This document shows positions 1 through 64,000 of a stretch of DNA of 64,000 bases, piece after piece. Within the stretch, counting starts at the first letter, position 1; each line of letters opens with the position of its first letter. The position numbers and the translations under genes are program-made. Below the pieces are notes generated by a model that was not told where the DNA came from, made no database searches, and saw only the letters and a program-made list of their open reading frames with translations. The stretch lies in IMG/VR virus record IMGVR_UViG_3300027733_000040, positions 1 through 64,000 of that record. One strand, written 5' to 3'. Source of the DNA: a virus.

Positions 1-649
1 CGTGGATAATGCCACACTCGGTCTCAGCGCCTTCCTTTAAAAATTTACCTCTGCAGACTGATATGCCATTTTCTGGTAAATCATCAGCGTGCTCTGGTAA
101 TTGTGTGGTCGTTCTTTCAGCATCAAATCTAGACATTATTCCGAGAGCCACAGAGACATCAATTATCGCGGATTTGAATTTATAAGTTTGCCATGTACCA
201 ACACTGCACACAGAACCATAACTATCCTCTGATTTTTGGCCGTATTTTGAAATAACGTATTCTTTTAGATGATCTCTGGCCCCTGGCAAGCAATCTATGT
301 CGATATCCGGCATGTCGGAATCTCTGTAGATTCCTGTCGGCATTTTACCGTTGTTTTTGTCTTTGTATTTAAGAACATCATTAGCTGATATGCTTGTCAT
401 TATATCACTATGGTCTGTAGAAATCGGGTCTACAGCCACAAGATTTAAAAGATATGGTAGCAATAAACGATTCGGATTTTTTTCAAAAGATGTACCGTCG
501 GTCACTAATTCTAGCCAGTAACGTTCTGCTCCTTGCTTTTCAATCTCATAAATTTCGAATTTTAGCCTGTCTTTATATATTTGTGGTTTGTCTGAAACGA
601 TTTCACTAGCCTTTTCGACAATTTCTTCCCAAGATTTAATGTTTTGCAT
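1..649 (-). CDS. dnaE: DNA polymerase III alpha subunit, catalytic (C-terminal) part; truncated by the left window edge
   Basis: Not in the ORF track; translated by hand from ATG at 649: MQNIKSWEEIVEKASE...YKDRLKFEIYEIEKQG...LLLPYLLNLVAVDPI...DSDMPDIDIDCLPGARDHLKEYVISKYG...VCSVGTWQTYKFKSAIIDV. PDIDID (about 290-312) is the family-C catalytic aspartate motif. The frame stays open to the edge. Confidence 0.9.
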   Translation of the reverse strand, partial: MQNIKSWEEIVEKASEIVSDKPQIYKDRLKFEIYEIEKQGAERYWLELVTDGTSFEKNPNRLLLPYLLNLVAVDPISTDHSDIMTSISANDVLKYKDKNNGKMPTGIYRDSDMPDIDIDCLPGARDHLKEYVISKYGQKSEDSYGSVCSVGTWQTYKFKSAIIDVSVALGIMSRFDAERTTTQLPEHADDLPENGISVCRGKFLKEGAETECGIIH

Positions 650-980
650 TTAAATGGTTCGTAAGCCCAGAAGTAGAGGTAAAGCTTTTACCGCATTTTT
701 TGCAGCTAAGCTTCTTTATATCATTTTCAATACATTTTGACTCTTCAGCTGACGGAACAGAATCAAAATCGACGACGAAAGGTCTTTTAACGGTTATTTT
801 TTTGGTTTTTTCGTCTTGGTGCGTTATGGCATAGTATAAATACTGCCCCTTAGAACGTATATCTTTTATCGTTTTAAGTCTTTCTTCGTTAGACTTTAGT
901 CTTACTATATTGATAATATTTTCAGTATGCGCTTCCATAATGATGAAAGCATATTTATCGTACTCACCTTTATGGTCCAT
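636..980 (-). CDS. Small protein with a C-terminal C2H2 zinc finger
   Basis: Ends CKKCGKSFTSTSGLTNHLNAKH (C-x2-C-x3-F-x5-L-x2-H-x4-H); GAGG upstream. Confidence 0.75.
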   Translation of the reverse strand: MDHKGEYDKYAFIIMEAHTENIINIVRLKSNEERLKTIKDIRSKGQYLYYAITHQDEKTKKITVKRPFVVDFDSVPSAEESKCIENDIKKLSCKKCGKSFTSTSGLTNHLNAKH

Positions 981-1042
981 AACTTCCTCTTAATATATAT
1001 AGAAGATCTCAACTATACTGCCAACTGCTAGTAGTTAAGCAT

Positions 1043-1477
1043 TTAATCGATTAAAACTGTGCCGGTATCGTGATACTCTGATTTTGACATTAAATATTTC
1101 TTGATTTTAGTAACATAATCATTGTCTAAAGCTAGCATGTTTGCATCAAAAAGCACACTGTTATGGCGTTGACATATTTTGATAATACGTTTCTTTAAAT
1201 CATCATAATATAATTGCTTATCGTTTGACACGCCATATAAATCGTTTGACTCAAACCCCAACATACTTATTCTGATTGTCTGATTAACATCTTTAATCGC
1301 AGATAAACCTACTAGAATAGCTTGATACTTATATATAGTATCATCAGTCATTTTTAATTTAAATGCGATATCACGCCGTTGTGTCTTCTTTTTTTTGCCA
1401 TTCTTCTTAATTAATGTAACGACAATCTTGGAATTTATTTTAGAATTATCTAATCTGTTTATTTGCATTTCTAACAT
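1043..1477 (-). CDS. Hypothetical protein, possibly a degenerate RNase H-like fold
   Basis: 144-aa ORF; the helix YQAILVGLSAIK followed by a strand resembles RNase H helix A, but no catalytic acidic residues are evident. Confidence 0.45.
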   Translation of the reverse strand: MLEMQINRLDNSKINSKIVVTLIKKNGKKKKTQRRDIAFKLKMTDDTIYKYQAILVGLSAIKDVNQTIRISMLGFESNDLYGVSNDKQLYYDDLKKRIIKICQRHNSVLFDANMLALDNDYVTKIKKYLMSKSEYHDTGTVLID

Positions 1478-1902
1478 ATCTGGTTCCCATTTACATCTTT
1501 TATTTTAATTTCTTCAGAGAGACCACAGAAATTAAATAATGTCATCGCTTTAGCGACCTCAACTATAGCTTTGTCATATTTATCTTCTAGCTTAGTTACA
1601 CCCACTGACTTAACATCTATCGTATGAGAATTAAGAGAATTTCTGGTATTAAGCATTGCTGATCCTAGTACTTTAGCTGAATCGGTGGCCTCTTTTTCTA
1701 GACGATCGATGGTCTCGACAATACTGGAAATGATATTGTTTATAATGTTTATTAGCAAATCGAAAGATTCTTTTTCTATCCTGACTTTATCGTCATCTAC
1801 AAGAATATCGATGAATTTTAGTGAAAAGCAACATAATGTTTCTGTTGGTTTTTGCATAACTTTTAAATGTGTTTTTAAAGCGTGTAATAAATACTTCTGC
1901 AA
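1471..1902 (-). CDS. Hypothetical helical protein
   Basis: TTG start preceded by AAGGAG; tightly packed in the operon. Confidence 0.6.
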   Translation of the reverse strand: MQKYLLHALKTHLKVMQKPTETLCCFSLKFIDILVDDDKVRIEKESFDLLINIINNIISSIVETIDRLEKEATDSAKVLGSAMLNTRNSLNSHTIDVKSVGVTKLEDKYDKAIVEVAKAMTLFNFCGLSEEIKIKDVNGNQIC

Positions 1903-1903
1903 A

Positions 1904-3304
1904 CTAATCTCCTTTTGTCATCTTGACATTAAGCATATAGCCACCGCGGCTCGGTGCCAAAAACCTATCAAACGAAAGACCCCAAGAAAGCGGGTCAACA
2001 GATGTAATATTTAATAGGTAGCATATCAAAGAACCACCAGCGCTGCCTCTAGCTGTGAAAGGCCAGCCTTGTTCTTTGCCATATTCGATAATATTCTTAG
2101 TAATCAGGAAGTAACTAGCAAAACCTTTCTCTATGAAGCGATTTAATTCGATCTTGGCTTGGTCTAAGTACGTGACTTCTCGTCCATCGATCAAATATTT
2201 AAGTTCGTTTTTATGAAGTCCTAGTGATATAAGCTTGGATGCGACCAAACGCCGTAATTCATTATCAGCGTCTACAATGGTCGGTATTTTTGGGTCCGTA
2301 TCGAATTCGATATTTTCGCATTTATCAGCTATTTCAAGAGTATGGTCACACATTAATTCGAATTCTCTAGCAGTATATCCTTTTGAATATTCAGTGCCAT
2401 TATATCTACTCCACAGTTCGCTTCGCTGTTTGAAGTATTGTTCGTCACTGTTTGTGTGGAATAGATCAGGAGAGTCAACAGTTACGTCTTGAGCTATCGC
2501 CATCATGATCTTCTGGATTTGAAAATCTTTTCTTTCCATGTAATGTGAATCGTTTGCCAACACAGTCTTAATTTTGAAATGCTCGGCTAACATGATCGAT
2601 GTCTGAAATACAAACATATCGCCTTCTACTCCAGGCATTTGTAATTCTATGTAATAGTCTTCTCCGAACGCTTCCTTAAATTTTTTAATGTTGGCGATAG
2701 CGTTCTCTAGTCTTTCTTTACGGCTAATTTCCCTAATAACATCGCCGGCTTTATTAACTATCGATTTAGTACGCAACTCATGACTCACAGGGCCATTAAG
2801 GCAACCAGACAGAATGATGAGTCCTTCGCGATATTCGCACAGCTTTTCGAACCATATGCGATTATACTGTTTGATAGATACGCCAAAAAGGCCTGTCTCA
2901 TATGCTTGAGTGGTTAACTTTAAGAGATTTTCGAATCCGGTCTTGTTTTTACAAATTACTGTGAGATGTCTATTTCTGATAATTCTTCCTGCTAGCTCTG
3001 GATTCTCTTTTCTCCATTCTTGTGATCTAACATTAATTCCGCTTGCTAAAAGCTCTTGCCTTTTTAGTTCGAAATCATTGTAGTATATCTCACACCCGGG
3101 AATGTATTTAATACCATATTGTTTAAAAGCAGCGTAGGCTTCAGGAACACTAGCCATATGACCGTGTTCGGTAATAGCCATCGCTTGATACTTCCTTTTA
3201 TAACAAGCTTCGGCATATTGGGCCGGAGAGGCCACACCATCGAGCATACTGTAAAGTGTGTGTGAGTGAAGATGAACAAAATCGGATGAGCCCTGATATT
3301 CCAT
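1904..3304 (-). CDS. dnaE: DNA polymerase III alpha subunit, N-terminal part (PHP domain plus start of palm)
   Basis: FVHLHSHTLYSMLDG, AITEHG, GCEIY, RHLT, LSGCLNG and NDSHY (PHP metal ligands); RGSAGGSLICYLLNITSVDP and LSFDRFL; stops before PDID. Confidence 0.92.
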   Translation of the reverse strand: MEYQGSSDFVHLHSHTLYSMLDGVASPAQYAEACYKRKYQAMAITEHGHMASVPEAYAAFKQYGIKYIPGCEIYYNDFELKRQELLASGINVRSQEWRKENPELAGRIIRNRHLTVICKNKTGFENLLKLTTQAYETGLFGVSIKQYNRIWFEKLCEYREGLIILSGCLNGPVSHELRTKSIVNKAGDVIREISRKERLENAIANIKKFKEAFGEDYYIELQMPGVEGDMFVFQTSIMLAEHFKIKTVLANDSHYMERKDFQIQKIMMAIAQDVTVDSPDLFHTNSDEQYFKQRSELWSRYNGTEYSKGYTAREFELMCDHTLEIADKCENIEFDTDPKIPTIVDADNELRRLVASKLISLGLHKNELKYLIDGREVTYLDQAKIELNRFIEKGFASYFLITKNIIEYGKEQGWPFTARGSAGGSLICYLLNITSVDPLSWGLSFDRFLAPSRGGYMLNVKMTKGD

Positions 3305-3317
3305 ATTATCTCCTATA

Positions 3318-3998
3318 CTATGAAGATAATACGGTTTCTAATCCATTTCTCTTACCTTTTGGAGCTTTGATCTTCTCGAAAGATGCCATGATATTTGGAT
3401 ATCTTATGTTAGAAGTGTAGACTTCTTGTGTATTCAGAAACATGGTGGCGAGATTTATGAGGTCGTCAGGCGTTGCCATCTTTATATCCACATGCTGCTC
3501 TTTTAACCGACCAAGAAAGCTATCAATAACTCTAGTTTCATTAGGGTTCAATATAGCGATCCGATCTCTAAGTCTTCTTAGAAAAAGTTCTAGACCTAAT
3601 TCACCATTTTTTTGGCGATGTACTTCGAAATTATCTCTAAGATTTGGCAAAACTACTCTGTCGATTGTTTCTAAATCGAGTAATTCAACATCATATACTT
3701 TTAATAGTCCGCCAATATGATCGTTTTTAAATAGATGAGCGACGAATTCTGATAAAAGAGTGGTAAGGTCCTTTATTACTATCGATTCTCGTCCTTGTAG
3801 GAAGAAATTTACAAAAAGTTTCAAATTAAAAATGCCATGAGCCCATAAGGTGTTCTTAAACAACCAATCATCGATATTTTGAATAGCAAGCCGAGCTCCG
3901 GTTTGGTCATGTACTGTAAAATTATCCATGTCAATGATATATATAGTCTCTTTTAATAGAATCGCTACCAGACTACCATCGACATGGATTATATTCAT
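3318..3998 (-). CDS. Hypothetical protein
   Basis: Likely ATG at 3998 overlapping the upstream TAA (TAATG coupling); no recognisable motif. Confidence 0.6.
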   Translation of the reverse strand: MNIIHVDGSLVAILLKETIYIIDMDNFTVHDQTGARLAIQNIDDWLFKNTLWAHGIFNLKLFVNFFLQGRESIVIKDLTTLLSEFVAHLFKNDHIGGLLKVYDVELLDLETIDRVVLPNLRDNFEVHRQKNGELGLELFLRRLRDRIAILNPNETRVIDSFLGRLKEQHVDIKMATPDDLINLATMFLNTQEVYTSNIRYPNIMASFEKIKAPKGKRNGLETVLSS

Positions 3999-5527
3999 TA
4001 TTCGAACATCTCTGCTGCTGTCAAGCACCCAGCCGCAACTGTAAAGAGCGGTTTGTCTGCCACAGATACTTTATTTAAAACGAAAGGTAATTCATTATTA
4101 TTAAATATCAAAGCCACGCGCTCAGCAAAACCCTTCGGGCTGCTAGTACCGCCAGCCATGTAAACATTAATGCCATTTTCGATTCTTGCCTGAGCCTCAT
4201 TTTCCTTAAAACCGGCAACGATACCAGACACGACTTGATTTATAAGCACATCGTAGTGCAGCGATATGTCTAATTGAAGTCTATCTGCATATTGTATACC
4301 TGGGGTAAGATCTATATCCATTTTAACCTTAGATACTGTTGTGGGGGTTTCTTTACTACTCTTCTTCATGCTCTTCATGGCATGTGCATCATATCCATGC
4401 CTAATCGCTACATTCTCGTCTATCCAGTCTCCTGCCCCAACCCAGCAAAAGCTATAAACTTCTAAACCATACTTAACATATGTCACGGTAACTGTGCCGG
4501 CCCCCCAACTGATGCCGATACCAGAGCCATCTGGACTCTGATTAAGAACTATAGCATGACTCTCTTTTATTTTTTGAAGCTTTATGGCGCTCTGAGAATT
4601 ATAGCTTTTAAGTATAATATCGATAACTCTTTCATGATATTCGATATTATTTGTTTTATTTAAAGCAGGAGCTGTTGTGCAATAACACAATGTTAGATTG
4701 TTATCGAACTTACCAACATCTCTCTCTGCTGTTTCTAAAATACCATGTATTATACTACTTAACACAGTCATCGACATTTCGTCGGGGGTGATGCCGCCTT
4801 CAGCCATCGGTCTTTTCATTGTGTCATTTTTAGAATAAGCAAGTTCTTCGGCGTCTCGTCCTAGTACGATCAGCTGATTCGATTCTTCATGTTTAAAATA
4901 ATGTGCTGGTCTGCTGGTGCCATCGGATCGGACTTTTGTCGGATCTTTAAGCATGTTTTCTATAAATGCTGTAGCTCTTTCAAAAGGCCAAAACCCATTA
5001 ATCTCGGAAATATAATTTATATCGCCGTTCTTGTTTTTAAACGAAGCAACGATAGTTTTTGTACCAATATCAAGCCCAAGATGCGGCATAGTAGGTTTCC
5101 TTTCGAGAGAAATTAAATCGCCCATTCTATATACTTCACCATCTTTAGGTAAAGATTTTATCCTAGGTGGGGTCTCAAATATCCCCAACACTAAGTCTTC
5201 TTTTGTCTTAACAGCTTCGTAATATTTCTTATCATATATGGTTTTGTGATACTCAGCATATTTCTCATCTGGTATTATTTCTCCAGAATATAATTGTTTT
5301 ATTATTTCTGGTTTTTCAATCGGCTCTTCTTGTTGCGGTTTAGGTATAATCTTTTCTATTCTTTGAGGTTTTTCTTCGATTCTAATTGATGCTATAGCAG
5401 GCATGACATGAACAGGCGCTTTGATTATTAACTCTGGAACTTTTGGTTTCTGAGTAATCAATTTCGAATCATTTACAAGTTTTTTTATCGAAAAATCATG
5501 GATCATTTTGATCGGTTTTATTTCCAA
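3998..5527 (-). CDS. Actin-like ATPase (MreB/MamK/ParM superfamily) with a low-complexity N-terminal extension
   Basis: Phosphate-1 GLDIGTKTI, connect-1 ESHA, phosphate-2 GISWGAG, adenosine MAGGTS, C-terminal VAAGC. Confidence 0.85.
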   Translation of the reverse strand: MEIKPIKMIHDFSIKKLVNDSKLITQKPKVPELIIKAPVHVMPAIASIRIEEKPQRIEKIIPKPQQEEPIEKPEIIKQLYSGEIIPDEKYAEYHKTIYDKKYYEAVKTKEDLVLGIFETPPRIKSLPKDGEVYRMGDLISLERKPTMPHLGLDIGTKTIVASFKNKNGDINYISEINGFWPFERATAFIENMLKDPTKVRSDGTSRPAHYFKHEESNQLIVLGRDAEELAYSKNDTMKRPMAEGGITPDEMSMTVLSSIIHGILETAERDVGKFDNNLTLCYCTTAPALNKTNNIEYHERVIDIILKSYNSQSAIKLQKIKESHAIVLNQSPDGSGIGISWGAGTVTVTYVKYGLEVYSFCWVGAGDWIDENVAIRHGYDAHAMKSMKKSSKETPTTVSKVKMDIDLTPGIQYADRLQLDISLHYDVLINQVVSGIVAGFKENEAQARIENGINVYMAGGTSSPKGFAERVALIFNNNELPFVLNKVSVADKPLFTVAAGCLTAAEMFE

Positions 5528-5804
5528 AACCGCCAGCTGACTTAGGCGGTTTCTTTAGATTTGGCGCTATAGAGAATGGATCTAGATCGGGAACTTTTAG
5601 TGTTTCGAATTTTTTTACGGATTCTTTTTCATTAGATACTTGCTGATAACCGATAGTGTGTTGGTCGTTGTGTTTCGATGGTTCATTTTTATCTGTATTT
5701 ATAATCTTGTTTAGTAATATGGTCGATTGCACCAATAATATCATAATAAGCGACATCATAATCATTAGCATTGATACGATTATTAAAATAGTAATATCAG
5801 ACAT
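5496..5804 (-). CDS. Small single-pass membrane protein
   Basis: About 25-residue hydrophobic N-terminus followed by a hydrophilic tail; overlaps the actin-like gene. Confidence 0.65.
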   Translation of the reverse strand: MSDITILIIVSMLMIMMSLIMILLVQSTILLNKIINTDKNEPSKHNDQHTIGYQQVSNEKESVKKFETLKVPDLDPFSIAPNLKKPPKSAGGFGNKTDQNDP

Positions 5805-7179
5805 AATGATTCCTCATCAATGCTACACCGAGCGATTCTGCTAACTCGCCAAGATTCCCTAATAAATTTAATGAATTCACATAGTCTTCACGATGGTATT
5901 CATTTTCCGCAATATAATACCCATTATTGTAATAGCTGCTGGTGATATGGCTTTTACCCTTCGACCATTTGAAGTCCGCCCCTAATATTTGGATCCTCTT
6001 GGGTTTAGCTGATATTAACATATGAGTCAAACAGATAAGAGGGTTATTGTCAAGAAAATAAAGACCTGTGGTCATTATGCTGTTTTTATCTGTAGTAGTG
6101 TCGATAGCGGCTACCTTATTCGTAACATCTCTTAATAAAACGAATTTATTTTGCATTTTATCATATATATAATCAGGTGCTATCAAAGACTGCTTATTAT
6201 ATGTGCTCAGGAGATCTGATAATATGTGTAACTCCTGAGTATAAACGAAGTCACATTTAAAAATCCTGCCAGCGAAATCGATGCCTATAACATAATCATA
6301 GTGAAAAATATTTATTGGCGCTATATCTTCTAGAGAGACGCCCGGATACAAAACCACGACGTTTTTGTCGCGGAATTTTCTTTTTAAGTCTCTGTTTATT
6401 ATAAAATTAGGAAAAAAACGAGCATAATAATCATCCAAAAGCATATAGTTTCCTACAATGCGTTTTCTCTCTGCCATTGGCTGCGATAAAATATCACCAG
6501 CCATGTCAAAGCCATATTGTGATTTTAAGTATTTTACATTTTCTTCGTTTTTAGAAAATGCCTTAGAATCTGTTTTTATAGGTAAAGCATCATAAAAATA
6601 AATCTTGCTTCCTCTTCTAACTAGATCTATCGATAATGCTATAGCAGTTTCTGCCCCTAATACTAGAGGAATGTCGAAGCCTTCAGCACGTCTAAAAATA
6701 TTTATATCAAAAATAAAAGCTGATGGGTTTAAGATGGTTAAGTCGGAAGTGCTATCTTTCTCTCTGATTATCTTAAAGTCGGGATCAAAGGTTAATCTTC
6801 CAGTTTTAGTGTTGTCGATATCACAGTTTAGGTCTATATCAATTATAGTAGAGTCGATAGAAACTATGTCTGATTTATTAGTAGCGATAAAATTTAATAT
6901 GCTTTCATAAAACCCTGGTAAAAAATATGCTGAACCGTTTATGAAGAGCACAAAATTCGATGCTCGGCTATTTATGATATGATTTAATGATGCAGCATTG
7001 GTCGCTGCATTTTCTCTTAGTTCCATAAACTGTATACCATCTAAAACCATATTAGGTTTATGGTCAGTTTTATGGATTACAATTATTTCTTGGCGTTGTT
7101 CTTGGCCGAACACTGATAGTATGTTAAAGATGCTTGTATAGTCTATTTTACCATCGAAATATTGAATTATGGTTAGCAC
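5797..7179 (-). CDS. GT2-like glycosyltransferase domain fused to a Maf/MptE(DUF115)-like domain, divergent
   Basis: GT-A-like N-half (IFRRAEGFD); C-half KNVVVLYPGVSL...IQILGAD resembles the GxGPSL...LxGxD pattern of Maf/DUF115 domains. Confidence 0.5.
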   Translation of the reverse strand: MLTIIQYFDGKIDYTSIFNILSVFGQEQRQEIIVIHKTDHKPNMVLDGIQFMELRENAATNAASLNHIINSRASNFVLFINGSAYFLPGFYESILNFIATNKSDIVSIDSTIIDIDLNCDIDNTKTGRLTFDPDFKIIREKDSTSDLTILNPSAFIFDINIFRRAEGFDIPLVLGAETAIALSIDLVRRGSKIYFYDALPIKTDSKAFSKNEENVKYLKSQYGFDMAGDILSQPMAERKRIVGNYMLLDDYYARFFPNFIINRDLKRKFRDKNVVVLYPGVSLEDIAPINIFHYDYVIGIDFAGRIFKCDFVYTQELHILSDLLSTYNKQSLIAPDYIYDKMQNKFVLLRDVTNKVAAIDTTTDKNSIMTTGLYFLDNNPLICLTHMLISAKPKRIQILGADFKWSKGKSHITSSYYNNGYYIAENEYHREDYVNSLNLLGNLGELAESLGVALMRNHYV

Positions 7180-7187
7180 TGTTCAAC

Positions 7188-9116
7188 CTAGTAGTAAGCT
7201 ACTTTAAATGTTATAGTCGGTATGGCGAAAGCGCCTGTGAAATCCGAACTATTTACCCCATTAGGATTATATCTTGACCACAATCTCCAATCAAAAACGA
7301 CACCGATGCGATATTCGCCATATATTCTTGGTATTTCTACTGTGCTTATTTGAGCTGGGTCGGTGTTGCATGATTTATTTCTAGATCTAATATATTGTAA
7401 GCATTCTGTATTACCATCCCAAGAGGGTAAAACATTATTAGATGAATCAGCCCCAAAATCTCTACATTGTATTCCGCTTTGAGTAAAATAAATCGTATCG
7501 GCATTCTTAAGAGGCTGGACTTTACAATATGTACTGGTGTTTAAGACAAGCGCCCAGTTATAAAAGGGATAAGTAATGTAGGCTCCGGCTATATGACCGA
7601 AATAATTCCACGAAGCCTTAATAGATGCGGATACTGACAACACCTTTATAATATTCTTATTATGGCCAATAACGGCCTTTATATCTTCTTCATTTAAACT
7701 GACGGTTGTCCAGAATTCAGCGTATTGAGAATTGCTTATATATTGGTTAGCTGTCCATTGCGCAGAAGATATAGAAGTCGAATTATTACCTAATGTATAT
7801 GCGCTATTAGACAAAGGCCCAGTGAGCGTTGGCGCCAAAGCGTAGCTTATACCTCGACTGGTGTAGTCGCTTATTTTTTCGACAATCGCTTCAGGAGTAT
7901 AATCATAAACGTCATATTGAAAATTAGCAGCTCTAGCTTTTTTCGTTTCTACTATTGATTTAATTTCTGCTTCTGTTTTAGCCTCGCTTATATTAGACAT
8001 AGCGCAGCCTTTTGGAATATCCGATAACACATATCCAGCTTTAACTTTACATGTCTGGTTTTCTTCGATTTTATCGAATGAGAATATATAGTCGAGATAA
8101 CTATTCGAACCGCTTATGGATAGTTCATAAAATGATTGGCAAATTAGAATCCTTCCGTCTGGGCTGACAGTAGCTTTAAAAGGAATAGTGCCATCCGCTG
8201 TAGAACAGGCCTGCTTATAGTTAAAAAATCCATTGCAAGGAGAAATCTCACTTAAAGCTATATTTATGGTGTAGGCTATTTCTTCAGATGTGTATTTTTT
8301 GTTGGTAAATTTAACAGCAAGAATACCAGAGTAGACAGGTATAACTAAGCCATCTGGCGCATCACTGTTATAGATGATAGTGCTTCTATTATACATCTTT
8401 ATGAAGATGATAGGGTTTGTCTGACCTCCTAAGTCCCATACCCCCCTTTGGTGGATTGTATTTGGAGTATAACCATCACAACACGTGATGTAACCTAAAG
8501 TGTTTAATGTCTGAGACCTTGAAGCATTATTTGGGAAAATACTCGGGCACATCGCATTACCCAAGATCGAAGTTGAAAAGCCAAACCCAGAATTACAAAT
8601 GTTCTGGTTTCCGAAATCGGTATTGCCAACTCTAGCCAGCGGAAAGATAGAAGCTGACGTGATGGCATTCGAAGACAAATTAGATCGCTGAGCATCAAAT
8701 TGCCTTGTATCACCGCCAACTACTAAAAAGTCTACTGCAGCTTCTTCGTCTGGATTCGACGTGCATCTATCGGCAGTTAATACGAGTCTTTGATCAGAAC
8801 CCACTGAAGCCCTAACAAATACTAATTGTGAATTTATAAATTCCGCGATTTGTGAAACGGTTGTCACTTTACCTGCTAAGAATGAGAAATTAAGCTCTTG
8901 CCATCGGCCATTTGCGACGTCCCCGAGCAATGGGCCATTGCTCCTAGTTTGCAATTTTACCGACATTTTAAAATATGGTAAAGAAAAACCAGCGGAGTAA
9001 TTGCTGAAATCGAAAACACCGGCTTTTGACGTAATGAGAGGATAATCATTTCCAGCATAAGATGAGGTCTGATATCCAAGTATCGAGGCATAGTATTTGT
9101 GTGGTCCATACTTCAT
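7188..9116 (-). CDS. Probable virion structural protein
   Basis: 642 aa, beta-rich with high S/T/N/G content; directly downstream of two giant modular proteins. Confidence 0.45.
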   Translation of the reverse strand: MKYGPHKYYASILGYQTSSYAGNDYPLITSKAGVFDFSNYSAGFSLPYFKMSVKLQTRSNGPLLGDVANGRWQELNFSFLAGKVTTVSQIAEFINSQLVFVRASVGSDQRLVLTADRCTSNPDEEAAVDFLVVGGDTRQFDAQRSNLSSNAITSASIFPLARVGNTDFGNQNICNSGFGFSTSILGNAMCPSIFPNNASRSQTLNTLGYITCCDGYTPNTIHQRGVWDLGGQTNPIIFIKMYNRSTIIYNSDAPDGLVIPVYSGILAVKFTNKKYTSEEIAYTINIALSEISPCNGFFNYKQACSTADGTIPFKATVSPDGRILICQSFYELSISGSNSYLDYIFSFDKIEENQTCKVKAGYVLSDIPKGCAMSNISEAKTEAEIKSIVETKKARAANFQYDVYDYTPEAIVEKISDYTSRGISYALAPTLTGPLSNSAYTLGNNSTSISSAQWTANQYISNSQYAEFWTTVSLNEEDIKAVIGHNKNIIKVLSVSASIKASWNYFGHIAGAYITYPFYNWALVLNTSTYCKVQPLKNADTIYFTQSGIQCRDFGADSSNNVLPSWDGNTECLQYIRSRNKSCNTDPAQISTVEIPRIYGEYRIGVVFDWRLWSRYNPNGVNSSDFTGAFAIPTITFKVAYY

Positions 9117-9130
9117 AAATTTAAGCTCTT

Positions 9131-12100
9131 TTAAGGATAAGGATCATCGAAAGTGATTTCTATCTGGCCGCTGCCATTATTTCGACCAGGCGAACCAATA
9201 GCTGTAATCGTCTTATAACCGTATTTAGTAACACCACTTGTCGTAAAGAATCTGTCGCTAGCTCTATCGCCTGTCTGGTCATTATTCTGCGGCGATTCAG
9301 GCCTATATGTTTTTAGCAATGTTGTGCCGTCTGATGAATAAACATATATTGCACCAACTAGTTCTTTAGTACCTTGGTATGGCGACAGTGGCGCCGTAAT
9401 TACGATATTAGCCAATCCATCTCTAGTCGTTTTAATTTCTCTACCGAAGCCAGAAGCCTTGCCGTCGGGCGCCACAATTATACCAGTAGCTTCAAATGGT
9501 GTGGTGCTAGGCCCGGTTTTAGCGTACATTTTAACCAGCCCTGTGTCTGTGCCGACAGCTAATGTCATATATAATGTGTCTGGATTAATGTAGATTTTTA
9601 CTGCCGTACCAAAGCCCTCGGTAACATTTTCTCCCATTAAGATATATGTGTCTGGTGTCGCTGGGTCACGCTCATCTACACGCCAGATCCATACCAATCC
9701 TTTACCATCGTAAGCTTTAGGAGCTCCTACAGCGATCCATCTGTTTCCAACAGTGCCTAGTATAGACACAGAATATCCAAATAATGGATATTTTAATTTA
9801 GCCTTATCGACAGTTGCTGCCAAAAAGTCAGCGCCCATGAAGATCGAGGCTTTTGTGTTATCCCAGCCAGTATAACTGTTATAATCCTTTGTCACATCTC
9901 TGGTATAAAGCTCTATCGCGCCAGTCCCATTGTTGGAGAATAGCGAGCCAACCACAAATGAAACGCCGTCTTCACTAATTGCAACGCTAGCTTTCCCTGT
10001 TACTGGGCCATTTGTCCCTGTGGCGTTCGATGAAAATATTACGCTTCTATCATATGGTGGACCGGCGAGCCACGCTTCGTGCCATTGGCCTGGTCCGCTA
10101 TTTTGCAATCCTTCATCTAGCTGCCTAAATATACCAAGTAAATTGGCGTCCGTTCCGTAAATGTTAGTAATTTGGCCTAAACATTTCGTATCTGTAACGT
10201 ATGATCCAGGTATCGTAAGGTTAGTGATAGGATAAATCACGGCTGGAACGTTATTATAGAGACTTCGTTGTTCCATCTGAATAAAAAATCGTTTGCCTGT
10301 TCTTGCATATGTGCATTTGCCAAGCACGACACTGCCGCCAAGGCTAGCATCTAAACGCTTACCCCAAGTAGCAGTAAAAAATCTACCGTCTGGGTTCATT
10401 TCAACTTGGCCACCAAACCAACTTGTACCAGCCGGCGCAGTTATTATTTGCTTATTACTCTGGTTAAACAATACTGATCTTAACCCGCCATTTATAAAAG
10501 ATCTTATAAATACACTACCATCTCTACTAACTGATTGATCGTTACCAACAAAGAAGGTTAAAGAGTCCCTATAAACGGAAGTAGAACGGTACTTTTGATC
10601 TGCGACAGGGATACCGTCATATCGTAAATCATAATAAAAGGTTTCGTTATTACGATAATTATTCGGGGCGTCGCTTTGGTCGGAAACTATTTGGTATCTA
10701 TCGGCTGCGCCTTTTGTTAAATAGTTAGCACCTGCAGCAAGTGATTCTACCCCATTAAGTGTTTCATTCTTTAATATCGCGCTCGGGGTTGTGATGATAT
10801 AGTATGGGACAGATAAAGATTCTAAATAATATAAGCCATAGTCTAACATTGCTACTTTACCATCGCCGCTTAGGCCAAAAATTGATTTATTAGTTATGGC
10901 GCCAGCCGCTAAGGCTAAATAGTTAGTCGCGACAAAATTAGTCGATAGATTCGGTCTTTTAAATAAAAATGAGGATAAAGCGTTATAGCCATAGCTCGCT
11001 AATAATCTAAGGCCGTCATCGCTGATAGATAATGAAGTACCGTAGTCGCCGCTATTATTTGACAATTCTGGGAATGTACAAGACATTAAACCTGTCTTAA
11101 CCCATGTTTCACCAGTACCAGTGTCATTATATTGATAAACAGCAATATTACCACCATACGTGCTTATTGGATCGTTAGTCGTTCTAAAACCGTCACTCCC
11201 TATCGGTTGTACTTGAATGTAAGGAGTATTGTTTCCAGGTATAAGATCACCACTTCTATAGAAGCCATTCAACCACGGAGCTAAATTAGAATAGTCTTCT
11301 ATATAAATTACGCCGCCTGTAATCGTGCCATTAATTAACTTCGGATCTATTAGCAACTCTATTGCGCCGTTTTGGTAGCGACGCATGAGTGTTGAACCCG
11401 CAAGGTATGTTCCTCCGGTTGTATAGATATTGATTTTCAATATGTCAGCGCCAGTGTGTACGCCAGTATAAAATGGATAGGTCCAATCATCAAACTGTTT
11501 TGTATGGTCTCCGGGCACGATGTGGTTGGGAGAAACAGTCGCTACAGTGAGACCGTCTGGGGTACAACATAATCTGTAGCCCCAATTTGGCACCTTTGAG
11601 GCTGTAGGACGTATCCGCATGTCTGGCGTGATAACCAACTCGCTATCGTAGACATATTTGCTATCTATTCTTTTAAAGACCATCACTGAGCCAACGCCAT
11701 AATTTGGTTGGCCAATAAATACTGTACTTCCATCATGCGATATCGCTAACCCTTCTCCGAAATTAGCATTCGCTACAGGATAAGGTGCGTATACTTTTTG
11801 TACCCCCACCCAAATATCATTTGCATCACGTTTATAGATATAAACAGCACCACATTGTTTGATGGTCGTGTTTTGGAATACCGTCGAGGCGATTGGTGCG
11901 CTTACTATTAAGACTTTACCATCTCCACTAACAGCTAATGTTTTTCCAAAATTCTCTTCGGCATAACTTACTTTTACTATTCCGCCAGAAGCTGGAAAAG
12001 AAGGTATGGTGCCGACTGGTGGTGGGTCTATAACACAAGGCGTCCTGTCCCAAATTTTCATGCCTCCGCTTAACACAGTATTTGTAGTGTTAAGATTGTC

Positions 12101-15055
12101 TTTTCCTTGGTAGACCTTTTTTGAATTCGGATGAATAAGTAAATTCTGGGCAGAGGTGTTGGCTACGATGTTTATTGTAGAAGATTCACCAAAATATGTT
12201 GGGATAGGATTAAAATAGAATTTTGTAGGATCAGCATTATATTCAAAACACGCGAGTTGCCCAGCTAGGCCAGACACATAAAGCGATTGACCATCTTCAG
12301 ACCATGCCATTTTTATGGGTTTAAAATATGTTAGAATAGTAGTCGAGCTTAGCTGGCCGGGAAAACGAACTCTATCGGCAATATTTATAGATCCATAATT
12401 ATTATATACAGGGGACGGGTCACTAGCGAACGACACGATAAATCTATCGTCAGGAGATAAGAGGCAATCAGTGAAAATATCTCCAGTTTTAGTACTGCCA
12501 GTACCTACACCATATGAGATCACTGATATTATTGATCCGCTTCCCGGATCCATACTTAAAGCTTTTGTGCCTTTGTCTGTTATGACAATTAAAACACGTT
12601 GATCTTTGGTCATAGCTAAAGGATAAGCTTGCGTTGCTAACAGATCGAAGTTCTCCGCCGGTCTGACAAGATCTAGAGCATTGCTATATGCACTACTCCT
12701 GTAAGTAAAAAAGTATCCGCTTGCAATTCTAACTCTATAAACGTATTCAGAAAGATAACCAGAGTAATATACACCATCCATCCCTGGCATACTAGTATCG
12801 AACGTTAGCATGCCTGTCGAAATATCTCGTTTATACGAATACATCGTAGCAGCCGTATCATTTACCAAAAAATGAAGATAAGAGCCATCACCTGACAAAA
12901 AGCATTGAAGCGTTTTAGTCCATTTCTTGGCGGGGTTTGTGAGTTGAGAATTAATATTAAAATCCCAATCTATCGCATTTACATATGTTAAATCGCCAGC
13001 GTTGTCTACTGAGAACCAGACAATTATTAGCTTGCCGTCTGATGTCCTGTCTGCAAAACTATACAAATATTTCTTGTCTTGAGTCAGAACGTAAGGATCA
13101 GTTCTAAGTGTGTATGTAGGTTCCTTGTATATTGTTCTATTTAAGTTTAATGTGCAGCACGAAATGATAGCTGTTGGTGTTGGTGTCGGTGTTGGCGTTG
13201 GCGTTGGTGTCGGTGTTGGCGCAACAGGCGAACAAACTATGGTATGGTAACCATTCAAAATCTTAGAAATATAGTATGTGCCTTTATAACTTAAATCACC
13301 AGGTTGGGTAATCGATATCATTTCTCCGACAGAAAATGGAGAATAAGTGCTAATTACATTAAGAGCATTGTATTGGTAGAATTCCCTATAAACATCTTGA
13401 AGCGGTTTATAATACAAGTTGCCTGTTAAGACCAGATATACACCATTGACGGCGCTGGCTTTTATCGTTTTGCCAGTATTTATGCTAGCGATAGTCATGT
13501 CAGAGCTAGTAGTAGACACCATTTGCGGCCAAGAAGAAAAACAAGTTGGCGTTGGAGTAGCGGTAGGCGTTGGAGTAGCGGTAGGCGTTGGAGTAGCGGT
13601 TGGTGTTGGAGTAGCGGTTGGTGTTGGGGTGGCGGTTGGTGTTGGGGTGGCGGTTGGTGTTGGGGTGGCGGTTGGCGTTGGGGTGGCGGTTGGTGTTGGA
13701 GTGGCGGTTGGTGTTGGAGTATTAGTTTGAACTATAGTAAATCCAGCCTGATAATATGGCGTACCATTTACCGTTATGATGGCTTGGCTTGCTCTTGGAT
13801 CGGTATAATCTATAGTAAATGTGTCTGGGACTGCAACGGTTGTCGTATGAAAACTTTTATACGATTCGATCTTCAGCTCTTGCGCTACTCTGTCGATTCT
13901 GCATGCGTAAGCAGTAGTTGGGCTGCCAGCAAATGCTATGCCTATTATTTTTTCCACTCCACCGATCACAGCTATCATCGGAGATCCAGAATCACCGCCG
14001 GCTATCGGCCAATACGATGCATCAGCATTTTGAAATACGATAAGATCGCCCCAGCTATTTGTTGTATTATTATTATTTCCAACTGTAACGGTAGCACCTA
14101 TACCTGTTATGATTAACTTACAGGCGGCGCTTTGGGTAAATCCTTTTGGCCCAGTCGTTCTGCCTGTGCTATAAATCGGCGTTGTGGCGGCATTTATTAA
14201 AAGGTTATTTATTTCGCTTGATGTAGCAAATGGTGGTATCGGTTTCGCTGTATAATTATCGCTGCCGATCGGATGCCAAGTGTTATAAGATGAAGCAACA
14301 TCGATATAAGAATCACTAGGGATATAGATTGCAGCATCGACATAATTAATACCCGATGTTACAGGGGTATACCTTTTTAATCTGCCGACCAAATTAAGGC
14401 CATTAGAGCCATTTAAGGCTGTGACGCCTGGCGGGTATTTTTTCCCATCTACTACCCAAGATAAACTTTCATATATATTATAAGGATTTTGGGTTTCTAA
14501 TGCAATGTCTCTGTCTGTAGCTATGTTTCTTCTGTCAATTGCAACGTGACTATTCGTGAGGCCTACGATTCTAAAATCTATGCTATCGATACAAAACATG
14601 CCCAAGGTCCCTAAATCAAATGAATAGCCTGTCTGGCCGTTACTGGTAACAGCTGTCCAACCCGTAGGAAATTGAATTATTTCTTGTCCACCTTTCATTG
14701 GCGTAAGAAGTGGAGTATCATGTCCCTGTAGCCGTAATATATTAGGATCGGTGCCTACATATGAAGTCAGAGGTGTCGAACTCATGTTGGGATAGCAAGA
14801 CATTAACTTAATGGGCTGAGCCTCGACGACATCAGTAATAATATCGACGCCATCCACTGTTATCGTAGAAGGCAATACATCTGATGGTTTAAGCTCATTT
14901 TTGTTTATCTTCTTTAGCACATTAAAAACAACACCTATTTGGCCGGTGTTATTTCCGCCTTTATGCTTATATCCCAGACTAACACCATGAACGTCATCAG
15001 GTGTTATGTCATAGAGTTCTTCTAATTTTATTCTTATACTATCAGTAAGCCTCAT
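9131..15055 (-). CDS. 1974-aa modular protein: trypsin-like (S1, Nal1-like) serine protease, PT linkers, lactonase-like beta-propeller and FG-GAP-like propellers; putative virion fibre/adhesin
   Basis: GTLG, LTNSHV (His), VDAAI (Asp), GRTTG and GGDSGS (Ser); FGKTLAVSGDG / GAVYIY / FGEGLAIS repeats; (TPTPTA)n linker. Confidence 0.75.
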   Translation of the reverse strand: MRLTDSIRIKLEELYDITPDDVHGVSLGYKHKGGNNTGQIGVVFNVLKKINKNELKPSDVLPSTITVDGVDIITDVVEAQPIKLMSCYPNMSSTPLTSYVGTDPNILRLQGHDTPLLTPMKGGQEIIQFPTGWTAVTSNGQTGYSFDLGTLGMFCIDSIDFRIVGLTNSHVAIDRRNIATDRDIALETQNPYNIYESLSWVVDGKKYPPGVTALNGSNGLNLVGRLKRYTPVTSGINYVDAAIYIPSDSYIDVASSYNTWHPIGSDNYTAKPIPPFATSSEINNLLINAATTPIYSTGRTTGPKGFTQSAACKLIITGIGATVTVGNNNNTTNSWGDLIVFQNADASYWPIAGGDSGSPMIAVIGGVEKIIGIAFAGSPTTAYACRIDRVAQELKIESYKSFHTTTVAVPDTFTIDYTDPRASQAIITVNGTPYYQAGFTIVQTNTPTPTATPTPTATPTPTATPTPTATPTPTATPTPTATPTPTATPTPTATPTPTATPTPTCFSSWPQMVSTTSSDMTIASINTGKTIKASAVNGVYLVLTGNLYYKPLQDVYREFYQYNALNVISTYSPFSVGEMISITQPGDLSYKGTYYISKILNGYHTIVCSPVAPTPTPTPTPTPTPTPTAIISCCTLNLNRTIYKEPTYTLRTDPYVLTQDKKYLYSFADRTSDGKLIIVWFSVDNAGDLTYVNAIDWDFNINSQLTNPAKKWTKTLQCFLSGDGSYLHFLVNDTAATMYSYKRDISTGMLTFDTSMPGMDGVYYSGYLSEYVYRVRIASGYFFTYRSSAYSNALDLVRPAENFDLLATQAYPLAMTKDQRVLIVITDKGTKALSMDPGSGSIISVISYGVGTGSTKTGDIFTDCLLSPDDRFIVSFASDPSPVYNNYGSINIADRVRFPGQLSSTTILTYFKPIKMAWSEDGQSLYVSGLAGQLACFEYNADPTKFYFNPIPTYFGESSTINIVANTSAQNLLIHPNSKKVYQGKDNLNTTNTVLSGGMKIWDRTPCVIDPPPVGTIPSFPASGGIVKVSYAEENFGKTLAVSGDGKVLIVSAPIASTVFQNTTIKQCGAVYIYKRDANDIWVGVQKVYAPYPVANANFGEGLAISHDGSTVFIGQPNYGVGSVMVFKRIDSKYVYDSELVITPDMRIRPTASKVPNWGYRLCCTPDGLTVATVSPNHIVPGDHTKQFDDWTYPFYTGVHTGADILKINIYTTGGTYLAGSTLMRRYQNGAIELLIDPKLINGTITGGVIYIEDYSNLAPWLNGFYRSGDLIPGNNTPYIQVQPIGSDGFRTTNDPISTYGGNIAVYQYNDTGTGETWVKTGLMSCTFPELSNNSGDYGTSLSISDDGLRLLASYGYNALSSFLFKRPNLSTNFVATNYLALAAGAITNKSIFGLSGDGKVAMLDYGLYYLESLSVPYYIITTPSAILKNETLNGVESLAAGANYLTKGAADRYQIVSDQSDAPNNYRNNETFYYDLRYDGIPVADQKYRSTSVYRDSLTFFVGNDQSVSRDGSVFIRSFINGGLRSVLFNQSNKQIITAPAGTSWFGGQVEMNPDGRFFTATWGKRLDASLGGSVVLGKCTYARTGKRFFIQMEQRSLYNNVPAVIYPITNLTIPGSYVTDTKCLGQITNIYGTDANLLGIFRQLDEGLQNSGPGQWHEAWLAGPPYDRSVIFSSNATGTNGPVTGKASVAISEDGVSFVVGSLFSNNGTGAIELYTRDVTKDYNSYTGWDNTKASIFMGADFLAATVDKAKLKYPLFGYSVSILGTVGNRWIAVGAPKAYDGKGLVWIWRVDERDPATPDTYILMGENVTEGFGTAVKIYINPDTLYMTLAVGTDTGLVKMYAKTGPSTTPFEATGIIVAPDGKASGFGREIKTTRDGLANIVITAPLSPYQGTKELVGAIYVYSSDGTTLLKTYRPESPQNNDQTGDRASDRFFTTSGVTKYGYKTITAIGSPGRNNGSGQIEITFDDPYP
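13545..13720. repeat. 18-bp tandem repeat (about 9 copies) encoding (TPTPTA)n
   Basis: GTTGG[CT]GTTGG[AG]GT[AG]GCG-type units are directly visible. Confidence 0.9.
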
Positions 15056-15067
15056 AGTTCTCCTTCT

Positions 15068-18000
15068 TTATTTCCACGCTGTATAAAGTACTTTTAATTT
15101 TGATGTAGTTGGCGTCGGCGTTGGAGTAGCGGTTGGCGTTGGAGTAGCGGTTGGCGTTGGTGTCGGCGTTGGCGTTGGCGTTGGCGTCGGTGTCGGCGTT
15201 GGCCCAGAACCGCAATTAGGATCAAATGTGACAGTATATATAGCAGTCGATCCTGTCGGTAATGGCATTATCGATGCACCACCGGTCGATGTTATACTCC
15301 TAAGATAAGGAAGAACAGCAGGAACAGTTATTAACCCAGGAGATGCACTAACTAAACAAATGCCATCTAGACATTTTAATCTCATCCTCTTAATGGTTTT
15401 AGATCCGCTAACTAACTTTTCGATATTCGTGATTAAATACTTACCATTAAAGGGGTCTGTGGCACTATCTAGCTTTACCTCTATCGTATCACCGATATAA
15501 AATTGGATACCTTTACCATCGGTTATAGTATCGATCTTAGCAACATTATCGAATATAGTCATACATAAACCAGGGCCAACTGGTATTTGCGGTTTAACGA
15601 AGTCCTTCGCCAGTACGTATCCATTTCTTTCTGGCGACCCATGAGCTAATACAAAGGCACCATTGATAGACCCAAATCCGATCTGAACAAAACTAGATGA
15701 AAAAGTATCTGAAGCATTATTATTATCGATAATGCTATAACCATAACCATAAACATTTCCGCTCTTAAATACGACCAGACAACCTGAAGTATTAGGTTGA
15801 TAATCTATCACACCAGATTCTGGTAAATCTAATTTAATTGGTACGTAAGAGTTTCGCGGTAAACCGGTCTGACCAACAAAACCGCCCCAGAATAGCAAAT
15901 CACCGTCACGAGTTAAAGCCATGACATTCGTTTTGGAAGTACGTACACCAAACCCAACACCAGCTCCCAAGCCTATACCAGATACTCCAGGTCCAGCACC
16001 AGATCCTATGGTCTGCACTGGAATCGGATTATACATTGGGATTACTTTATTGGTTGTATAGCCCTCTTTCTGGTTGATGCCTAGTACACCACATTTGTTC
16101 TCACCAATAACATGCAGGCCGCCGGAAGCATCGACGATAATCAGCGCGGAATCACAAGCATATATCTGCTTGTACGATGGGTCGCTAGCTATCAGCGTGG
16201 GCTTATATAGGTAGGCGATGCCATTAGCATCTGTTCTTTCATAAGTAGTATCCGAAGTCCACTTGAGGCTTACTCCAAGATACGCCTCCATGCTGTTTTT
16301 ACCAACGTAGTATATCTCACCTTGATTAGTTAGGAACGCTGTAAATCCGTTACCAGGGGCGATTTGGTTATAGCTGACTTTTGATAATTTAGGTAAAAAC
16401 TCGGCAGTGACTCTAGTAGGCTCAGCGATAATTTCGCCTTTTTTATCATGGCATGCCTCGCTAAATGTGTCTATACCCCAAGTATACAGATCGCTATTCC
16501 CATCGATAGCGTAAGCCATGCTTCCGAATGTATTGACATATCGCCACATTCCAGGCGCAGCGACTAAAGAATTAACCTTACCATCGATTCTTAACATTTG
16601 GGTAGAATTATTTGGTCTTCCAGCCCAATAGCCTGAGCCATAAAGATAACCGTCAAAATTAGGCGTGCCGCTGCTAGGTGGATTTATAAGTAACATACCG
16701 CTTGAGCCAGATACTAAATGATTAATGCCATAATTCGATAATGTGTCCCCGTACCAGACAAAGCATTTACCATCTGGCACAGATGTGGGTGTGGGTGTGG
16801 GTGTGGGTGTGGGTGTTGGTGTTGGTGTTGGTGTTGGTGTTGGTGTTGGTGTTGGTGTTGGTGTTGGTGTTGGTGTTGGGGTAGGAGTCGGCGTAGGAGT
16901 TGGTGTAGGTGTTGGTGTTGGCGTTGGTGACCCCAATCGCGCAGCTGCTAAACTCATCCTTGCAGTGCCGACACCAGCTGTGTCAGTTGCTACAACACCA
17001 GATGAAGATACCAGATTTGTTATTGATAGTGCCGAACCTCCAGATGTCGAACCATATCCGAAAATGGCCCTATCACCGCCATAGCCAGCAGCCGCCAAGC
17101 GTGTTCTTGTAGTGCCTATTCCTGCGGTGTCTGTCGCTACAACACCAGATGAGGATACTAAATTAGTTAACGATACAGTCCCAGCTCCGGTATCACCATA
17201 TCCAAATATTGCTTTATCGGTCCCATATCCAGCCGCTGCCAGCCAGACTCTAGCAGTTCCTACTCCCGCCGTGTCCGTAGCCACGACACCGGTTGATGAT
17301 ACTAAATTAGTGAGAGAAATATATACTGAACCATTTGCAAAACCATAGCCAAATATGGCCTTATCACCACCATACCCAGCAGCCGCTAAAGCCTGTCTCG
17401 GTGTTCCTACTCCAGCCGTGTCGGTTGCTACAACACCGGTCGAAGTGACTAAATTGGTTATAGAATTATAAAATCCTGCGCCAGCTCCTGTGCCGCCGCC
17501 ATATCCAAAAATAGCCTTGTCGCCACCATATTCAGCCGCCGCTAATGTATGTCTAGCTGTGCCGACACCAGCTGTGTCAGTCGCAACAACACCAGTAGAA
17601 GAGACTAAATTCGATAGCGATAATACGACATTATTACTACCAAACGCAAATATAGCCTTGTTTCCACCATAGCCTGCGGCTGCTAGGTCGAACCTCTTAG
17701 TACCGACGCCAGTAGTGTCAGTCGCAACAACGCCAGTAGGTGATACTAAATTTGTTATCGATAAAGATCCCGCATTCTGTAAGAAGCCATAGCCAAATAT
17801 CGCTGAGGCCGCGCCGGGTGTAGGTGTTGGTGTCGTCGAAGGATCAAGACTTGCGGTGTTACATGTTATTAATTGCGCAATGCCATTTATAAGCAGCTCT
17901 GTTTGGCCGGCCGGCAAAGGCGCCACTCTATCCACCACAGCGCTTAATGTCGATTTGTTTATTGCATAAATCGTTCGGTTTAGATAGGTCGTCATATATA

Positions 18001-21000
18001 TCTGGCTGTTATAAACGAATAAACCAGAGTACGAATTATTTGCACTTATGCTCGGCAATTGTTTTACGTTCCATAACGTACCATCTAATTTATATTCTGC
18101 TATATAAAAATCATGATTATCATTAGCAATAATCGTGGTAAATCTGTTAGTTATTGGATTATATAATATTTCGTTAAAATTATCAGTCTTCCAAGCACCA
18201 GAATAACTTAAATCGAACAATTTAGTCACTACTATTTGACTTGTCGTGATATCAAGCTCAAATAAAGATTTAGAACCCAATAATAATTTATTGTTAGATT
18301 TATAACAAAATCCATCATGATTCCATGTCCCACCTGCAGCAGAAAAATCTAGACCAGGAATAGTCCCAGCAGTCCCTAACATAAAAACTCTAGCCGGCGT
18401 AGTATTAATCGAGAATGGAGTCGTGGTAATGTTATATTCGTCGATCCTATAGTTAGCTGGTGACGCATTCAGCTGTATGCTTAAAGTCCAAAATTTAGTG
18501 TCCGACATTGTGCTATCGGTTACTTCATAACCACCAATGGTTAAATCAGATAAAAGAATAGTGGTGTTTGGGCTATAATCATAATTCGTTAGTCTTCCTC
18601 TACCGTTAGCTGAGAAGATGATTTGGCAAGTGATATTTGGTGTTGGTGTTGGTGTTGGTGTGGCAACGGGGTCGCAAACTATTTTATGAACACCACCGTT
18701 GATTTCTGATATGTAATAATCCTTGTCTTCATAACCTCGGGTAGGGGTAAATATAGCGTTAAATCTTATCTTATCGCCGACAAAAAACGGCGTAGTAGGA
18801 ACAATCTGGACTGAATTATTATAAACTTGCCAAAATTCCCTATAATTATTTTGGATAGGATTATAGCCGTTAGTTAATATTAAAATTACTTGGTAGCCAT
18901 TCTTAAAAGTGTCAATAACTGCGCCAGTTTTAACACAAACAATTGTCTGATGCCCAGTATCTCTCAAACCTATTTTGGGCCATGAATCGAAGCAATTCGT
19001 CGGTGTTGGTGTTGGTGTTGGTGTTGGTGTCGGAGCGACAGTCACTTGATCGCAAATTATCTTGTGTACTCCGCCCGAGATCTCAGATATCATGTAATTT
19101 TTATTTTCATAACCTTGTAGCGGGCTATTAACCGCAGTAAACATTATAACATCGCCGACAGAGAATGGCGTTGTAGTAACGAGACCTAAATCATTATACT
19201 GCCAAAATTCTCTATAATTAAATTGGTTTGGGTTATAATGGCCAACTAGAGTTAACACTACTTGGGTATTATTTTTAAGCGTATCTATAACCGCGCCAGA
19301 TTTTACGCATACTATAAGTTGTTTTCCAGTAATTCTATAATATGGCGGCCATGAAGAAAAACAATTCGTAGGTATAGGTGTAGTGGCAAAAGTAGCGCAA
19401 GAACCCCCCCACACATTTGTAAATGCTGATATAACATTATTTGGCCAAGATCTACCATTCGCAATAGTACTCATGGTAGTATCGATATAGGCTAAGGTAT
19501 ATATCTGACATTCAACATCGGTGTAACCAATATAACCATTTAATGGCTGACATCTCGACCCTGCAGAACCTGGGCGAGTGTGTGGTAATTTAACTTGATC
19601 CCAATTGGTCACTAATTCAAGTGTCCACGGACCAAGCGGGCTAGAACTCGGAATACTAAACATATGCTTTGATTGTTTACCACAATCTGTGTTAGAATAT
19701 AATAACGGAACAGCGTAACTTGCCAAAACGCCATTTCTTGATGCAGTAATTGTATAGCTAAACTTATCGGGCGAACTACCTAGAAATGTTATATCCACAC
19801 AAATATTACGAACTTGTATTGTTGGTGTTGGTGCGCTTGGTATTGGTGTCGGTGTTGGGGTTGGCGCTTTTGGTGTAGGCGTAGGCGTTGGGGTCGGCAC
19901 TGGTGTCGGTGTTGGAGTCGGTGTCGGTGTTGGAGTCGGCACTGGTGTTGCAACAGGTGCTGGTAAACAACTTGTATTTGCGAATACCCACCTCAATACC
20001 CCATTAACGACCGAAGCATAATATGAACAAGCGCCAATACAGCCCGGCGAGCAAGGGCCATCGTATAGATCGCCTGACTTCACATTAGGATTAGTGACTG
20101 GGCCTAGGTCATAGGGGCAACTAGCGCAAGTGACCGGTGAGCCAGGCAGCGGAACAGGTGTGGCTAAGTAACTGGTACCATCAAACGTAACAGGATTTGC
20201 TATTAAAACAACATCAGGATCACTCACAAATAATTCTTTAGATCCTGTACCCAGCTGATATTCTATACCATTATAGCCCCACGCTAATAATTTAGCGCAA
20301 ATCGTTTTAGTAGTATAAGTAGGAGTAGGCGTCGGAGTAGGGGTAGGGGTAGGTGTCGGTGTTATGAAAGGACAAGCCAAAGTAATTTCATAGCCTTCCC
20401 ATAAAGGATTAAGTAAGGTCCCCTTCTTAGTGGCAATAGCTGTGACAACGTAGTCAGCAGTATTCGATACACCACCAACCATAGTGATGGTTTCGTTTTG
20501 TATAAAATTACGGCCGTTAGATAAGCCGCCATAAAACGAATTCTTTTTTGTCAAGAAGACACTGAAGTCAGTTATAACAGGAGCGCAAGCTGCTATATGC
20601 AAAACGTTGCCGTTCGCATCAACTTGAGTACCTTTATAAAATAGATCTACACTACCAGTGTTGGTGCTGTCTGGGATTCCAATGGTAACTGGTCCTGAAC
20701 TCTGTTTAACGTTTCTTACTCTTATCAATTCATTTATCGTAAACGCATAGCTATTATTCAGCGCCACGCCATTATTAAAATAGAATGTAGAATCGTCTGG
20801 ACATATTACATAAATTGGCGTGCCGCTAACGCTTGAAACTATTACACCGGAAGAAGCGCCTTTAATTTCACCACCAACATCGACTGTAAATTGAGTGCTG
20901 GTACCACGTGGTGGTGGTGGTGCGGTAGTGTTACCAGAGATATACCAACCAATAGAACACGGTGTAGTAGTGCTTGTGCTGGTTACTACAGCACCAGAAG

Positions 21001-24000
21001 TCTTACCAGTAGCCACAATATTGACGTATGGCACATCACTGCCACTTGGCCATTTCTGAAAACAAGTTAAATCTGGATTTACAAATGGTGGTGGTGATGC
21101 ATCGCAAAGAGATACAGCAATATTTGCTAGATTACCACGTTCGGCCGTCGAGGAAAAAGCCAGAAAACGATTATTTCCGAAAGCCACATCAGCATTACTT
21201 ATTATTAGCTGAGTGCCGGCATTACGAATATACCAATTATAGCCATCCGCAGAAACTGCTTCTATAGTGTCTGAAGATGTTACAAGGAAAATACTAGCCC
21301 CATAAACAATCCGCTTCCATTGCACGGGCGGTGTCGCTCTCGTGGTAGGTAGCGAAACTTTTGTCCATTTTTTAGCATCTAAAGAGACAGCCACATAATT
21401 AGCATCAAGAGCACTTGGTATCGCTATGAAAACACCATTTCCATAAGTGATGTCTACCCAAGGGTCTATCTTTACAGGCAGATTAAAAGTATTCCAATTA
21501 ACACCATCGAATGAAACCATCGTATAGCCAGCGTTAACTAAAACGCCATTTGCCAATTCTTGTGATGCTATAGCCACAAATACGCCATTGGCGTAAATCA
21601 GCTCTGACCACGCAGCAAAAGCTGGAAGCGTCATTTGGGACCATGTCGCGCCATCATCTACAGAGTAAGCACCAATGTTAGAAAAGCTTAGAGCTACATA
21701 TCTCCCAGCACCATAACATATTTGGATCCAATTTTTGTTAGCAGGGCTAGGTAATGCTGGTAAGGTAGAAAATATCTGCCATGTTTTTCCGCCATCAATG
21801 GACTTAGCGATTTCTTTTTCTTCTGATAATAACAGGTATGTTTTATCAGGGCCGACAGCAATATCCTTCCATACAGTAGTTCCAGCAGTAACACCACCAT
21901 AAACATTGTAAGGAGACCAAGTAGTACCATCGTCACTTATCTGGAGAGCAGAAGTTGTGGCGTTAAGCAGTAAAAAATTAGAACCATACGTAAAGAGCAT
22001 GTCTGTATAAGGCGACATACCACTAATAGCACTAACAAAGTCTGGAGCTTTACTTGCAGTCCAAGTAGTAAGGCAGCTAATAGCATTGCAATTAGATATG
22101 GAAGCCTTTGCGCCAGTAATATCACCACTAAAGGCCGCTATAAATGTGTTGTTACCTCTGAAGAAAGTTAAAAAACTTATGCCTGGCGCTACAGTATTAT
22201 AAGTCAGCGATGATATCGACCAATTTATACCATCGGTAGAGTGAATAATGTCTGAATCATCAACACGAACGGGTACTTTTTTAGCAGCGACGAAAGCAGG
22301 CCCTAAGTAAGTAGCCGAAGCAGTCGATGCACTTTTTATAATGCTAAGGGCTGTGACGTTATTAGGGAGTTTTATGTCTTCCCATTTAGATGGAGAGCCG
22401 GTCTTAACAGCGGCGCCGTTATCTAAGGTAATAGCAACAAGTATACCGCTGTTACCTTCAATGCCGATCCATTTATCAGATCGCGAGAATTTTTCTATTA
22501 TCCATGTAACACCATCTATTGATGTCAAATACGAGTCATAAGAAGAGCCGGTTGTATTTTTTCCAATCAGATAAAACTTATCACTGTAGCTGACAGTTAA
22601 CCACACATTGTTAGTGATTACTGGCAGATTAATGAGTGTAAATGTAAGCATGGTAGCATCGACAGGATGGGTAGCATGTTTATACACTTTACCATCAGAA
22701 TGGATGGCGATTATCACTTTTGAGGTAGCATTAGAACATATTGAAGTAATATTAAGATTTATTCCAACTTGTGTTGAGTCGAAAGGTTTAGCCCAAGTAG
22801 TACCATCATTGGTAGAAAGACGCACAACGCCAGACGTACTATAGATCACTAGTGCTGGAAGTGTAGCGTCAGCTAGAGACGCGATTTTGTTCCAATATCC
22901 TGTTGTTAATGCTGGGAGTGTAAAAGTGGACCACGTTTTTCCGGAGGTGCTTTTATATCCGATATCATTTGCAAGTGTATTTCCATAAATGTCATTATGT
23001 GTGATCGCAAAATAATATAGACCAAATGATAAGGTATCAACAATCACCCGATCTGGCGGAATGTCAGATCGTTCCCAAATATATCCGCATATGTTGGTTG
23101 CAGGTGTTGGCGTTGGAGTGGGTGTTGGTGTGGGCGTTGGCGTTGGCGTTGGCGTTGGTGTCGGTGTTGGGGTCGGTGTGGGTGTGGGGTTTCCACCAAC
23201 ACTAGCCGCGGCTAGACCGTACCTCTCAGAGCCGATACCGGCTGTGTCTGTGGCTACAATACCGGTGTTATTAACAAGATTAGTTATACTAACAGCAGTT
23301 GTAGAAGTGGTTCTGCCATATCCAAATATGGCTTTATCACCACCATATCCGGCTGACGCCGATCCCATTCTAGGAGTGCCAATTCCAGTAGCATCAGAAG
23401 CTACTACACCAGTATTGTTAACAAGATTAGTTAGAGAGATATAAAGACCAGCGCTAAACCCATAACCAAAGATTGCTTTGTCATTGCCATAGCCTGCTGC
23501 TGAAGGGCCTGATCTACTACTTCCAACGCTAGTGTTGTCTGATGCGACGACACCGATATTGCTAACAAGATTAGTCGTCGAATAAAGGCTACTATTGTCT
23601 TGCCCGAAGCCAAATATCGCCTTATCGCCTCCATAACTTGCTGCAGCTAAATAGTTTCTTTGCTTACCAACACCCGCTGTGTCGGAAGCTACAATACCAG
23701 TGTTGTTAACAAGGTTAGTTAGGGCGACATAAGCTGTAGAATAACCATAGCCGAATATGGCTTTGTCTAAGCCGTATCCTGCCGCAGCTAAGCCTATTCT
23801 CGCAGTTCCTACTCCAGACGTGTCGGACGCCACTATTCCCAAATTACTAACTAGATTAGTAGTGGAGACCTTTACATCTACACTATAAGTAACCCCATAT
23901 CCGAATATTGCTTTATCGCCGCCATATCCTGCTGCGGCCAAATAAAATCTTGCAGTTCCAACGCCAGTAGTGTCAGTTGCGACTACACCTGTATTAGAAA

Positions 24001-25795
24001 CTAGGTTTGTAACGCTCGATGTAGCCAAGCTGTCACCGAGACCAAATCCAAATATAGCTCGGCCGGTTGTGCTGGGCGTCGGTGTTGGAGTGGGTGTTGG
24101 TGTGGGCGTTGGAGTAGGAGTAGGCGTTGGAGTAGGCGTTGGAGTAGGCGTTGGAGTAGGCGTTGGAGTAGGTGAAGCTGTAGGCGTAGCTGTAGGCGTA
24201 GCAGTAGGCGTAGTCGGAGAAGGCGTTCCAGTACCACCACCAATATCAGTACAAGCACCCATCTGCACATTAGGACAATAAAAGAAAGGTTCTTGACAAC
24301 AATTATCGACTTCAGGAGACGCAGGAATTAGAATCTGCCAAGGAAACTGAGCGTTTTTTGGGCCGTCAGCACCATACCACGTTACACCACCAGTCTCGCA
24401 AGGTTCCTTGTTAGTTAAAGGTACCCAATCGAACGCATTCTTCTCATAATTATGCTTAGTAACACAATTAGGCAAAGGCTGCCAAACAAAAAAATTAGTC
24501 TTAGGCGTTTCAGAGCCGATAATATTGGTTTCATGTACCCTTAGAGACTTATATCTATTGGCAGTAGTTTCGACACTCGCTAAAACGCTTTTAATCGGGC
24601 TTTCAAAAGCCAAATTTGTTGATCCTGGCACCAAAGAGATATTATCGACATTAGTTTCTAAACTTATATCGCCAAACGATGATAATAAAGTCGAAGAACT
24701 CTTATCATATCTTAAGCCGATGAGAGGTTTTTTAGCTAGGACCGAACCGCCAGCTTCAATAGCGACTTCACTAACACTAAGTTTAGAAGATCCGATATCG
24801 CCCCTAGCTCCATCTGGGCCGCATTGCCTAGACTTTACAGCATAATTGGTATTCCAAGCACCGACTTTAAGGACGATTTTACCGTAAGCGATATGATATT
24901 CTTTATTATAACCTATAAGAGCGGCTGACGCAGCTTCATCGATCAAAGCTGAAAGCTCACCGGAAAAACGAACCGGAATCTCGCCAGTTGGATCAATTTT
25001 TATTTCTAGTACACTTTGCGCATTTATAGAATCTAAGTCAAGATTTTTAATGACATCATTTAAACAGAAGTAAAATTGATCATTGCCGGCAGCGCATTTA
25101 TTTCTAATATCGGCTTGAAGCCGCATATATTCTTCGTATTCATTATTAATAGTTAATAAATAAATCGGCAATTCGACATAAGATGGAAGAAGAGAAGGAG
25201 CAAAAGAAGGATCAAGTTCATCTAATCTTACACTAATATCTGGTACATGGCCATTGGGAAGATATATTTTTCCGCCGGCGGCAAGCGGTTGAGGAGTATA
25301 GACGGCAAACGACAGGGTATTATTGTCGAAAGTCGGATTAAATGAGAGTTCTGCGGGGGCTGCTAGGCCATCGACCCCAGCAGCACCGATTAATCCTCGC
25401 TGGCCGGTTGGGCCTTTGCATCGCTCATTATATAACAGACGATAAAGCCGCTGCATATTAATTTCTATGCGCAATTGGCTTTTAGATTCTGCTTTAAACT
25501 TGATTAATCGGTTGTTAGATCTGAAATAATAATAATAAGCACCTCTGCCTGGTAATATCTTTAAAGGCGCTTGGTTAAGGGCTTCTTTAAAATTTTTATA
25601 ATATTGTATTCGTTTATAGATTTCTGGGGAAACGAAGCCATCATTCTTTTCATCGACTATTATAGGTGGTTGAAGATAGCCGATTGAGACCCAAGTATCA
25701 GTAGAAGAGTAATATCTCCAAACATTTCCATACTTATCTGCGACTTCTTGACCGTCTTTAGCGTTTCTTGGGAAACGAGGTGTAAATTTAGCCAT
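15068..25795 (-). CDS. 3575-aa modular virion fibre/adhesin-like protein: N-terminal domain with short collagen-like triplets, two 6-repeat Kelch-like propellers, BNR/sialidase-like and RCC1-like propellers, about 9 PT linkers
   Basis: GPTGQRGLIGAAGVDG; AIFGYG...TNLVS.TGVVATDT.GVGT.R..LAAAGYG.DK x12; SxDGxTW BNR boxes; RCC1-like IAPGNGFTAFLTNQGEIYYVG. Confidence 0.75.
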   Translation of the reverse strand: MAKFTPRFPRNAKDGQEVADKYGNVWRYYSSTDTWVSIGYLQPPIIVDEKNDGFVSPEIYKRIQYYKNFKEALNQAPLKILPGRGAYYYYFRSNNRLIKFKAESKSQLRIEINMQRLYRLLYNERCKGPTGQRGLIGAAGVDGLAAPAELSFNPTFDNNTLSFAVYTPQPLAAGGKIYLPNGHVPDISVRLDELDPSFAPSLLPSYVELPIYLLTINNEYEEYMRLQADIRNKCAAGNDQFYFCLNDVIKNLDLDSINAQSVLEIKIDPTGEIPVRFSGELSALIDEAASAALIGYNKEYHIAYGKIVLKVGAWNTNYAVKSRQCGPDGARGDIGSSKLSVSEVAIEAGGSVLAKKPLIGLRYDKSSSTLLSSFGDISLETNVDNISLVPGSTNLAFESPIKSVLASVETTANRYKSLRVHETNIIGSETPKTNFFVWQPLPNCVTKHNYEKNAFDWVPLTNKEPCETGGVTWYGADGPKNAQFPWQILIPASPEVDNCCQEPFFYCPNVQMGACTDIGGGTGTPSPTTPTATPTATPTASPTPTPTPTPTPTPTPTPTPTPTPTPTPTPTPTPSTTGRAIFGFGLGDSLATSSVTNLVSNTGVVATDTTGVGTARFYLAAAGYGGDKAIFGYGVTYSVDVKVSTTNLVSNLGIVASDTSGVGTARIGLAAAGYGLDKAIFGYGYSTAYVALTNLVNNTGIVASDTAGVGKQRNYLAAASYGGDKAIFGFGQDNSSLYSTTNLVSNIGVVASDNTSVGSSRSGPSAAGYGNDKAIFGYGFSAGLYISLTNLVNNTGVVASDATGIGTPRMGSASAGYGGDKAIFGYGRTTSTTAVSITNLVNNTGIVATDTAGIGSERYGLAAASVGGNPTPTPTPTPTPTPTPTPTPTPTPTPTPTPATNICGYIWERSDIPPDRVIVDTLSFGLYYFAITHNDIYGNTLANDIGYKSTSGKTWSTFTLPALTTGYWNKIASLADATLPALVIYSTSGVVRLSTNDGTTWAKPFDSTQVGINLNITSICSNATSKVIIAIHSDGKVYKHATHPVDATMLTFTLINLPVITNNVWLTVSYSDKFYLIGKNTTGSSYDSYLTSIDGVTWIIEKFSRSDKWIGIEGNSGILVAITLDNGAAVKTGSPSKWEDIKLPNNVTALSIIKSASTASATYLGPAFVAAKKVPVRVDDSDIIHSTDGINWSISSLTYNTVAPGISFLTFFRGNNTFIAAFSGDITGAKASISNCNAISCLTTWTASKAPDFVSAISGMSPYTDMLFTYGSNFLLLNATTSALQISDDGTTWSPYNVYGGVTAGTTVWKDIAVGPDKTYLLLSEEKEIAKSIDGGKTWQIFSTLPALPSPANKNWIQICYGAGRYVALSFSNIGAYSVDDGATWSQMTLPAFAAWSELIYANGVFVAIASQELANGVLVNAGYTMVSFDGVNWNTFNLPVKIDPWVDITYGNGVFIAIPSALDANYVAVSLDAKKWTKVSLPTTRATPPVQWKRIVYGASIFLVTSSDTIEAVSADGYNWYIRNAGTQLIISNADVAFGNNRFLAFSSTAERGNLANIAVSLCDASPPPFVNPDLTCFQKWPSGSDVPYVNIVATGKTSGAVVTSTSTTTPCSIGWYISGNTTAPPPPRGTSTQFTVDVGGEIKGASSGVIVSSVSGTPIYVICPDDSTFYFNNGVALNNSYAFTINELIRVRNVKQSSGPVTIGIPDSTNTGSVDLFYKGTQVDANGNVLHIAACAPVITDFSVFLTKKNSFYGGLSNGRNFIQNETITMVGGVSNTADYVVTAIATKKGTLLNPLWEGYEITLACPFITPTPTPTPTPTPTPTYTTKTICAKLLAWGYNGIEYQLGTGSKELFVSDPDVVLIANPVTFDGTSYLATPVPLPGSPVTCASCPYDLGPVTNPNVKSGDLYDGPCSPGCIGACSYYASVVNGVLRWVFANTSCLPAPVATPVPTPTPTPTPTPTPVPTPTPTPTPKAPTPTPTPIPSAPTPTIQVRNICVDITFLGSSPDKFSYTITASRNGVLASYAVPLLYSNTDCGKQSKHMFSIPSSSPLGPWTLELVTNWDQVKLPHTRPGSAGSRCQPLNGYIGYTDVECQIYTLAYIDTTMSTIANGRSWPNNVISAFTNVWGGSCATFATTPIPTNCFSSWPPYYRITGKQLIVCVKSGAVIDTLKNNTQVVLTLVGHYNPNQFNYREFWQYNDLGLVTTTPFSVGDVIMFTAVNSPLQGYENKNYMISEISGGVHKIICDQVTVAPTPTPTPTPTPTNCFDSWPKIGLRDTGHQTIVCVKTGAVIDTFKNGYQVILILTNGYNPIQNNYREFWQVYNNSVQIVPTTPFFVGDKIRFNAIFTPTRGYEDKDYYISEINGGVHKIVCDPVATPTPTPTPNITCQIIFSANGRGRLTNYDYSPNTTILLSDLTIGGYEVTDSTMSDTKFWTLSIQLNASPANYRIDEYNITTTPFSINTTPARVFMLGTAGTIPGLDFSAAGGTWNHDGFCYKSNNKLLLGSKSLFELDITTSQIVVTKLFDLSYSGAWKTDNFNEILYNPITNRFTTIIANDNHDFYIAEYKLDGTLWNVKQLPSISANNSYSGLFVYNSQIYMTTYLNRTIYAINKSTLSAVVDRVAPLPAGQTELLINGIAQLITCNTASLDPSTTPTPTPGAASAIFGYGFLQNAGSLSITNLVSPTGVVATDTTGVGTKRFDLAAAGYGGNKAIFAFGSNNVVLSLSNLVSSTGVVATDTAGVGTARHTLAAAEYGGDKAIFGYGGGTGAGAGFYNSITNLVTSTGVVATDTAGVGTPRQALAAAGYGGDKAIFGYGFANGSVYISLTNLVSSTGVVATDTAGVGTARVWLAAAGYGTDKAIFGYGDTGAGTVSLTNLVSSSGVVATDTAGIGTTRTRLAAAGYGGDRAIFGYGSTSGGSALSITNLVSSSGVVATDTAGVGTARMSLAAARLGSPTPTPTPTPTPTPTPTPTPTPTPTPTPTPTPTPTPTPTPTPTPTPTPTSVPDGKCFVWYGDTLSNYGINHLVSGSSGMLLINPPSSGTPNFDGYLYGSGYWAGRPNNSTQMLRIDGKVNSLVAAPGMWRYVNTFGSMAYAIDGNSDLYTWGIDTFSEACHDKKGEIIAEPTRVTAEFLPKLSKVSYNQIAPGNGFTAFLTNQGEIYYVGKNSMEAYLGVSLKWTSDTTYERTDANGIAYLYKPTLIASDPSYKQIYACDSALIIVDASGGLHVIGENKCGVLGINQKEGYTTNKVIPMYNPIPVQTIGSGAGPGVSGIGLGAGVGFGVRTSKTNVMALTRDGDLLFWGGFVGQTGLPRNSYVPIKLDLPESGVIDYQPNTSGCLVVFKSGNVYGYGYSIIDNNNASDTFSSSFVQIGFGSINGAFVLAHGSPERNGYVLAKDFVKPQIPVGPGLCMTIFDNVAKIDTITDGKGIQFYIGDTIEVKLDSATDPFNGKYLITNIEKLVSGSKTIKRMRLKCLDGICLVSASPGLITVPAVLPYLRSITSTGGASIMPLPTGSTAIYTVTFDPNCGSGPTPTPTPTPTPTPTPTPTATPTPTATPTPTPTTSKLKVLYTAWK
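16785..16930. repeat. Hexamer microsatellite (GGTGTT/GGTGTG)n encoding a poly(Pro-Thr) linker
   Basis: Directly visible; related tracts at about 15109-15202, 18639-18665, 19000-19035, 19820-19950, 20320-20365, 23103-23190 and 24075-24220. Confidence 0.9.
16930..17815 (-). repeat. Six ~48-aa AIFGYG repeats (propeller block 2)
   Basis: Six repeats counted in the translation; paralogous to 23190-24070. Confidence 0.85.
23190..24070 (-). repeat. Six ~48-aa AIFGYG repeats (propeller block 1)
   Basis: Six repeats counted in the translation. Confidence 0.85.
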
Positions 25796-25892
25796 TTGTT
25801 TTCCTGTCGGTGGACCTTTATCTTTTAATTTTTATTTTAAATGGCGCATTTATTATGTACCAAGCTCCTCCCCGCCCGCCCTAAAAGCCTTT

Positions 25893-25914
25893 AAAAAAAA
25901 GACCAAAGGTGGCC
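25893..25914 (-). terminator. Candidate weak intrinsic terminator
   Basis: Minus strand GGCCA-CCTT-TGGTC (5 bp including one G-U) followed by T8. Confidence 0.4.
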
Positions 25915-26335
25915 GGAGGTGCAAATGGTTTATTAAATGCCTCGGTTTTACTATTTAACACTACCAGTCCGGCTCACCAAGTCGCTTATGGTTTGCGGGG
26001 TTTAGAGCCAGCTAATAGTCAACAATAATAATGGGATCTGCCGCCGTCGGTGAGGTTCAGTCACCCGTACACTCTATCAGGTTTGGTGTCTCAGATCTTT
26101 GAGTTAGGAACTATATATGGGGCTGCTGATGGCTCGCAGACATTCCGTCCTCTGTTAAGCCACGCCTTCTCTAGTGATATAGCTCATCGCCGAGTTGGGG
26201 AGTTACAGGCATTTATTTATACAAACCAGATCATTGGAGATAACTTGCCTGAAAAGACCGAATCTGGTTTCCCAACTGCTTTAAAACTTACGACAAACGT
26301 GGTCGCTATGTTGTCAACACTAGACTGTTGACTGT
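25893..26335 (-). ncRNA. Candidate large structured non-coding RNA of unknown family
   Basis: Lies in the only long intergenic gap (about 550 bp). Complementary segments: 26223-31/26262-70, 26193-99/26271-77, 26206-11/26246-51 (crossing), 26313-19/26326-32, 26017-24/26326-33, 26035-40/26092-97, 26049-53/26061-65 and 25971-75/26005-09. Strand inferred from the flanking genes and the terminator. Confidence 0.5.
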
Positions 26336-26395
26336 GTGATAATACACTTATTCTATTTCTTGGGATTCTGATAGGTATTGTTCATCGCCGAGTTG
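26184..26395. repeat. 14-bp perfect direct repeat TCATCGCCGAGTTG (26184-26197 and 26382-26395)
   Basis: Read directly; the second copy lies in the 3' end of sbcD. Confidence 0.8.
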
Positions 26396-27436
26396 TATGA
26401 TTTCCTGATTTAGTTTTAATATCAGTTTGTCATCAAGCTCTTTAAAATTTTTATCTTTTTTAATCCATCTGTCGAAGTAATCGCTGATGCCGTAAGTTTT
26501 TATTTCTTTTCTGCCAGCAGTTATCTTTTCGACCGGGGTGATGAACTTTATGCTTTTAGGATTGTAGTTTTCTAGTAGTAGTCTAATCGATTCTTTCTCA
26601 TTCTCCGCGATGGTTTCACCCAACACGACACGAATGTGGTTATTCTTAATTACTTCTTCAGATGTCGAATTAACATCTGTGTGAATGATGGTATAAAAAT
26701 TTGGGGGCGGAGCTTCAGTTGGGTAGAACTTTTGGCCAGCTTTCTGGATATTGACGAACTTCTGTTCTAAAGTGTCAGTATCTAATACTAAGAATCCATG
26801 GGGAATACCTCCCTCGTCATGCTTAAAAGGTATTGGTGACCCTGGGTAATATACCCTATCGCCTATAGATTGTCTATTATGATAATGGCCAGTGAAGATC
26901 TTTCTATATGGTGTATTGTTAAATGTAATAGAAGAATTCGAAGCTTGGGTAAAGCAGGTGTTATAGGTGGCGCCATTTACACCAATGTGCGTTAGAAGTA
27001 TAGTTTCGGCATCAGCTTTTTGTGAAAGTAATTCTAAGACTTTGCGATATGTGCTTTCTTTGGTCATATACGGCAAGATATGGAAATGTCTTCCTTCTAT
27101 TACAAGATCTTTTATATCGTTAATAACCACTAATTTATCATTTATCGGATCTAAACTATTACATTTCCAGCTGTGCCTGAGATACATGTCGTGGTTGCCA
27201 GGAAATACGATCCATGTCTGCTTTAGCTCTCTGCATTCGTTAAAGAATTCTGTCGCTTTGTTTAAAACATCTATCTCTAGATATTTTCTATCATGGAAGA
27301 GGTCGCCGAGGATCAGGACGATGTCGATGTTAGCTACTTGACAATATGAACGTATTGTTTTTAGTGCATAAATGGTATCATTTAATCTGCCCGTGAGTCC
27401 TAAATGAATGTCTGCCGTTATTGCGATGTTTGCCAT
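26348..27436 (-). CDS. sbcD: Mre11/SbcD/gp47-like metallophosphoesterase nuclease
   Basis: ADIHLG, LGDLFH, PGNHD, LTH, TGHYH, YPGSP. Confidence 0.9.
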   Translation of the reverse strand: MANIAITADIHLGLTGRLNDTIYALKTIRSYCQVANIDIVLILGDLFHDRKYLEIDVLNKATEFFNECRELKQTWIVFPGNHDMYLRHSWKCNSLDPINDKLVVINDIKDLVIEGRHFHILPYMTKESTYRKVLELLSQKADAETILLTHIGVNGATYNTCFTQASNSSITFNNTPYRKIFTGHYHNRQSIGDRVYYPGSPIPFKHDEGGIPHGFLVLDTDTLEQKFVNIQKAGQKFYPTEAPPPNFYTIIHTDVNSTSEEVIKNNHIRVVLGETIAENEKESIRLLLENYNPKSIKFITPVEKITAGRKEIKTYGISDYFDRWIKKDKNFKELDDKLILKLNQEIIQLGDEQYLSESQEIE

Positions 27437-27459
27437 ATTTTGTTCCTTAATGGTGATAA

Positions 27460-29193
27460 ATGTATAATACGGATGATATAGATAAATTCTTTGTTAAATC
27501 TGCTTACCGCGATGGACAGAGGGAAGCTATCAAGTTCGTGCTTGATTCTTTTAATTCTGGTAAAAAGATCGTTATAATCGAAGCTCCCACTGGCTCTGGT
27601 AAGACTGCCATCGGGATGACGGTTGCTAAATTTTTCGATAATATGTATTGGCTAACTGCTACTAAGCAACTGCAAGACCAGTTAGTATCTGAATACGGCT
27701 CTATCGTGACGGAGCTTAAAGGCAGGAATGCTTATGAATGCGACGTCTGGGAAAGAATGAAAGGCAAAAAGAAATGGAGTCTTACCCTTGCCGCTTCGGA
27801 TATTAACAAGCTCGACAATGGTTTTAGGAATTGCTCCGTTGGTGTCTGTAAGACCAATTTGCTTGGCTCTGGCGTTAAGTGCCGCTTTTGCTTCGAGAAC
27901 GCAGAGGAGAATATTTTCTTGCCCCCTGGACGCACTTTCAGCGCCTGTGCCTATTATGAGCAACTTCATAAGGCGATCAATTCTAGATTTCTGTGTATGA
28001 ATTTTAGCTCTTTCCTCTATCAGACCACTTTTACCAAAGATCGTTTCGTTGATCCCCGCAGTCTACTTATTACCGATGAGGCACATAATCTTGGTCAAGA
28101 AATACTTTCTTTTGTTAACGTTACGATTAGCGATATCGATTTAAAAGAACGTGGCTATGCCCTTCCGGTTTTCGATAGTCCTAATCAGTATAAGCAATGG
28201 TTTTTAAATGAGAATATTATTGGTGTTTTTAAGGAGCTTGAGGAGATCGCAATTGCAGATGAGGACCATATAGCCGCTAGAGACTTTCTGGGTGTTGCCG
28301 GCAAGATCGAAATGTTTGTGGATAATGATTTCGATGATTGCGAATGGGTTATGGATCACGAAATTAAGTTTTCTCCTTCTGTCGGTGAATACCGTGTGCT
28401 TAACTTGAGACCAGTTATCGTTGGTGATTTTGCCGAGCGTTTCATTTTTAGGCATGGTAACAAGGTGCTTCTGATGAGTGCTACTATTCTTGATGTCGAC
28501 ACTTTTTGTAACACCGTTGGTGTCGATAGGTCTGACGTTGCTGCTCTTAGGATGAAGAATCGCTTTCCTGTCGAGAATAGGCCGATTTACTATTGGCCGG
28601 CTGCTCAAATGACCGGTGGTAAGGATAAGATGGTCGATTGGGGTCCACCTTTGGTTAGGTCAGTCGAAGCTATCGTTAATAAATTTGGCCACCAAAGGGG
28701 AATTATTCATACTCATAATAACGCTATTATGGAGTATCTTAGCCTGAATTGTGAATCTAGTGTTTCGAAGCGTTTTAGATCTTCTAAGGATTATCCTAAT
28801 AGGTCTGACCTTTTAGACTCTCATGCTTTATCCCATGATAGCATCATTATTTCTCCTTCTCTTTATGAGGGCGTTGATCTTAAGGATGATTTGAGCCGTT
28901 TTCAGATCGTTTGCAAGATGCCTTTTGCTAATTTCTATGATGATAAGCAGTTGGCGGCGAGGATGAAATTAGATGATAAATATTATGACTGGATTACTGT
29001 TTTAAGGCTTGTGCAATCCGTTGGTAGAAGTGTTAGGTCTCACGCAGATCATGCCGACACATTTATTATAGATGGGTCTTTCGAGAGATTATTTAAAAAA
29101 GCCAAGGCGATGTTTCCGGCGTGGTTTAAAGAAGCGGTGGTCGATATTTCTAGTTTGAGGCAGGTTCATTTACACCAACCTTTAAATATATAA
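27460..29193 (+). CDS. DinG/Rad3-like SF2 DNA helicase
   Basis: Q motif RDGQ, EAPTGSGKT, Cys cluster, DEAH, MSAT, EGVDL, QSVGRSVR. Confidence 0.9.
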   Translation: MYNTDDIDKFFVKSAYRDGQREAIKFVLDSFNSGKKIVIIEAPTGSGKTAIGMTVAKFFDNMYWLTATKQLQDQLVSEYGSIVTELKGRNAYECDVWERMKGKKKWSLTLAASDINKLDNGFRNCSVGVCKTNLLGSGVKCRFCFENAEENIFLPPGRTFSACAYYEQLHKAINSRFLCMNFSSFLYQTTFTKDRFVDPRSLLITDEAHNLGQEILSFVNVTISDIDLKERGYALPVFDSPNQYKQWFLNENIIGVFKELEEIAIADEDHIAARDFLGVAGKIEMFVDNDFDDCEWVMDHEIKFSPSVGEYRVLNLRPVIVGDFAERFIFRHGNKVLLMSATILDVDTFCNTVGVDRSDVAALRMKNRFPVENRPIYYWPAAQMTGGKDKMVDWGPPLVRSVEAIVNKFGHQRGIIHTHNNAIMEYLSLNCESSVSKRFRSSKDYPNRSDLLDSHALSHDSIIISPSLYEGVDLKDDLSRFQIVCKMPFANFYDDKQLAARMKLDDKYYDWITVLRLVQSVGRSVRSHADHADTFIIDGSFERLFKKAKAMFPAWFKEAVVDISSLRQVHLHQPLNI

Positions 29194-29206
29194 TATACTT
29201 TATCTT

Positions 29207-29821
29207 ATGAGGTATACTATGACTAATTATTTTAACGATCTTGTTGGTGTTGGCGCTGCGCAAATGCCTGGTACTGATTTAGTATTCTCGGTGGTTATTA
29301 AAGATTTCGATCTTATTATAGAGATCGGAACTGATAACGGCGGATTTTCTGTATGGCTTTATAAAAATAAGCGGCCTGAGGCTTTATTTCTTACCTATGA
29401 ACTAGAACCTTCGCATGTCAAAATCCCTAAAAACCATGAAGTGAATGATAGTATCAGATATTGTGATTGCTTTTCTCCTGATATTATCGATTCTATTTCA
29501 TCTTTAATTGCTTCGAGAGATAAAACTTTGATATTATGTGATGGTGGAGCAAAGACTAAAGAATTCGATATATTTTCGAAATTTCTTAAGATAGGCGATG
29601 TTATTATGTTACACGACTTCGCTGATTCGCCTAATGAATCTGAAAATTATTCAGCAGTTAAATCAAGATTATTATCGACTGGACTTTGGGATGGTATTGG
29701 GTTCGAAGTGCACGAGTCTTCTTTAAACATGGTTCAATCTAGCATAGATTCAGTAGGTCTTGAAAAGTATAAATATCTAGATTTTTTAAGTGTTTTATGG
29801 GGCTCTTTCATAAAACTTTAA
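29207..29821 (+). CDS. Class I SAM-dependent methyltransferase (CmcI/Methyltransf_24-like)
   Basis: IIEIGTDNGG, LCDGG, IMLHD. Confidence 0.7.
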   Translation: MRYTMTNYFNDLVGVGAAQMPGTDLVFSVVIKDFDLIIEIGTDNGGFSVWLYKNKRPEALFLTYELEPSHVKIPKNHEVNDSIRYCDCFSPDIIDSISSLIASRDKTLILCDGGAKTKEFDIFSKFLKIGDVIMLHDFADSPNESENYSAVKSRLLSTGLWDGIGFEVHESSLNMVQSSIDSVGLEKYKYLDFLSVLWGSFIKL

Positions 29822-29905
29822 CACTGCATTTCTTGTGTTAATTCGCGGTTATCTGATTATTTTTTATAGTTATGTAGATATCGTGTCTAACTATAAAGGA
29901 TAATA

Positions 29906-30529
29906 ATGAAAGCCGTGATATGTGCCGCAGGCTTTGGGGCTAGATTAAAGCAAAATATTCCAAAAGCAATGGCCATGGTGAATGGCAAAAGAATTATAGA
30001 TTACCAAATTAAAGCCCTAAAGAATTATGAAGAAATATATGTGGTAGTTGGATTCAGATCTAATCTCATAATAGCTCATTTAAAAAAGCTAGATAATATT
30101 AAATTTATATTAAACAATGATCCTGACCTAGGCATAATGCACACTATGCGGCTGATTTCTAAGGAAATAAACGAATTGGCTCTAATTTTAGATGGCGATA
30201 TTATAATTAATGACGAAATTCCTTTGTTTAATCATGAATTTATAGGTATAAGTGCCCCGATCTACCATAATCAGGCCGACACTAAAGCCGATAAAAAGCT
30301 TGTTTATGTTGGTACGAAAGAGTCCGAGCAAGACTCTGCAAATATTTTCTGTACTAACCCTGGTAAACACGATTGGAACACCTTATCCATTCATGAAACT
30401 TTATCAAGATCCTTACCTAAGCCGTTTTTGCGTTTTGATTCTTTTAAGATTAAAACGCCAGATGATAAGAACGCTGCATATACTTGGTTAACTAAATTCA
30501 GCAATAGTAACCTCAAAAATAATCAGTAA
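29906..30529 (+). CDS. Sugar/phosphocholine nucleotidyltransferase-like protein
   Basis: KAVICAAGFGARL...PKAM, ILDGD. Confidence 0.75.
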   Translation: MKAVICAAGFGARLKQNIPKAMAMVNGKRIIDYQIKALKNYEEIYVVVGFRSNLIIAHLKKLDNIKFILNNDPDLGIMHTMRLISKEINELALILDGDIIINDEIPLFNHEFIGISAPIYHNQADTKADKKLVYVGTKESEQDSANIFCTNPGKHDWNTLSIHETLSRSLPKPFLRFDSFKIKTPDDKNAAYTWLTKFSNSNLKNNQ

Positions 30530-30561
30530 TTATAATTTATTCCATTCATTTAGGTATCATT

Positions 30562-31212
30562 ATGCTCCGATTAAAAAATGTTACATTGTTTATGGCTGAT
30601 GGGCGCACGGATAAAAAATCTTTTGAAAGCTCGCTTTTTGCTGTTAGGCAATGCATTGATAAAGTCGATTTTGGTGAAGTGATATTTCAATCGGCTTACG
30701 ATTCAGATATCACAGGTGTCGGCTATAAAAAAATAAAGCCAATGGTTATCGGTGAGTATAGTAAATTAATCAGTGGTAGTCTTACTGACCACATCAATAC
30801 TAAATTTGTTCTTGTTGTTCAACATGATGGTTTTATTCTTAACACTGCTAATTGGAATCCTGATTTTTTAAATTATGATTATATAGGCGCACCGTGGCTT
30901 TTGGAAGCTACCAAAAGACCCAACTGCCGAGTAGGTAATGGAGGGTTTAGCCTGCGTAGTAAAAAGCTTTTAGATGTTTGTAAAAAGCATTACGGCGGTA
31001 CCTGGGATAATGAGGATTGGCAAATTTGCCTTGTCAATAAGCCATTATTTGAATCACACGGTATAGTGTTTGCGCCTTTAGATGTAGCAACGTGGTTTTC
31101 GATAGAATCACACATACCTGAATATGATCATGATATTAAAAAGCGCTTTGGGTTTCATGGGCCGCGCCAATATGAGGCTGTGAATGCAGCTTATGGGTTT
31201 GATCTTAAATAA
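30562..31212 (+). CDS. DUF5672-family glycosyltransferase-like protein
   Basis: VQHDGF, YDYIGAPW, VGNGGFSLRS, NED, FGFH. Confidence 0.8.
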   Translation: MLRLKNVTLFMADGRTDKKSFESSLFAVRQCIDKVDFGEVIFQSAYDSDITGVGYKKIKPMVIGEYSKLISGSLTDHINTKFVLVVQHDGFILNTANWNPDFLNYDYIGAPWLLEATKRPNCRVGNGGFSLRSKKLLDVCKKHYGGTWDNEDWQICLVNKPLFESHGIVFAPLDVATWFSIESHIPEYDHDIKKRFGFHGPRQYEAVNAAYGFDLK

Positions 31213-31221
31213 AAATACAGT

Positions 31222-31863
31222 ATGAGAAAATTATTAGTCGGTATACCTGTAATTTATGACGTGGCTTGTGTTAAGAGATGCTTAGCCCATGTTATTGGTG
31301 CCGACGGTATCCTTATAATCGACAATAATGCCACACCTGACATAAAAAAATTAATAGAGCCTTACAATAAAATAATTAATGCTAAGAATGTTTATGTTAA
31401 TCCAGCTTGGAATCAATTAATGGAGTATTTCTTAGCACATCCAGAGTTCGATACCTTAATTATCCTAAATAGCGATATTTATCTTAAAAATGACGTTTGT
31501 GCTAAGATAAAATTAATAGATCTTGATACTCAGAAGGTAATTCCGCTTGTGACTGGCGTTAGTGCCTTTTCCGATTCTCCCAACCCGACAACACAAGTAG
31601 TGCAGGATGGCGTCCCTGGCGTCTTCATCTGCTTGTCGCGCAAGATGGTTGAGTTAGTTTATCCGATACCTGGGGAGATAAAGTTATGGTTCGGCGATAA
31701 TTGGATATTTGATAAACTTAAATTGTTAGATTATAAAATGACCGTTTATAGCGACCTTCAAGCCATCATGGACTGGAGTCGTAGTATAGGTCTGCTACCT
31801 GAAGCAAACACAATAATAGAGGAGGATAAAAAAGCATGGAGCCTAATTTCAAAGAAGATATAA
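31222..31863 (+). CDS. GT2-family glycosyltransferase
   Basis: IIDNN, VNPAWN, ILNSD, WFGDNW. Confidence 0.75.
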   Translation: MRKLLVGIPVIYDVACVKRCLAHVIGADGILIIDNNATPDIKKLIEPYNKIINAKNVYVNPAWNQLMEYFLAHPEFDTLIILNSDIYLKNDVCAKIKLIDLDTQKVIPLVTGVSAFSDSPNPTTQVVQDGVPGVFICLSRKMVELVYPIPGEIKLWFGDNWIFDKLKLLDYKMTVYSDLQAIMDWSRSIGLLPEANTIIEEDKKAWSLISKKI

Positions 31864-32444
31864 CTCACGTTGATATTATAAACCATCTGATCAGAGCATA
31901 TAATTTTAAATCTTATTTAGAGATAGGTGTTCAAGGTAAAGTATGCTGGGATAAAATCGTATGCGCAGATAAAGTAGGTGTCGAGCCGGTCGGGGAAATG
32001 TTCGATGATAGGATCAAGTCGATGAATAGTGATCAATTCTTTGATCAGAATGGTCAGAATTTCGATTTGATTTTTATAGATGGTGACCATGATGAAGCGC
32101 AAGTCACAAAAGATATCTTAAATTCCTTGAAATATATAAACCCAAATGGCGCAATAGTTCTCCACGATGCCTATCCGCCTAGCGAGGATTTTGCTGTATC
32201 TTATAGGTGTGGAACAGTGTTTAGGTCGATATGGCACATTAGACATATAGCAAATATTGGGATTGTAACTTATACTGGCGATTTCGGGGTAGCTGTAATA
32301 AGAAAAAAACCTAGCATAAATAAGTACCACGCTAGCGTCGGATCTTATAAGGAATATATGGCTGCTTCTGACAATCTGATAAACAAGTGTGATTATTATT
32401 CTGAATTTAAAGAAAAGATAATCGCATTATTTAATAATGATTAA
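31836..32444 (+). CDS. Methyltransf_24-like SAM methyltransferase
   Basis: YLEIGV, SDQFF, DLIFIDGDH, IVLHD. Confidence 0.8.
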   Translation: MEPNFKEDITHVDIINHLIRAYNFKSYLEIGVQGKVCWDKIVCADKVGVEPVGEMFDDRIKSMNSDQFFDQNGQNFDLIFIDGDHDEAQVTKDILNSLKYINPNGAIVLHDAYPPSEDFAVSYRCGTVFRSIWHIRHIANIGIVTYTGDFGVAVIRKKPSINKYHASVGSYKEYMAASDNLINKCDYYSEFKEKIIALFNND

Positions 32445-32461
32445 TTAACTCGCTTTAGGTT

Positions 32462-33022
32462 TTAGTTATCGAATACCACGAGTCCAGTCCCAGACCAATG
32501 GCCTATATGAGATATGTCATACTTCTCTTCTGGCAATTTATTGAATAAGACTCTCAGTGCAGGGAATTCATTTATATCATCCATTATTAGTAAACCTGTC
32601 CACTTGATAGATCTGAGATGGTTTATAAATACTTCTTCGTAAACTCCATCATGAAAAGTATCTAATAAAATAATTGAGGTATTTTTGAAATCTTCGAATT
32701 TGAGTGCTTCACCGATTCTATATTCGGTGTTACTTGTGTCTTCTTGTATGTGGTGTTTCTGGATGTCATAAGAAATAATTTTGTTATTTAAGTTATTGCT
32801 TAGTGCTATCGCTGAATACCCTCTGTATGTTCCTACATCTAATATTAGGCTGTCGCTGACCTGCCTACCAATATATGATAATAATCTATAGTGTTCTACC
32901 CCTGCTGGTGCCTGATATACTGCAGTGAATGTTGCGTCGATTTTATCTAGATCTCTAGATATGTCGGTATTAGACATTGCATTCTTAGTCATCGCTAATA
33001 GATTTGTTACGATTTGCTTCAT
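32462..33022 (-). CDS. Class I SAM methyltransferase
   Basis: EHYRLL, ILDVGTYRGYSA, LLDT, MDDI, GHWSGTG. Confidence 0.75.
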   Translation of the reverse strand: MKQIVTNLLAMTKNAMSNTDISRDLDKIDATFTAVYQAPAGVEHYRLLSYIGRQVSDSLILDVGTYRGYSAIALSNNLNNKIISYDIQKHHIQEDTSNTEYRIGEALKFEDFKNTSIILLDTFHDGVYEEVFINHLRSIKWTGLLIMDDINEFPALRVLFNKLPEEKYDISHIGHWSGTGLVVFDN

Positions 33023-33031
33023 TTTTTTCCT

Positions 33032-33538
33032 TTATGAGTGCGCTGCTATAAAATTGTCAATATTTTCGCTCATCAATTGATGAGCATTGTCGATTATCTT
33101 TTGTTCATTCCAATTCCACCATTTAATATTTAACAGTTTTTTGATCTGTTCGTCTGTAAATCTTTTCCTAATTATTTTAGCTGGTGATCCAACTGCTATG
33201 GTGTATGGCGGTATGTCCTTTGTTACTATTGATCTAGCCCCGATCACGGCACCATCGCCTATTGTCACTCCGCTCATTATCATACATCCTTCGCCTATCC
33301 ACACATCGTTTCCGATGTGTATATCTCCTCTACATACTGGGTGACCGGCTAGATGAGCACAATTCTTTAGCTTTTCATTTAATGGATAAGTCGTGATAAA
33401 CTTAGTGTTATGGCCAAAACCACCATCGCAGATACAGCCATCGGCTATAGAGCTATAATTTCCTATCGTTATGCTATTAAGGGTCCCACGTCTAATAATG
33501 CTTTCATATGATCCTTGCCCTATTTTTAAATCGCCCAC
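33032..33538 (-). CDS. CatB/Vat-like hexapeptide (LbH) O-acetyltransferase
   Basis: IGNDVWIG, GVTIGDGAVIGARSIVTKDIPPY, IKWWNW; GTG start. Confidence 0.9.
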   Translation of the reverse strand: MGDLKIGQGSYESIIRRGTLNSITIGNYSSIADGCICDGGFGHNTKFITTYPLNEKLKNCAHLAGHPVCRGDIHIGNDVWIGEGCMIMSGVTIGDGAVIGARSIVTKDIPPYTIAVGSPAKIIRKRFTDEQIKKLLNIKWWNWNEQKIIDNAHQLMSENIDNFIAAHS

Positions 33539-33568
33539 TTCTTTTCCCCATATTTATGATAAAGATAA

Positions 33569-34375
33569 TTACTTACAAAAATCTTCTTTCAATATATCGA
33601 CTGTCGCTTTCCAGTCTTCGACTAAACCGAAATCTTCAATCACCGTATACCATTCGGCATCGACTTCTTTATTTAATAACCCAAAGCAGCCGACTAATTT
33701 TTTTACGTATTTGCTATATTTAAGGATGAATTCAAGTTTATTACTATCGTCATATTTTATTGCGTCTGCCAGTGCGCTTGGCGACCCCCACGTTTTAGCA
33801 TGCTGCTTTAATTTCTTTGCCCATATCTGTGGCGATAAATAGCCTATATCATGGCACGCGATATTGTCATGGTGTTTATAATTCTCGTTGTTATGGGGGT
33901 CTGCAGACAAATAGGCACCATCCTGCACAAACCTTTCTTTACAATCCCTATTTAGCAAAACAGCACCAAAGTGGGAAATGCCGCATTTAATATATAGTTT
34001 AACGTGTTGGATTTTAAAACAGAGGCTGCTCGCCGTTGGATTAGAAATATATTCATGGATCTGTCTAATACCTTCAATACTAAACAAGATGTCGGCCTGT
34101 AATGATAGTATGAAATCTGGTTTGAGCATATTAAAAGTATTTTCCAGACATTTATTCTGGGCTGCTGCTATATCTTGAGGATTCTTAATCTTTTTATCGA
34201 TGTTTATAATTTGCACTTTAGGCGTATTACTTAGAGTATCTTTTAGAATATTGTAACTGATATCGTCACCACCATATACCATGAATTGGTCTACAAAAGT
34301 TAGATTACGCATAATATATGATACAGGGTATTCTATAACTTGTTGGTTGTCGACATAGATATTACATGCTAACAT
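33569..34375 (-). CDS. GT-A-fold glycosyltransferase-like protein
   Basis: ILSLQAD (DxD-like position), HDIGY; lies within the island. Confidence 0.5.
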   Translation of the reverse strand: MLACNIYVDNQQVIEYPVSYIMRNLTFVDQFMVYGGDDISYNILKDTLSNTPKVQIINIDKKIKNPQDIAAAQNKCLENTFNMLKPDFILSLQADILFSIEGIRQIHEYISNPTASSLCFKIQHVKLYIKCGISHFGAVLLNRDCKERFVQDGAYLSADPHNNENYKHHDNIACHDIGYLSPQIWAKKLKQHAKTWGSPSALADAIKYDDSNKLEFILKYSKYVKKLVGCFGLLNKEVDAEWYTVIEDFGLVEDWKATVDILKEDFCK

Positions 34376-34950
34376 GTGATTGCCTTTTTTGCTGTTAGAT
34401 CGGTATCGGTTATTGCAAGCTCATAGCCTAAGTTTTTTAAATATGCACAGACACCATCAAATTTAGGCCCACGCTTAAAAACACCGTCTGAATGTGCAAT
34501 TTCGAAGTGGATATGATCCACAGGTGTCAGAGAGAGATCAAGGCTCATAACAATATCGATGTCTTGCCCCTCAGCATCGATGAAGAGATAATTTAGATCG
34601 TGGATATTATGTTTAGATAATAATTCGGTTAGTGTCATATTCGGTACTTCATTAGACACTATTCTATCTTCCGGACAACCGTGATCAATTAAATGCTTAC
34701 TATTTAGTGTGCTAGTCTCATAATCATAGCCGTGATGAAAGTAGATGGTTTCGGTTTTTTTTAGCGAGTTACTTATAATGCAGTTTTCAATAATAACATT
34801 TTGTATGTCTTTGTAGCAGTTCGACAGTCTTTCTAAAACATATATTATAGGTTCGACTAATATTATTTTATCGAATTGCTCAGCATGTTCCTTAATTAGC
34901 TCAGTAACGTGGTCGTTTCCGCGGTTAGCGCCAATCTGTACAAGATTCAT
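34369..34950 (-). CDS. FkbM-family methyltransferase
   Basis: QIGANRG, LVEP, FIDAEGQD, IHFE. Confidence 0.85.
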   Translation of the reverse strand: MNLVQIGANRGNDHVTELIKEHAEQFDKIILVEPIIYVLERLSNCYKDIQNVIIENCIISNSLKKTETIYFHHGYDYETSTLNSKHLIDHGCPEDRIVSNEVPNMTLTELLSKHNIHDLNYLFIDAEGQDIDIVMSLDLSLTPVDHIHFEIAHSDGVFKRGPKFDGVCAYLKNLGYELAITDTDLTAKKAITC

Positions 34951-35140
34951 AGTACAAATTCCTTTTTAAAAGCAGACGATACTATAACTTAATATATTTG
35001 AGCAATTTCAGACAAACGGCTTAATACCGCCGATGGTTAAACGACGATCGAATGGTAATTATTATATGTCCAGCGATGACTTATAATTCATATGGGCGTA
35101 TTGTTATTAATGGAGTCTATTCTTCTTTCTAAGGATCATC

Positions 35141-35893
35141 ATGAAAATACTCGGCTTTGTACCGCTGCACTATGGCGCAGAATATTTAGACTTATGTTTA
35201 GATTCTTTAAAGCCTTTTTGCGACAAGGTTTATGTATCATATTCAAAGAAAGCCTCACATGGCCACACACCTCTTCTTAATGGCAAATTGGCACAATGCC
35301 CAGATTCTAGAGATACTATTTTCAATATTGCTCATAAAAATCTTGGCGATAAACTAATCTGGGAAGAAGCAGATTCTTATCCTAGGGAAGCTTCCCATAG
35401 ACATTCTGTTTATAATCATGTGGCCGGTTACGACATGATCGTTACTGCTGATTCTGATGAAGTAATAGATAAAGACACCTTTATGGAAGGTGTTAAAATG
35501 GCTTACGATGGCCCACACCGACTTTACGGGACATCTAATTATATTAATTTTTGGAGATCTTTTAACCACGTTGTAAAGGACGGTTTCAGCCCTATTAGGA
35601 TGTTTAATCTCAGGCGGTCTGGGGGCCAAGGTCATGGTTTACCGACTAAGATATACCATTTTGGCACTTGCCAACGCAAAGAAATTATGGAGTATAAATA
35701 TTTGTGTCATGGCCATAAAGACGAATTGCGGCCTAATTGGTTAAAAGAAGTCTATTATGGCTGGACGCCAGATAATCAAATCCAAAATCTCCATCCAGTT
35801 GCAAATGGTATTTGGAATGCTGAAGCAATCGATAAGAATGCTCTTCCTGATTATATTAAATCACATCCGAATTTTATGAAAGATCTCGTTTAA
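35141..35893 (+). CDS. GT2-like glycosyltransferase
   Basis: ADSDE (DxD), IYHFG; lies within the island. Confidence 0.65.
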   Translation: MKILGFVPLHYGAEYLDLCLDSLKPFCDKVYVSYSKKASHGHTPLLNGKLAQCPDSRDTIFNIAHKNLGDKLIWEEADSYPREASHRHSVYNHVAGYDMIVTADSDEVIDKDTFMEGVKMAYDGPHRLYGTSNYINFWRSFNHVVKDGFSPIRMFNLRRSGGQGHGLPTKIYHFGTCQRKEIMEYKYLCHGHKDELRPNWLKEVYYGWTPDNQIQNLHPVANGIWNAEAIDKNALPDYIKSHPNFMKDLV

Positions 35894-37708
35894 ATGTTAG
35901 AAATCAAATCGGTTAAGTGGCGTAATTTTCTTTCATATGGTGATTATGAATCGGTATTATCTCTTGAGGATCCTGGGAGCTGCTTAATAACAGGTGAAAT
36001 AGATTCTGGCAATTCGCCCCAAGTCGGCTCAGAAGATATTCGCAAATCTAATGGTTCTGGTAAGAGTTCTATTCCAAATGTCGTATTGTGGGGCCTATTT
36101 GGCCGTACCATGCACGCTTCGTCAGCTGGTGATTCGATCATTAATCACTTTACTGGCAAGACTTGCGAAGTTATAATCGATTTTAAAAACGGTGATCAAA
36201 TTATCAGGCGTCGTCAAAAAGGCGGCACTACGGAAGTGTTGTTTAGTAGAGATGGCGATGAAACTAGGATTTCAGCCGACACCGTTTCTACATCTAAAGC
36301 CATGCAATCGCAGCTTAATAAGACCTTCAATCTCGACTATGATATATTTTGTGGTAGTGTTTTCTTTAATCAATATGGCCGTTCGTGGATGGAAATGAGC
36401 GAAGTCGCGAGGAAAAAGGCTTTAGAAAAAATTCTAAGAGTCGATAGGTTTAGCTTCTATGCCAAAATTGCTAAAGCTAAATCTGACAATGCTCAATTTC
36501 TTTTTACAAATTTTAAATCTAAAATTATAGACCTTGAAGCCAACAGAGATAGGACGATAAGTGATATCCAGTCTTATCGCGAAGAAAGTGGCGCCTATGA
36601 AATCAAGAGAGCCAAAAGGATATCTGATATAGATGCTATGATCGCTACTGTCAATGAAAAGATGAATAAGATAACCATACCAGATATAGATAAGTTAACC
36701 GAAAAGTGGAAGTTAATAGAAAAGATTAAAGCTGAAATCGATAGATTAAAATCTGAAGATGCTGGACATTTTAGAACTATCGCTACCATAGAATCGAATA
36801 TAGCCGTCTTAAAAAAGCGACGCGATGAGGTTAACAAGCTACAGGGCAAGAGTTGTGTCGCTTGCCAACAATCTATACCATCAAGCATGATAACAAATAA
36901 TCTTGACAAGATTGAAAAAGAGTTAACTACATTTGGTGTGCAATTAGCCGATGCTACCGCCGCTAGAGAAGAGAGCAATAAGGTTATTAAGAAGTACGAG
37001 ACTATGTTATCGGCTAAAATACCTAACATCACCATTATGGAAGCTAATAACCTATCAACCATAGTTTTAAATTATAAAGCTGAAATCAAAAGATTAATGG
37101 CGCTACGGGCAGAGACCGAGACCGACAGCGACCCTAATCAGACAATCATAGAGAGGCTAGAAAGTAGGTTAAAAGATATCCTCGACAATATTTTAAAACA
37201 CAAAAGCGATTTAGAAGATATTACGGTGTTAGATAAGCATTATACTTATTTATATAAATCTTATAATGACAGAAATAAAGTAAAAAGCTTTATGTGTGAA
37301 GAGCATCTTCCTTATATTAATTCTCGCCTAGAACATTATTTAGGCATTTTAGGTCTAGATATTAAGATAAAGATCGAGAACGATCTTAGAATCACAAGTA
37401 ACATGTGGGGCTATGAATATCAGTCAGGCGGCGAAAGAAAAAGGACAGATCTTGCATTTATGCTTGCGTCTTATGATTTTTATGAAGTAATGTATGGTAG
37501 GCAATGTAATTTGATGGTTTTAGATGAGGTCGATGGCAGGATGGATGAGGATGGGATAGAAGGTCTGATAAGTATCATAAGAAATGATTTATCATCAAGA
37601 ATAGACAACATATTAATTATCTCACACCGTAACCAAATGTTTGATGTTTTTGACAGAGAACTAAAGGTAAAAAGGATTAACAGATTTTCTATACTATCTG
37701 GAAATTAA
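35894..37708 (+). CDS. sbcC: Rad50/SbcC/gp46-like ATPase
   Basis: NFLSYG, NGSGKS, CVAC zinc hook, QSGGE, LDEVD, ISH; coiled coils. Confidence 0.92.
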   Translation: MLEIKSVKWRNFLSYGDYESVLSLEDPGSCLITGEIDSGNSPQVGSEDIRKSNGSGKSSIPNVVLWGLFGRTMHASSAGDSIINHFTGKTCEVIIDFKNGDQIIRRRQKGGTTEVLFSRDGDETRISADTVSTSKAMQSQLNKTFNLDYDIFCGSVFFNQYGRSWMEMSEVARKKALEKILRVDRFSFYAKIAKAKSDNAQFLFTNFKSKIIDLEANRDRTISDIQSYREESGAYEIKRAKRISDIDAMIATVNEKMNKITIPDIDKLTEKWKLIEKIKAEIDRLKSEDAGHFRTIATIESNIAVLKKRRDEVNKLQGKSCVACQQSIPSSMITNNLDKIEKELTTFGVQLADATAAREESNKVIKKYETMLSAKIPNITIMEANNLSTIVLNYKAEIKRLMALRAETETDSDPNQTIIERLESRLKDILDNILKHKSDLEDITVLDKHYTYLYKSYNDRNKVKSFMCEEHLPYINSRLEHYLGILGLDIKIKIENDLRITSNMWGYEYQSGGERKRTDLAFMLASYDFYEVMYGRQCNLMVLDEVDGRMDEDGIEGLISIIRNDLSSRIDNILIISHRNQMFDVFDRELKVKRINRFSILSGN

Positions 37709-37718
37709 ATATAATTAT

Positions 37719-38270
37719 ATGGACACACAAGACATAGATCTGATCAAGCATTTTGCGAATACCGAAACGGTTAGGCGCAAATTAATTCGCTATTTTATCG
37801 GAAAAGGGTTCGTCGATTCATTCGACAGATTAGTATATCCTCCGCTTTTGCAGGATCTTGCATTCGATCCAGATATTTGTTTAATTAATAAAGTCGAAGT
37901 GGTGCCCTATGCCGCCGAGATCGATACATCTTTAGGCAGAGCCGTAATTGGCTGGAATCTATTTGTTCTTGGTAACAAGAGAATGTTTCTAGGTGAGACT
38001 TTCCATAACAATTTAAACGATTTAGCAAGACAAATAAAATCAGGTATTATCACAAAGTCGGCAAATGGTATGTCTGGCGCAAGACGTCAAACAACCGTTT
38101 TTAAGATCATTAAGTTTATCACCGACGTGCTTGCAGCCCATGAATCCGGCTACGTCGTTCTTGGGGCACCCAACAGGATGCCAAAACAACCTGGTGAACC
38201 ATATGCCGCACGGCAAACTATGATGGGCATGCCCAATCAGTTCTTTGGCCGCACGGCTATGGGTATTTAA
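37719..38270 (+). CDS. Hypothetical protein
   Basis: 183-aa ORF packed in the operon. Confidence 0.6.
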   Translation: MDTQDIDLIKHFANTETVRRKLIRYFIGKGFVDSFDRLVYPPLLQDLAFDPDICLINKVEVVPYAAEIDTSLGRAVIGWNLFVLGNKRMFLGETFHNNLNDLARQIKSGIITKSANGMSGARRQTTVFKIIKFITDVLAAHESGYVVLGAPNRMPKQPGEPYAARQTMMGMPNQFFGRTAMGI

Positions 38271-38636
38271 TTATTTTAAAAATTTTAATTTATAAATGGT
38301 TTTATACATCAGGGAACTTATCTCCTGCATAATATTTCCGAGATGCCCGCATCCTTCCGGCATTTTCTCTGAAATTTTTGATACTTCTGATGCAAAAGAT
38401 TCGAGGTATTCTACAATGTCCGTGTACTCTAGAAATAATTTATCTATTGGTTCTATTAATCCGAATTGTCCTTGATAGGTTTCAATTAATTCGTCTGTTA
38501 ATCCTAGCAATCCGTCATATAGTTCATTCAATGCTATATGTGCTGAAAACATATCTGTCTTTAAATGTTCATTATGCGCGATCTGCCTTGTCGAAAACAA
38601 TTTAATGAACATCTTTTGCATTAAACCCTTGTCCAC
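38271..38636 (-). CDS. Ferritin/Dps-like four-helix protein (DUF5856-like)
   Basis: AHNEHL...AHIALNELYD...DELIETYQG...YKLKFLK; AAGGAG SD. Confidence 0.7.
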   Translation of the reverse strand: MDKGLMQKMFIKLFSTRQIAHNEHLKTDMFSAHIALNELYDGLLGLTDELIETYQGQFGLIEPIDKLFLEYTDIVEYLESFASEVSKISEKMPEGCGHLGNIMQEISSLMYKTIYKLKFLK

Positions 38637-38685
38637 AGTATTCTCCTTATTAGTAGTAAATAATGTTATTTACCGAGGGCTGATA

Positions 38686-39300
38686 TTGGTAAGTCACATT
38701 ATTTTGGCAAATTGTTCTGTAGAGTATGACGGTAGAGGCCTAAGCAATTTATCGAGCGGTGTCTACCTAATTGTTATTAAAGCCGATGCGTCGTTGCAGA
38801 TACACACATCGAGGCTTATAAAGCCTATTAACTATATGGCGGCTGGGTCTAGAATCGATTTCGATGGCGATAATATAATAGCGAGGAATCGATCAGAAAC
38901 GATAAAAATCAAGATAAGCAATACGATTCATTCATTTAGCCCTGCCGAGTGGCACGATAATAAGATACAGATGCTAAGGACTGAAGCTGAATTAGTCCAG
39001 AAGTTACTTGTCGAACTTAATGCCGATTATCCAAACGATGAATATATTCAAGAGTATGACACAAAATCGCTTGGTTTAATCGATCTTGTTAGAATCGATT
39101 CTTTTTCAGTTTATCATTCTTATGAAGTTAAAAGGAAAAAGGCATCTATAGCTAATGTTTCACAGGCCATAAGATACGTAGAATATTTATCAGCTATTAA
39201 TAAGAAATGTGTAGGATATATAGTGGCTCCAAGTATTACTGAGAATGCTTTGGAATACGCCGAAAGTAAACATATAATAGTCAAGATAATTGACTTCTGA
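38686..39300 (+). CDS. nucS: Endonuclease NucS/EndoMS-like
   Basis: CSVEYDGRG.S.L..G..LIVIKADASLQIH, KPINY, EAEL, EY, IDL, EVKR, QAIRY, VAPSIT. Likely TTG start at 38686 after GAGG; the track ORF starts at 38605. Confidence 0.85.
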   Translation: MVSHIILANCSVEYDGRGLSNLSSGVYLIVIKADASLQIHTSRLIKPINYMAAGSRIDFDGDNIIARNRSETIKIKISNTIHSFSPAEWHDNKIQMLRTEAELVQKLLVELNADYPNDEYIQEYDTKSLGLIDLVRIDSFSVYHSYEVKRKKASIANVSQAIRYVEYLSAINKKCVGYIVAPSITENALEYAESKHIIVKIIDF

Positions 39301-39316
39301 AGAACACGGTGAAGTC

Positions 39317-39511
39317 ATGAAAGGCAAAAAAGTAAAATGTCTGGGATGGTGTGGCGGGACACTTGTTAGTAATGACCCTGGCGTTAGATATTGCAAACAG
39401 TGCAGAAAAAAAAGAGACCACACAGAGTTATCAGCCAGAGACGAACGCAGATTCATCGGCGATGATAATATAATCATCCCTGATGGCCATGATGATCATT
39501 GGTTTAAATAA
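39317..39511 (+). CDS. Small zinc-ribbon protein
   Basis: CLGWC...CKQC; GGTG SD before the ATG. Confidence 0.55.
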   Translation: MKGKKVKCLGWCGGTLVSNDPGVRYCKQCRKKRDHTELSARDERRFIGDDNIIIPDGHDDHWFK

Positions 39512-39522
39512 GGTGTAATAAT

Positions 39523-40461
39523 ATGGCAAGTTCAGGTGTATGTGCCGCTGCTTATTGTAATGAGAGCCCAGCTACCACTCCTAAAGATTTCGAAAGAAAA
39601 TATGGGTTTAAAATAGCTCTTTGCCAGACTCATTTCGACGAATTCTTTACTAAATTCTCCAAAAAGGGTAATAATTTTTTATCGACTGGCGCAGCTAATA
39701 ATCCTTTTGGAGGCAATCTAAATATATTTGGGATACTTGCAAATGCTTTATCACACTTTACGACTGAGGATAAATCAGAAAAATTAGTCTGCATTTTGTC
39801 TATGAAGTTTAAAAAGAATTTAGGACCACAGATAAAGACCCTTATCTCCAGCGCTACTCAATCGCAAGAAGATTTAGCTCCAGGGACCACATCCGTGCAT
39901 TCTTCTGCCTCTCTTAATAGCCAATGGTGGCAGGCTTTCTTTAAAACTGTGGGTATTACTCAGCCGAACAACCAGAAATGGATTATTCAATATGCTGCTA
40001 ATAATAGTAAAAGCATTAAAGAATCAATAAATGAAGCCACAGATGTAGATGAAGACGTAGATGAAGACGAAACGGAACAAAAGCCTAAAAGATCTTGGTC
40101 CGATTGGGCTAAAGAAAAAGCCAAAGGGGCTAAGGACCTCCTTGATGCTGGTCCTAGCGGTAAATTCGGTAGAAGTAAAAATGAATTGGTCGCAAAATTG
40201 GCTATTGATGGTGCTGTACAGGTTTATGACAAGGTAATTAATTCTATTTTAGGGACCGTAGATCTTCAAGAAAAGGATATTCCGGCACTGTATAAGATAT
40301 ATAATGATTATATATTGCCTACTCTTCAAAAGAATAAAAAATTTGGTAAAGCCGACGCAAGTGCTTTGGCTGGCGGCGATAAAAAATTAGAGGCAGACAT
40401 TATAAAATCTTATAAAGGCATTACCCAACTGGCTACTCATCTTAGATTAGAGCCTATCTAA
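39523..40461 (+). CDS. Hypothetical protein, possibly an internal head protein
   Basis: N-terminal Cys/His cluster and acidic linker ESINEATDVDEDVDED. Confidence 0.5.
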   Translation: MASSGVCAAAYCNESPATTPKDFERKYGFKIALCQTHFDEFFTKFSKKGNNFLSTGAANNPFGGNLNIFGILANALSHFTTEDKSEKLVCILSMKFKKNLGPQIKTLISSATQSQEDLAPGTTSVHSSASLNSQWWQAFFKTVGITQPNNQKWIIQYAANNSKSIKESINEATDVDEDVDEDETEQKPKRSWSDWAKEKAKGAKDLLDAGPSGKFGRSKNELVAKLAIDGAVQVYDKVINSILGTVDLQEKDIPALYKIYNDYILPTLQKNKKFGKADASALAGGDKKLEADIIKSYKGITQLATHLRLEPI

Positions 40462-40521
40462 TACTATTCTATTTTCCTTTTTTAGTCTATTCAAAATTAC
40501 TTAAATAGGCCCTAAGAGGAT

Positions 40522-40941
40522 ATGTCAATGGATATCATTTCGATCTTTTCCATGGCTGATACAGATTGGGTTAGTATAGTCGAGAAGTTTGGTATTCCAA
40601 TGGGTATTTTAGCGGCTTTTGCGTATTTTGTTGCGCAAGGCATAAGATGGTTCGGTGGCAATGTAGTGCTGCCTATGAAGGATAGGCACATGAGTTTTTT
40701 GGATAACATGGAACACTGCTTAGATAAGATAACGGACTTGCAGACGAAAATATTCGGCGACACTTCCTCTATAAAAGCCGACATAGACAGAGTCGAACGT
40801 AAGACTTCAGCTTTGGCAAAAGACAGTGGCATTCTTAGGGAAAAAGTAGAAGGTCTTATCATTCAGACTATGGCGCAGAATGGTAAATATGAAAGTAAGA
40901 TTGTTAATAGTTTGCAATCTGACACAATCAAGGAGAAATAA
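40522..40941 (+). CDS. Membrane protein with coiled-coil tail (holin-like)
   Basis: One TM segment FGIPMGILAAFAYFVA, then a coiled coil; GAGGA SD. Confidence 0.5.
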   Translation: MSMDIISIFSMADTDWVSIVEKFGIPMGILAAFAYFVAQGIRWFGGNVVLPMKDRHMSFLDNMEHCLDKITDLQTKIFGDTSSIKADIDRVERKTSALAKDSGILREKVEGLIIQTMAQNGKYESKIVNSLQSDTIKEK

Positions 40942-40944
40942 AAA

Positions 40945-41274
40945 ATGGCTATGACCCCGTTCCCAGTCGGTTTACCGACCGAAGCTATCATGATCATTAT
41001 CGATAAATTGCGTGGTAGCGAAGTTCAGAATAATGATCTTATTTTAGCAGCTTGGAATTTAGCTGGTTATTCACTTCAGCAAGTCGTTCCAATTGCGCCT
41101 AAAGCGATGGCTTTGTCAGACGTTAAATTGGACGAATTAGCTTTTTCTAATGAAGAAGCAATTGCTAGTTTAGAATCGCTTTTACCTAAAGGCGATGGAG
41201 AGGAAGTCGGTAAATTGCCATGGGGAAAAATCTTAAGAGTAGCGATAAAGGTAATCTTAGGTTTAATTATTTAA
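40945..41274 (+). CDS. Hypothetical protein with an amphipathic C-terminal helix
   Basis: AAGGAG SD; ends LPWGKILRVAIKVILGLII. Confidence 0.6.
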   Translation: MAMTPFPVGLPTEAIMIIIDKLRGSEVQNNDLILAAWNLAGYSLQQVVPIAPKAMALSDVKLDELAFSNEEAIASLESLLPKGDGEEVGKLPWGKILRVAIKVILGLII

Positions 41275-41609
41275 ATAAACCAAGGCTTTTATTTGCGAAA
41301 CCAGTTTTCGCCTCTAAGCCTAGATCTTCAAAGTGGAAAAAAGCAAGAGCGGTTCATCTCGAATTAAATGGAATGTGTTTGGCGTGTGGTGGTAGAGTTT
41401 CGCTTGAAGTTCACCACCTCATGCCTTACCATCTAGCCCCCGAGCTAGAATTAGATCCAAATAATCTTATTACACTATGCGAATCTGCTAGCCATTGCCA
41501 TTGGACTTTCGGCCACTTGCTTAATTGGCGTAGCTATAATCCCGACGCAAAAGCAGATGCAATTGCGTTTTTCCAAAAAGTCGTAAACCGACCAAAGATC
41601 CTAGCCTAA
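41220..41609 (+). CDS. HNH endonuclease
   Basis: RSSKW, CLACG, LEVHH, NLITLC, CH..FGH. True start uncertain. Confidence 0.8.
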   Translation: MGKNLKSSDKGNLRFNYLNKPRLLFAKPVFASKPRSSKWKKARAVHLELNGMCLACGGRVSLEVHHLMPYHLAPELELDPNNLITLCESASHCHWTFGHLLNWRSYNPDAKADAIAFFQKVVNRPKILA

Positions 41610-42947
41610 ACCGTGGAAGAAACACTGTGTTTCGATTTCTTCTTTGCATCTCTTGACTATCCTTGTGCTTACGCCAAGATAGTCAGCGAGATCGGTATTA
41701 TTAAGTTTAGCGCCTGGATATTTTGTAGCATATTCGTGGAAACGATCGAGCTCGCCGTCGATCATAAAGCCAGAACTTTGCACTTGCAAAATCCACACTA
41801 TTCTACTTAAATCATTTAAGTTATCAGCGACTTTATGGATTATTTCTTTAATTTCCACTTGAGTCTCATGGTCATCACCGAATCCAAGCATAGCCAATCC
41901 TCCCTGAACTAAATTGTCCAATCCTTCAGAATCATCCCCGTTTGTGTTCACACCGGTTCTACCAGTAGTGAATTTGATTTTTTCTTTAAATGTCTTCTTC
42001 ATACTAACACTGTGGTTTTTGTTACTGGTTATTACGATCTTATCATCGTGCAATTCGTGTATTATACCACAGTCTGAGTGATTTTGCAATATTAGCATGA
42101 TAGAGATAATATCGTCAGTACCGCAAAAGAAAGTGTCGAATATTATGTGATATTCATTATAATCGCTATTTATATCCCTTAACATTCTATTAAGGATATC
42201 TTCTTTGTTGTCTAAATCATGAAAGAGATTAGTCGATATTAGTTGACCATTTGGTGCTTTATACTTAACTTCGAAATTAGTGCCTGATTTCATCAAGACC
42301 GCAGCGAAAGCGCTGATTATACTAAGTGAAGCAGGTACTTGGACCGTCTTTTCAGTCAAGTATTTCTGCTGTTGGTTTTCCTTAATCACTTGCTGTTGAT
42401 AATTCGAGATGTGTTTACTAACGAACTTTATAAGACTTTGGCGGTCGGCTAGTATCTCGTCGCTATACTTCCTTTCGCCCTTATTAGCGAATATTGGTGA
42501 TCTTGAAGATTCAATGATCGGTAATTCGCATTCGTCAGGATTTTTGAATTCTTGGCCGACCATGATTCGGTTGCAGCACGGCGAAATGTGGTAGCATTGA
42601 TTAAATTGTATAGTCAGACCGATCTTATTCTGGTAGCTGGTAGCTTTGCAATTTTGGCATGTGAAGCCGTTGATTTTGCGGCTCACGAGCAGATCTACTA
42701 ATGCTCTCCATAATGCCACTAAGTAATCTTGCTCTGATGTAGTAACATCATCTTTATAGTCAGCACGTATTGTTCTATTAAACCTTTTTATAAATTTGGT
42801 TTTTGAGCGTTCTAATTCTGGTTCGTTGATGAGATTAGAAAATGTTAACTCGACTAATTGCTTTTCCTGTGGGTCGATTTCTTTCATCGATACGTTCACT
42901 AAAGAACCTCGCAGGTAAAGCTTCGACAGTTGGCGTTCATAACTCAT
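41601..42947 (-). CDS. Sigma-factor-like protein with zinc-ribbon insertion and C-terminal HTH
   Basis: Region-2-like QDYLVALWRA; CQNC and CC motifs; region-4-like NTDLADYLGVSTRIVKRCKEEI. Confidence 0.5.
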   Translation of the reverse strand: MSYERQLSKLYLRGSLVNVSMKEIDPQEKQLVELTFSNLINEPELERSKTKFIKRFNRTIRADYKDDVTTSEQDYLVALWRALVDLLVSRKINGFTCQNCKATSYQNKIGLTIQFNQCYHISPCCNRIMVGQEFKNPDECELPIIESSRSPIFANKGERKYSDEILADRQSLIKFVSKHISNYQQQVIKENQQQKYLTEKTVQVPASLSIISAFAAVLMKSGTNFEVKYKAPNGQLISTNLFHDLDNKEDILNRMLRDINSDYNEYHIIFDTFFCGTDDIISIMLILQNHSDCGIIHELHDDKIVITSNKNHSVSMKKTFKEKIKFTTGRTGVNTNGDDSEGLDNLVQGGLAMLGFGDDHETQVEIKEIIHKVADNLNDLSRIVWILQVQSSGFMIDGELDRFHEYATKYPGAKLNNTDLADYLGVSTRIVKRCKEEIETQCFFHGLG

Positions 42948-42993
42948 TTGTAAATTCCTTTCATTTTGACAAACTTTTTTAGGAGTCCTCTCT

Positions 42994-43764
42994 ATGGCAA
43001 ACTATTGTGATAGCGCCGTTTTGGAGAAAACCTGGTACCTTTGGATACTGGGTTCGTCACACCCAGATCTTGAACAATACAGGGCCTACAATTTATTGTA
43101 TACAAAACCCTGTTCGCCGGCAATGGTTGACGGGAAAATTCTTAAAAAACATGGGAAGGAATTGCTTGACCCTAGATCTGAGTATAAAATACATTGCTTA
43201 GCCCTTCCTATCCCCGTTTTTTTCAAATCCCGTAATAACATTGTAACAGGTCGATATCGTCTTTGCAATATCTCTTCTAAGACTCCTTTCACACTAGATA
43301 GACGTTTGTTCACTATGGATAATATGTTTATGGGAAATGCGCTTAAGAACAACATATTTAAGCAGAAGTTAGAAGTGATCCCTAAGCTTTTAGAAGAAGG
43401 GTATATCAAAGAGCAACCGACTTCGGCATCATGGCATGACCTTCTTGCTGATATTGGTAAGATGTGCACAGGGATTAGTATGCGTTTTAATCTCTTGAAT
43501 GACGACGAATATAGTGATCTCTCAAATGATGCACTATTACAAGTGATAAATAAATTAGTTAACAATAGGTTAGTATATACCCCCGGAAGAGCACCGGTAT
43601 TTAATTTACTTACCACTACCATACATCGTTGTATGTTTAGTCTGCTTAATAAAAAGAATAGTCAGAAAGCTGGTTTAAATAAATTATTGTCAGATTCTCA
43701 ATATAATCTTATACCAAAAATTAATAGGAGTCTTAAGACCCTGACACATAACCCGAGAAAATGA
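42994..43764 (+). CDS. T4 gp55-like late sigma factor
   Basis: C-half KMCTGISMRF...DLSNDALLQV...YTPGRAPVFNLLTTTIHRCMFSLLNKKNSQ matches the gp55 region-2 pattern; AGGAG SD. Confidence 0.6.
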   Translation: MANYCDSAVLEKTWYLWILGSSHPDLEQYRAYNLLYTKPCSPAMVDGKILKKHGKELLDPRSEYKIHCLALPIPVFFKSRNNIVTGRYRLCNISSKTPFTLDRRLFTMDNMFMGNALKNNIFKQKLEVIPKLLEEGYIKEQPTSASWHDLLADIGKMCTGISMRFNLLNDDEYSDLSNDALLQVINKLVNNRLVYTPGRAPVFNLLTTTIHRCMFSLLNKKNSQKAGLNKLLSDSQYNLIPKINRSLKTLTHNPRK

Positions 43765-43765
43765 C

Positions 43766-44755
43766 ATGAGATATAATAGGGCCATTTCGCCTAATGCTGT
43801 ACACAGCTCCCATCTGCTGACAAGATTAAAAGCTCAAGCTGTTAAAGTGTCTATTGTAAATGGTCCTCAGCCAGGTGTGCGCCACCAGCAGCGTTCTGCT
43901 CCTTTACCTCCTAAGCCCGAAAAGCCACCCACGAAGATCCAAGATAGTGCAAGAGTTGCGCCCAAGAAGGCGGGGGCAGTCGAAGTTCGCCAGCAGCAGG
44001 CGATGCAAAGACAGGATATAAAGAAAAAGCGAGAGCCACGTGTTACTTATGTATCACGGACAGTTGACCCGATCTACCTAGAAAAGACAAAAGCCTTAAA
44101 AGATACCGGCCGAGGAAAAACGCTTATAATAATAGGCAATGGGCCGACGCTTAATGAGGTTGATTTAAGGGGCCTTAAACATAAACCAGGTATAGAATTT
44201 CTATCTGTGAATTATCCTGATCCTAGATTATGGCCAACTGACTATTGGGCTTTCTTTGATTCATCTCAGATTCAGCGACACGCTGCTCTTTGGGATGAAT
44301 TCAATGGAACCATCTTTAATTCTTCGTCGATACAAAGACGAAAGACAGGGACCATCCAATTCAGAAATATAGGTGTTAAATCATTTAGTAAGGATTTAGT
44401 AGATGGTTTATGCATAGGCAGAAGTAGCGTATTCGCTAGCATGCAAATCGCGCTTTGGATGAATTTCGATAAGATATACATTTTTGGCGTCGATATGAAC
44501 CCATCGACAGATTTAAAGAAATTACATTTTTACGGAACAAATCCTGACGTATTACCAGAAAATAGGGCAAAAAGGTTTGAAAAGGAAGCGGAATACTATG
44601 TTACAGCTTTTGAATCGATGTCAGAGAAGGAGAGAAGTAAGTTTACTTTCTGCAGCTCTGTTAACCCATGGCCCTTTATGTCTATGTTTAATAAACTAGA
44701 TCATAAGGTCGCTGCGTCCGAAATTTTACGTGATTATTTAAACCCCAAGGAGTAG
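43766..44755 (+). CDS. Maf/MptE(DUF115)-like, sialyltransferase-like glycosyltransferase with disordered basic N-terminus
   Basis: IIIGNGPTL, SVN, FFD, SSVF, IYIFGVDM, HFYG. Confidence 0.7.
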   Translation: MRYNRAISPNAVHSSHLLTRLKAQAVKVSIVNGPQPGVRHQQRSAPLPPKPEKPPTKIQDSARVAPKKAGAVEVRQQQAMQRQDIKKKREPRVTYVSRTVDPIYLEKTKALKDTGRGKTLIIIGNGPTLNEVDLRGLKHKPGIEFLSVNYPDPRLWPTDYWAFFDSSQIQRHAALWDEFNGTIFNSSSIQRRKTGTIQFRNIGVKSFSKDLVDGLCIGRSSVFASMQIALWMNFDKIYIFGVDMNPSTDLKKLHFYGTNPDVLPENRAKRFEKEAEYYVTAFESMSEKERSKFTFCSSVNPWPFMSMFNKLDHKVAASEILRDYLNPKE

Positions 44756-44762
44756 AAGGTCG

Positions 44763-45152
44763 ATGACTAAGATTTACGTTGCATCAAGTTTATATAACAA
44801 AACCAATGTTAAGGCACTCTATAAATATCTTGCTTATTTACAATGTACTATTACTTATGATTGGACCACTCATGGTGGTGTAAATGATGAGGCTTCGCTT
44901 AAAGAGATCGGGCTCAAAGAATACCAAGGTGTTGTCGATTGTGATGTTTTGGTTATGTTAATGCCTGCGAGGCTTGGTTCGCATGTCGAGCTTGGTATAG
45001 CTTTAGCGCTCTGTAAACCGGTCATTATTATTACTAACGGTGAAGATTTCGAGAAAAAGTCATTTTATTTCTTAGACCATGTAAATATTATCAGAGATAT
45101 TGATGCTCTAAAAGGCGCACTTGATAAAATCACGGAACAAGAAAATGACTAA
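44763..45152 (+). CDS. Nucleoside 2-deoxyribosyltransferase / nucleotide N-hydrolase family protein
   Basis: KIYVASS, YDW, CDVLVMLM, GSHVELGIALALCKPV, carrying the catalytic Glu of the NDT/DNPH1/MilB fold. Confidence 0.75.
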   Translation: MTKIYVASSLYNKTNVKALYKYLAYLQCTITYDWTTHGGVNDEASLKEIGLKEYQGVVDCDVLVMLMPARLGSHVELGIALALCKPVIIITNGEDFEKKSFYFLDHVNIIRDIDALKGALDKITEQEND

Positions 45153-45822
45153 TGGCGAACTGCTCACCAGAATAGAAATAGATGTTTTCCAAGGAAACGA
45201 AATCCTAGAATCCTTTGAATTAGCTCATAAGTACCGTCTGCCTGCGATCATAGTACATCCTTCATTAAGCTCTGATGCTTTGGTTTGTAGAGGCAGATCA
45301 AAAGGGAAGTATAAGATCATCACGCCGGTAGATTGGCCTAGGGGTGAAGTCTTCTCTACAGATAAGTTCAAGGGTCTAAGCTTAGATTCTTTAGAGACCG
45401 ATGGTTTTGAGATATACATATCGCCAAAAAAGCAAAAGGGCGATATCAGAAAAGAAATAATTTCGTGTACAGAGTTTTTAAAGAAGTTTATTGGCGAGCT
45501 TTGTGAAATAAGATTCGTCATAGGCACAAGGACTAAGGATGAAGCTGATCTAGCGAGTGCTTATGAGGCCTTTCGTGATCTAAAGACACCGACTTTAATT
45601 CGAGACGATATCTCCTTGAAGACTCAGAATTACAAGGCCAATCCAGCTATACACAGCGCTTTTATCACCAACATGTCGCAATTCTTAAAATGCCCGATAA
45701 AAGTAAGTGGTAATCTTGACTGTATTGAAGATTTACTGGCCTGCGAACCTGCAAAGCGATTTGGTGCCAGTCTTCAGCAGACCAAAGGCATAATTAGAAG
45801 TATTAATACGGTGAAAAAATGA
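45145..45822 (+). CDS. DeoC-like aldolase TIM barrel, probably catalytically altered
   Basis: VHP, VDWPRG, IKVSGN and RFGAS match the DeoC layout, but KTSTG is replaced by RDDIS. Confidence 0.6.
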   Translation: MTNGELLTRIEIDVFQGNEILESFELAHKYRLPAIIVHPSLSSDALVCRGRSKGKYKIITPVDWPRGEVFSTDKFKGLSLDSLETDGFEIYISPKKQKGDIRKEIISCTEFLKKFIGELCEIRFVIGTRTKDEADLASAYEAFRDLKTPTLIRDDISLKTQNYKANPAIHSAFITNMSQFLKCPIKVSGNLDCIEDLLACEPAKRFGASLQQTKGIIRSINTVKK

Positions 45823-46115
45823 ACATTATTGAAATATTAGACCAGTTAGATGATGATATCGGTCTTTTATTTAAGACCGAGCAATGGTTACATTCAGAAA
45901 AATCGCGTGTGTCAGCTGAAGCTTCTGACATACTAAACAGATTAAAAGCAATTGACAATGCTATAAATCTGAAGAAGGTATTGAATAACATAGACATTGG
46001 GGCTTTAAGGCATGCCTACGATGATGGTTTCCACGGAAAAGAAAATTTAATGCTTGAATTGATCAAATCCTATCTGAATAATTCTTCGGCGGAGGCTCAA
46101 GATGCAACGCGGTAA
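45819..46115 (+). CDS. Hypothetical coiled-coil protein
   Basis: Overlaps both neighbours; GGTG SD. Confidence 0.55.
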   Translation: MNIIEILDQLDDDIGLLFKTEQWLHSEKSRVSAEASDILNRLKAIDNAINLKKVLNNIDIGALRHAYDDGFHGKENLMLELIKSYLNNSSAEAQDATR

Positions 46116-47301
46116 GTTCAATGTGGTTACTGATGGTCAGTTCGGTAGCACCGGAAAAGGGCTGATCACTTCTTACCTTGCACAAAAACACAGACCCGAA
46201 TTTTTATCAAACACCAATATGGCCAATGCTGGACACACAGCCGTTAATGTAGATGGCACTGCTTATATCGCTAAAGCAATGCCATCGGCTGCGATATTAA
46301 GAAAATGGCTACCTGATTACAATCCTTGGATAATAATGGGTTCTTCTTCTGCATTTACGCTACCGCAGCTAATGAAAGAAGTCGAAATAACTGGAAGTGT
46401 CGATAGGCTTATTATTCACCAAAGAGCTATGGTGATCACAGAAGAGCACAGGCAAAGGGAAAACGAAGGCAAGGATAGCACAAAGCATTTAGCGAGCACG
46501 ATGCAGGGCTGTGGGGCCGCCATAGCAGACAAGATCCAAAGATTGCCAGGGACCAAGCTTGCAGTTGATTACGAAGAATTAAGTCGATTTGTATTTTGCA
46601 AAACGTGGACACGACCTTCTTCTATATTAGAGGATATGTCTCTTTTTGATCCATTTAATGTGATGTGTAAACACCATTGTGAAGCCCTACACGAATACAT
46701 TGACTGTGTACTCAGGGCTACGTTCACTTTTCTCCACGAAGGCGCTCAGGGATTTTCGCTTGATATCAATCATGGCCACTCATATCCTACTTGCACTAGC
46801 CGCGGTACATCGGCAATTCAGAATTTAGCCGATATGGGTATTTCGCCCAAGTTCCTTGGTGATGTATATCTGGTACTTCGACCATATCCAATAAGAGTTG
46901 GCAATGTGATCGAAGATGGTGTTCAGCAAGGGTATTCTGGTGGTGGTTACGATGACCAAGTCGAAATCGATTGGGAAGAAATAGCAAGAAAATCTGGGAT
47001 GCCGCTAGAGTACGCTACGATATTAAGAGAGAAAGAGAAAACCACCGTTACAAAAAGGGTTAGAAGGGTGTTTTCTTTTTCTAAAAGGCAACTGCGTGAG
47101 GCCGTGATGGTGAATGGTGCCACTAAATTAGCTCTTAATTTTGCTAATTATATCGACTGGGCTTGCTTTGCATCATCATCAAAAGACAAACTTACCCCAA
47201 AGATCCTTGATTTTATAAAAATGCTCGAGGATGTCGCCGGAATACCTGTAACGCTTGTTGGAACTGGCCCACAATATGACCACGTCATTGACCTATCGTA
47301 A
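46102..47301 (+). CDS. purZ: PurZ, 2-amino-deoxyadenylosuccinate synthase (adenylosuccinate synthetase paralogue)
   Basis: DGQFGSTGKG (Ser where PurA has the catalytic Asp of GDEGKG), NAGHT, ST.QG, EGAQG, YPTCTSR, RPYPIRV, TTVTKRVRR, NFANY (PurA has TKLD); GGAGG SD. Confidence 0.85.
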   Translation: MQRGKFNVVTDGQFGSTGKGLITSYLAQKHRPEFLSNTNMANAGHTAVNVDGTAYIAKAMPSAAILRKWLPDYNPWIIMGSSSAFTLPQLMKEVEITGSVDRLIIHQRAMVITEEHRQRENEGKDSTKHLASTMQGCGAAIADKIQRLPGTKLAVDYEELSRFVFCKTWTRPSSILEDMSLFDPFNVMCKHHCEALHEYIDCVLRATFTFLHEGAQGFSLDINHGHSYPTCTSRGTSAIQNLADMGISPKFLGDVYLVLRPYPIRVGNVIEDGVQQGYSGGGYDDQVEIDWEEIARKSGMPLEYATILREKEKTTVTKRVRRVFSFSKRQLREAVMVNGATKLALNFANYIDWACFASSSKDKLTPKILDFIKMLEDVAGIPVTLVGTGPQYDHVIDLS

Positions 47302-48067
47302 TAATCTAGAAGTCTCGGCTTGCATCGACGAACATCATGATAATATTGATGAATCTATAGATCTAATTAGAGCTACTGGATTTAAATCAGCGTCTATACT
47401 TAATATAAATGGATTGTCGCTCACTTCTTTACCAGACATTACTATAGAGAGAATTAAGAAAAGACTATCGGATATGCCGATAAATGTCATAAGGATAGAG
47501 TTAGGTCATGGAAAAACAATAGCTCCAAAAGATATAGACAAAGAATTATCGATAGCTTCTTATTTTAAAGCTAAGGCGATCCAAATCGGCATCGAAAAAT
47601 CATCATTTCTCGATAAGGCGAGTTTCGATGATTTTATCAGTAGATTATCATCATTTGCTGTGTCGATGTCATTAGTACCGATATTAGAAATGACTGATCA
47701 TATGTTTATTGACACACCAGCCGATCTCGATAAATTCTTATCGTCACATAAAAGAATTAAGTTATCTTATGATCCATGCCGTTTTATGGAAAGAAGCAAT
47801 AAAAATCCACACGAACGCTGGTTTGAACCTCTTAAGACGAGTGTTTACAGTATAATAGCAAGAGATTTTAAAACAGGCTCCGGTTTTTATCCTATTGGCC
47901 AAGGCGCTACCAATATTGTTAAAGCTATAGATGAGCATATTTTAAACGGTGGTAGATACGCTATATTTAGACCGTCACTTGGAAGACGGTATGGTAGCAC
48001 AGTCGGAAAGAAAGAAACATTTAAGTTAGCTTTGGAAGTGTTTAATAATCTATTCAGGAGTATTTAG
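47276..48067 (+). CDS. Xylose-isomerase-like/AP_endonuc_2 TIM barrel, degenerate
   Basis: ACIDE, PILEM, SYDP, ARDFK and PIGQG resemble sugar-phosphate isomerase/epimerases; the His and last Glu ligands are not evident. Confidence 0.55.
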   Translation: MTTSLTYRNNLEVSACIDEHHDNIDESIDLIRATGFKSASILNINGLSLTSLPDITIERIKKRLSDMPINVIRIELGHGKTIAPKDIDKELSIASYFKAKAIQIGIEKSSFLDKASFDDFISRLSSFAVSMSLVPILEMTDHMFIDTPADLDKFLSSHKRIKLSYDPCRFMERSNKNPHERWFEPLKTSVYSIIARDFKTGSGFYPIGQGATNIVKAIDEHILNGGRYAIFRPSLGRRYGSTVGKKETFKLALEVFNNLFRSI

Positions 48068-48280
48068 ATGCTTAATGTCAACGAAGCAATTCAGAAGATA
48101 AAATCTATCGGAGCCAGCAACGTTAGAATAGTTCCGATGGCTGGTCAGCCGATCAATAATGGTGATCATCAGATCGAGATTAAATCCGGAGCTAGTTGGG
48201 AATCGATTGTGTCTGGTGTAAAAAAGAAAATGGCAGAAGACATTGTAAATCAAGCTATAAACAAGGTTATCCTTGGTTAA
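48068..48280 (+). CDS. Hypothetical protein
   Basis: AGGAG SD, 70 aa. Confidence 0.65.
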   Translation: MLNVNEAIQKIKSIGASNVRIVPMAGQPINNGDHQIEIKSGASWESIVSGVKKKMAEDIVNQAINKVILG

Positions 48281-48720
48281 TGATAAAGAAAATAAAATCC
48301 GTAATAGAATTGTCCAAATATAAAATAGGTAATAAATTATATTTCATAGATTTATACACAGATTCAGACAGGGATTTAATACAAAGCGATTTAAATTGGA
48401 TGTTGGCTTGTCACCCTAAAATTTTCTTTGTCAAAAAGATATATAAATACAATACTAAATCGAAATATATATGTCCTAGACTTCCTAGTGCTGTTTTTAG
48501 TATATTATCATCTCTGTTAGTAGGTCAATTTAATATAATATGCTTTGAAGTTTCAGCGATTAAACGCTGTGCCAATACCGGCGAATTCTATTATTTCGAT
48601 GGTAGTGGCGACTGGCACCCAGAATCGATATTATTCACCACAGAGCGCAAAGCGCTTAACGAAAAGAAGCGAATTTTATCGCTGGTTGATGATTGGGCTT
48701 CGCACAATCGTGGCGATTAA
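48280..48720 (+). CDS. Hypothetical protein
   Basis: TAATG-coupled ATG at 48280. Confidence 0.55.
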   Translation: MIKKIKSVIELSKYKIGNKLYFIDLYTDSDRDLIQSDLNWMLACHPKIFFVKKIYKYNTKSKYICPRLPSAVFSILSSLLVGQFNIICFEVSAIKRCANTGEFYYFDGSGDWHPESILFTTERKALNEKKRILSLVDDWASHNRGD

Positions 48721-48729
48721 ATATATTAT

Positions 48730-49254
48730 ATGAAGATAACTAAAGTTAATATATCCTTACCAAAGGTCGCTCAAAAGCACGATTATGACTGCGGAGCTGC
48801 AGCTTTAAAGTCGATATATGAATATGAACACCCAGAAGACAAAAACGACTTATCAAAGTATACCAGATTATTAGGTAGCACTAAAAATAAAGGGACAAGC
48901 ACGCAAGAATTAGTTGCAGCTTGTAAGTTATTAGGTCTTAACTTTAAAGAATACCATGGCATGTCACTTTCTAGGCTGCATAAAGAAATTAAGATCGGAA
49001 ACCCGATACTTTGTCTCATAAGATCGAATGATCATGGCCACTTCGTAGTGGCTTTGGGATGTGATGATGATAATATCTATTTCGAAGATCCTTTTAAAAA
49101 GAAAAATAACGGCTATTTGCCTAAAAAAGAATTTTTCGAAAGATGGACAGATGGCGATAACCATAGCGATCTTAAACGGTTTGGATTGATTTTTAAGGTA
49201 TCGCGTCCAAAAACAAAAAAGAAAATTACAGCCTATAAGATTTTAGGAAATTAA
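48730..49254 (+). CDS. C39-family cysteine peptidase
   Basis: QKHDYDCGAAAL (Gln, Cys), GHFVV (His), FEDP (Asp). Confidence 0.85.
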   Translation: MKITKVNISLPKVAQKHDYDCGAAALKSIYEYEHPEDKNDLSKYTRLLGSTKNKGTSTQELVAACKLLGLNFKEYHGMSLSRLHKEIKIGNPILCLIRSNDHGHFVVALGCDDDNIYFEDPFKKKNNGYLPKKEFFERWTDGDNHSDLKRFGLIFKVSRPKTKKKITAYKILGN

Positions 49255-49255
49255 T

Positions 49256-52200
49256 ATGGCAGATAATACAGATATAACGAGATCTAATTATGTCGAATTA
49301 ATCTCTGTAGATGTCGATTCAATGCTAATGGTGTGCAATGATAAGTACAAGACCGTTGAGAGCAGCTTGCCTAGGATTTTGAACGGTATAGATTATCAGG
49401 CTTGTGATGCGCTTGCTGTTGTTGCGCCGCCAACAAATAAATTTGTGACAAATGTAGAAAATGTTCCAGGGTCTTTAAGAGAATTAGTAAGACGACCCAA
49501 TGTTATTCTCACATCGTTTAACGCTATTAGTTTTTTAGGTCAGGATATTAATTTAGACACCACCGATAATATACCAACTATCACGTCGACTATTCCGACT
49601 CTGCCTGATATTAATTGCCAAAAATTTGGCACTTCGGTCTCTTGCAAGAAGAATAGTGACAAATGTTCCATCGATTTGCATTTTATAGATGCTTCGAGTT
49701 TAAATACCGGCATTGCCCCAGGCAGAGCGTTACTCCAGACCAACAAGGCCCTGCTTAGCGGTGGGTATGATTATCGATTGGCTATATCTAAAGTCAGAGG
49801 CACACCAGAATATATCGGGTTTTTCGCTGGTAAACAATACTATAAGCTTTCACTAAATACATTAAAGGGTTTTTGGGATAATTCTTGTGAGAATGACAGG
49901 ATGATGGTCGATAAGTATGCCGCAATGGTTTCGGAGCCTGTTAATTCTTCTACAGTAAATCTAATCGGTGTTTCAACTGCTAACGCTTTTACATATGGTT
50001 TTAATAGTCAGTCATATGGTAGTCTTAGTAATATTGCAGTCTCATCCATAGTGAGATCTGTCGGGTTTAAGATGGAGCTGGCATTAACCAGTTCAGGTAA
50101 GGCGTTAGATGGAAGCTGGCGGTTTGATCTTGCGCCGGCCAGTGGCCTTAACCTTAACCCTATGTTTAACACTAGCGGTCGCACGGGGCCATTAAATTAT
50201 CAAATATTAATCGATTCGACTAAAAATCTATCGGGAATGGCCGATAATGATTTTTCTTTAAACGGTGCTGATCTTAAAAAAGTAGAGCCTTCGGATTATC
50301 TGCGATTTAGATCCTTAGCGACTAAGATCTTTTGCATTTATGTAGATCATCGTACTACTGGATTAGCATTAGACGATAACTTTAATTTTATAGATTCTGC
50401 GGTCGGCGGCTCAGACCAATTTGAGGCATTTAGGCAAGCCATACAATGTGGCCATAAGTTTTTGTTTATTTTAAATGACGAAACGATAAGCGCGTCCCAA
50501 GATTACTATAATTTTGTAGCGTCAGTCGGTATTGCTAGCGCAGCGGTTGTGCTAATAGATAGTCAGACCGCAGCGGGCGGTGAATACTTTGACCAGATAT
50601 TTAGCTCTATAAATACTTTGTGCGGTTATGTTGGTCCTAACACGACACCAGGTGTATCGGCTTTTGGCTCTGTTAAGGAATTATGGCAGGGAGGATCGCT
50701 TTTTAAAGGTTCTAATCTTAAATCATTAACTCACTTCAAGATAAATAGTAGCTACACGTCACCAGACACGACTCCGCGGATACCTGAAGTATTAACTAAC
50801 AATGAATCTTTAATTAGTTATGATTCTGTATTCGATAGGATTCTTTATATTGAGCAATCAGACGATTCCGTCTATAGATTATTTGCCATGAATATGAAAA
50901 CACGTGAACGTTCTGCAATTGCACCTTTACCTTTTTTGTTCGATATTGTGATAGGTTTAGACAGCAATGTTCCTTCAGTCCAAATGTATGACCCTGGAAT
51001 GCGGTTATTTTTCATTGGTACTAGTTCTGGACATCTATATTCGGTCGATGTTACGACCGGAAAATCGTCAGAGATCGTAATAAACTCGATAGACTTTGTG
51101 CCAAGGCCAGAGCGGCGATATCCATCTATTACAGGGATTGGTATAGGGTATGTTCCATCTTACGATTACAATGGGGTTACTGATTTTTCTGGCCATCGTG
51201 CACTGTTTGTAGGATTCAATGCCGCAGGTTCGAATGATATCAAGCGTTATAGTATCTTGCGATCTTATGTTTATGATGTGTTGGTCTTTAATAAAACAGG
51301 GATAGCATCAAAAATAACACCATTAGTAAGTCTTGATTTGCCTTTGGCTGGAATGGCGAATCTGCGCAGTTTTAGTTTTATGTGTGCTCCAGTTTTTAAT
51401 TATCTTATTAAGAATTTGCCTGCCACACCGGTCTCAGAATTTGTTTCAAACCAGAAATTGCCTGGTCTTTTGTTATGTTATGATATTATGGACACCAACC
51501 AGAATCAAATAACACCGGAATCTGGACGTTGTGTTGCGATAAATCCGTTGATTCTCAATAAAGTGTTTGCGAGTCAAGCAAGCATCCAATATAACATATT
51601 AGATACTTTTATTATACCGGCTTATTATCCTGTTACCAATCGTGCCGATTGGGTTACGATTGACGATTTTGGCGGCTCGGTTATCTGGTCCTCATTAGAC
51701 ATTACGCCCACGAAAACAGTCCTCGATTATTATTATGTGCCGGTACCTCCTGCTGGCGTTGACAATAAAGGCATCGAATTTTTCCCTTCTCTTGCTGTTT
51801 TATTAAATAGCTATGAGGCTGGCGGCAATGTTAGTAGTATTTTCTTCAGAGATTCTTTAGAATGTTCCGTTGGTGTAAAGGGTGTCGAGAGGCATGACTT
51901 TGGGCCTAAGAATATGAATTGTTGGGACCTTAGTAATAGTGCTTCAGCCCCTGTGTCTGATTCTTTTGTCGGTAATGAATTAGTTCTTAGATACGGAGAA
52001 TCTGTTAGTAAAAATTATAACCTCGAGGCCGGAAAATACTTTGTCACTATAACCACTTCCGATTATCGCATAGGTACTGACGATGCTGGGCAAAATCTTA
52101 CTGGTCTGGTTGATATTATTACTTCTGGAGGTAGCAGGTTCCATTATCTGCCAGCGCGACTAGATTCGACACCATTGGAAAAATTAAAGGTGCAATCGGT

Positions 52201-55200
52201 CCCTTTTCAAGGCGTTAACCCAACAGCTATAACCACAGCTGGATCATTAACCTACTTATTTGATATGCCAGCAGCGTTTAATATTACACTTAAGAATAAT
52301 TTAAAACCAGGGGCGATTACTTCTGAATTCGATAACACTAAATTCATTCCTCGTGGCGTTGGTGTCTACGGTATTAAGTTATGCAAGCTTCTTGATCAAA
52401 CAGTTATATTAGATGGTATAAAGGATGTAAAATTAAACATCTCAGTTACTGGTATACCACGCCAAGAAGTGAACATTTTTTCGGCATTTGTTAAGGTGAC
52501 TTACAGAGATTATGGAAGGCCAAATGTTAAAAAGGTCGCTTATCGCGAAGTCATTACGGACGGGCGTTCATCGCCGTATGCTGGTAACAGCGTGCCTGTC
52601 GATTGTGACTATAGCGACACATGCAATTATTGGAAACAAAACGGCAATGGCGGCATACCCTCACAGTATGTGCTAAATCAGATTAGACACAGCGATTCAC
52701 AGATGGAATCGACTACCAATTTTAAAATAGTCGATGTTACGTTATATAATAATTGCATCTGGTGTATACCAGCTGGATCGAGCAGGTTTGATCAAGCTAC
52801 TGGAAAATATGTTCCGACAGATACCGCAGATACTTATACCATATTCTTTGGTGATTTTAAAACAGATATGATTGTAGAATCTATAGAGTATTTCTTCTTA
52901 GTTAATAAGATAGTCGATACTTCGAGTACCCCGCCAACTTGTGTCGACAATAAATCAAATTGCAAACCTGACCCAGCAACAGATATTGTAGTCCACTTAG
53001 ATTACACTAATTGTAACAAAGAAATTAAGAGATTAACTCGAACTATAAATATCGGTTCTATAGTAGCAATAGAGCATGATCTTAGTAAAGTATTTCCTAG
53101 CAGTAGATGGGATTATATTAGACCACCATCTTCAAACGGAACGGCTTTGGGGCCACCAATTGGAAATGCTATTAACGGCAAAATAGGTGAATGGATATCA
53201 TTTAAAGAGATTCTAGATAATACGACCGGTACTGGCGCTGACCAGTGTTCCGCCCCTATTTCTAATCAGTTGATATATAATGGTACTTCTTTAACTTCCG
53301 ATCGCCCTACTGGCTGCGATATTCCAAATCCAAAAATCGGTGCTATAAGCCTTTTTGCTAAAAAAGTAAAACCTGCATTTGTCATAACTGACATATCTGA
53401 GACTTCTCTAACAAATGAAATTCAATATATTACAATACCGCAAGCCGATGGTGGCATCTTTAAGCTTACTTTTGCTAAAAATGGTGTAACCCAGACGGTG
53501 ACTGTTCCTTATAATGTAACAGCCGCTCAGCTAAAGACTATTTTAGAAGCGAACACGCTAATTGGTCCTAACAATGTTCTAGTTACAGCGGTCGGCACAA
53601 AAAGTTATAAGATTGAATTCGTTGGAGCATTAAAAGGTTTAGCTATTCCGATTATGAAACCCATAAGCGATGGTCTTATTGGAACGTATTTTGCTTATAC
53701 AAGTCGTTCAGTGGTTGGCACCAAAAACGAGAGGCAAACCATAAGCAATGTTTCTGCTTCTAACAGAGCTTTTACCATTTTTTTTGCCGGCCAACAAACG
53801 GTAACAATTCCATACGATGCTAGTTTGAATACTGTCAGGGCCGCTTTGTCTGCATTGCCTTCAATCGGCGGCGGGAATGTTGCTGTTTCTGGCCAGACTA
53901 CTAATTATGATGCCCCTTATACTGGCCCATGGAACATTGATTTTATAGGCACTTTTGCAGGAAAGAATGCATCTAGGCTCTCCACATCTAACAAGGACTA
54001 TGTTGTTTATGTCGATTGGGTCGGTGGTATAGGTGTTAATGAAGTGCAAAAATTCAGCTACAAGGCCAATTCCGGTAGATTTAGTCTATCATTGTATGGA
54101 CCGACTGGTGCTTTTTGTACAACAGCGCCGATCGAGGCCACAGCTACCAATAGCGATATAGTTAAGAGTATAGTAGCAAATTGTAGTTTTTATGCTGCTG
54201 AAGACATTGGGTTAACGTTAGTCCAAAACGGAAATGTTTACGACTGGACTATAGAGTACAAAGGCAAGGCGACAGCCCAACCTGTTAAGCAGATAGGTAT
54301 ACAATCAGTCGATCTTGTCGGTGACGAAGTCACTGTTGTTAGAGTAGAAAAAGGTGGCGGTAAGCCACAAAAGATTAGATGGTCGTATACAAATGCCACA
54401 GCAGGTTTTTATATTTTAAGATTCGAATCAATCGATAAGCATATTTATTTTTCAGACAGGATATATTATAACGCTACGGCGGCAGAGATACAGACGATCA
54501 TAGAGAGTATGACTTTATTTGCGCCTGGTGACGTGACGGTTGTCCAATTAGACATAGGTGTTGTTGGGTCATACGAATATGTGCTTACTATTAAAAAGAA
54601 AATAAGTGCACTACAAGTTACAGCCATTTTTGAGACCACGTTATTTGGAAGCCCAATTTCATATTATATCGTGCCTGATGGGCCATATCCTTACCCATTG
54701 CCTTATTGTCCGTCTTTGACGCCTAAGATACATGGTGTTGATGGGTTGGTCTGCGTGCCTTTTCCTCCCGAGGAGGGCGATCCTTTTGCAGATGAGATAT
54801 GCTGTACCCCAGAGACCATATCTAGCGCTGCAAATAAATCGACATTCTTTAAGATCGAAAGAGATCTTTTCAGTCCTAGTTTTCAGATTAATGGTAAGTT
54901 AGCCACTGTGGGTTCGCTTATGGCGGCTAGGAATTTTAAGAAAAGCATTTATAAACCTTACTATTTAGTATCTAATACCTGTGTCGACCTTGTCGAGGCG
55001 AAATACACAGATGAAATTAAGAGCCGGACCATTATCGTGATTATTAATAAGAAGGTCGATCTTGAAGTCCCTAAGATCAGAATTATAAACCGCATCAAGA
55101 GTAATTATCCTAAGCTTGATTATTGTAGAGCTTTATCTTTTGAGAAAAACAAGGGTGGTCAGGATTTTCCAGATATATTGCCAGATAAAAACTATAATAT

Positions 55201-55204
55201 ATAA
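49256..55204 (+). CDS. 1982-aa putative virion protein with a propeller-like region and four ~105-aa NE[IVR]Q-type repeats
   Basis: Repeats NEIQYI...GGIFKLTF...IPY[ND]A...L..I..GNV.V...IEFVG at about 53410-54590. Confidence 0.6.
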   Translation: MADNTDITRSNYVELISVDVDSMLMVCNDKYKTVESSLPRILNGIDYQACDALAVVAPPTNKFVTNVENVPGSLRELVRRPNVILTSFNAISFLGQDINLDTTDNIPTITSTIPTLPDINCQKFGTSVSCKKNSDKCSIDLHFIDASSLNTGIAPGRALLQTNKALLSGGYDYRLAISKVRGTPEYIGFFAGKQYYKLSLNTLKGFWDNSCENDRMMVDKYAAMVSEPVNSSTVNLIGVSTANAFTYGFNSQSYGSLSNIAVSSIVRSVGFKMELALTSSGKALDGSWRFDLAPASGLNLNPMFNTSGRTGPLNYQILIDSTKNLSGMADNDFSLNGADLKKVEPSDYLRFRSLATKIFCIYVDHRTTGLALDDNFNFIDSAVGGSDQFEAFRQAIQCGHKFLFILNDETISASQDYYNFVASVGIASAAVVLIDSQTAAGGEYFDQIFSSINTLCGYVGPNTTPGVSAFGSVKELWQGGSLFKGSNLKSLTHFKINSSYTSPDTTPRIPEVLTNNESLISYDSVFDRILYIEQSDDSVYRLFAMNMKTRERSAIAPLPFLFDIVIGLDSNVPSVQMYDPGMRLFFIGTSSGHLYSVDVTTGKSSEIVINSIDFVPRPERRYPSITGIGIGYVPSYDYNGVTDFSGHRALFVGFNAAGSNDIKRYSILRSYVYDVLVFNKTGIASKITPLVSLDLPLAGMANLRSFSFMCAPVFNYLIKNLPATPVSEFVSNQKLPGLLLCYDIMDTNQNQITPESGRCVAINPLILNKVFASQASIQYNILDTFIIPAYYPVTNRADWVTIDDFGGSVIWSSLDITPTKTVLDYYYVPVPPAGVDNKGIEFFPSLAVLLNSYEAGGNVSSIFFRDSLECSVGVKGVERHDFGPKNMNCWDLSNSASAPVSDSFVGNELVLRYGESVSKNYNLEAGKYFVTITTSDYRIGTDDAGQNLTGLVDIITSGGSRFHYLPARLDSTPLEKLKVQSVPFQGVNPTAITTAGSLTYLFDMPAAFNITLKNNLKPGAITSEFDNTKFIPRGVGVYGIKLCKLLDQTVILDGIKDVKLNISVTGIPRQEVNIFSAFVKVTYRDYGRPNVKKVAYREVITDGRSSPYAGNSVPVDCDYSDTCNYWKQNGNGGIPSQYVLNQIRHSDSQMESTTNFKIVDVTLYNNCIWCIPAGSSRFDQATGKYVPTDTADTYTIFFGDFKTDMIVESIEYFFLVNKIVDTSSTPPTCVDNKSNCKPDPATDIVVHLDYTNCNKEIKRLTRTINIGSIVAIEHDLSKVFPSSRWDYIRPPSSNGTALGPPIGNAINGKIGEWISFKEILDNTTGTGADQCSAPISNQLIYNGTSLTSDRPTGCDIPNPKIGAISLFAKKVKPAFVITDISETSLTNEIQYITIPQADGGIFKLTFAKNGVTQTVTVPYNVTAAQLKTILEANTLIGPNNVLVTAVGTKSYKIEFVGALKGLAIPIMKPISDGLIGTYFAYTSRSVVGTKNERQTISNVSASNRAFTIFFAGQQTVTIPYDASLNTVRAALSALPSIGGGNVAVSGQTTNYDAPYTGPWNIDFIGTFAGKNASRLSTSNKDYVVYVDWVGGIGVNEVQKFSYKANSGRFSLSLYGPTGAFCTTAPIEATATNSDIVKSIVANCSFYAAEDIGLTLVQNGNVYDWTIEYKGKATAQPVKQIGIQSVDLVGDEVTVVRVEKGGGKPQKIRWSYTNATAGFYILRFESIDKHIYFSDRIYYNATAAEIQTIIESMTLFAPGDVTVVQLDIGVVGSYEYVLTIKKKISALQVTAIFETTLFGSPISYYIVPDGPYPYPLPYCPSLTPKIHGVDGLVCVPFPPEEGDPFADEICCTPETISSAANKSTFFKIERDLFSPSFQINGKLATVGSLMAARNFKKSIYKPYYLVSNTCVDLVEAKYTDEIKSRTIIVIINKKVDLEVPKIRIINRIKSNYPKLDYCRALSFEKNKGGQDFPDILPDKNYNI

Positions 55205-55220
55205 TATGGAGGAAAGTTTT

Positions 55221-55445
55221 ATGTCTTTTGAAAGCATTAAAATTTATCGTGACTATCAGATCGTTAATGGTTTCGTCCAAGTACCGCCAAATCTCGAAAA
55301 GGACCGCACCACTTTTACGACCAGTCAGGTGTTGTCTGATATTTCTGGGTCTGAAATATATGAAATGAATTCTGTCGGCTCTGGCGCTACAACTGGTTCT
55401 GGTTTTGGCCGCCCAAGCACTATCAGATTCGAAGTAACCTTTTAG
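55221..55445 (+). CDS. Small hypothetical protein
   Basis: GGAGG SD before the ATG at 55221. Confidence 0.6.
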   Translation: MSFESIKIYRDYQIVNGFVQVPPNLEKDRTTFTTSQVLSDISGSEIYEMNSVGSGATTGSGFGRPSTIRFEVTF

Positions 55446-56158
55446 GAAAACAATAGTGTTTTTAATGTCGGCCTGAAATCCCTCGATTTGATTATTTTAG
55501 CTGGCCCAGATTCAGGCAGATTTATCAATATGCCATGGCTCAATTTGATGTTTAAATTGCGCTCCAATATTAGTCTATATAAACTTAGCTGTATGCTATA
55601 GTGGTTTAATGAACAGTCTTCAAGTCCGTTAAATGGGCTTTTCATCTTTTCATATTTGTTATCTAATTTTACGGTGCCGGTCTTCCAGTCTAGCAATGAA
55701 GTTACTAACTTGCCATTATATTCTAATTGTATAAGAGCGTCTATTCTACCAGCGACTTTTGCGGTAGTGTCACCGATGACCCATTCAGTTTTAAGAGTAG
55801 TAGCGTTATACTTTTTCTTTAAATCGTCCCAGAGTTCTTTGGCTGCTTTAACTTCATGTGGTAAACCTGTGATGTCTATATCTTCGCCTTTTATTATCAT
55901 TTCGGCGGCATTGTGGACTATCGTGCCCTTTTCTAAGCTTACTTTTCCTTTCGCATCCCATCGTTCTAAGATTGTCTGCTGACTAACCCCTTCTTTTTTT
56001 GCGCTGTGTTTGCTCCATCTTTCAGTATCAAAAGGCTGTTTATATTTTGATAGATATTGGGTCACAGACACTAATCTTTCGTCACCAAACCAATATGAAT
56101 GATTTTCGTCGATATATGTTATTTCGTCGAATTTGGTGGTTTCGAAGATCTCTTTCAT
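55442..56158 (-). CDS. PD-(D/E)XK exonuclease (lambda-exo/Cas4-like)
   Basis: SVT, GTIVH, AGRID, DWKT, YSIQLSLY. Confidence 0.85.
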   Translation of the reverse strand: MKEIFETTKFDEITYIDENHSYWFGDERLVSVTQYLSKYKQPFDTERWSKHSAKKEGVSQQTILERWDAKGKVSLEKGTIVHNAAEMIIKGEDIDITGLPHEVKAAKELWDDLKKKYNATTLKTEWVIGDTTAKVAGRIDALIQLEYNGKLVTSLLDWKTGTVKLDNKYEKMKSPFNGLEDCSLNHYSIQLSLYRLILERNLNIKLSHGILINLPESGPAKIIKSRDFRPTLKTLLFS

Positions 56159-56184
56159 GGTTGAATACTCTATGTATATATTAT

Positions 56185-56322
56185 ATGGAAGAAGAGGTAG
56201 ATTTAACCATTGTTGATCGCGAGCCGACTAAGCAGACCAAAAAGGTCAAAGAGGTACCGCCTTATTATGAGGATACAGATGAAGATGCTGGTGGGTTTAT
56301 TCAGGATCTTGATTATAAGTAA
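56185..56322 (+). CDS. Small acidic protein (45 aa)
   Basis: MEEEVDL...DLDYK fills the gap between two minus-strand genes. Confidence 0.4.
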   Translation: MEEEVDLTIVDREPTKQTKKVKEVPPYYEDTDEDAGGFIQDLDYK

Positions 56323-56677
56323 CCTCATTTTCTAATTTTTCGATGTAATCAGTGATTACATGTTCTTCATCGATTAGATTGATATTTCCCTTTGTGTCGC
56401 CAGACACAATATTTGGATTTATCGTTACGTAAATTAGTTCTTGGTGTAAACTAGCTATGGTCTTTAGCATTTCTATCAGATGTTTTTTATTAGTACAGAG
56501 ATTTGCATGTATGTTTAGATCGTCTTTATATGTCGCTTCGATCGCTGATTGGAATGCATTTGCCATTTCGCTGTCTGTATAAATCGGAAGATAATATCTA
56601 GCATCTTTTTCATATGAAAAAATCTTATGATACTTTTCGAATAATCCACAGCTAAATATTATGTAATATTCTTTCAT
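56297..56677 (-). CDS. Hypothetical protein
   Basis: AGGAG upstream, 126 aa. Confidence 0.6.
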   Translation of the reverse strand: MKEYYIIFSCGLFEKYHKIFSYEKDARYYLPIYTDSEMANAFQSAIEATYKDDLNIHANLCTNKKHLIEMLKTIASLHQELIYVTINPNIVSGDTKGNINLIDEEHVITDYIEKLENEVTYNQDPE

Positions 56678-56725
56678 TAGCCTATCTCCTGTGGGTATAT
56701 ACTTTACGCTTAAAAGGAGTGCAAA

Positions 56726-56995
56726 ATGGATAAGAAAACACCATATCCTGGTTTCAACCCTAGTTTTAAGAATGTTAAGAAGAGAAATGGTAATTTTAGA
56801 ACTGTGTTGGTATTAGAGGTGCTTAGTAAGAAACAATTGACACAGACCATAAAGGCTTTGATAGGAGAGCAGGTTGAAGCTAAGCTTGAACAGCTTATGG
56901 GCCGAAATGGCCTTATCGATTACGATGTGGTTTCAGATGATCGTTTTGATGTATTATTGCAAGAAGGGCTACGTATGGTCACTGAAGGGTATTGA
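56726..56995 (+). CDS. Hypothetical protein
   Basis: AAGGAG SD. Confidence 0.65.
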   Translation: MDKKTPYPGFNPSFKNVKKRNGNFRTVLVLEVLSKKQLTQTIKALIGEQVEAKLEQLMGRNGLIDYDVVSDDRFDVLLQEGLRMVTEGY

Positions 56996-57053
56996 CAGAG
57001 TTGTTGGGATCTGTTACAGTAAAAACAGACACAATTACTTTACTGGAGGATTC

Positions 57054-57710
57054 ATGGAAGGTAAATACAGAATATTAAACATCGATGGTTCGATTAGTTC
57101 TAAACTTTATGATCTGATTGAGGAAACATCAACCCAAAGGGCGACTCTACGGTCGGTTGGTGAAAGTAAAGAGATCTTAGTTCATAAAAACCGAATGATA
57201 CCCGTAGATAAAGTTGATAGTGCGGTGTGTATCGTGTCAGGCGGAGTCGAGTTAGCCATTTGTCCAAAATGTTTAACTATCAGCAAGAAGACGCTTGGCC
57301 TTGAGAATTTTTTATGTGAACGCGGTTGTGGTAATTATCCTTACCATAACCTTGGTTCTAACGGCCTAGCTTTAAGGAGTAGAAAGATAATGGAATTGAA
57401 GAATAAAAATGTTTTTAACTTAGAAGATGTTAAAAAGTATCCTGACTTTCGTGTTTGGAGCAAATTAAACAAATTTAATCATCCAAATATTGACTCTAGA
57501 TCTATAATTATCTTGCATTCTTCTGATAAGCCCAGAAAATTGCAATTTAACACTTATAATGGCTCTTTGGGCAAAAAATCACCGCCACTACCACTGGAAG
57601 CTTTCGATAAAAATGAAGCTCCGCAGGGAAAATGCCCTTGGTCGATTATCGCCAGTGTTGATGCTGAAGAAAATCGATTGAAAGAGTCAGGATATGAGCG
57701 CTCTATCTAG
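57054..57710 (+). CDS. Zinc-ribbon-containing hypothetical protein
   Basis: GGAGG SD before ATG 57054; CPKC...CERGC. Confidence 0.6.
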   Translation: MEGKYRILNIDGSISSKLYDLIEETSTQRATLRSVGESKEILVHKNRMIPVDKVDSAVCIVSGGVELAICPKCLTISKKTLGLENFLCERGCGNYPYHNLGSNGLALRSRKIMELKNKNVFNLEDVKKYPDFRVWSKLNKFNHPNIDSRSIIILHSSDKPRKLQFNTYNGSLGKKSPPLPLEAFDKNEAPQGKCPWSIIASVDAEENRLKESGYERSI

Positions 57711-57719
57711 GAGTTCGCA

Positions 57720-58004
57720 ATTTCTGAAGATGAATTATCAGAAATCAATAAGAAGTATTCCGCCATCCTTGATGACATTAAAATGTTAGAGGAAATGATA
57801 TCTATATTGCCTTCAAGAACAGCACTCGAACTTAGGAGTGTGTTTGGCAAAATTATGCGCGATATTGCCGTTTGCCACAAGGGTTTAGCAATTCTTGCTA
57901 AAGAAAAAGTGGATTCATTAGTATCAGATTTGAATTATATGTCATTTGATCTTGAAGCCACAAGGAGAGAGCGGGATGAATATAAAAGAAAACTTGGCGA
58001 ATAA
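57720..58004 (+). CDS. Small coiled-coil protein with FDLEATRRE motif, resembling a conserved small planctomycete protein
   Basis: YMSFDLEATRRERD. Start is either ATT at 57720 (AGGAG 6 nt upstream) or ATG at 57783. Confidence 0.6.
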   Translation: MSEDELSEINKKYSAILDDIKMLEEMISILPSRTALELRSVFGKIMRDIAVCHKGLAILAKEKVDSLVSDLNYMSFDLEATRRERDEYKRKLGE

Positions 58005-58992
58005 TTTAAAAAGAGAATCGATATTAATCACAGGTGGTGCTGGTTTTTTAGGTAACAAAGTCGTCCAATGTTTCATGGAAAACGGTTTTGGCTCAGAATG
58101 TGTAAGAGGCCAGAAAGCCAGACCTAATAATGTTTATATTAATCGATCAGTATTATTCGATCTTACTATTGAGTCACATGTTTCAGAATTGTTCAGCCGT
58201 CTATCGCCTACCATAGTTATACATCTAGCTGCTGCTGTCGGTGGTATCGGTGCTAATCAAAAAACACCAGGTTCTTTTTTTTACAAAAATGCCATGATGG
58301 GGATACTTCTACAAGAGTATGCTAGAAGGCATAATGTTAAAAAGTTCGTTACTATCGGCACAGTTTGTTCATATCCTAAATTCACGCCATCACCTTTTAA
58401 AGAATCAGATTTATGGAATGGCTATCCGGAAGAGACAAATGCGGCCTACGGCATCGCAAAAAAAGCCTTGCTTGTGCAGAGCCAAGCCTATCGCCAAGAG
58501 TATGGCTTTAATGGGATTCATCTGTTGCCCGCCAACTTGTATGGTCCGCTTGACAATTTTGATGATAGCACATCACATGTTGTCCCAGCGATCATCAAAA
58601 GAATCTACGAGGCCAAAAGAGACAAATTAGATCATGTAACCGTTTGGGGCGATGGTTCACCCACTAGAGAATTTCTATATGTGGATGATGCAGCGAGAGG
58701 TATAGTGCAAGCTACCTCGACATATGATAGTCCTGAACCAATAAATTTGGGATCAGGGAGAGAGATTAGCATAAAAGATTTAACGACCAAGATAGCTCAA
58801 ATAATTGGATATGATGGTCTAATAAAATATGATCATTCAAAGCCCAACGGGCAGCCTAGGAGGAGCCTCGATAGTACGCAGGCAGCACTAAAATTTAATT
58901 TTCAGACGACCACTGATCTTGACACAGGGCTAAAAACTACTATTGATTGGTATATTGATCACATTTCTTCTATTGGAGCAGTTAGAAAATAA
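57976..58992 (+). CDS. fcl: GDP-L-fucose synthase
   Basis: TGGAGFLG, HLAAAVGGI, GTVCSYP, YGIAK, NLYGP.DNF, SHV, WGDGSPTREF. Confidence 0.92.
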   Translation: MNIKENLANNLKRESILITGGAGFLGNKVVQCFMENGFGSECVRGQKARPNNVYINRSVLFDLTIESHVSELFSRLSPTIVIHLAAAVGGIGANQKTPGSFFYKNAMMGILLQEYARRHNVKKFVTIGTVCSYPKFTPSPFKESDLWNGYPEETNAAYGIAKKALLVQSQAYRQEYGFNGIHLLPANLYGPLDNFDDSTSHVVPAIIKRIYEAKRDKLDHVTVWGDGSPTREFLYVDDAARGIVQATSTYDSPEPINLGSGREISIKDLTTKIAQIIGYDGLIKYDHSKPNGQPRRSLDSTQAALKFNFQTTTDLDTGLKTTIDWYIDHISSIGAVRK

Positions 58993-58993
58993 A

Positions 58994-59791
58994 ATGAAAA
59001 GTCGTATTGAACGTGTTCTTCCAACCGCTTATCTTATAGGTCAAACGACACTTGATTTAGATCAATTAACCAAATATCTCGAAGATACTGACGCCAAGCC
59101 ATTCGTTAGAGAAGTAGAAGAAGCAAGATTTTCTGGTGTGTCTGATATGGAGATTATTTGTTCCGTATATGCTAAATTATGCTATAAATCTTTTGTCGTT
59201 GGTACGAATAAAAACATAACAAGAACGAGATCTATAAAGGATAACATCAAAGGATGTTTCGATGTTAAGCATGGCAGCATATTCGAGCATGTTTTCTTTA
59301 ATTTTATCATTAAAGATTGTTCAAGGATTTTTACACATGAGCTTGTACGACACAGGGTCGGCACAGCCTTTAGCCAAAATTCTGGGCGCTATATTAGAGA
59401 AGATGTGATACGTGTTGTTCTTAGCCCAGACATAGAGCATTCAAAAAAGATCGACGCTATCTTAGAGAATATCTGCGCCGGTTATGATGAGTTAGATTAT
59501 GAATTAGATATCGATTCTACTATAAGGTTCGACGAAAAGAAAAAATTAACCAGTTCTATCAGACGAATCCTGCCTAATATGTGCGCTAATGACATAGGTT
59601 TTACTGTCAATGTCCGAGAATTAAGACACATACTTTTGATGCGTACTTCCCGCCATGCCGAATGGGAAATGCGGTATGTTTTTGACAAGATTTATAAATT
59701 ATTACTACCAAAATATGGTGCCTTTTTCCATGGTTTGCATGTAGGGTCACATGAAGGATATGTAGAGATTACTGAGGAGCCTTATGTATAA
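58994..59791 (+). CDS. thyX: Flavin-dependent thymidylate synthase
   Basis: HGSIFEH, SRIFTHELVRHR, FSQNSGRY, RRILP, NVRE, HAEWEMR. Confidence 0.92.
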   Translation: MKSRIERVLPTAYLIGQTTLDLDQLTKYLEDTDAKPFVREVEEARFSGVSDMEIICSVYAKLCYKSFVVGTNKNITRTRSIKDNIKGCFDVKHGSIFEHVFFNFIIKDCSRIFTHELVRHRVGTAFSQNSGRYIREDVIRVVLSPDIEHSKKIDAILENICAGYDELDYELDIDSTIRFDEKKKLTSSIRRILPNMCANDIGFTVNVRELRHILLMRTSRHAEWEMRYVFDKIYKLLLPKYGAFFHGLHVGSHEGYVEITEEPYV

Positions 59792-60344
59792 AATAACTTT
59801 AGAAAGGCTCAATGGTAACGATTTGCCGCTACCTAAATTCGAGACAAGTGGTTCTGCGTGTTTTGACATATCAGCATGTTTAACACGTCGGATGTCTGAA
59901 TGCTTACTAAATGGAAGAAAAAAGCATTTTTTATATAAATGGCATGCTACGAATTTAAGGAAGTATGTTGAAGGACTAGAAGATGTATTTTCTGAAGAAT
60001 CAGAAATGTCACGGTTATACATTCATCCTAACGAAACCATTTTGATACCAACTGGATATAAAGCATCATTTGCTTCAGATTTAGTGTTAAAATTATACAT
60101 CAGGTCTTCTATCGGTTTAAATGGTCTCAATCTAGCTAACCAAGTAGGGATTATTGATTCTGATTATCGTGGTGAGATCTTTATAGCTATAAAAAACAAT
60201 TCTGACATCGCCCAGACTATAAACCACGGTGACCGTATCGCCCAAGCAATGCTTGAATGTATAGTTAAACCAGAGATCATTGCTGGTGTCGTTGATCCCA
60301 CAGCGCGCAATGATGGTGGTTTTGGCTCTACTGGAAGAAAATGA
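59784..60344 (+). CDS. dut: Trimeric dUTPase with an insertion
   Basis: Motifs SACFD, RSS, GIIDSDYRGEI, GDRIAQ, R.DGGFGSTG. Confidence 0.9.
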   Translation: MYKITLERLNGNDLPLPKFETSGSACFDISACLTRRMSECLLNGRKKHFLYKWHATNLRKYVEGLEDVFSEESEMSRLYIHPNETILIPTGYKASFASDLVLKLYIRSSIGLNGLNLANQVGIIDSDYRGEIFIAIKNNSDIAQTINHGDRIAQAMLECIVKPEIIAGVVDPTARNDGGFGSTGRK

Positions 60345-60667
60345 CAATGAGGGGCACATATAAAACAGTAAAACCGGCGTATAGTGCTCTACTTGAAGCA
60401 AACAATTTAACATTAAATCAATATTGTAATCTGAAACCCAAAAATATACAAGAGATCATAGACAAAATACCTGGTACCGGTGATCGTACCGTCAGGCATA
60501 TGTTAAATGTCGGCCCTCGTAATGCTACTGAAACAGATATACTAAATTACTATGTTTGGAATGTCGCTACGCCAAGAATTAGAGCAGAGAATGATTTGGC
60601 TAAGTTACACAGCACTAAAAGGAATTCTATTTATAGTCAGACAGATGACATTATCGATTTTGATTAG
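60341..60667 (+). CDS. Hypothetical protein
   Basis: ATGA-coupled to dut. Confidence 0.55.
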   Translation: MTMRGTYKTVKPAYSALLEANNLTLNQYCNLKPKNIQEIIDKIPGTGDRTVRHMLNVGPRNATETDILNYYVWNVATPRIRAENDLAKLHSTKRNSIYSQTDDIIDFD

Positions 60668-60830
60668 CCTTTTTCGGTCGTTTTTGTTTCGTTTTTTTCT
60701 TTTGGCCGTTGTTGTGCCACTCATAGGGATCGCCAATACTACTAATATCATATTCACTAGGGTTCTGACGGTCCAGAAACGTGGTTGGTGATTTGTATTG
60801 AATTTCACTAATTATTTCTTTAATTTTCAT
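60651..60830 (-). CDS. 59-aa protein MKIKEIISE... with basic C-terminal tail (below the ORF-track cutoff)
   Basis: Hand translation: MKIKEIISEIQYKSPTTFLDRQNPSEYDISSIGDPYEWHNNGQKKKTKQKRPKKANQNR. Confidence 0.55.
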   Translation of the reverse strand: MKIKEIISEIQYKSPTTFLDRQNPSEYDISSIGDPYEWHNNGQKKKTKQKRPKKANQNR

Positions 60831-60844
60831 GGAGTATATTTGAT

Positions 60845-61072
60845 ATGATTGAAAATTCTCAAGCTTCTTTTTCCGTGTGGACTTTAGACGGAAAAGACTA
60901 TTTTGAATTCAATAATGATGGGATTATAATTCATAGATTAGATACTGAACAGGCGGCCGTTGATGTGGCTAAGGATAAGACAGCCCACCACTGGTTATTG
61001 CTAGATGATGATAAAGATAAATATACTGCAGGAGGCACTAATGACTCAAAAAAGATTTTCAAGCGTAGATGA
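60845..61072 (+). CDS. Hypothetical protein
   Basis: GGAG upstream; 75 aa. Confidence 0.5.
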   Translation: MIENSQASFSVWTLDGKDYFEFNNDGIIIHRLDTEQAAVDVAKDKTAHHWLLLDDDKDKYTAGGTNDSKKIFKRR

Positions 61073-61667
61073 TATTCCTGATTTTATGACGGCGGCTAAG
61101 GATTTTAGGAGTGATATAGAACAAACCAATTCACCGCTTTCATTGTTCGACAATGAAGCGCCTGATTTAAAGATGGCAAGAAAATTAGTCGATGAAAGTA
61201 TAAATATAGTCGGCGCTGAAGTAAACATCTTTTTAAGAACCAACAATGATGATATTAGTGAAGTATGGGAAGAGGACGCTGACCCTACATATTGGAATCC
61301 CTTTAAGATAAAAGCATTTTTTAAGCCTTCTCCGATCGAACTGGAATTAAAGAAATCTGGCGTTGATGTAGAAAATAAAATGGAGATTTCGCTAAGTCAC
61401 CGACAAATCTATATGGTCTGTCGCGAGAGGATGCTGCGGGCTGGTGATGTAATCAGAATACCATATAATAGCGCTCAAGTCGATTTAGCGCCTCGTTTCT
61501 TTAGAGTAACCAACGCTGCGCCATCAGGTAATTTCCGCTATAATTGGCTATATCTTTCATGTAAGTTAGAATCTATTACTGCCGATATTACTGTAAGGCC
61601 TATGAAAGACATAATAGGTGACATAGAAATAATTAAGACAAATGGAGTGTACCGTGAGTCTCTCTGA
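61041..61667 (+). CDS. Head-closure/neck protein (T4 gp14-like)
   Basis: ESINIVG, VWEED, GVD, LRAGDVIRIP; GGAGG SD; upstream of the terminator and sheath genes. Confidence 0.65.
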   Translation: MTQKRFSSVDDIPDFMTAAKDFRSDIEQTNSPLSLFDNEAPDLKMARKLVDESINIVGAEVNIFLRTNNDDISEVWEEDADPTYWNPFKIKAFFKPSPIELELKKSGVDVENKMEISLSHRQIYMVCRERMLRAGDVIRIPYNSAQVDLAPRFFRVTNAAPSGNFRYNWLYLSCKLESITADITVRPMKDIIGDIEIIKTNGVYRESL

Positions 61668-61950
61668 TGATATAAGGAAAATGAAGTTATTGGCTATAGC
61701 TAAAATAAAAGAGATTATTCCGGCAGTATCTGAAGGTATCAAGGACGATATTAAATCCCAAATGGATATTAAACTCGAGGTTTCTGATTTAACAGATAAT
61801 GCTGGCGTAGTCGAATCAGTGTTGGTAGGGAAAAAAGAATATCCTACTATCGATGAGCTTAAAGCCGAAAAGACCGATGCTGAAGATTATATAAAAGATT
61901 TAGATGCCGCAAAAATCACAGAAATGGTGAAATCCTATGGCGCTCTATGA
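61654..61950 (+). CDS. Hypothetical protein in the structural module
   Basis: GGAG SD before GTG. Confidence 0.5.
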   Translation: MSLSDDIRKMKLLAIAKIKEIIPAVSEGIKDDIKSQMDIKLEVSDLTDNAGVVESVLVGKKEYPTIDELKAEKTDAEDYIKDLDAAKITEMVKSYGAL

Positions 61951-62713
61951 TTTTAATCATGACACTTCTATAAATCCGGTAACGTTGCAGAACGTTCCTT
62001 TCGGACTGCCAAGGGATGCAGCTGTTAGTCAGCTTAGCGACAACCAAGGCGGCCGTAAAACTCTTACTGGAGATGAGTATAATACCTACCCCCAGTATGT
62101 TGAGGATTTCATCACTCCGGGTTTTAGAGCGCTGGATGAAGCTGTAAAGCAGTATTGGACTGGCATTAGAGTACCGACAAAAGACGCCTATAGGTTTATG
62201 AAGGTCAGAATAGCTGGCGGAAGCAAATCGATATTAGTTTGGCGAGGAGATTTAAAAGACGGTAGAACTAAACTACCTGTCGCCGCCATAAGCCGAACAT
62301 CACACGAATTCAATAAGGATAAATTTAGCCCGACTTATCTATCGATGGGCCATAGATATTTAAATACTGCTGGTTCTTTGGTCGCGAAGCAATATCGCCC
62401 AGTTCCTTATAATGTCACTTATGAAATGGGAGTTTGGGCCGAACACAAACGAGATGCAGAGTATATATTATATCAAGTGCTAACTAGATTTAATCCTTTG
62501 GCGGAATTACGGATGTTCGATGGAAAGCTTGTAGGCAATGTTCAGATGAAGCTTAACAGTGCCGCGGACAATAGCGATAAAGAAATAAGTAATGATTCTA
62601 TGGCCAAGGTTAAATATGACTTCAGCTTTACAGCTGAAGCATGGTTGCCGCTGCCTCAAGTAGTGGTACCAGCTATCGTCGGCCAAGTGACAGCATATTA
62701 TACACCTTCTTAA
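61937..62713 (+). CDS. Tail terminator/sheath stabiliser (T4 gp15-like)
   Basis: LPVAAISR, PVPYNVTYEMGVW, QVLTRFNP, FTAEAWLP. Confidence 0.7.
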   Translation: MALYDFNHDTSINPVTLQNVPFGLPRDAAVSQLSDNQGGRKTLTGDEYNTYPQYVEDFITPGFRALDEAVKQYWTGIRVPTKDAYRFMKVRIAGGSKSILVWRGDLKDGRTKLPVAAISRTSHEFNKDKFSPTYLSMGHRYLNTAGSLVAKQYRPVPYNVTYEMGVWAEHKRDAEYILYQVLTRFNPLAELRMFDGKLVGNVQMKLNSAADNSDKEISNDSMAKVKYDFSFTAEAWLPLPQVVVPAIVGQVTAYYTPS

Positions 62714-62721
62714 GAGATTAT

Positions 62722-63039
62722 ATGATGGAAGATAGAAAGAAAAAGCTTAAATCTAATAAAATCATCAGACGCCCTTCTGTACAAGACGCAGTCGTAGAAG
62801 ATATTAAATCTACTAGAATGGTAAGAGTGTTTAATAGTTGCAAACAGATGATACCACTTCAAATGCGCCCTCCGGGTACTAGTTTTTATCGCTACGAGCA
62901 ACAAATCCGACTAAATCCCGGACAACATGCTTTATTACCTTTAGACCATCTCAGAGAAGACCAGATTGAAAATCTCCAGAAAAAGGGATTTATCAAGATA
63001 ATCTATGATTCTGGTTCGAAAAATTCTAAGCAAAATTAA
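62722..63039 (+). CDS. Hypothetical protein upstream of the sheath gene
   Basis: ORF between the terminator and sheath genes. Confidence 0.55.
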   Translation: MMEDRKKKLKSNKIIRRPSVQDAVVEDIKSTRMVRVFNSCKQMIPLQMRPPGTSFYRYEQQIRLNPGQHALLPLDHLREDQIENLQKKGFIKIIYDSGSKNSKQN

Positions 63040-63077
63040 TATAAGTTGGAACAGCATTAAAAAAAGAGGAGTTAAAT

Positions 63078-64000
63078 ATGGCCGTATATCTATCACCTGG
63101 TGTATATCCTCGTGAAATAGACCTATCTCTGGTCGCTTCTGCCGCCGGGCCCCTTCGCCCCGCATTTATTGGTACTGCTCAAAGAGGCCCCATAAATACC
63201 CCAACGTTTATTTCTGGCGCTGAATCTGCAATTAACACTTTTGGAACACCTTTTGTAGAAAGCTATTTGATGTATGCTGTATTGGCATACATGGAAGATG
63301 GCGATTCGTGCTATATTATGCGAGTAGGTGTTGAATATTCTTCAGCTTTACCAGATAGATTACTCGACGTATGTATTGACAATACTCCTAATATGACATA
63401 TGGTTGGGGACGTATTCCAGTATTTACTGGCATCGATTACGGTAGAATTAACTTACGAAAGCCGACAGTTGCCGACCCAGTAGTATTTCACAATGCTAGC
63501 ATCTCGACACCAGTCTTTCAGAACGCTGGTGCAGAATCTACAGCCCCAGATACTGAGGCTAGTCTTGCGATTGCTGGGACATATACTGGAACATTATCTG
63601 CTACTTACGTTTTAGAAATAACTAGCGATACTAGCATTAACCTTTCGACAGACTTGTACTATATGATAAATGGTGCGACCTATCGTGTGATCGATACTTC
63701 TTATGATAGTGCTGAAGATGGTTATGTGGTCGCTTCCGGCACTTTAGCGGACGCTTCAAACACAGGCACTTCGAGTTCTTTCGTCGTGCAGGGAGCGATT
63801 TTGACTGGTGTGATTACTGTCAGTTCTGGTAGGCTAAGCACTGGAGATATGTTCCAATTCGAATTGACACCAAATAATCGAAAATTCCGAATATCAGTAG
63901 AAGGTGTAGCTCATTCCTATGATGACACAGTCGCTGTTGGAGAGTATGATAACACTGCTGATCTAGTCGATGCTTTAAATGATGCGCTTATTTCTACTGG
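63078..64000 (+). CDS. Contractile tail sheath protein; truncated by the right edge
   Basis: Not in the track; MAVYLSPGVYPREIDLS...AFIGTAQRGPINTPTFI...FGTP; GAGGAG SD. Confidence 0.9.
   Translation, partial: MAVYLSPGVYPREIDLSLVASAAGPLRPAFIGTAQRGPINTPTFISGAESAINTFGTPFVESYLMYAVLAYMEDGDSCYIMRVGVEYSSALPDRLLDVCIDNTPNMTYGWGRIPVFTGIDYGRINLRKPTVADPVVFHNASISTPVFQNAGAESTAPDTEASLAIAGTYTGTLSATYVLEITSDTSINLSTDLYYMINGATYRVIDTSYDSAEDGYVVASGTLADASNTGTSSSFVVQGAILTGVITVSSGRLSTGDMFQFELTPNNRKFRISVEGVAHSYDDTVAVGEYDNTADLVDALNDALIST

Follow-up and report, generated by a model that had tools for sequence, protein, structure and literature searches.

The IMG/VR record IMGVR_UViG_3300027733_000040 (96,988 bp) is a fragment of the genome of an uncultured giant phage (27% complete according to CheckV). 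We analysed its first 64,000 nt, which we will call the window. The window contains five genes on the plus strand whose ends overlap or abut. These encode an NDT-superfamily protein, a DERA-fold barrel, a small helical protein (cc98), the synthetase PurZ, and a xylose-isomerase-like TIM barrel (Table 1). The preliminary description of this locus had reported an overlapping block of five genes, and all five ORFs are indeed present. The true block of co-directional, tightly packed genes is longer, from 42994 to about 48720, and also includes g256, g329, g70, and a gene for a 146-aa protein.

Table 1. Genes of the conserved block and the dUTPase-family gene, in window coordinates.
Feature	Position	Strand	Remarks
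g256, 256 aa	42994..43764	+	First gene of the conserved block; family unassigned
g329, DUF115/MptE-like	43766..44755	+	PF01973 E 9.7e-6, under cut-off
NDT-superfamily protein, 129 aa	44763..45152	+	PF05014 E 6.7e-6, under Pfam cut-off
DERA-fold barrel, 225 aa	45145..45822	+	ATG at 45145 overlaps the NDT stop; alternative start TTG 45121
cc98, small helical protein, 98 aa	45819..46115	+	Between the DERA-like barrel and PurZ; ATGA overlap with the barrel gene
PurZ, 2-aminoadenylosuccinate synthetase, 399 aa	46102..47301	+	phrog_1211 E 2.6e-64; PF00709 E 1.5e-32
Xylose-isomerase-like TIM barrel, 263 aa	47276..48067	+	Alternative start TTG 47255; PF01261 E 0.059 only
g70, small well-conserved protein	48068..48280	+	Downstream of the module
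Conserved protein, 146 aa	48280..48720	+	ATG at 48280 overlaps the g70 stop
Trimeric dUTPase-family protein	59784..60344	+	PF00692 E 1.8e-17; adjoins ThyX (58943-59791)

PurZ opens the synthesis of the DNA base 2-aminoadenine (Z). Its functional residues mark this 399-aa protein as a genuine PurZ, of the PurZ type and not the PurZ0 type. The catalytic Asp13 of PurA, which E. coli PurA keeps, is replaced by serine (G-S-T-G-K-G) in the window protein and in all 14 relatives. Equivalents of S14, F12, P233, Y244, W252, T262, F295, and Y298 of the phiVC8-type PurZ are all present, and so is the complete set of diagnostic PurZ residues (F, T, P, Y, and W) listed in bioRxiv 10.1101/2025.10.22.683976. 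The NTP pocket has the F295 and Y298 of the PurZ type, whereas the PurZ0 proteins of Ghobes and Wayne have F/M and Q there. In a phylogenetic tree, the proteins from this clade of jumbo phages cluster together (support 99/99) and join PurZ from S-2L, VP5, and SH-Ab, apart from the PurZ0 proteins of Ghobes and Wayne, with moderate support for the joint node (83/79). By sequence, then, the pocket is that of the enzymes that turn dGMP, aspartate, and ATP into the succinyl intermediate of dZMP.

The neighborhood of this purZ had been described as non-canonical, and our searches bear this out: genes of the DatZ, MazZ, and DUF550 types were not found in the record or in the near-complete relatives that we searched. 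Specifically, the whole 96,988-bp record has no DatZ-type HD, MazG, or DUF550 gene. PF12917 (the DatZ-type HD domain) is absent from G001, G006, G007, and G008, which are all at least 98% complete, and PF04447 (DUF550) is absent from G001, G006, and G007. As a positive control, PF04447 did detect S-2L, SH-Ab 15497, and Bm1. Using the DUF5664-DUF550 protein of SH-Ab as the query gave no match in G000, G001, G006, G007, or G008. MazG was not found in G001, the sole complete relative searched for it; this genome carries one generic HD protein, which is unlike DatZ. No PolA-type DpoZ adjoins PurZ.

When the profile of the NDT family was compared to PDB sequences, a CMP N-glycosidase (4JEN), BlsM, and MilB ranked first (E 7e-7 to 2e-5), and the nucleoside deoxyribosyltransferases came behind them (3e-4). 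These best matches, and DNPH1, share the nucleophile motif P-x-x-G-[ST]-H-x-E-x-G with the NDT protein. It retains the catalytic Tyr and Glu, and Y5, E53, P68, G72, H74, and E76 are invariant in its family. It is smaller than these N-glycosidases (129 aa), does not share their base-binding residues, and has a tyrosine at the position of MilB's Phe17. Because the F17Y substitution switches MilB from CMP to dCMP (PMC4081090), a deoxy substrate is predicted for the NDT protein.

Another NDT-fold protein, DmtZ from the PurZ0 phages, is a dAMP hydrolase that also passes deoxyribose-5-phosphate on to Z (Poubanne et al., NAR 2026, PMC12884076). Also, NDT domains are enriched on Z-modified contigs in a metagenome association study (bioRxiv 10.1101/2025.10.22.683976). 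The removal of adenine at the dAMP level, or a base swap on deoxyribose-5-phosphate, by an NDT fold had been put forward for this locus as an undescribed route; it is already published for DmtZ and is indicated by the association study as well. Aligning the NDT protein to Ghobes DmtZ and to the N-domain from Wayne gives the shared residues Y5 (Y6 in DmtZ), W34, P68, G72, and E76 (E103 in DmtZ), but the similarity to DmtZ is a local profile match only (hhalign E 4.5e-5, probability 69%). For the Tyr6/Asn77/Glu103 triad of DmtZ, Y5 and E76 align with Tyr6 and Glu103, and the middle position is an invariant glutamate (E53) instead of Asn or Asp. DmtZ's Asp12, the proposed reader of adenine's 6-amino group, is not conserved: this position varies among Y, F, N, Q, R, D, H, S, and L in the jumbo-phage family. 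We predict that the NDT protein is a 2'-deoxynucleoside-5'-monophosphate N-glycosidase and a functional analogue of DmtZ.

The DERA-like protein has the (beta/alpha)8 fold of DERA in its AlphaFold (AF2) model (pLDDT 93.6), and its top Foldseek matches are all DERA structures (TM 0.73-0.80, E ~1e-11). It has no Pfam match at E 0.1, PF01791 included, and comparing the family profile to PDB sequences gave nothing. The family is closed: a profile search of 1.84 billion cluster representatives returned 228 clusters (themselves unannotated), which is far below expectation if canonical DERAs were being matched. None of 50,697 deposited phage genomes gave a match, and the family thus probably lacks a cultured representative. 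No fused forms were found. We consider this DERA-fold family, coupled to an NDT gene, to be the newly described element of the locus.

Across 229 family sequences, K74 is invariant, and R123 (222/229), R153 (224/229), and K186 (220/229) are also conserved. Arg153 occupies the position of the Schiff-base lysine on strand 6 (K167 in E. coli), which is a lysine in 5 of the 229 sequences; this mapping rests on the strand order of the model, the motifs, and a global hhalign alignment, and not on a superposition. Since the Schiff-base lysine is missing, the protein is unlikely to cleave deoxyribose-5-phosphate by the known mechanism. K186 corresponds to the second lysine of DERA (K201, strand 7), and the phosphate-binding motifs on strands 7 and 8 match those of DERA (I-K-V-S-G-N compared to F-K-P-A-G-G, and R-F-G-A-S on strand 8). 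In a subgroup, three residues co-vary, giving C123/K153/I186 instead of R123/R153/K186. The protein had been called a dead DeoC, and the Schiff-base lysine is indeed lost to arginine, but "dead" is too strong for a pocket that is near-invariant over 229 sequences and whose residues co-vary in a subgroup. What the protein has in common with DeoC/DERA (PF01791) is the barrel fold (TM reaching 0.80), the equivalent of Lys201, and motifs that match on strands 3, 7, and 8. The differences are the arginines at the positions of both Lys167 and Lys137, the new invariant Lys74, the lack of a Pfam or PDB sequence match, and membership in a separate closed family.

The other barrel is confined to one subclade. 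Its AF2 model (pLDDT 88.7) matches ketose 3-epimerases, AsbF, IolI, and UlaE in Foldseek (TM ~0.65, E 1e-10 to 1e-11). Besides the fold, it shares the Glu and Asp ligands on matching strands with the PF01261 barrels (ketose 3-epimerases, IolI, UlaE), but its Pfam score is far under the cut-off and the Glu-Asp-His-Glu metal tetrad has become E138, D166, R196, and R232 (mapped by strand position), so that the His and the second Glu are arginines in the window. The full tetrad is found only in one relative, L004. The suggestion that this barrel is a general part of the module was not upheld, as deeper relatives lack it.

We found no match in Pfam or PHROG for g256, g70, or the 146-aa protein. Using the g329 profile, we collected 34 related loci; g256 is immediately 5' of g329 in almost all of these, the most distant included, and the NDT/DERA-like pair sits 3' of g329 in almost all of them. 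The g329 protein has a basic, low-complexity N-terminus and 36 invariant alignment columns across 12 relatives. It is possibly a nucleotide-binding, transferase-like protein; its family profile gives a weak match (E 0.23) to CstII sialyltransferases at their GNGPS and G-x-D motifs. The cc98 protein is fast-evolving: HMM searches find homologues in the same slot in closer relatives and detect none in deeper relatives, and Pfam gave only one spurious match. The g70 protein is 46-68% identical in relatives and is detectable in several deeper ones (for instance, L061, L067, L071, L074, and L079). In closer relatives, g70 is followed by homologues (140-147 aa) of the 146-aa protein, whose gene is listed as a 174-aa ORF when begun at TTG 48196.

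The dUTPase-family gene lies 14.6 kb downstream of the NDT gene, neither adjacent to it nor fused with it. It was overlooked in the preliminary description although it is inside the 64 kb. Each of five relatives has one copy. In PurZ0 phages, the dUTPase-family enzyme DutZ does the job of DatZ and MazZ (dATP/dGTP to dNMP). The window protein shares 31% identity with Ghobes DutZ and 36% with ordinary phage dUTPases. By analogy, it is a possible candidate to stand in for DutZ at the dATP/dGTP-to-dNMP step.

The relatives are uncultured jumbo phages with genomes of 320-408 kb and a DnaE-type replicase. The NDT gene adjoins the DERA-like gene in 8/8 genomes that are at least 98% complete (the two overlap in most, and are ~0.5 kb apart in G015), and this adjacency spans two different NDT subfamilies. 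All eight of these near-complete genomes with the pair also contain a PurZ-family gene, which is within 1-3 kb of the pair in most. In three complete genomes (G009, G010, and G014), PurZ is 26-190 kb from the pair. In deeper relatives, the block is surrounded by genes for ThyX, dCMP deaminase, and an exonuclease. We did not find a clade member without PurZ, so the co-occurrence is inseparable from shared descent.

We lean, with modest confidence, toward the view that the block is a Z-DNA precursor module of this uncultured clade. PurZ would convert dGMP, aspartate, and ATP to the succinyl intermediate of dZMP, and the pool of adenine deoxynucleotides would be lowered at the monophosphate level instead of by DatZ and MazZ. 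By analogy to DmtZ in the PurZ0 actinophages, the NDT-superfamily N-glycosidase would cleave dAMP, releasing adenine and deoxyribose-5-phosphate. Its translationally coupled partner, the DERA-fold protein, would receive deoxyribose-5-phosphate, or a close 5-phosphosugar, in a pocket with the layout of DERA; given the change from Lys to Arg at the Schiff-base and strand-5 positions, it may only bind its ligand or may perform chemistry other than classical class-I aldol cleavage. The dNTP-to-dNMP step could come from the phage's dUTPase-family enzyme or from the host, and the host would provide the lyase and kinase steps. The xylose-isomerase-like barrel, with its weakened metal site, would be a lineage-specific addition and not part of the core. 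We counted several observations against the module: DmtZ's Asp12 is not conserved and the similarity to DmtZ is only local; PurZ is distant from the pair in three complete genomes; the dUTPase gene adjoins ThyX and its product is closest to ordinary phage dUTPases; and the DERA-like protein lacks the Schiff-base lysine.

Another view, which we consider unlikely, is that the NDT/DERA-like pair is a general salvage or pool-sanitising unit that acts on another dNMP (dUMP, hmdUMP, or dCMP), like DNPH1 or MilB, and that the link to PurZ reflects common descent and a shared operon position. This would fit with the nearest solved relatives of the NDT protein, which act on pyrimidine nucleotides, with the lack of conservation of DmtZ's Asp12, with the three genomes in which PurZ is unlinked from the pair, and with the ThyX, dCMP deaminase, and exonuclease genes around the block in deeper relatives. 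On the other hand, PurZ is present in every pair-bearing genome (8/8 near-complete), mostly within 1-3 kb; NDT domains were experimentally associated with Z-modified contigs (bioRxiv 10.1101/2025.10.22.683976); and no other candidate for removing adenine nucleotides was found in the pair-bearing genomes.

We also doubt that both barrels are non-catalytic subunits that bind ligands or act as scaffolds, regulating or holding the NDT protein and PurZ, as was first suggested. The near-invariant and co-varying pocket of the DERA-like family (R123/R153/K186 versus C123/K153/I186) is in keeping with a functional site, we found no fusions, and deeper relatives do not have the TIM barrel, even though the Schiff-base lysine is an arginine in 224/229 members, two metal ligands (His and Glu) of the window's TIM barrel are arginines, and the gene starts are translationally coupled. 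At the other extreme, the DERA-fold protein could be a new enzyme, which strikes us as improbable. Arg123 and Arg153 would then bind something anionic in a pocket that still accepts a 5-phosphate, and the protein would catalyze an undescribed step of deoxynucleotide base exchange. It might be a host-independent lyase that acts on PurZ's succinyl intermediate, or it might activate or transfer deoxyribose-5-phosphate, perhaps with g329, and so reuse dAMP's sugar phosphate in dGMP or dZMP. With such a step, the "A-to-Z conversion" of the clade would be a self-contained pathway that runs on monophosphates.

Finally, we regard it as very improbable that the block serves to make a sugar-decorated base or some further-modified nucleotide, with the epimerase-like barrel, g329, and nucleotide-sugar genes of the phage taking part: g329 has sialyltransferase-like motifs, the barrel resembles ketose 3-epimerases, the window encodes an NTP-transferase, DUF5672, a methyltransferase, and an NAD-dependent epimerase, and an epimerase follows PurZ in L072, but each of these matches is either weak or generic, two metal ligands of the barrel are missing, nothing matches any known family of hypermodification enzymes, and the nucleotide-sugar genes are 13-15 kb off and may serve virion glycosylation. 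Nothing that we tested supports the further-modified purine that had been raised as an alternative.

No complete replacement of a DNA base has been studied better than that in the Z-DNA phages, and enzymes from their pathway are in use in synthetic biology. If the block is a Z-DNA precursor module, then Z genomes extend to phages of 320-408 kb with a DnaE-type polymerase, and there is a third way to combine the parts, with a PurZ-type synthetase and an NDT-type glycosidase. The clade would also add a conserved partner to the Z pathway, the DERA-like family with its 228 sequence clusters. A catalytic barrel would imply a new reaction on the deoxyribose-phosphate scaffold; a barrel that only binds its ligand would clearly exemplify the recruitment of a pseudo-aldolase into nucleotide metabolism.

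The proposed module shares features with both known arrangements. With the canonical clusters of PurZ, DatZ, and MazZ (or DUF550) in S-2L, phiVC8/VP5, and SH-Ab 15497, it shares the subtype of PurZ and the pocket residues; it differs in that no DatZ-type HD, MazG, or DUF550 gene was found and no PolA-type DpoZ is beside PurZ. Like the PurZ0/DmtZ system, it has a synthetase with serine in place of Asp13, a nearby NDT fold with the Tyr/Glu pair, and a dUTPase-family gene in the genome, and DatZ, MazZ, and DUF550 were not found. In contrast to that system, the synthetase is of the PurZ type; the NDT protein is only distantly similar to DmtZ and is without its Asp12 and Pro57 segment; the dUTPase gene is neither adjacent to nor fused with the NDT gene, and instead adjoins ThyX; the genomes span 320-408 kb and encode a DnaE-type polymerase in place of DpoZ; and the NDT protein is coupled to a DERA-fold partner.

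The full IMG/VR record is 96,988 bp long, with the window as its first 64 kb, and CheckV estimates its completeness at 27%. The preliminary description reported five overlapping genes, from the NDT-like gene through the TIM-barrel gene. These genes do overlap, by 4 to 26 bases, so this observation holds. The true block is longer than was claimed, with nine head-to-tail genes on the + strand, from 42994 to about 48720. A scan for promoters and terminators gave signals no better than in shuffled sequence. The window also contains, at 48730-55204, a C39-type cysteine peptidase gene (PF03412, E = 5e-16) and, directly after it, a gene for a 1982-aa protein; matches to the C39 gene were limited to the closest relatives (loci L001-L003). 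A run of nucleotide-sugar-type genes at 29906-32444 (NTP transferase, 29906-30529; DUF5672, 30562-31212; methyltransferase, 31836-32444) may serve virion or DNA glycosylation.

Genes of the purZ block, with positions in the window
Gene	Position	Strand
g256	42994-43764	+
g329	43766-44755	+
NDT-like	44763-45152	+
DeoC-like	45145-45822	+
98-aa protein (cc98)	45819-46115	+
PurZ	46102-47301	+
TIM-barrel protein	47276-48067	+
g70	48068-48280	+
146-aa gene	48280-48720	+

PurZ (399 aa) matches phrog_1211 (E = 2.6e-64) and also PF00709. We aligned it with PurZ from S-2L, VP5, SH-Ab 15497, Bm1, and vB_BpsS-140, with PurZ0 from Ghobes and Wayne, and with E. coli PurA. In this alignment, the window PurZ has serine in place of Asp13, and all of the PurZ-diagnostic residues are present (F12, P233, Y244, W252, T262, F295, and Y298). 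In a maximum-likelihood tree, the PurZ proteins of jumbo phages form one clade (99/99), which sits with the PurZ set and away from PurZ0. Some relatives have unusual PurZ genes. The ORF at L031:8717-12355 encodes 1212 aa, a length that points to an insertion, intein-like or of another kind, and at L012:7995-9601 the gene seems to be split in two pieces (7995-9146 and 9233-9601). Two related genomes, G012 and G015 (loci L170, L171, L173, and L174), have two adenylosuccinate synthetase homologues each: a PurA-like protein that scores strongly in Pfam (E = 1e-46 to 1e-48) and the PurZ encoded next to the DeoC-like gene.

The helper functions usually found beside PurZ are DatZ, MazZ, and DUF550. 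The preliminary description saw no DatZ or MazZ in the window, and the entire 97-kb record has no match to PF01966 (HD), PF03819 (MazG), or PF04447 (DUF550). Because the record is a fragment, we extended the helper searches to relatives with 98-100% completeness. The DatZ-type family PF12917 was not found in G001 (355 kb), G006 (354 kb), G007 (408 kb), or G008 (341 kb), and PF04447 was not found in G001, G006, or G007. Using the DUF5664-DUF550 fusion protein of SH-Ab 15497 as the query gave no match in G000, G001, G006, G007, or G008. MazG was not found in G001, the sole complete relative covered by the MazG search. As a positive control, PF04447 matched in S-2L, SH-Ab 15497, and Bm1. G001 encodes one generic HD protein, which is unlike DatZ of S-2L (BLASTP E = 0.67), and we rejected it as a DatZ. 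This gene, the sole HD-domain gene found in the clade, follows a possibly interrupted DnaE palm fragment (L017:39-1914).

The preliminary description overlooked a trimeric dUTPase-family gene (59784-60344) directly after thyX (58943-59791). A gene of this family is present in each of five relatives. The window protein has an insertion of roughly 40 aa after motif I. An NAD-dependent epimerase/dehydratase gene (57946-58992) precedes thyX and the dUTPase gene, and in the related locus L072, an epimerase homologue is directly 3' of PurZ.

A route that removes adenine or swaps bases was described as new, but it has been published in outline. DmtZ, an NDT-fold enzyme from Ghobes and Wayne, splits dAMP into adenine and deoxyribose-5-phosphate, and it also moves the sugar phosphate onto the Z base (2-aminoadenine; Poubanne et al., NAR 2026, PMC12884076). 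Also, Z-modified metagenome contigs show an enrichment of NDT domains, and one such enzyme had a preference for dA (bioRxiv 10.1101/2025.10.22.683976). By sequence, the window NDT is a putative distant relative of DmtZ: when aligned to Ghobes gp53 and the N-domain of the Wayne protein, it matches at Y5 (Tyr6), W34, P68, G72, and E76 (Glu103). A profile comparison with DmtZ gave a local match only (E = 4.5e-5), and Asp12 of DmtZ, the proposed adenine reader, is not conserved in the window NDT family. When the family profile was compared to PDB sequences, the CMP N-glycosidases 4JEN, BlsM, and MilB were on top (E = 7e-7 to 2e-5), with nucleoside deoxyribosyltransferases ranking below them. The F17Y substitution in MilB shifts its preference from CMP to dCMP (PMC4081090), and the invariant Tyr5 of the NDT family occupies the position of F17. 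Based on the DmtZ alignment, the ranking of the CMP N-glycosidases, and Tyr5, we read the NDT as a predicted 2'-deoxynucleotide N-glycosidase; we infer its base preference from context.

The DeoC-like protein has no match in Pfam, PHROG, or PDB sequences, and the profile of its family had only a chance match to PDB sequences. Its AlphaFold model is confident (pLDDT 93.6), and the best Foldseek matches are all deoxyribose-phosphate aldolases (DERAs; TM 0.73-0.80). The ESM Atlas gave only a lead to a DeoC/LacD cluster (score 0.84), and a fold search of BFVD found no close viral look-alike. Since the profile had just 228 matches among 1.84 billion representative proteins, the DERA-like family appears to be closed.

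Comparisons to E. coli DeoC with hhalign, alone or with 12 close homologues, were not significant (E = 0.2-0.4) and served for register only; the DERAs retrieved for this profile all shared at least 80% identity with the E. coli protein and were too uniform for a good profile. We mapped the pocket by combining strand order, motifs, and global hhalign. The paired motifs (barrel/DeoC) are V-D-W-P-K-G/T-N-F-P-H-G and I-K-V-S-G-N/F-K-P-A-G-G, with R-F-G-A-S on strand 8. By this mapping, Arg153 is at the position of the Schiff-base Lys167 of DeoC, Arg123 is at Lys137, and Lys186 is at Lys201. These residues are nearly always present in the family (R153 in 224/229, R123 in 222/229, and K186 in 220/229), and K74 is invariant in the 229 sequences. 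Five members (P0207, P0225, P0229, P0236, and P0237) depart from this pattern at three positions, with cysteine at 123, lysine at 153, and a hydrophobic side chain at 186, a coordinated change in the pocket. Because of this strong conservation and co-variation, the pocket looks functional, although it is probably not a classical class-I aldolase site. The earlier label of a "dead DeoC" goes too far.

Some members have long C-terminal tails; we rejected fusions to neighboring genes, as these tails are low-complexity sequence. Two complete relatives encode a Lyase_1 protein (PurB/fumarase family, about 480-490 aa; G008:187727-188593 and G009:175576-176295) along with the barrel, which argues mildly against the barrel simply replacing PurB. 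Six other relatives are without this gene.

The most likely reading, in which we have moderate confidence, is that the block is a Z-precursor module. PurZ would make the Z nucleotide, and the NDT enzyme would destroy dAMP in the manner of DmtZ. The freed deoxyribose-5-phosphate, or a phosphosugar like it, would pass to the coupled DERA-fold protein, which would either bind it or act on it without a Schiff base. Conversion of dNTPs to dNMPs would fall to the phage's dUTPase homologue or to the host.

To examine the neighborhood in relatives, we scanned IMG/VR with PurZ and with profiles for the DeoC-like protein and g329, which yielded about 35 distinct contigs. Closer relatives keep the order g256-g329-NDT-DeoC-like-cc98-PurZ-TIM-g70. 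Neither the TIM barrel nor cc98 was detected in deeper relatives, and g70 was detected only in some of them. The deeper relatives also have, in place of the short NDT, an NDT of roughly 200 aa (Y-L-A-G-P type, with weak matches to PF15891/PF05014), again directly upstream of the DeoC-like gene. In L061, L070, L079, and L078, genes for an RNase_T-type exonuclease, ThyX, or dCMP deaminase lie between the barrel and PurZ, which places the block within a nucleotide-metabolism region; one of these deaminases has a LAGLIDADG insertion.

Each of the eight genomes with a completeness of 98% or more contains a PurZ-family gene and an NDT gene adjoining the DeoC-like gene (overlapping in most, with a gap of about 0.5 kb in G015). 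In G009, G010, and G014, PurZ is 26-190 kb from this pair. As a marker for the clade we used the N-terminal dnaE gene (PHP domain; 1904-3304 on the - strand of the window), which is at least 47% identical inside the clade and about 30% identical to the next DnaE sequences in IMG/VR. Beyond short fragments, this search found no clade members without PurZ. So, the co-occurrence of the pair with PurZ is complete, yet it is indistinguishable from shared descent. tblastn found no match for either the NDT or the DERA-like protein in 50,697 deposited phage genomes. That the pair is a dNMP-sanitising unit independent of Z is unlikely but worth keeping in mind; the distance of PurZ in three genomes speaks for it, and the presence of PurZ in all eight speaks against it.

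The model of the TIM-barrel protein (pLDDT 88.7) matches ketose 3-epimerases, AsbF, IolI, and UlaE. Of the superfamily's metal ligands (Glu-Asp-His-Glu), it retains E138 and D166, but the other two are replaced by R196 and R232; the full tetrad is found in one relative only (L004). A purely structural role for the barrels strikes us as improbable; the replaced ligands of the TIM barrel speak for it, and the conserved pocket of the DeoC-like protein speaks against it.

Our literature search found no paper tying PurZ to DERA or to jumbo phages, and an aldolase-like partner, jumbo phages, and DnaE all go unmentioned in both PMC12884076 and bioRxiv 10.1101/2025.10.22.683976. The boldest reading, in which the DERA-fold barrel would act as a new base-exchange enzyme at the level of monophosphates, is a long shot. 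That the block yields a further-modified nucleotide is very improbable.

The proposed Z-precursor module can be compared with that of the PurZ0 phages. Their dUTPase homologue, DutZ, hydrolyses dATP and dGTP (PMC12884076). The window dUTPase is 31% identical to DutZ and 36% identical to ordinary phage dUTPases; because it is no closer to DutZ, we consider it just a candidate for a DutZ-type role. The synthetases differ as well: the PurZ0 proteins deviate at Y298, and Wayne's at F295 too, while the window PurZ keeps both residues.

Follow-up and report, generated by a model that had tools for sequence, protein, structure and literature searches.

To our knowledge, every genome experimentally shown to carry 2-aminoadenine (Z) comes from a small sipho- or podophage that has PolA or PrimPol as its replicase and DatZ/MazZ or DutZ/DmtZ as helpers. 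The cultured PurZ phages in the phage collection are all 38 to 68 kb long and encode PolA or PrimPol, in agreement with a first-pass annotation of the present sequence, which had described the known Z phages as small and as users of PrimPol or a family-A polymerase. That annotation had proposed a new candidate Z genome, in a jumbo myovirus with a family-C polymerase, from a window of 64,000 nucleotides (positions 1 to 64,000 of IMG/VR record IMGVR_UViG_3300027733_000040). We found nothing in the literature tying PurZ, 2-aminoadenine, or diaminopurine to jumbo or huge phages or to DnaE, and a megablast search of the locus against cultured phages returned no match. In our assessment, Z-DNA, full or partial, in the purZ-bearing jumbo phage is the best reading of the locus, with confidence and doubt in equal measure.

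The record is linear (96,988 bp; CheckV completeness, 27%). Proteins at least 90% identical to the purZ product were found on contigs of up to 314,743 bp, and a complete relative (G007; 355,825 bp) has direct terminal repeats. This complete genome and eight other large relatives have purZ, a split DnaE, and the gene neighborhood in common with the record. That the source is a jumbo phage, probably of about 360 kb, is well supported. Its polymerase is encoded by two genes, as follows.

Positions 1904 to 3304, minus strand: DnaE N-terminal gene, with the PHP domain and the first third of pol III alpha (pol3-alpha positions 17 to 98).
Positions 2 to 649, minus strand: second DnaE gene (pol3-alpha positions 99 to 157), running off the contig end.

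These two genes, separated by three small ORFs, share one pol III alpha domain, which confirms the split DnaE of the first-pass annotation; a split at position 98/99 was also present in seven of the nine relatives with DnaE matches. PolA and PolB were not detected in this record, in which the split DnaE was the only DNA polymerase found, and neither DpoZ (PolA) nor a PrimPol replicase, as in Z-cluster phages, was found there. Tail-sheath-related PHROG matches were present at positions 61937 to 62713. The proposed jumbo myovirus with a family-C polymerase is thus supported as a very large phage, predicted to be of the contractile-tail type.

The gene under study is the following.

Positions 46102 to 47301, plus strand: intact purZ-type succino-amino-deoxyadenylate synthase homologue, 399 aa.

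Its ATG (46102) is preceded by GGAGG at positions 46092 to 46096. The three motifs reported earlier were all present in the product, i.e., Ser16 (codon AGC, 46147 to 46149) within GQFGSTGKG, PIRV (residues 263 to 266), and NFxNY in the form NFANY (residues 346 to 350); TTVTK occupies residues 314 to 318. The product matched Pfam PF00709 (PurA superfamily; 1.5e-32) and PHROG 1211 ("2-aminooxy adenylosuccinate synthetase"; 2.6e-64). Its top PDB matches were the PurZ proteins of phiVC8 (6FM1/6FKO, 9e-44) and S-2L (7ODX, 4e-38), followed by weaker matches to the PurA proteins of Pyrococcus horikoshii (1e-35) and Escherichia coli (about 1e-16). Residues F14/S16, P263, Y283, W291, and T314 correspond one-to-one to F12/S14, P233, Y244, W252, and T262 of phiVC8 PurZ, while N346-F347-A-N349-Y350 corresponds to N294-F295-C-N297-Y298 of its ATP adenine pocket. 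T314, the equivalent of VpPurZ T262, is the Thr of the TTVT loop that accommodates the 2-amino group and is Gly in PurA (residue roles from section 4 of bioRxiv 10.1101/2025.10.22.683976 and from PMC8342488). The shared catalytic residues are all retained.

Most of the PurZ signature positions were invariant among 30 sampled members of the clade, including N346-F347-A348-N349-Y350, which replaces the guanine-binding TKLD of PurA; the position of F14 varied (W, F, or H). GS[TCA]GKG and PIRVG occurred in all 120 nearest database proteins, and TTVT[KR] and LNFANY occurred in nearly all of them. Many of these 120 relatives are carried on contigs of 150 to 440 kb. The purZ lineage is a whole, widespread clade, a point missed in the first-pass annotation, as were the conserved gene module described below and the frequency of Ser at the Asp13 position in cellular paralogues. 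The dN/dS ratio of purZ was 0.02 (139 synonymous and 16 nonsynonymous differences), i.e., the gene is under strong purifying selection. Inteins, which usually mark important genes, were present in purZ of some relatives.

One alternative would be an ordinary auxiliary PurA that raises AMP synthesis (from IMP, GTP, and Asp) during infection. Large phages often carry nucleotide-metabolism genes, the product belongs to PF00709, and the sources label the gene "adenylosuccinate synthase." Against this explanation, the site of Asp13, the catalytic general base of PurA, was occupied by Ser in all 30 clade members sampled and by Asp in 11 of 11 canonical PurA proteins, NFAN replaces TKLD, and all NCBIfam PurA equivalog models scored far below their cut-offs (TIGR00184, 137 versus 395; NF003295, 208 versus 368). 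Canonical PurA also formed a clade of its own (support, 100 in both trees described below). We rejected canonical PurA as the identity of the protein on these grounds and regard an auxiliary PurA as very improbable.

Maximum likelihood trees built under two models placed the jumbo lineage in a single clade with Bacillus phage 140 and with classical PurZ (SH-aLRT, 99 with LG+G4 and 126 rows; 97 with LG+C20 PMSF and 54 rows), in trees that had no row for the short P. horikoshii-type PurA (GDEGKG in an N-terminal alignment). In both trees, the jumbo lineage was a separate branch beside classical PurZ, and both PurZ0, which grouped with cellular paralogues, and the cellular GSEGKG paralogues lay outside the PurZ clade. 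A tree with PurA, PurZ, and PurZ0, which had been suggested as a check, thus places the protein in the PurZ clade proper. PurZ0 was rejected as an identity because the protein has GSTGKG and NFANY instead of GSEAKG without NFxNY, and because it lay outside the PurZ0 clade in both trees.

The first-pass annotation had treated Ser16, PIRV, and NFxNY as the residues that distinguish PurZ from PurA. NFxNY, combined with tree position, retained that role, and its pocket positions differ in PurZ0 and in the cellular paralogues. PIRV and Ser16 on their own did not: PIRV is also present in PurZ0 and in the cellular Ser-type paralogues, and Ser at the Asp13 position is so widespread among the latter that Ser alone is no proof of PurZ chemistry. 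Taken together, residues and phylogeny support the purZ product as a member of the PurZ lineage.

The NCBIfam PurZ model (NF038379) was the best-scoring family for the product, with 232 bits against a cut-off of 300 that was not reached; the orthologue in the complete relative scored 221 bits, phiVC8 PurZ scored 397, and the Wayne protein scored 367, while a cellular paralogue scored about the same as the purZ product. Furthermore, the clade-invariant Arg319 corresponds in alignment to Arg303 of E. coli PurA, a residue in contact with the 2'-OH of IMP (PMC8342488), which makes a ribonucleotide substrate conceivable. Both observations, and the existence of a large cellular Ser-type paralogue family without an assigned function, favor a diverged substrate, e.g., GMP or another purine (deoxy)nucleotide. 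Such an enzyme could act with the neighboring N-glycosidase, TIM barrels, and MptE-like protein in a pathway that yields a sugar phosphate or some other modified nucleoside or nucleotide. The neighborhood of purZ bears on this explanation and consists of the following genes.

Positions 42994 to 43764, plus strand: conserved 256-aa protein at the head of the codirectional gene row, syntenic in eight more distant and three close relatives.
Positions 43766 to 44755, plus strand: conserved 329-aa protein with a weak C-terminal MptE-like/WaaZ-like match, also syntenic.
Positions 44763 to 45152, plus strand: NDT/MilB/BlsM-superfamily nucleotide N-glycosidase-like protein, 129 aa, from profile matches.
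Positions 45121 to 45822, plus strand: predicted DERA-fold TIM barrel, 233 aa, from AF2 and Foldseek.
Positions 45819 to 46115, plus strand: small ORF of 98 aa that overlaps both neighbors and is kept only in close relatives and in one other (L013).
Positions 47255 to 48067, plus strand: xylose-isomerase-like TIM barrel (sugar-phosphate isomerase/epimerase, AP-endonuclease-2 fold), 270 aa.
Positions 48196 to 48720, plus strand: conserved 174-aa protein without an assigned function, downstream of the TIM barrel.

Within this row, the NDT/MilB-like N-glycosidase, the DERA-fold protein, purZ, and the xylose-isomerase-like barrel form a conserved module. The 256-aa protein had no family match, and Atlas returned unnamed phage clusters alone for it; the matches of the 329-aa protein (PF01973, 9.7e-6; TIGR04437, 5e-5) were both below cut-off. 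The xylose-isomerase-like barrel (AF2 pLDDT, 79) matched YcjR (4e-9) and many epimerases in Foldseek, matched Art22/AsbF (5e-3) in a profile search against PDB sequences, and was syntenic in eight relatives. A scan for promoters and terminators yielded nothing over chance.

The NDT-like gene lies two genes upstream of purZ, was present in five of five jumbo genomes, and had a dN/dS ratio of 0.043. Its product matched PF05014 (6.7e-6) with 26.7 bits against a cut-off of 28.8, which two orthologues exceeded, and a profile of the family found BlsM (1e-5), MilB (1e-4), and NDT (1e-3) among PDB sequences. The residues Y5 and E76 (GSHVELG), which match the catalytic Tyr and the nucleophilic Glu of the NDT fold, were invariant in nine orthologues. 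On these grounds, the protein is predicted to belong to the NDT superfamily. A part in the Z pathway has recently been demonstrated or suggested for NDT-family enzymes (DmtZ, PMC12884076; NDT-M2, bioRxiv 10.1101/2025.10.22.683976). Comparison of the family with the NDT domain of Wayne DmtZ, which is characterized as a dAMP hydrolase/dR5P transferase, was not significant in hhalign (probability, 2.7%) and gave no match in phmmer.

The model of the DERA-fold protein (AF2 pLDDT, 85; pTM, 0.84) had only DERA among its top Foldseek matches (E value, 5e-10; TM score, 0.73 to 0.80), and Atlas gave a weak DeoC lead; the gene had a dN/dS ratio of 0.008. The predicted fold is thus that of a DERA TIM barrel. 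An hhalign comparison of the family with E. coli DeoC yielded no alignment. In the strand register of the model, the invariant R161 is located on strand 6, apparently at the site of the Schiff-base Lys, and K194 is located on strand 7, which carries the second Lys in DERA (the DERA Asp is on strand 4); the Schiff-base Lys itself is apparently missing.

These neighbors lend some weight to a diverged substrate, as their folds are of the sugar-phosphate type (DERA, xylose isomerase-like, and MptE/WaaZ-like) rather than nucleotide hydrolase folds, and the solved structures nearest to the N-glycosidase are those of CMP glycosidases from nucleoside-antibiotic pathways. The nesting of the lineage in the PurZ clade argues against it, as does a small-phage member of the lineage (L017, described below) with a classical Z-type gene set. 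We consider a diverged substrate unlikely. If the substrate does differ, a new nucleotide-modification pathway would be encoded by this conserved module of five to seven genes.

Returning to Z-DNA, we searched for the genes known to assist it. DatZ, MazZ, DUF550, DUF5664, and PurB were not detected in the record, and neither DatZ/HD_3/YfbR-like proteins nor MazG, PF04447, or PF18909 was found in the record or in any of ten large relatives, one of which was the complete 355,825-bp genome. Regarding dATP removal, PF01966, PF12917, and PF18909 were absent, and phmmer searches of the record (G000) and of G007 with three DatZ references and one DUF550-DUF5664 reference were empty. Regarding a dGTP-to-dGMP pyrophosphohydrolase, PF03819 and PF04447 were absent (PF04447 was silent in control genomes too) and phmmer with S-2L MazZ was negative. 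The one HD protein found, encoded next to DnaE in G007, was considered as DatZ and rejected as YhaM-like. The two enzymes that had been named as suppliers of the T partner were both found.

Positions 58943 to 59791, plus strand: ThyX flavin-dependent thymidylate synthase (PF02511, 6.4e-39; PHROG 85).
Positions 59784 to 60344, plus strand: trimeric dUTPase-family protein, 186 aa (PF00692, 2.6e-17).

The latter scored slightly under the NCBIfam dut cut-offs and was matched by the Dut domains of Wayne and Archimedes in phmmer (1e-6 to 2e-7). It may or may not share the dATP/dGTPase activity of DutZ.

A 2-aminoadenine deoxynucleotide might also be made while Z remains minor or transient in the DNA, through partial substitution or as a means of pool manipulation or counterdefense. 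Most polymerases treat A and Z alike (PMC8342488, discussion). A mixture of the two is therefore expected where dATP is not removed, and the complete relative has no known dATP-clearing enzyme. Restriction sites, used as a proxy for Z protection, gave a mixed picture: GC-only palindromes were the most avoided in G007, and several A-containing sites (e.g., GGATCC and GAGCTC) were underrepresented too, the latter of which would fit a minor role for Z. On the other side, purZ and its module have been conserved throughout a deep clade, with strong purifying selection, and the NDT-like and dUTPase-family enzymes could remove dA as in PurZ0 phages (PMC12884076). A minor or transient role for Z appears to us rather unlikely, if still worth weighing.

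We return to Z as a constituent of the virion DNA. The purZ gene would encode a working enzyme of a distinct, jumbo-phage-associated PurZ lineage, which would convert dGMP, aspartate, and ATP into N6-succino-2-amino-2'-deoxyadenylate. Host PurB would convert this product to dZMP, and host kinases would produce dZTP, which the split DnaE-type replicase would insert opposite T, such that 2-aminoadenine would take the place of A in all or part of the DNA. With the usual DatZ/MazZ helpers absent, the best candidates for the removal or reuse of dA nucleotides are the NDT/MilB-like N-glycosidase, possibly with the DERA-fold protein, and perhaps also the dUTPase-family enzyme. In favor of Z-DNA, we count the signature residues, the clade placement, the PurZ model as best-scoring family, the low dN/dS ratio, the motifs kept among the nearest database proteins, and the inteins of relatives, as well as the gene set of L017, the NDT-superfamily neighbor, and the presence of ThyX and dUTPase. 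Counted against it are the absence of known helpers, the missed PurZ cut-off, the commonness of Ser in cellular paralogues, Arg319, the lack of a DmtZ match for the NDT-like protein, the seemingly missing Lys of the DERA-fold protein, and the avoidance of A-containing palindromes. The more specific proposal of a global clade of ~350- to 440-kb phages that make Z-DNA through a split DnaE and exclude dA by an NDT/MilB-like N-glycosidase and a DERA-fold partner, not by DatZ/MazZ, is tentative, and we doubt it somewhat more than we believe it.

If true, this proposal would add an independent, third architecture to those known for Z-genome biosynthesis, and no earlier one would be from jumbo phages. 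Should the lineage really build Z-DNA, a DnaE-type replicase would be shown to copy ZTGC-DNA, and a new route for keeping adenine out of DNA would be identified. Noncanonical DNA would then reach giant phages, an abundant group in environmental metagenomes, and surveys and pipelines would be undercounting Z-type phages, given the "adenylosuccinate synthase" label and the score below the NCBI PurZ cut-off.

Among described systems, the cellular GSEGKG paralogues (Acidobacteriota, Binatia, Dehalococcoidia, Nitrosomonas, and archaea) resemble the purZ product in Ser at the Asp13 site, PIRV, the short PurA build, and a similar PurZ score. They differ in having Glu after Ser, LNHxDY or LTFxDY in place of LNFANY, and separate clades, and 11 of the 12 genomes tested that encode them have a canonical PurA as well. 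The PurZ0 systems (Arthrobacter phage Wayne and Gordonia phages Ghobes/Archimedes; DutZ and DmtZ; PMC12884076) likewise combine a PurZ-family enzyme with dUTPase-family and NDT-superfamily proteins in a genome without DatZ. However, the PurZ0 enzyme belongs to another clade, has GSEAKG and no NFxNY, and is only 26 to 28% identical to the purZ product; the dUTPase gene lies 12 kb from purZ here, neither fused nor adjacent as in those systems, and PurZ0 phages replicate with PolA (DpoZ-1) in place of a split DnaE.

The classical PurZ proteins of Vibrio phage phiVC8, cyanophage S-2L, and Acinetobacter phage SH-Ab 15497 share with the purZ product the fold, tree clade, GSTGKG, PIRVG, TTVTK loop, NFxNY, and catalytic residues. 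They are only 32 to 35% identical to it, and the purZ product has insertions at approximately residues 295 to 311, a longer C terminus, and Arg319 in place of Lys or Leu. Classical PurZ phages have genomes of 39 to 45 kb with PolA or PrimPol, whereas the phage described here, at about 360 kb and with a split DnaE, has different conserved neighbors and no DatZ, MazZ, DUF550, or DUF5664. The uncultured 43-kb phage L017 (IMGVR_UViG_3300030397_000634) encodes a member of the same PurZ lineage, which is 42% identical and falls either within the jumbo group or next to it as its sister. It differs in that its genome is small and encodes PolA, a DnaG-MCM primase-helicase, and DUF5664 (PF18909) and MazG near purZ, i.e., a classical Z-type set.

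Translation confirmed the residues that the first-pass annotation had taken as marks of PurZ (i.e., Ser16 in GSTGKG, PIRV, and NFxNY) in the following ORF:

46102-47301, + strand: purZ-type ORF, 399 aa; ATG after GGAGG at 46092-46096

AGC (Ser) at 46147-46149 is codon 16 and falls inside GQFGSTGKG; the protein also contains PIRV (263-266), TTVTK (314-318), and NFANY (346-350). Mapped onto phiVC8 PurZ, F14/S16 correspond to F12/S14, P263 to P233, Y283 to Y244, W291 to W252, T314 to T262, F347/Y350 to F295/Y298, and N349 to N297. The shared catalytic residues (K19, N42, G44, H45, T133, R147, Q216, T232, V266, T317, and R321) were all intact. Regarding family assignment, the protein matched Pfam Adenylsucc_synt (1.5e-32) and PHROG 1211 ("2-aminooxy adenylosuccinate synthetase"; 2.6e-64). 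Its top solved-structure matches were phiVC8 PurZ (9e-44) and S-2L PurZ (4e-38), with P. horikoshii PurA (1e-35), which retains GDEGKG, PurA-like 7VF6 (1.5e-18), and E. coli PurA (~1e-16) ranked lower. The NCBI PurZ model NF038379 was the top family at 232 bits, below its 300-bit cut-off (phiVC8, 397; Wayne, 367; one cellular paralogue, 237).

Ser16 itself is present as claimed but is not exclusive to PurZ. A pattern scan of prokaryotic genomes detected Ser-type P-loops at 348 loci, mostly GSEGKG with LNHxDY or LTFxDY, and a canonical full-length PurA stood alongside the Ser-type paralogue in 11 of 12 genomes tested; thus, Ser at the Asp13 position is not unique to the phage enzyme. The short cellular GSEGKG PurA-like paralogues (loci L051-L125) form a large family, some members apparently having an N-terminal extension of ~200 aa.

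Among cultured phages, tblastn gave 208 matches, all with <37% identity to the window protein, the closest being Bacillus phage vB_BpsS-140 (36.7%); identities were 32 to 35% for classical PurZ phages and 25 to 29% for PurZ0 phages. The genomes holding the best 60 of these 208 matches were 38 to 68 kb, in agreement with the earlier description of PurZ phages as small. Maximum-likelihood trees rooted on canonical PurA were built under LG+G4 (126 rows) and the LG+C20 PMSF mixture model (54 rows). In the LG+G4 tree, the large uncultured phages carrying the window-type PurZ (the jumbo lineage) had a support of 93, or 97 to 98 once L017 (a locus on a 43-kb phage contig) and locus L046 were included. 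A clade with a support of 99 united this lineage with the classical PurZ group (phiVC8, S-2L, SH-Ab 15497, and MAG-derived GSTGKG sequences) and Bacillus phage 140, and the LG+C20 PMSF tree recovered it (97). The suggested PurA/PurZ/PurZ0 tree therefore places the window protein in the PurZ clade under two models, and PurZ0 fell outside it in both, grouped with cellular paralogues. A second caution, beside the NF038379 score below cut-off, is Arg319: this residue, which does not vary within the clade, lines up with Arg303 of E. coli PurA, a contact of the 2'-OH of IMP (PMC8342488), and phiVC8 carries Lys at the position. A plain PurA would fit the Adenylsucc_synt match; set beside the PurZ-type residues and the tree placement, this explanation is very improbable.

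A search with the window protein returned 2,593 proteins (E <= 1e-10). The best 120 were all at least 54% identical and all contained GS[TCA]GKG and PIRVG, with TTVT[KR] and LNFANY in nearly all; many were on contigs of 150 to 440 kb, and contigs of up to 314,743 bp held proteins of the window protein's 90% cluster. In some of the more distant relatives, the purZ-type gene is interrupted by one or two LAGLIDADG-endonuclease inteins. For the inserts in P0138, P0139, P0143, P0145, and P0154, LAGLIDADG was detected in all five and an intein-splicing domain in three; across these five metagenomic proteins, the inserts fall at two or more sites, and one protein of 1,197 aa has two inserts. Relatives were encoded at 14 IMG/VR loci; one of the records, G007 (355,825 bp), has direct terminal repeats and was rated complete. 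The 64-kb window opens a linear IMG/VR virus record of 96,988 bp (CheckV completeness, 27%) in which no end repeats were found. Its replication and nucleotide genes bear out the proposed family-C polymerase, as a split DnaE, and the proposed ThyX and dUTPase:

1904-3304, - strand: DnaE N-terminal gene; PHP domain and pol III alpha positions 17-98
2-649, - strand: second DnaE gene; pol III alpha from position 99, running off the contig
58943-59791: ThyX
59784-60344: dUTPase-family gene

Three small ORFs separate the two DnaE genes, and no match to the N-terminal gene among cultured phages exceeded ~32% identity. DnaE matches were present in 9 of 12 IMG/VR records, 7 of which share the break at Pfam position 98/99; neither PolA nor PolB was found in G007. 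Here and in relatives, ~1.2 to 2.2 kb of small ORFs lies between the halves, and one such ORF in the window carries a C2H2 zinc finger (636-980). The G007 DnaE piece (L019:39-1349) ends in an intein-like stretch and is followed by a YhaM-like HD protein. Three genes from the split DnaE in this roughly 360-kb phage, a 508-aa protein (3998-5527, - strand) has a strong Volactin (actin-family) Pfam match (5e-38, residues 149-504), making it an actin-like protein encoded by the phage. The intervals 26348-29193 and 35894-37708 hold matches to PHROG 100, 77, and 2488 (SbcD-like nuclease subunit, SbcC-like nuclease subunit, and DNA helicase), and a nucleotide-sugar epimerase (PHROG 540, 1e-63; 57946-58992, + strand) lies immediately upstream of ThyX and dUTPase. 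Three giant ORFs (1,974, 3,575, and 1,982 aa) occur within 9131-25795 (- strand) and 49256-55204 (+ strand). Tail-sheath-related and head-closure PHROG matches were obtained at 61005-62713, and most other window genes had no PHROG or Pfam match. The source is a deeply divergent, uncultured phage.

The purZ gene lies in a conserved order (256-aa, 329-aa, 129-aa, and 233-aa proteins, purZ, and 270-aa and 174-aa proteins), which was kept in 8 of 9 large relatives (PurZ, 47 to 56% identical) and in part in the ninth, L015. Family and function searches gave no assignment for the 256-aa and 174-aa proteins; the others are as follows:

43766-44755: 329-aa protein; weak MptE/WaaZ-like matches
44763-45152: 129-aa protein; NDT superfamily member
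45121-45822: 233-aa protein; predicted TIM barrel, pLDDT 85
47255-48067: 270-aa protein; xylose-isomerase-like TIM barrel

Against a relative 87% identical in DNA, purZ had 139 synonymous and 16 nonsynonymous differences (dN/dS, 0.02), and its neighbors had dN/dS values of 0.008 to 0.066. The 1,982-aa giant ORF, 30 to 31% identical in two relatives, is directly downstream of the module, and a Peptidase_C39-family cysteine protease domain (5e-16; 48730-49254, + strand) is shared with the closest relatives only.

The Pfam NDT score of the 129-aa protein was just below the cut-off in the window and above it in two orthologues. A profile of nine orthologues, all of which share Y5 and the GSHVELG Glu, matched the CMP N-glycosidases BlsM and MilB (1e-5 to 1e-4) and NDTs (1e-3). 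This link is relevant because, in PurZ0 phages, dAMP is hydrolyzed by the NDT-family enzyme DmtZ, which also transfers deoxyribose-5-phosphate to the Z base, and the dUTPase homologue DutZ hydrolyzes dATP and dGTP (PMC12884076), and because an NDT from dZ-enriched contigs preferred dA (bioRxiv 10.1101/2025.10.22.683976); orthology of the 129-aa protein with DmtZ was, however, not demonstrable. The top structural matches of the 233-aa model were all deoxyribose-5-phosphate aldolases (E, 5e-10; TM, 0.73 to 0.80). By strand register, its invariant R161 appears to occupy the place expected for the Schiff-base Lys, with the strand-7 Lys, K194, apparently kept; its dN/dS of 0.008 indicates that the gene is not decaying. 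Such folds would also suit a diverged substrate, the module serving a different nucleotide or sugar pathway; considering the placement in the PurZ clade, we judge this unlikely.

The most likely reading, held with moderate confidence, is a PurZ-type synthase supplying dZTP to a DnaE-type replicase. The synthase, host PurB, and host kinases would yield dZTP for this replicase, and the N-glycosidase-like 129-aa protein would remove dA, possibly with the DERA-fold 233-aa protein and the dUTPase-family enzyme. PurB was not found; known Z phages likewise lack it and rely on the host enzyme. Known Z-cluster partners were not found in the window's record or ten large relatives, including G007, using the HD, YfbR-like, PF04447, PF18909/DUF5664, and MazG families and phmmer queries (DatZ from three phages, S-2L MazZ, SH-Ab DUF550-DUF5664, and Wayne and Archimedes proteins). 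The sole HD protein of G007 is YhaM-like, and PF04447 matched neither the record and relatives nor the controls. Z might instead be produced and be only partly used, or unused, in DNA, which would retain the PurZ assignment alongside the missing partners; palindrome statistics do not separate the Z-DNA reading from its rivals, and this explanation, next in probability, is a lesser possibility.

The 43-kb contig of L017 (IMGVR_UViG_3300030397_000634) encodes a PurZ of the jumbo-type lineage (42% identical), and close to this purZ are genes for PolA, a DnaG-MCM primase-helicase, MazG, and a DUF5664 protein. The lineage is thus also present in a gene set of the classical Z type, which suggests that purZ has moved between the jumbo clade and small phages of that type. 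In the searchable literature, no paper was found that ties jumbo phages or DnaE to PurZ or Z-DNA. The latest NCBI virus survey describes seven Z-phage groups, each with PurZ/DpoZ-2 or PurZ0/DpoZ-1 (PMC12884076). The enzyme family is already known, the Z chemistry is a prediction, and the genome type, replicase, and accessory module are new.
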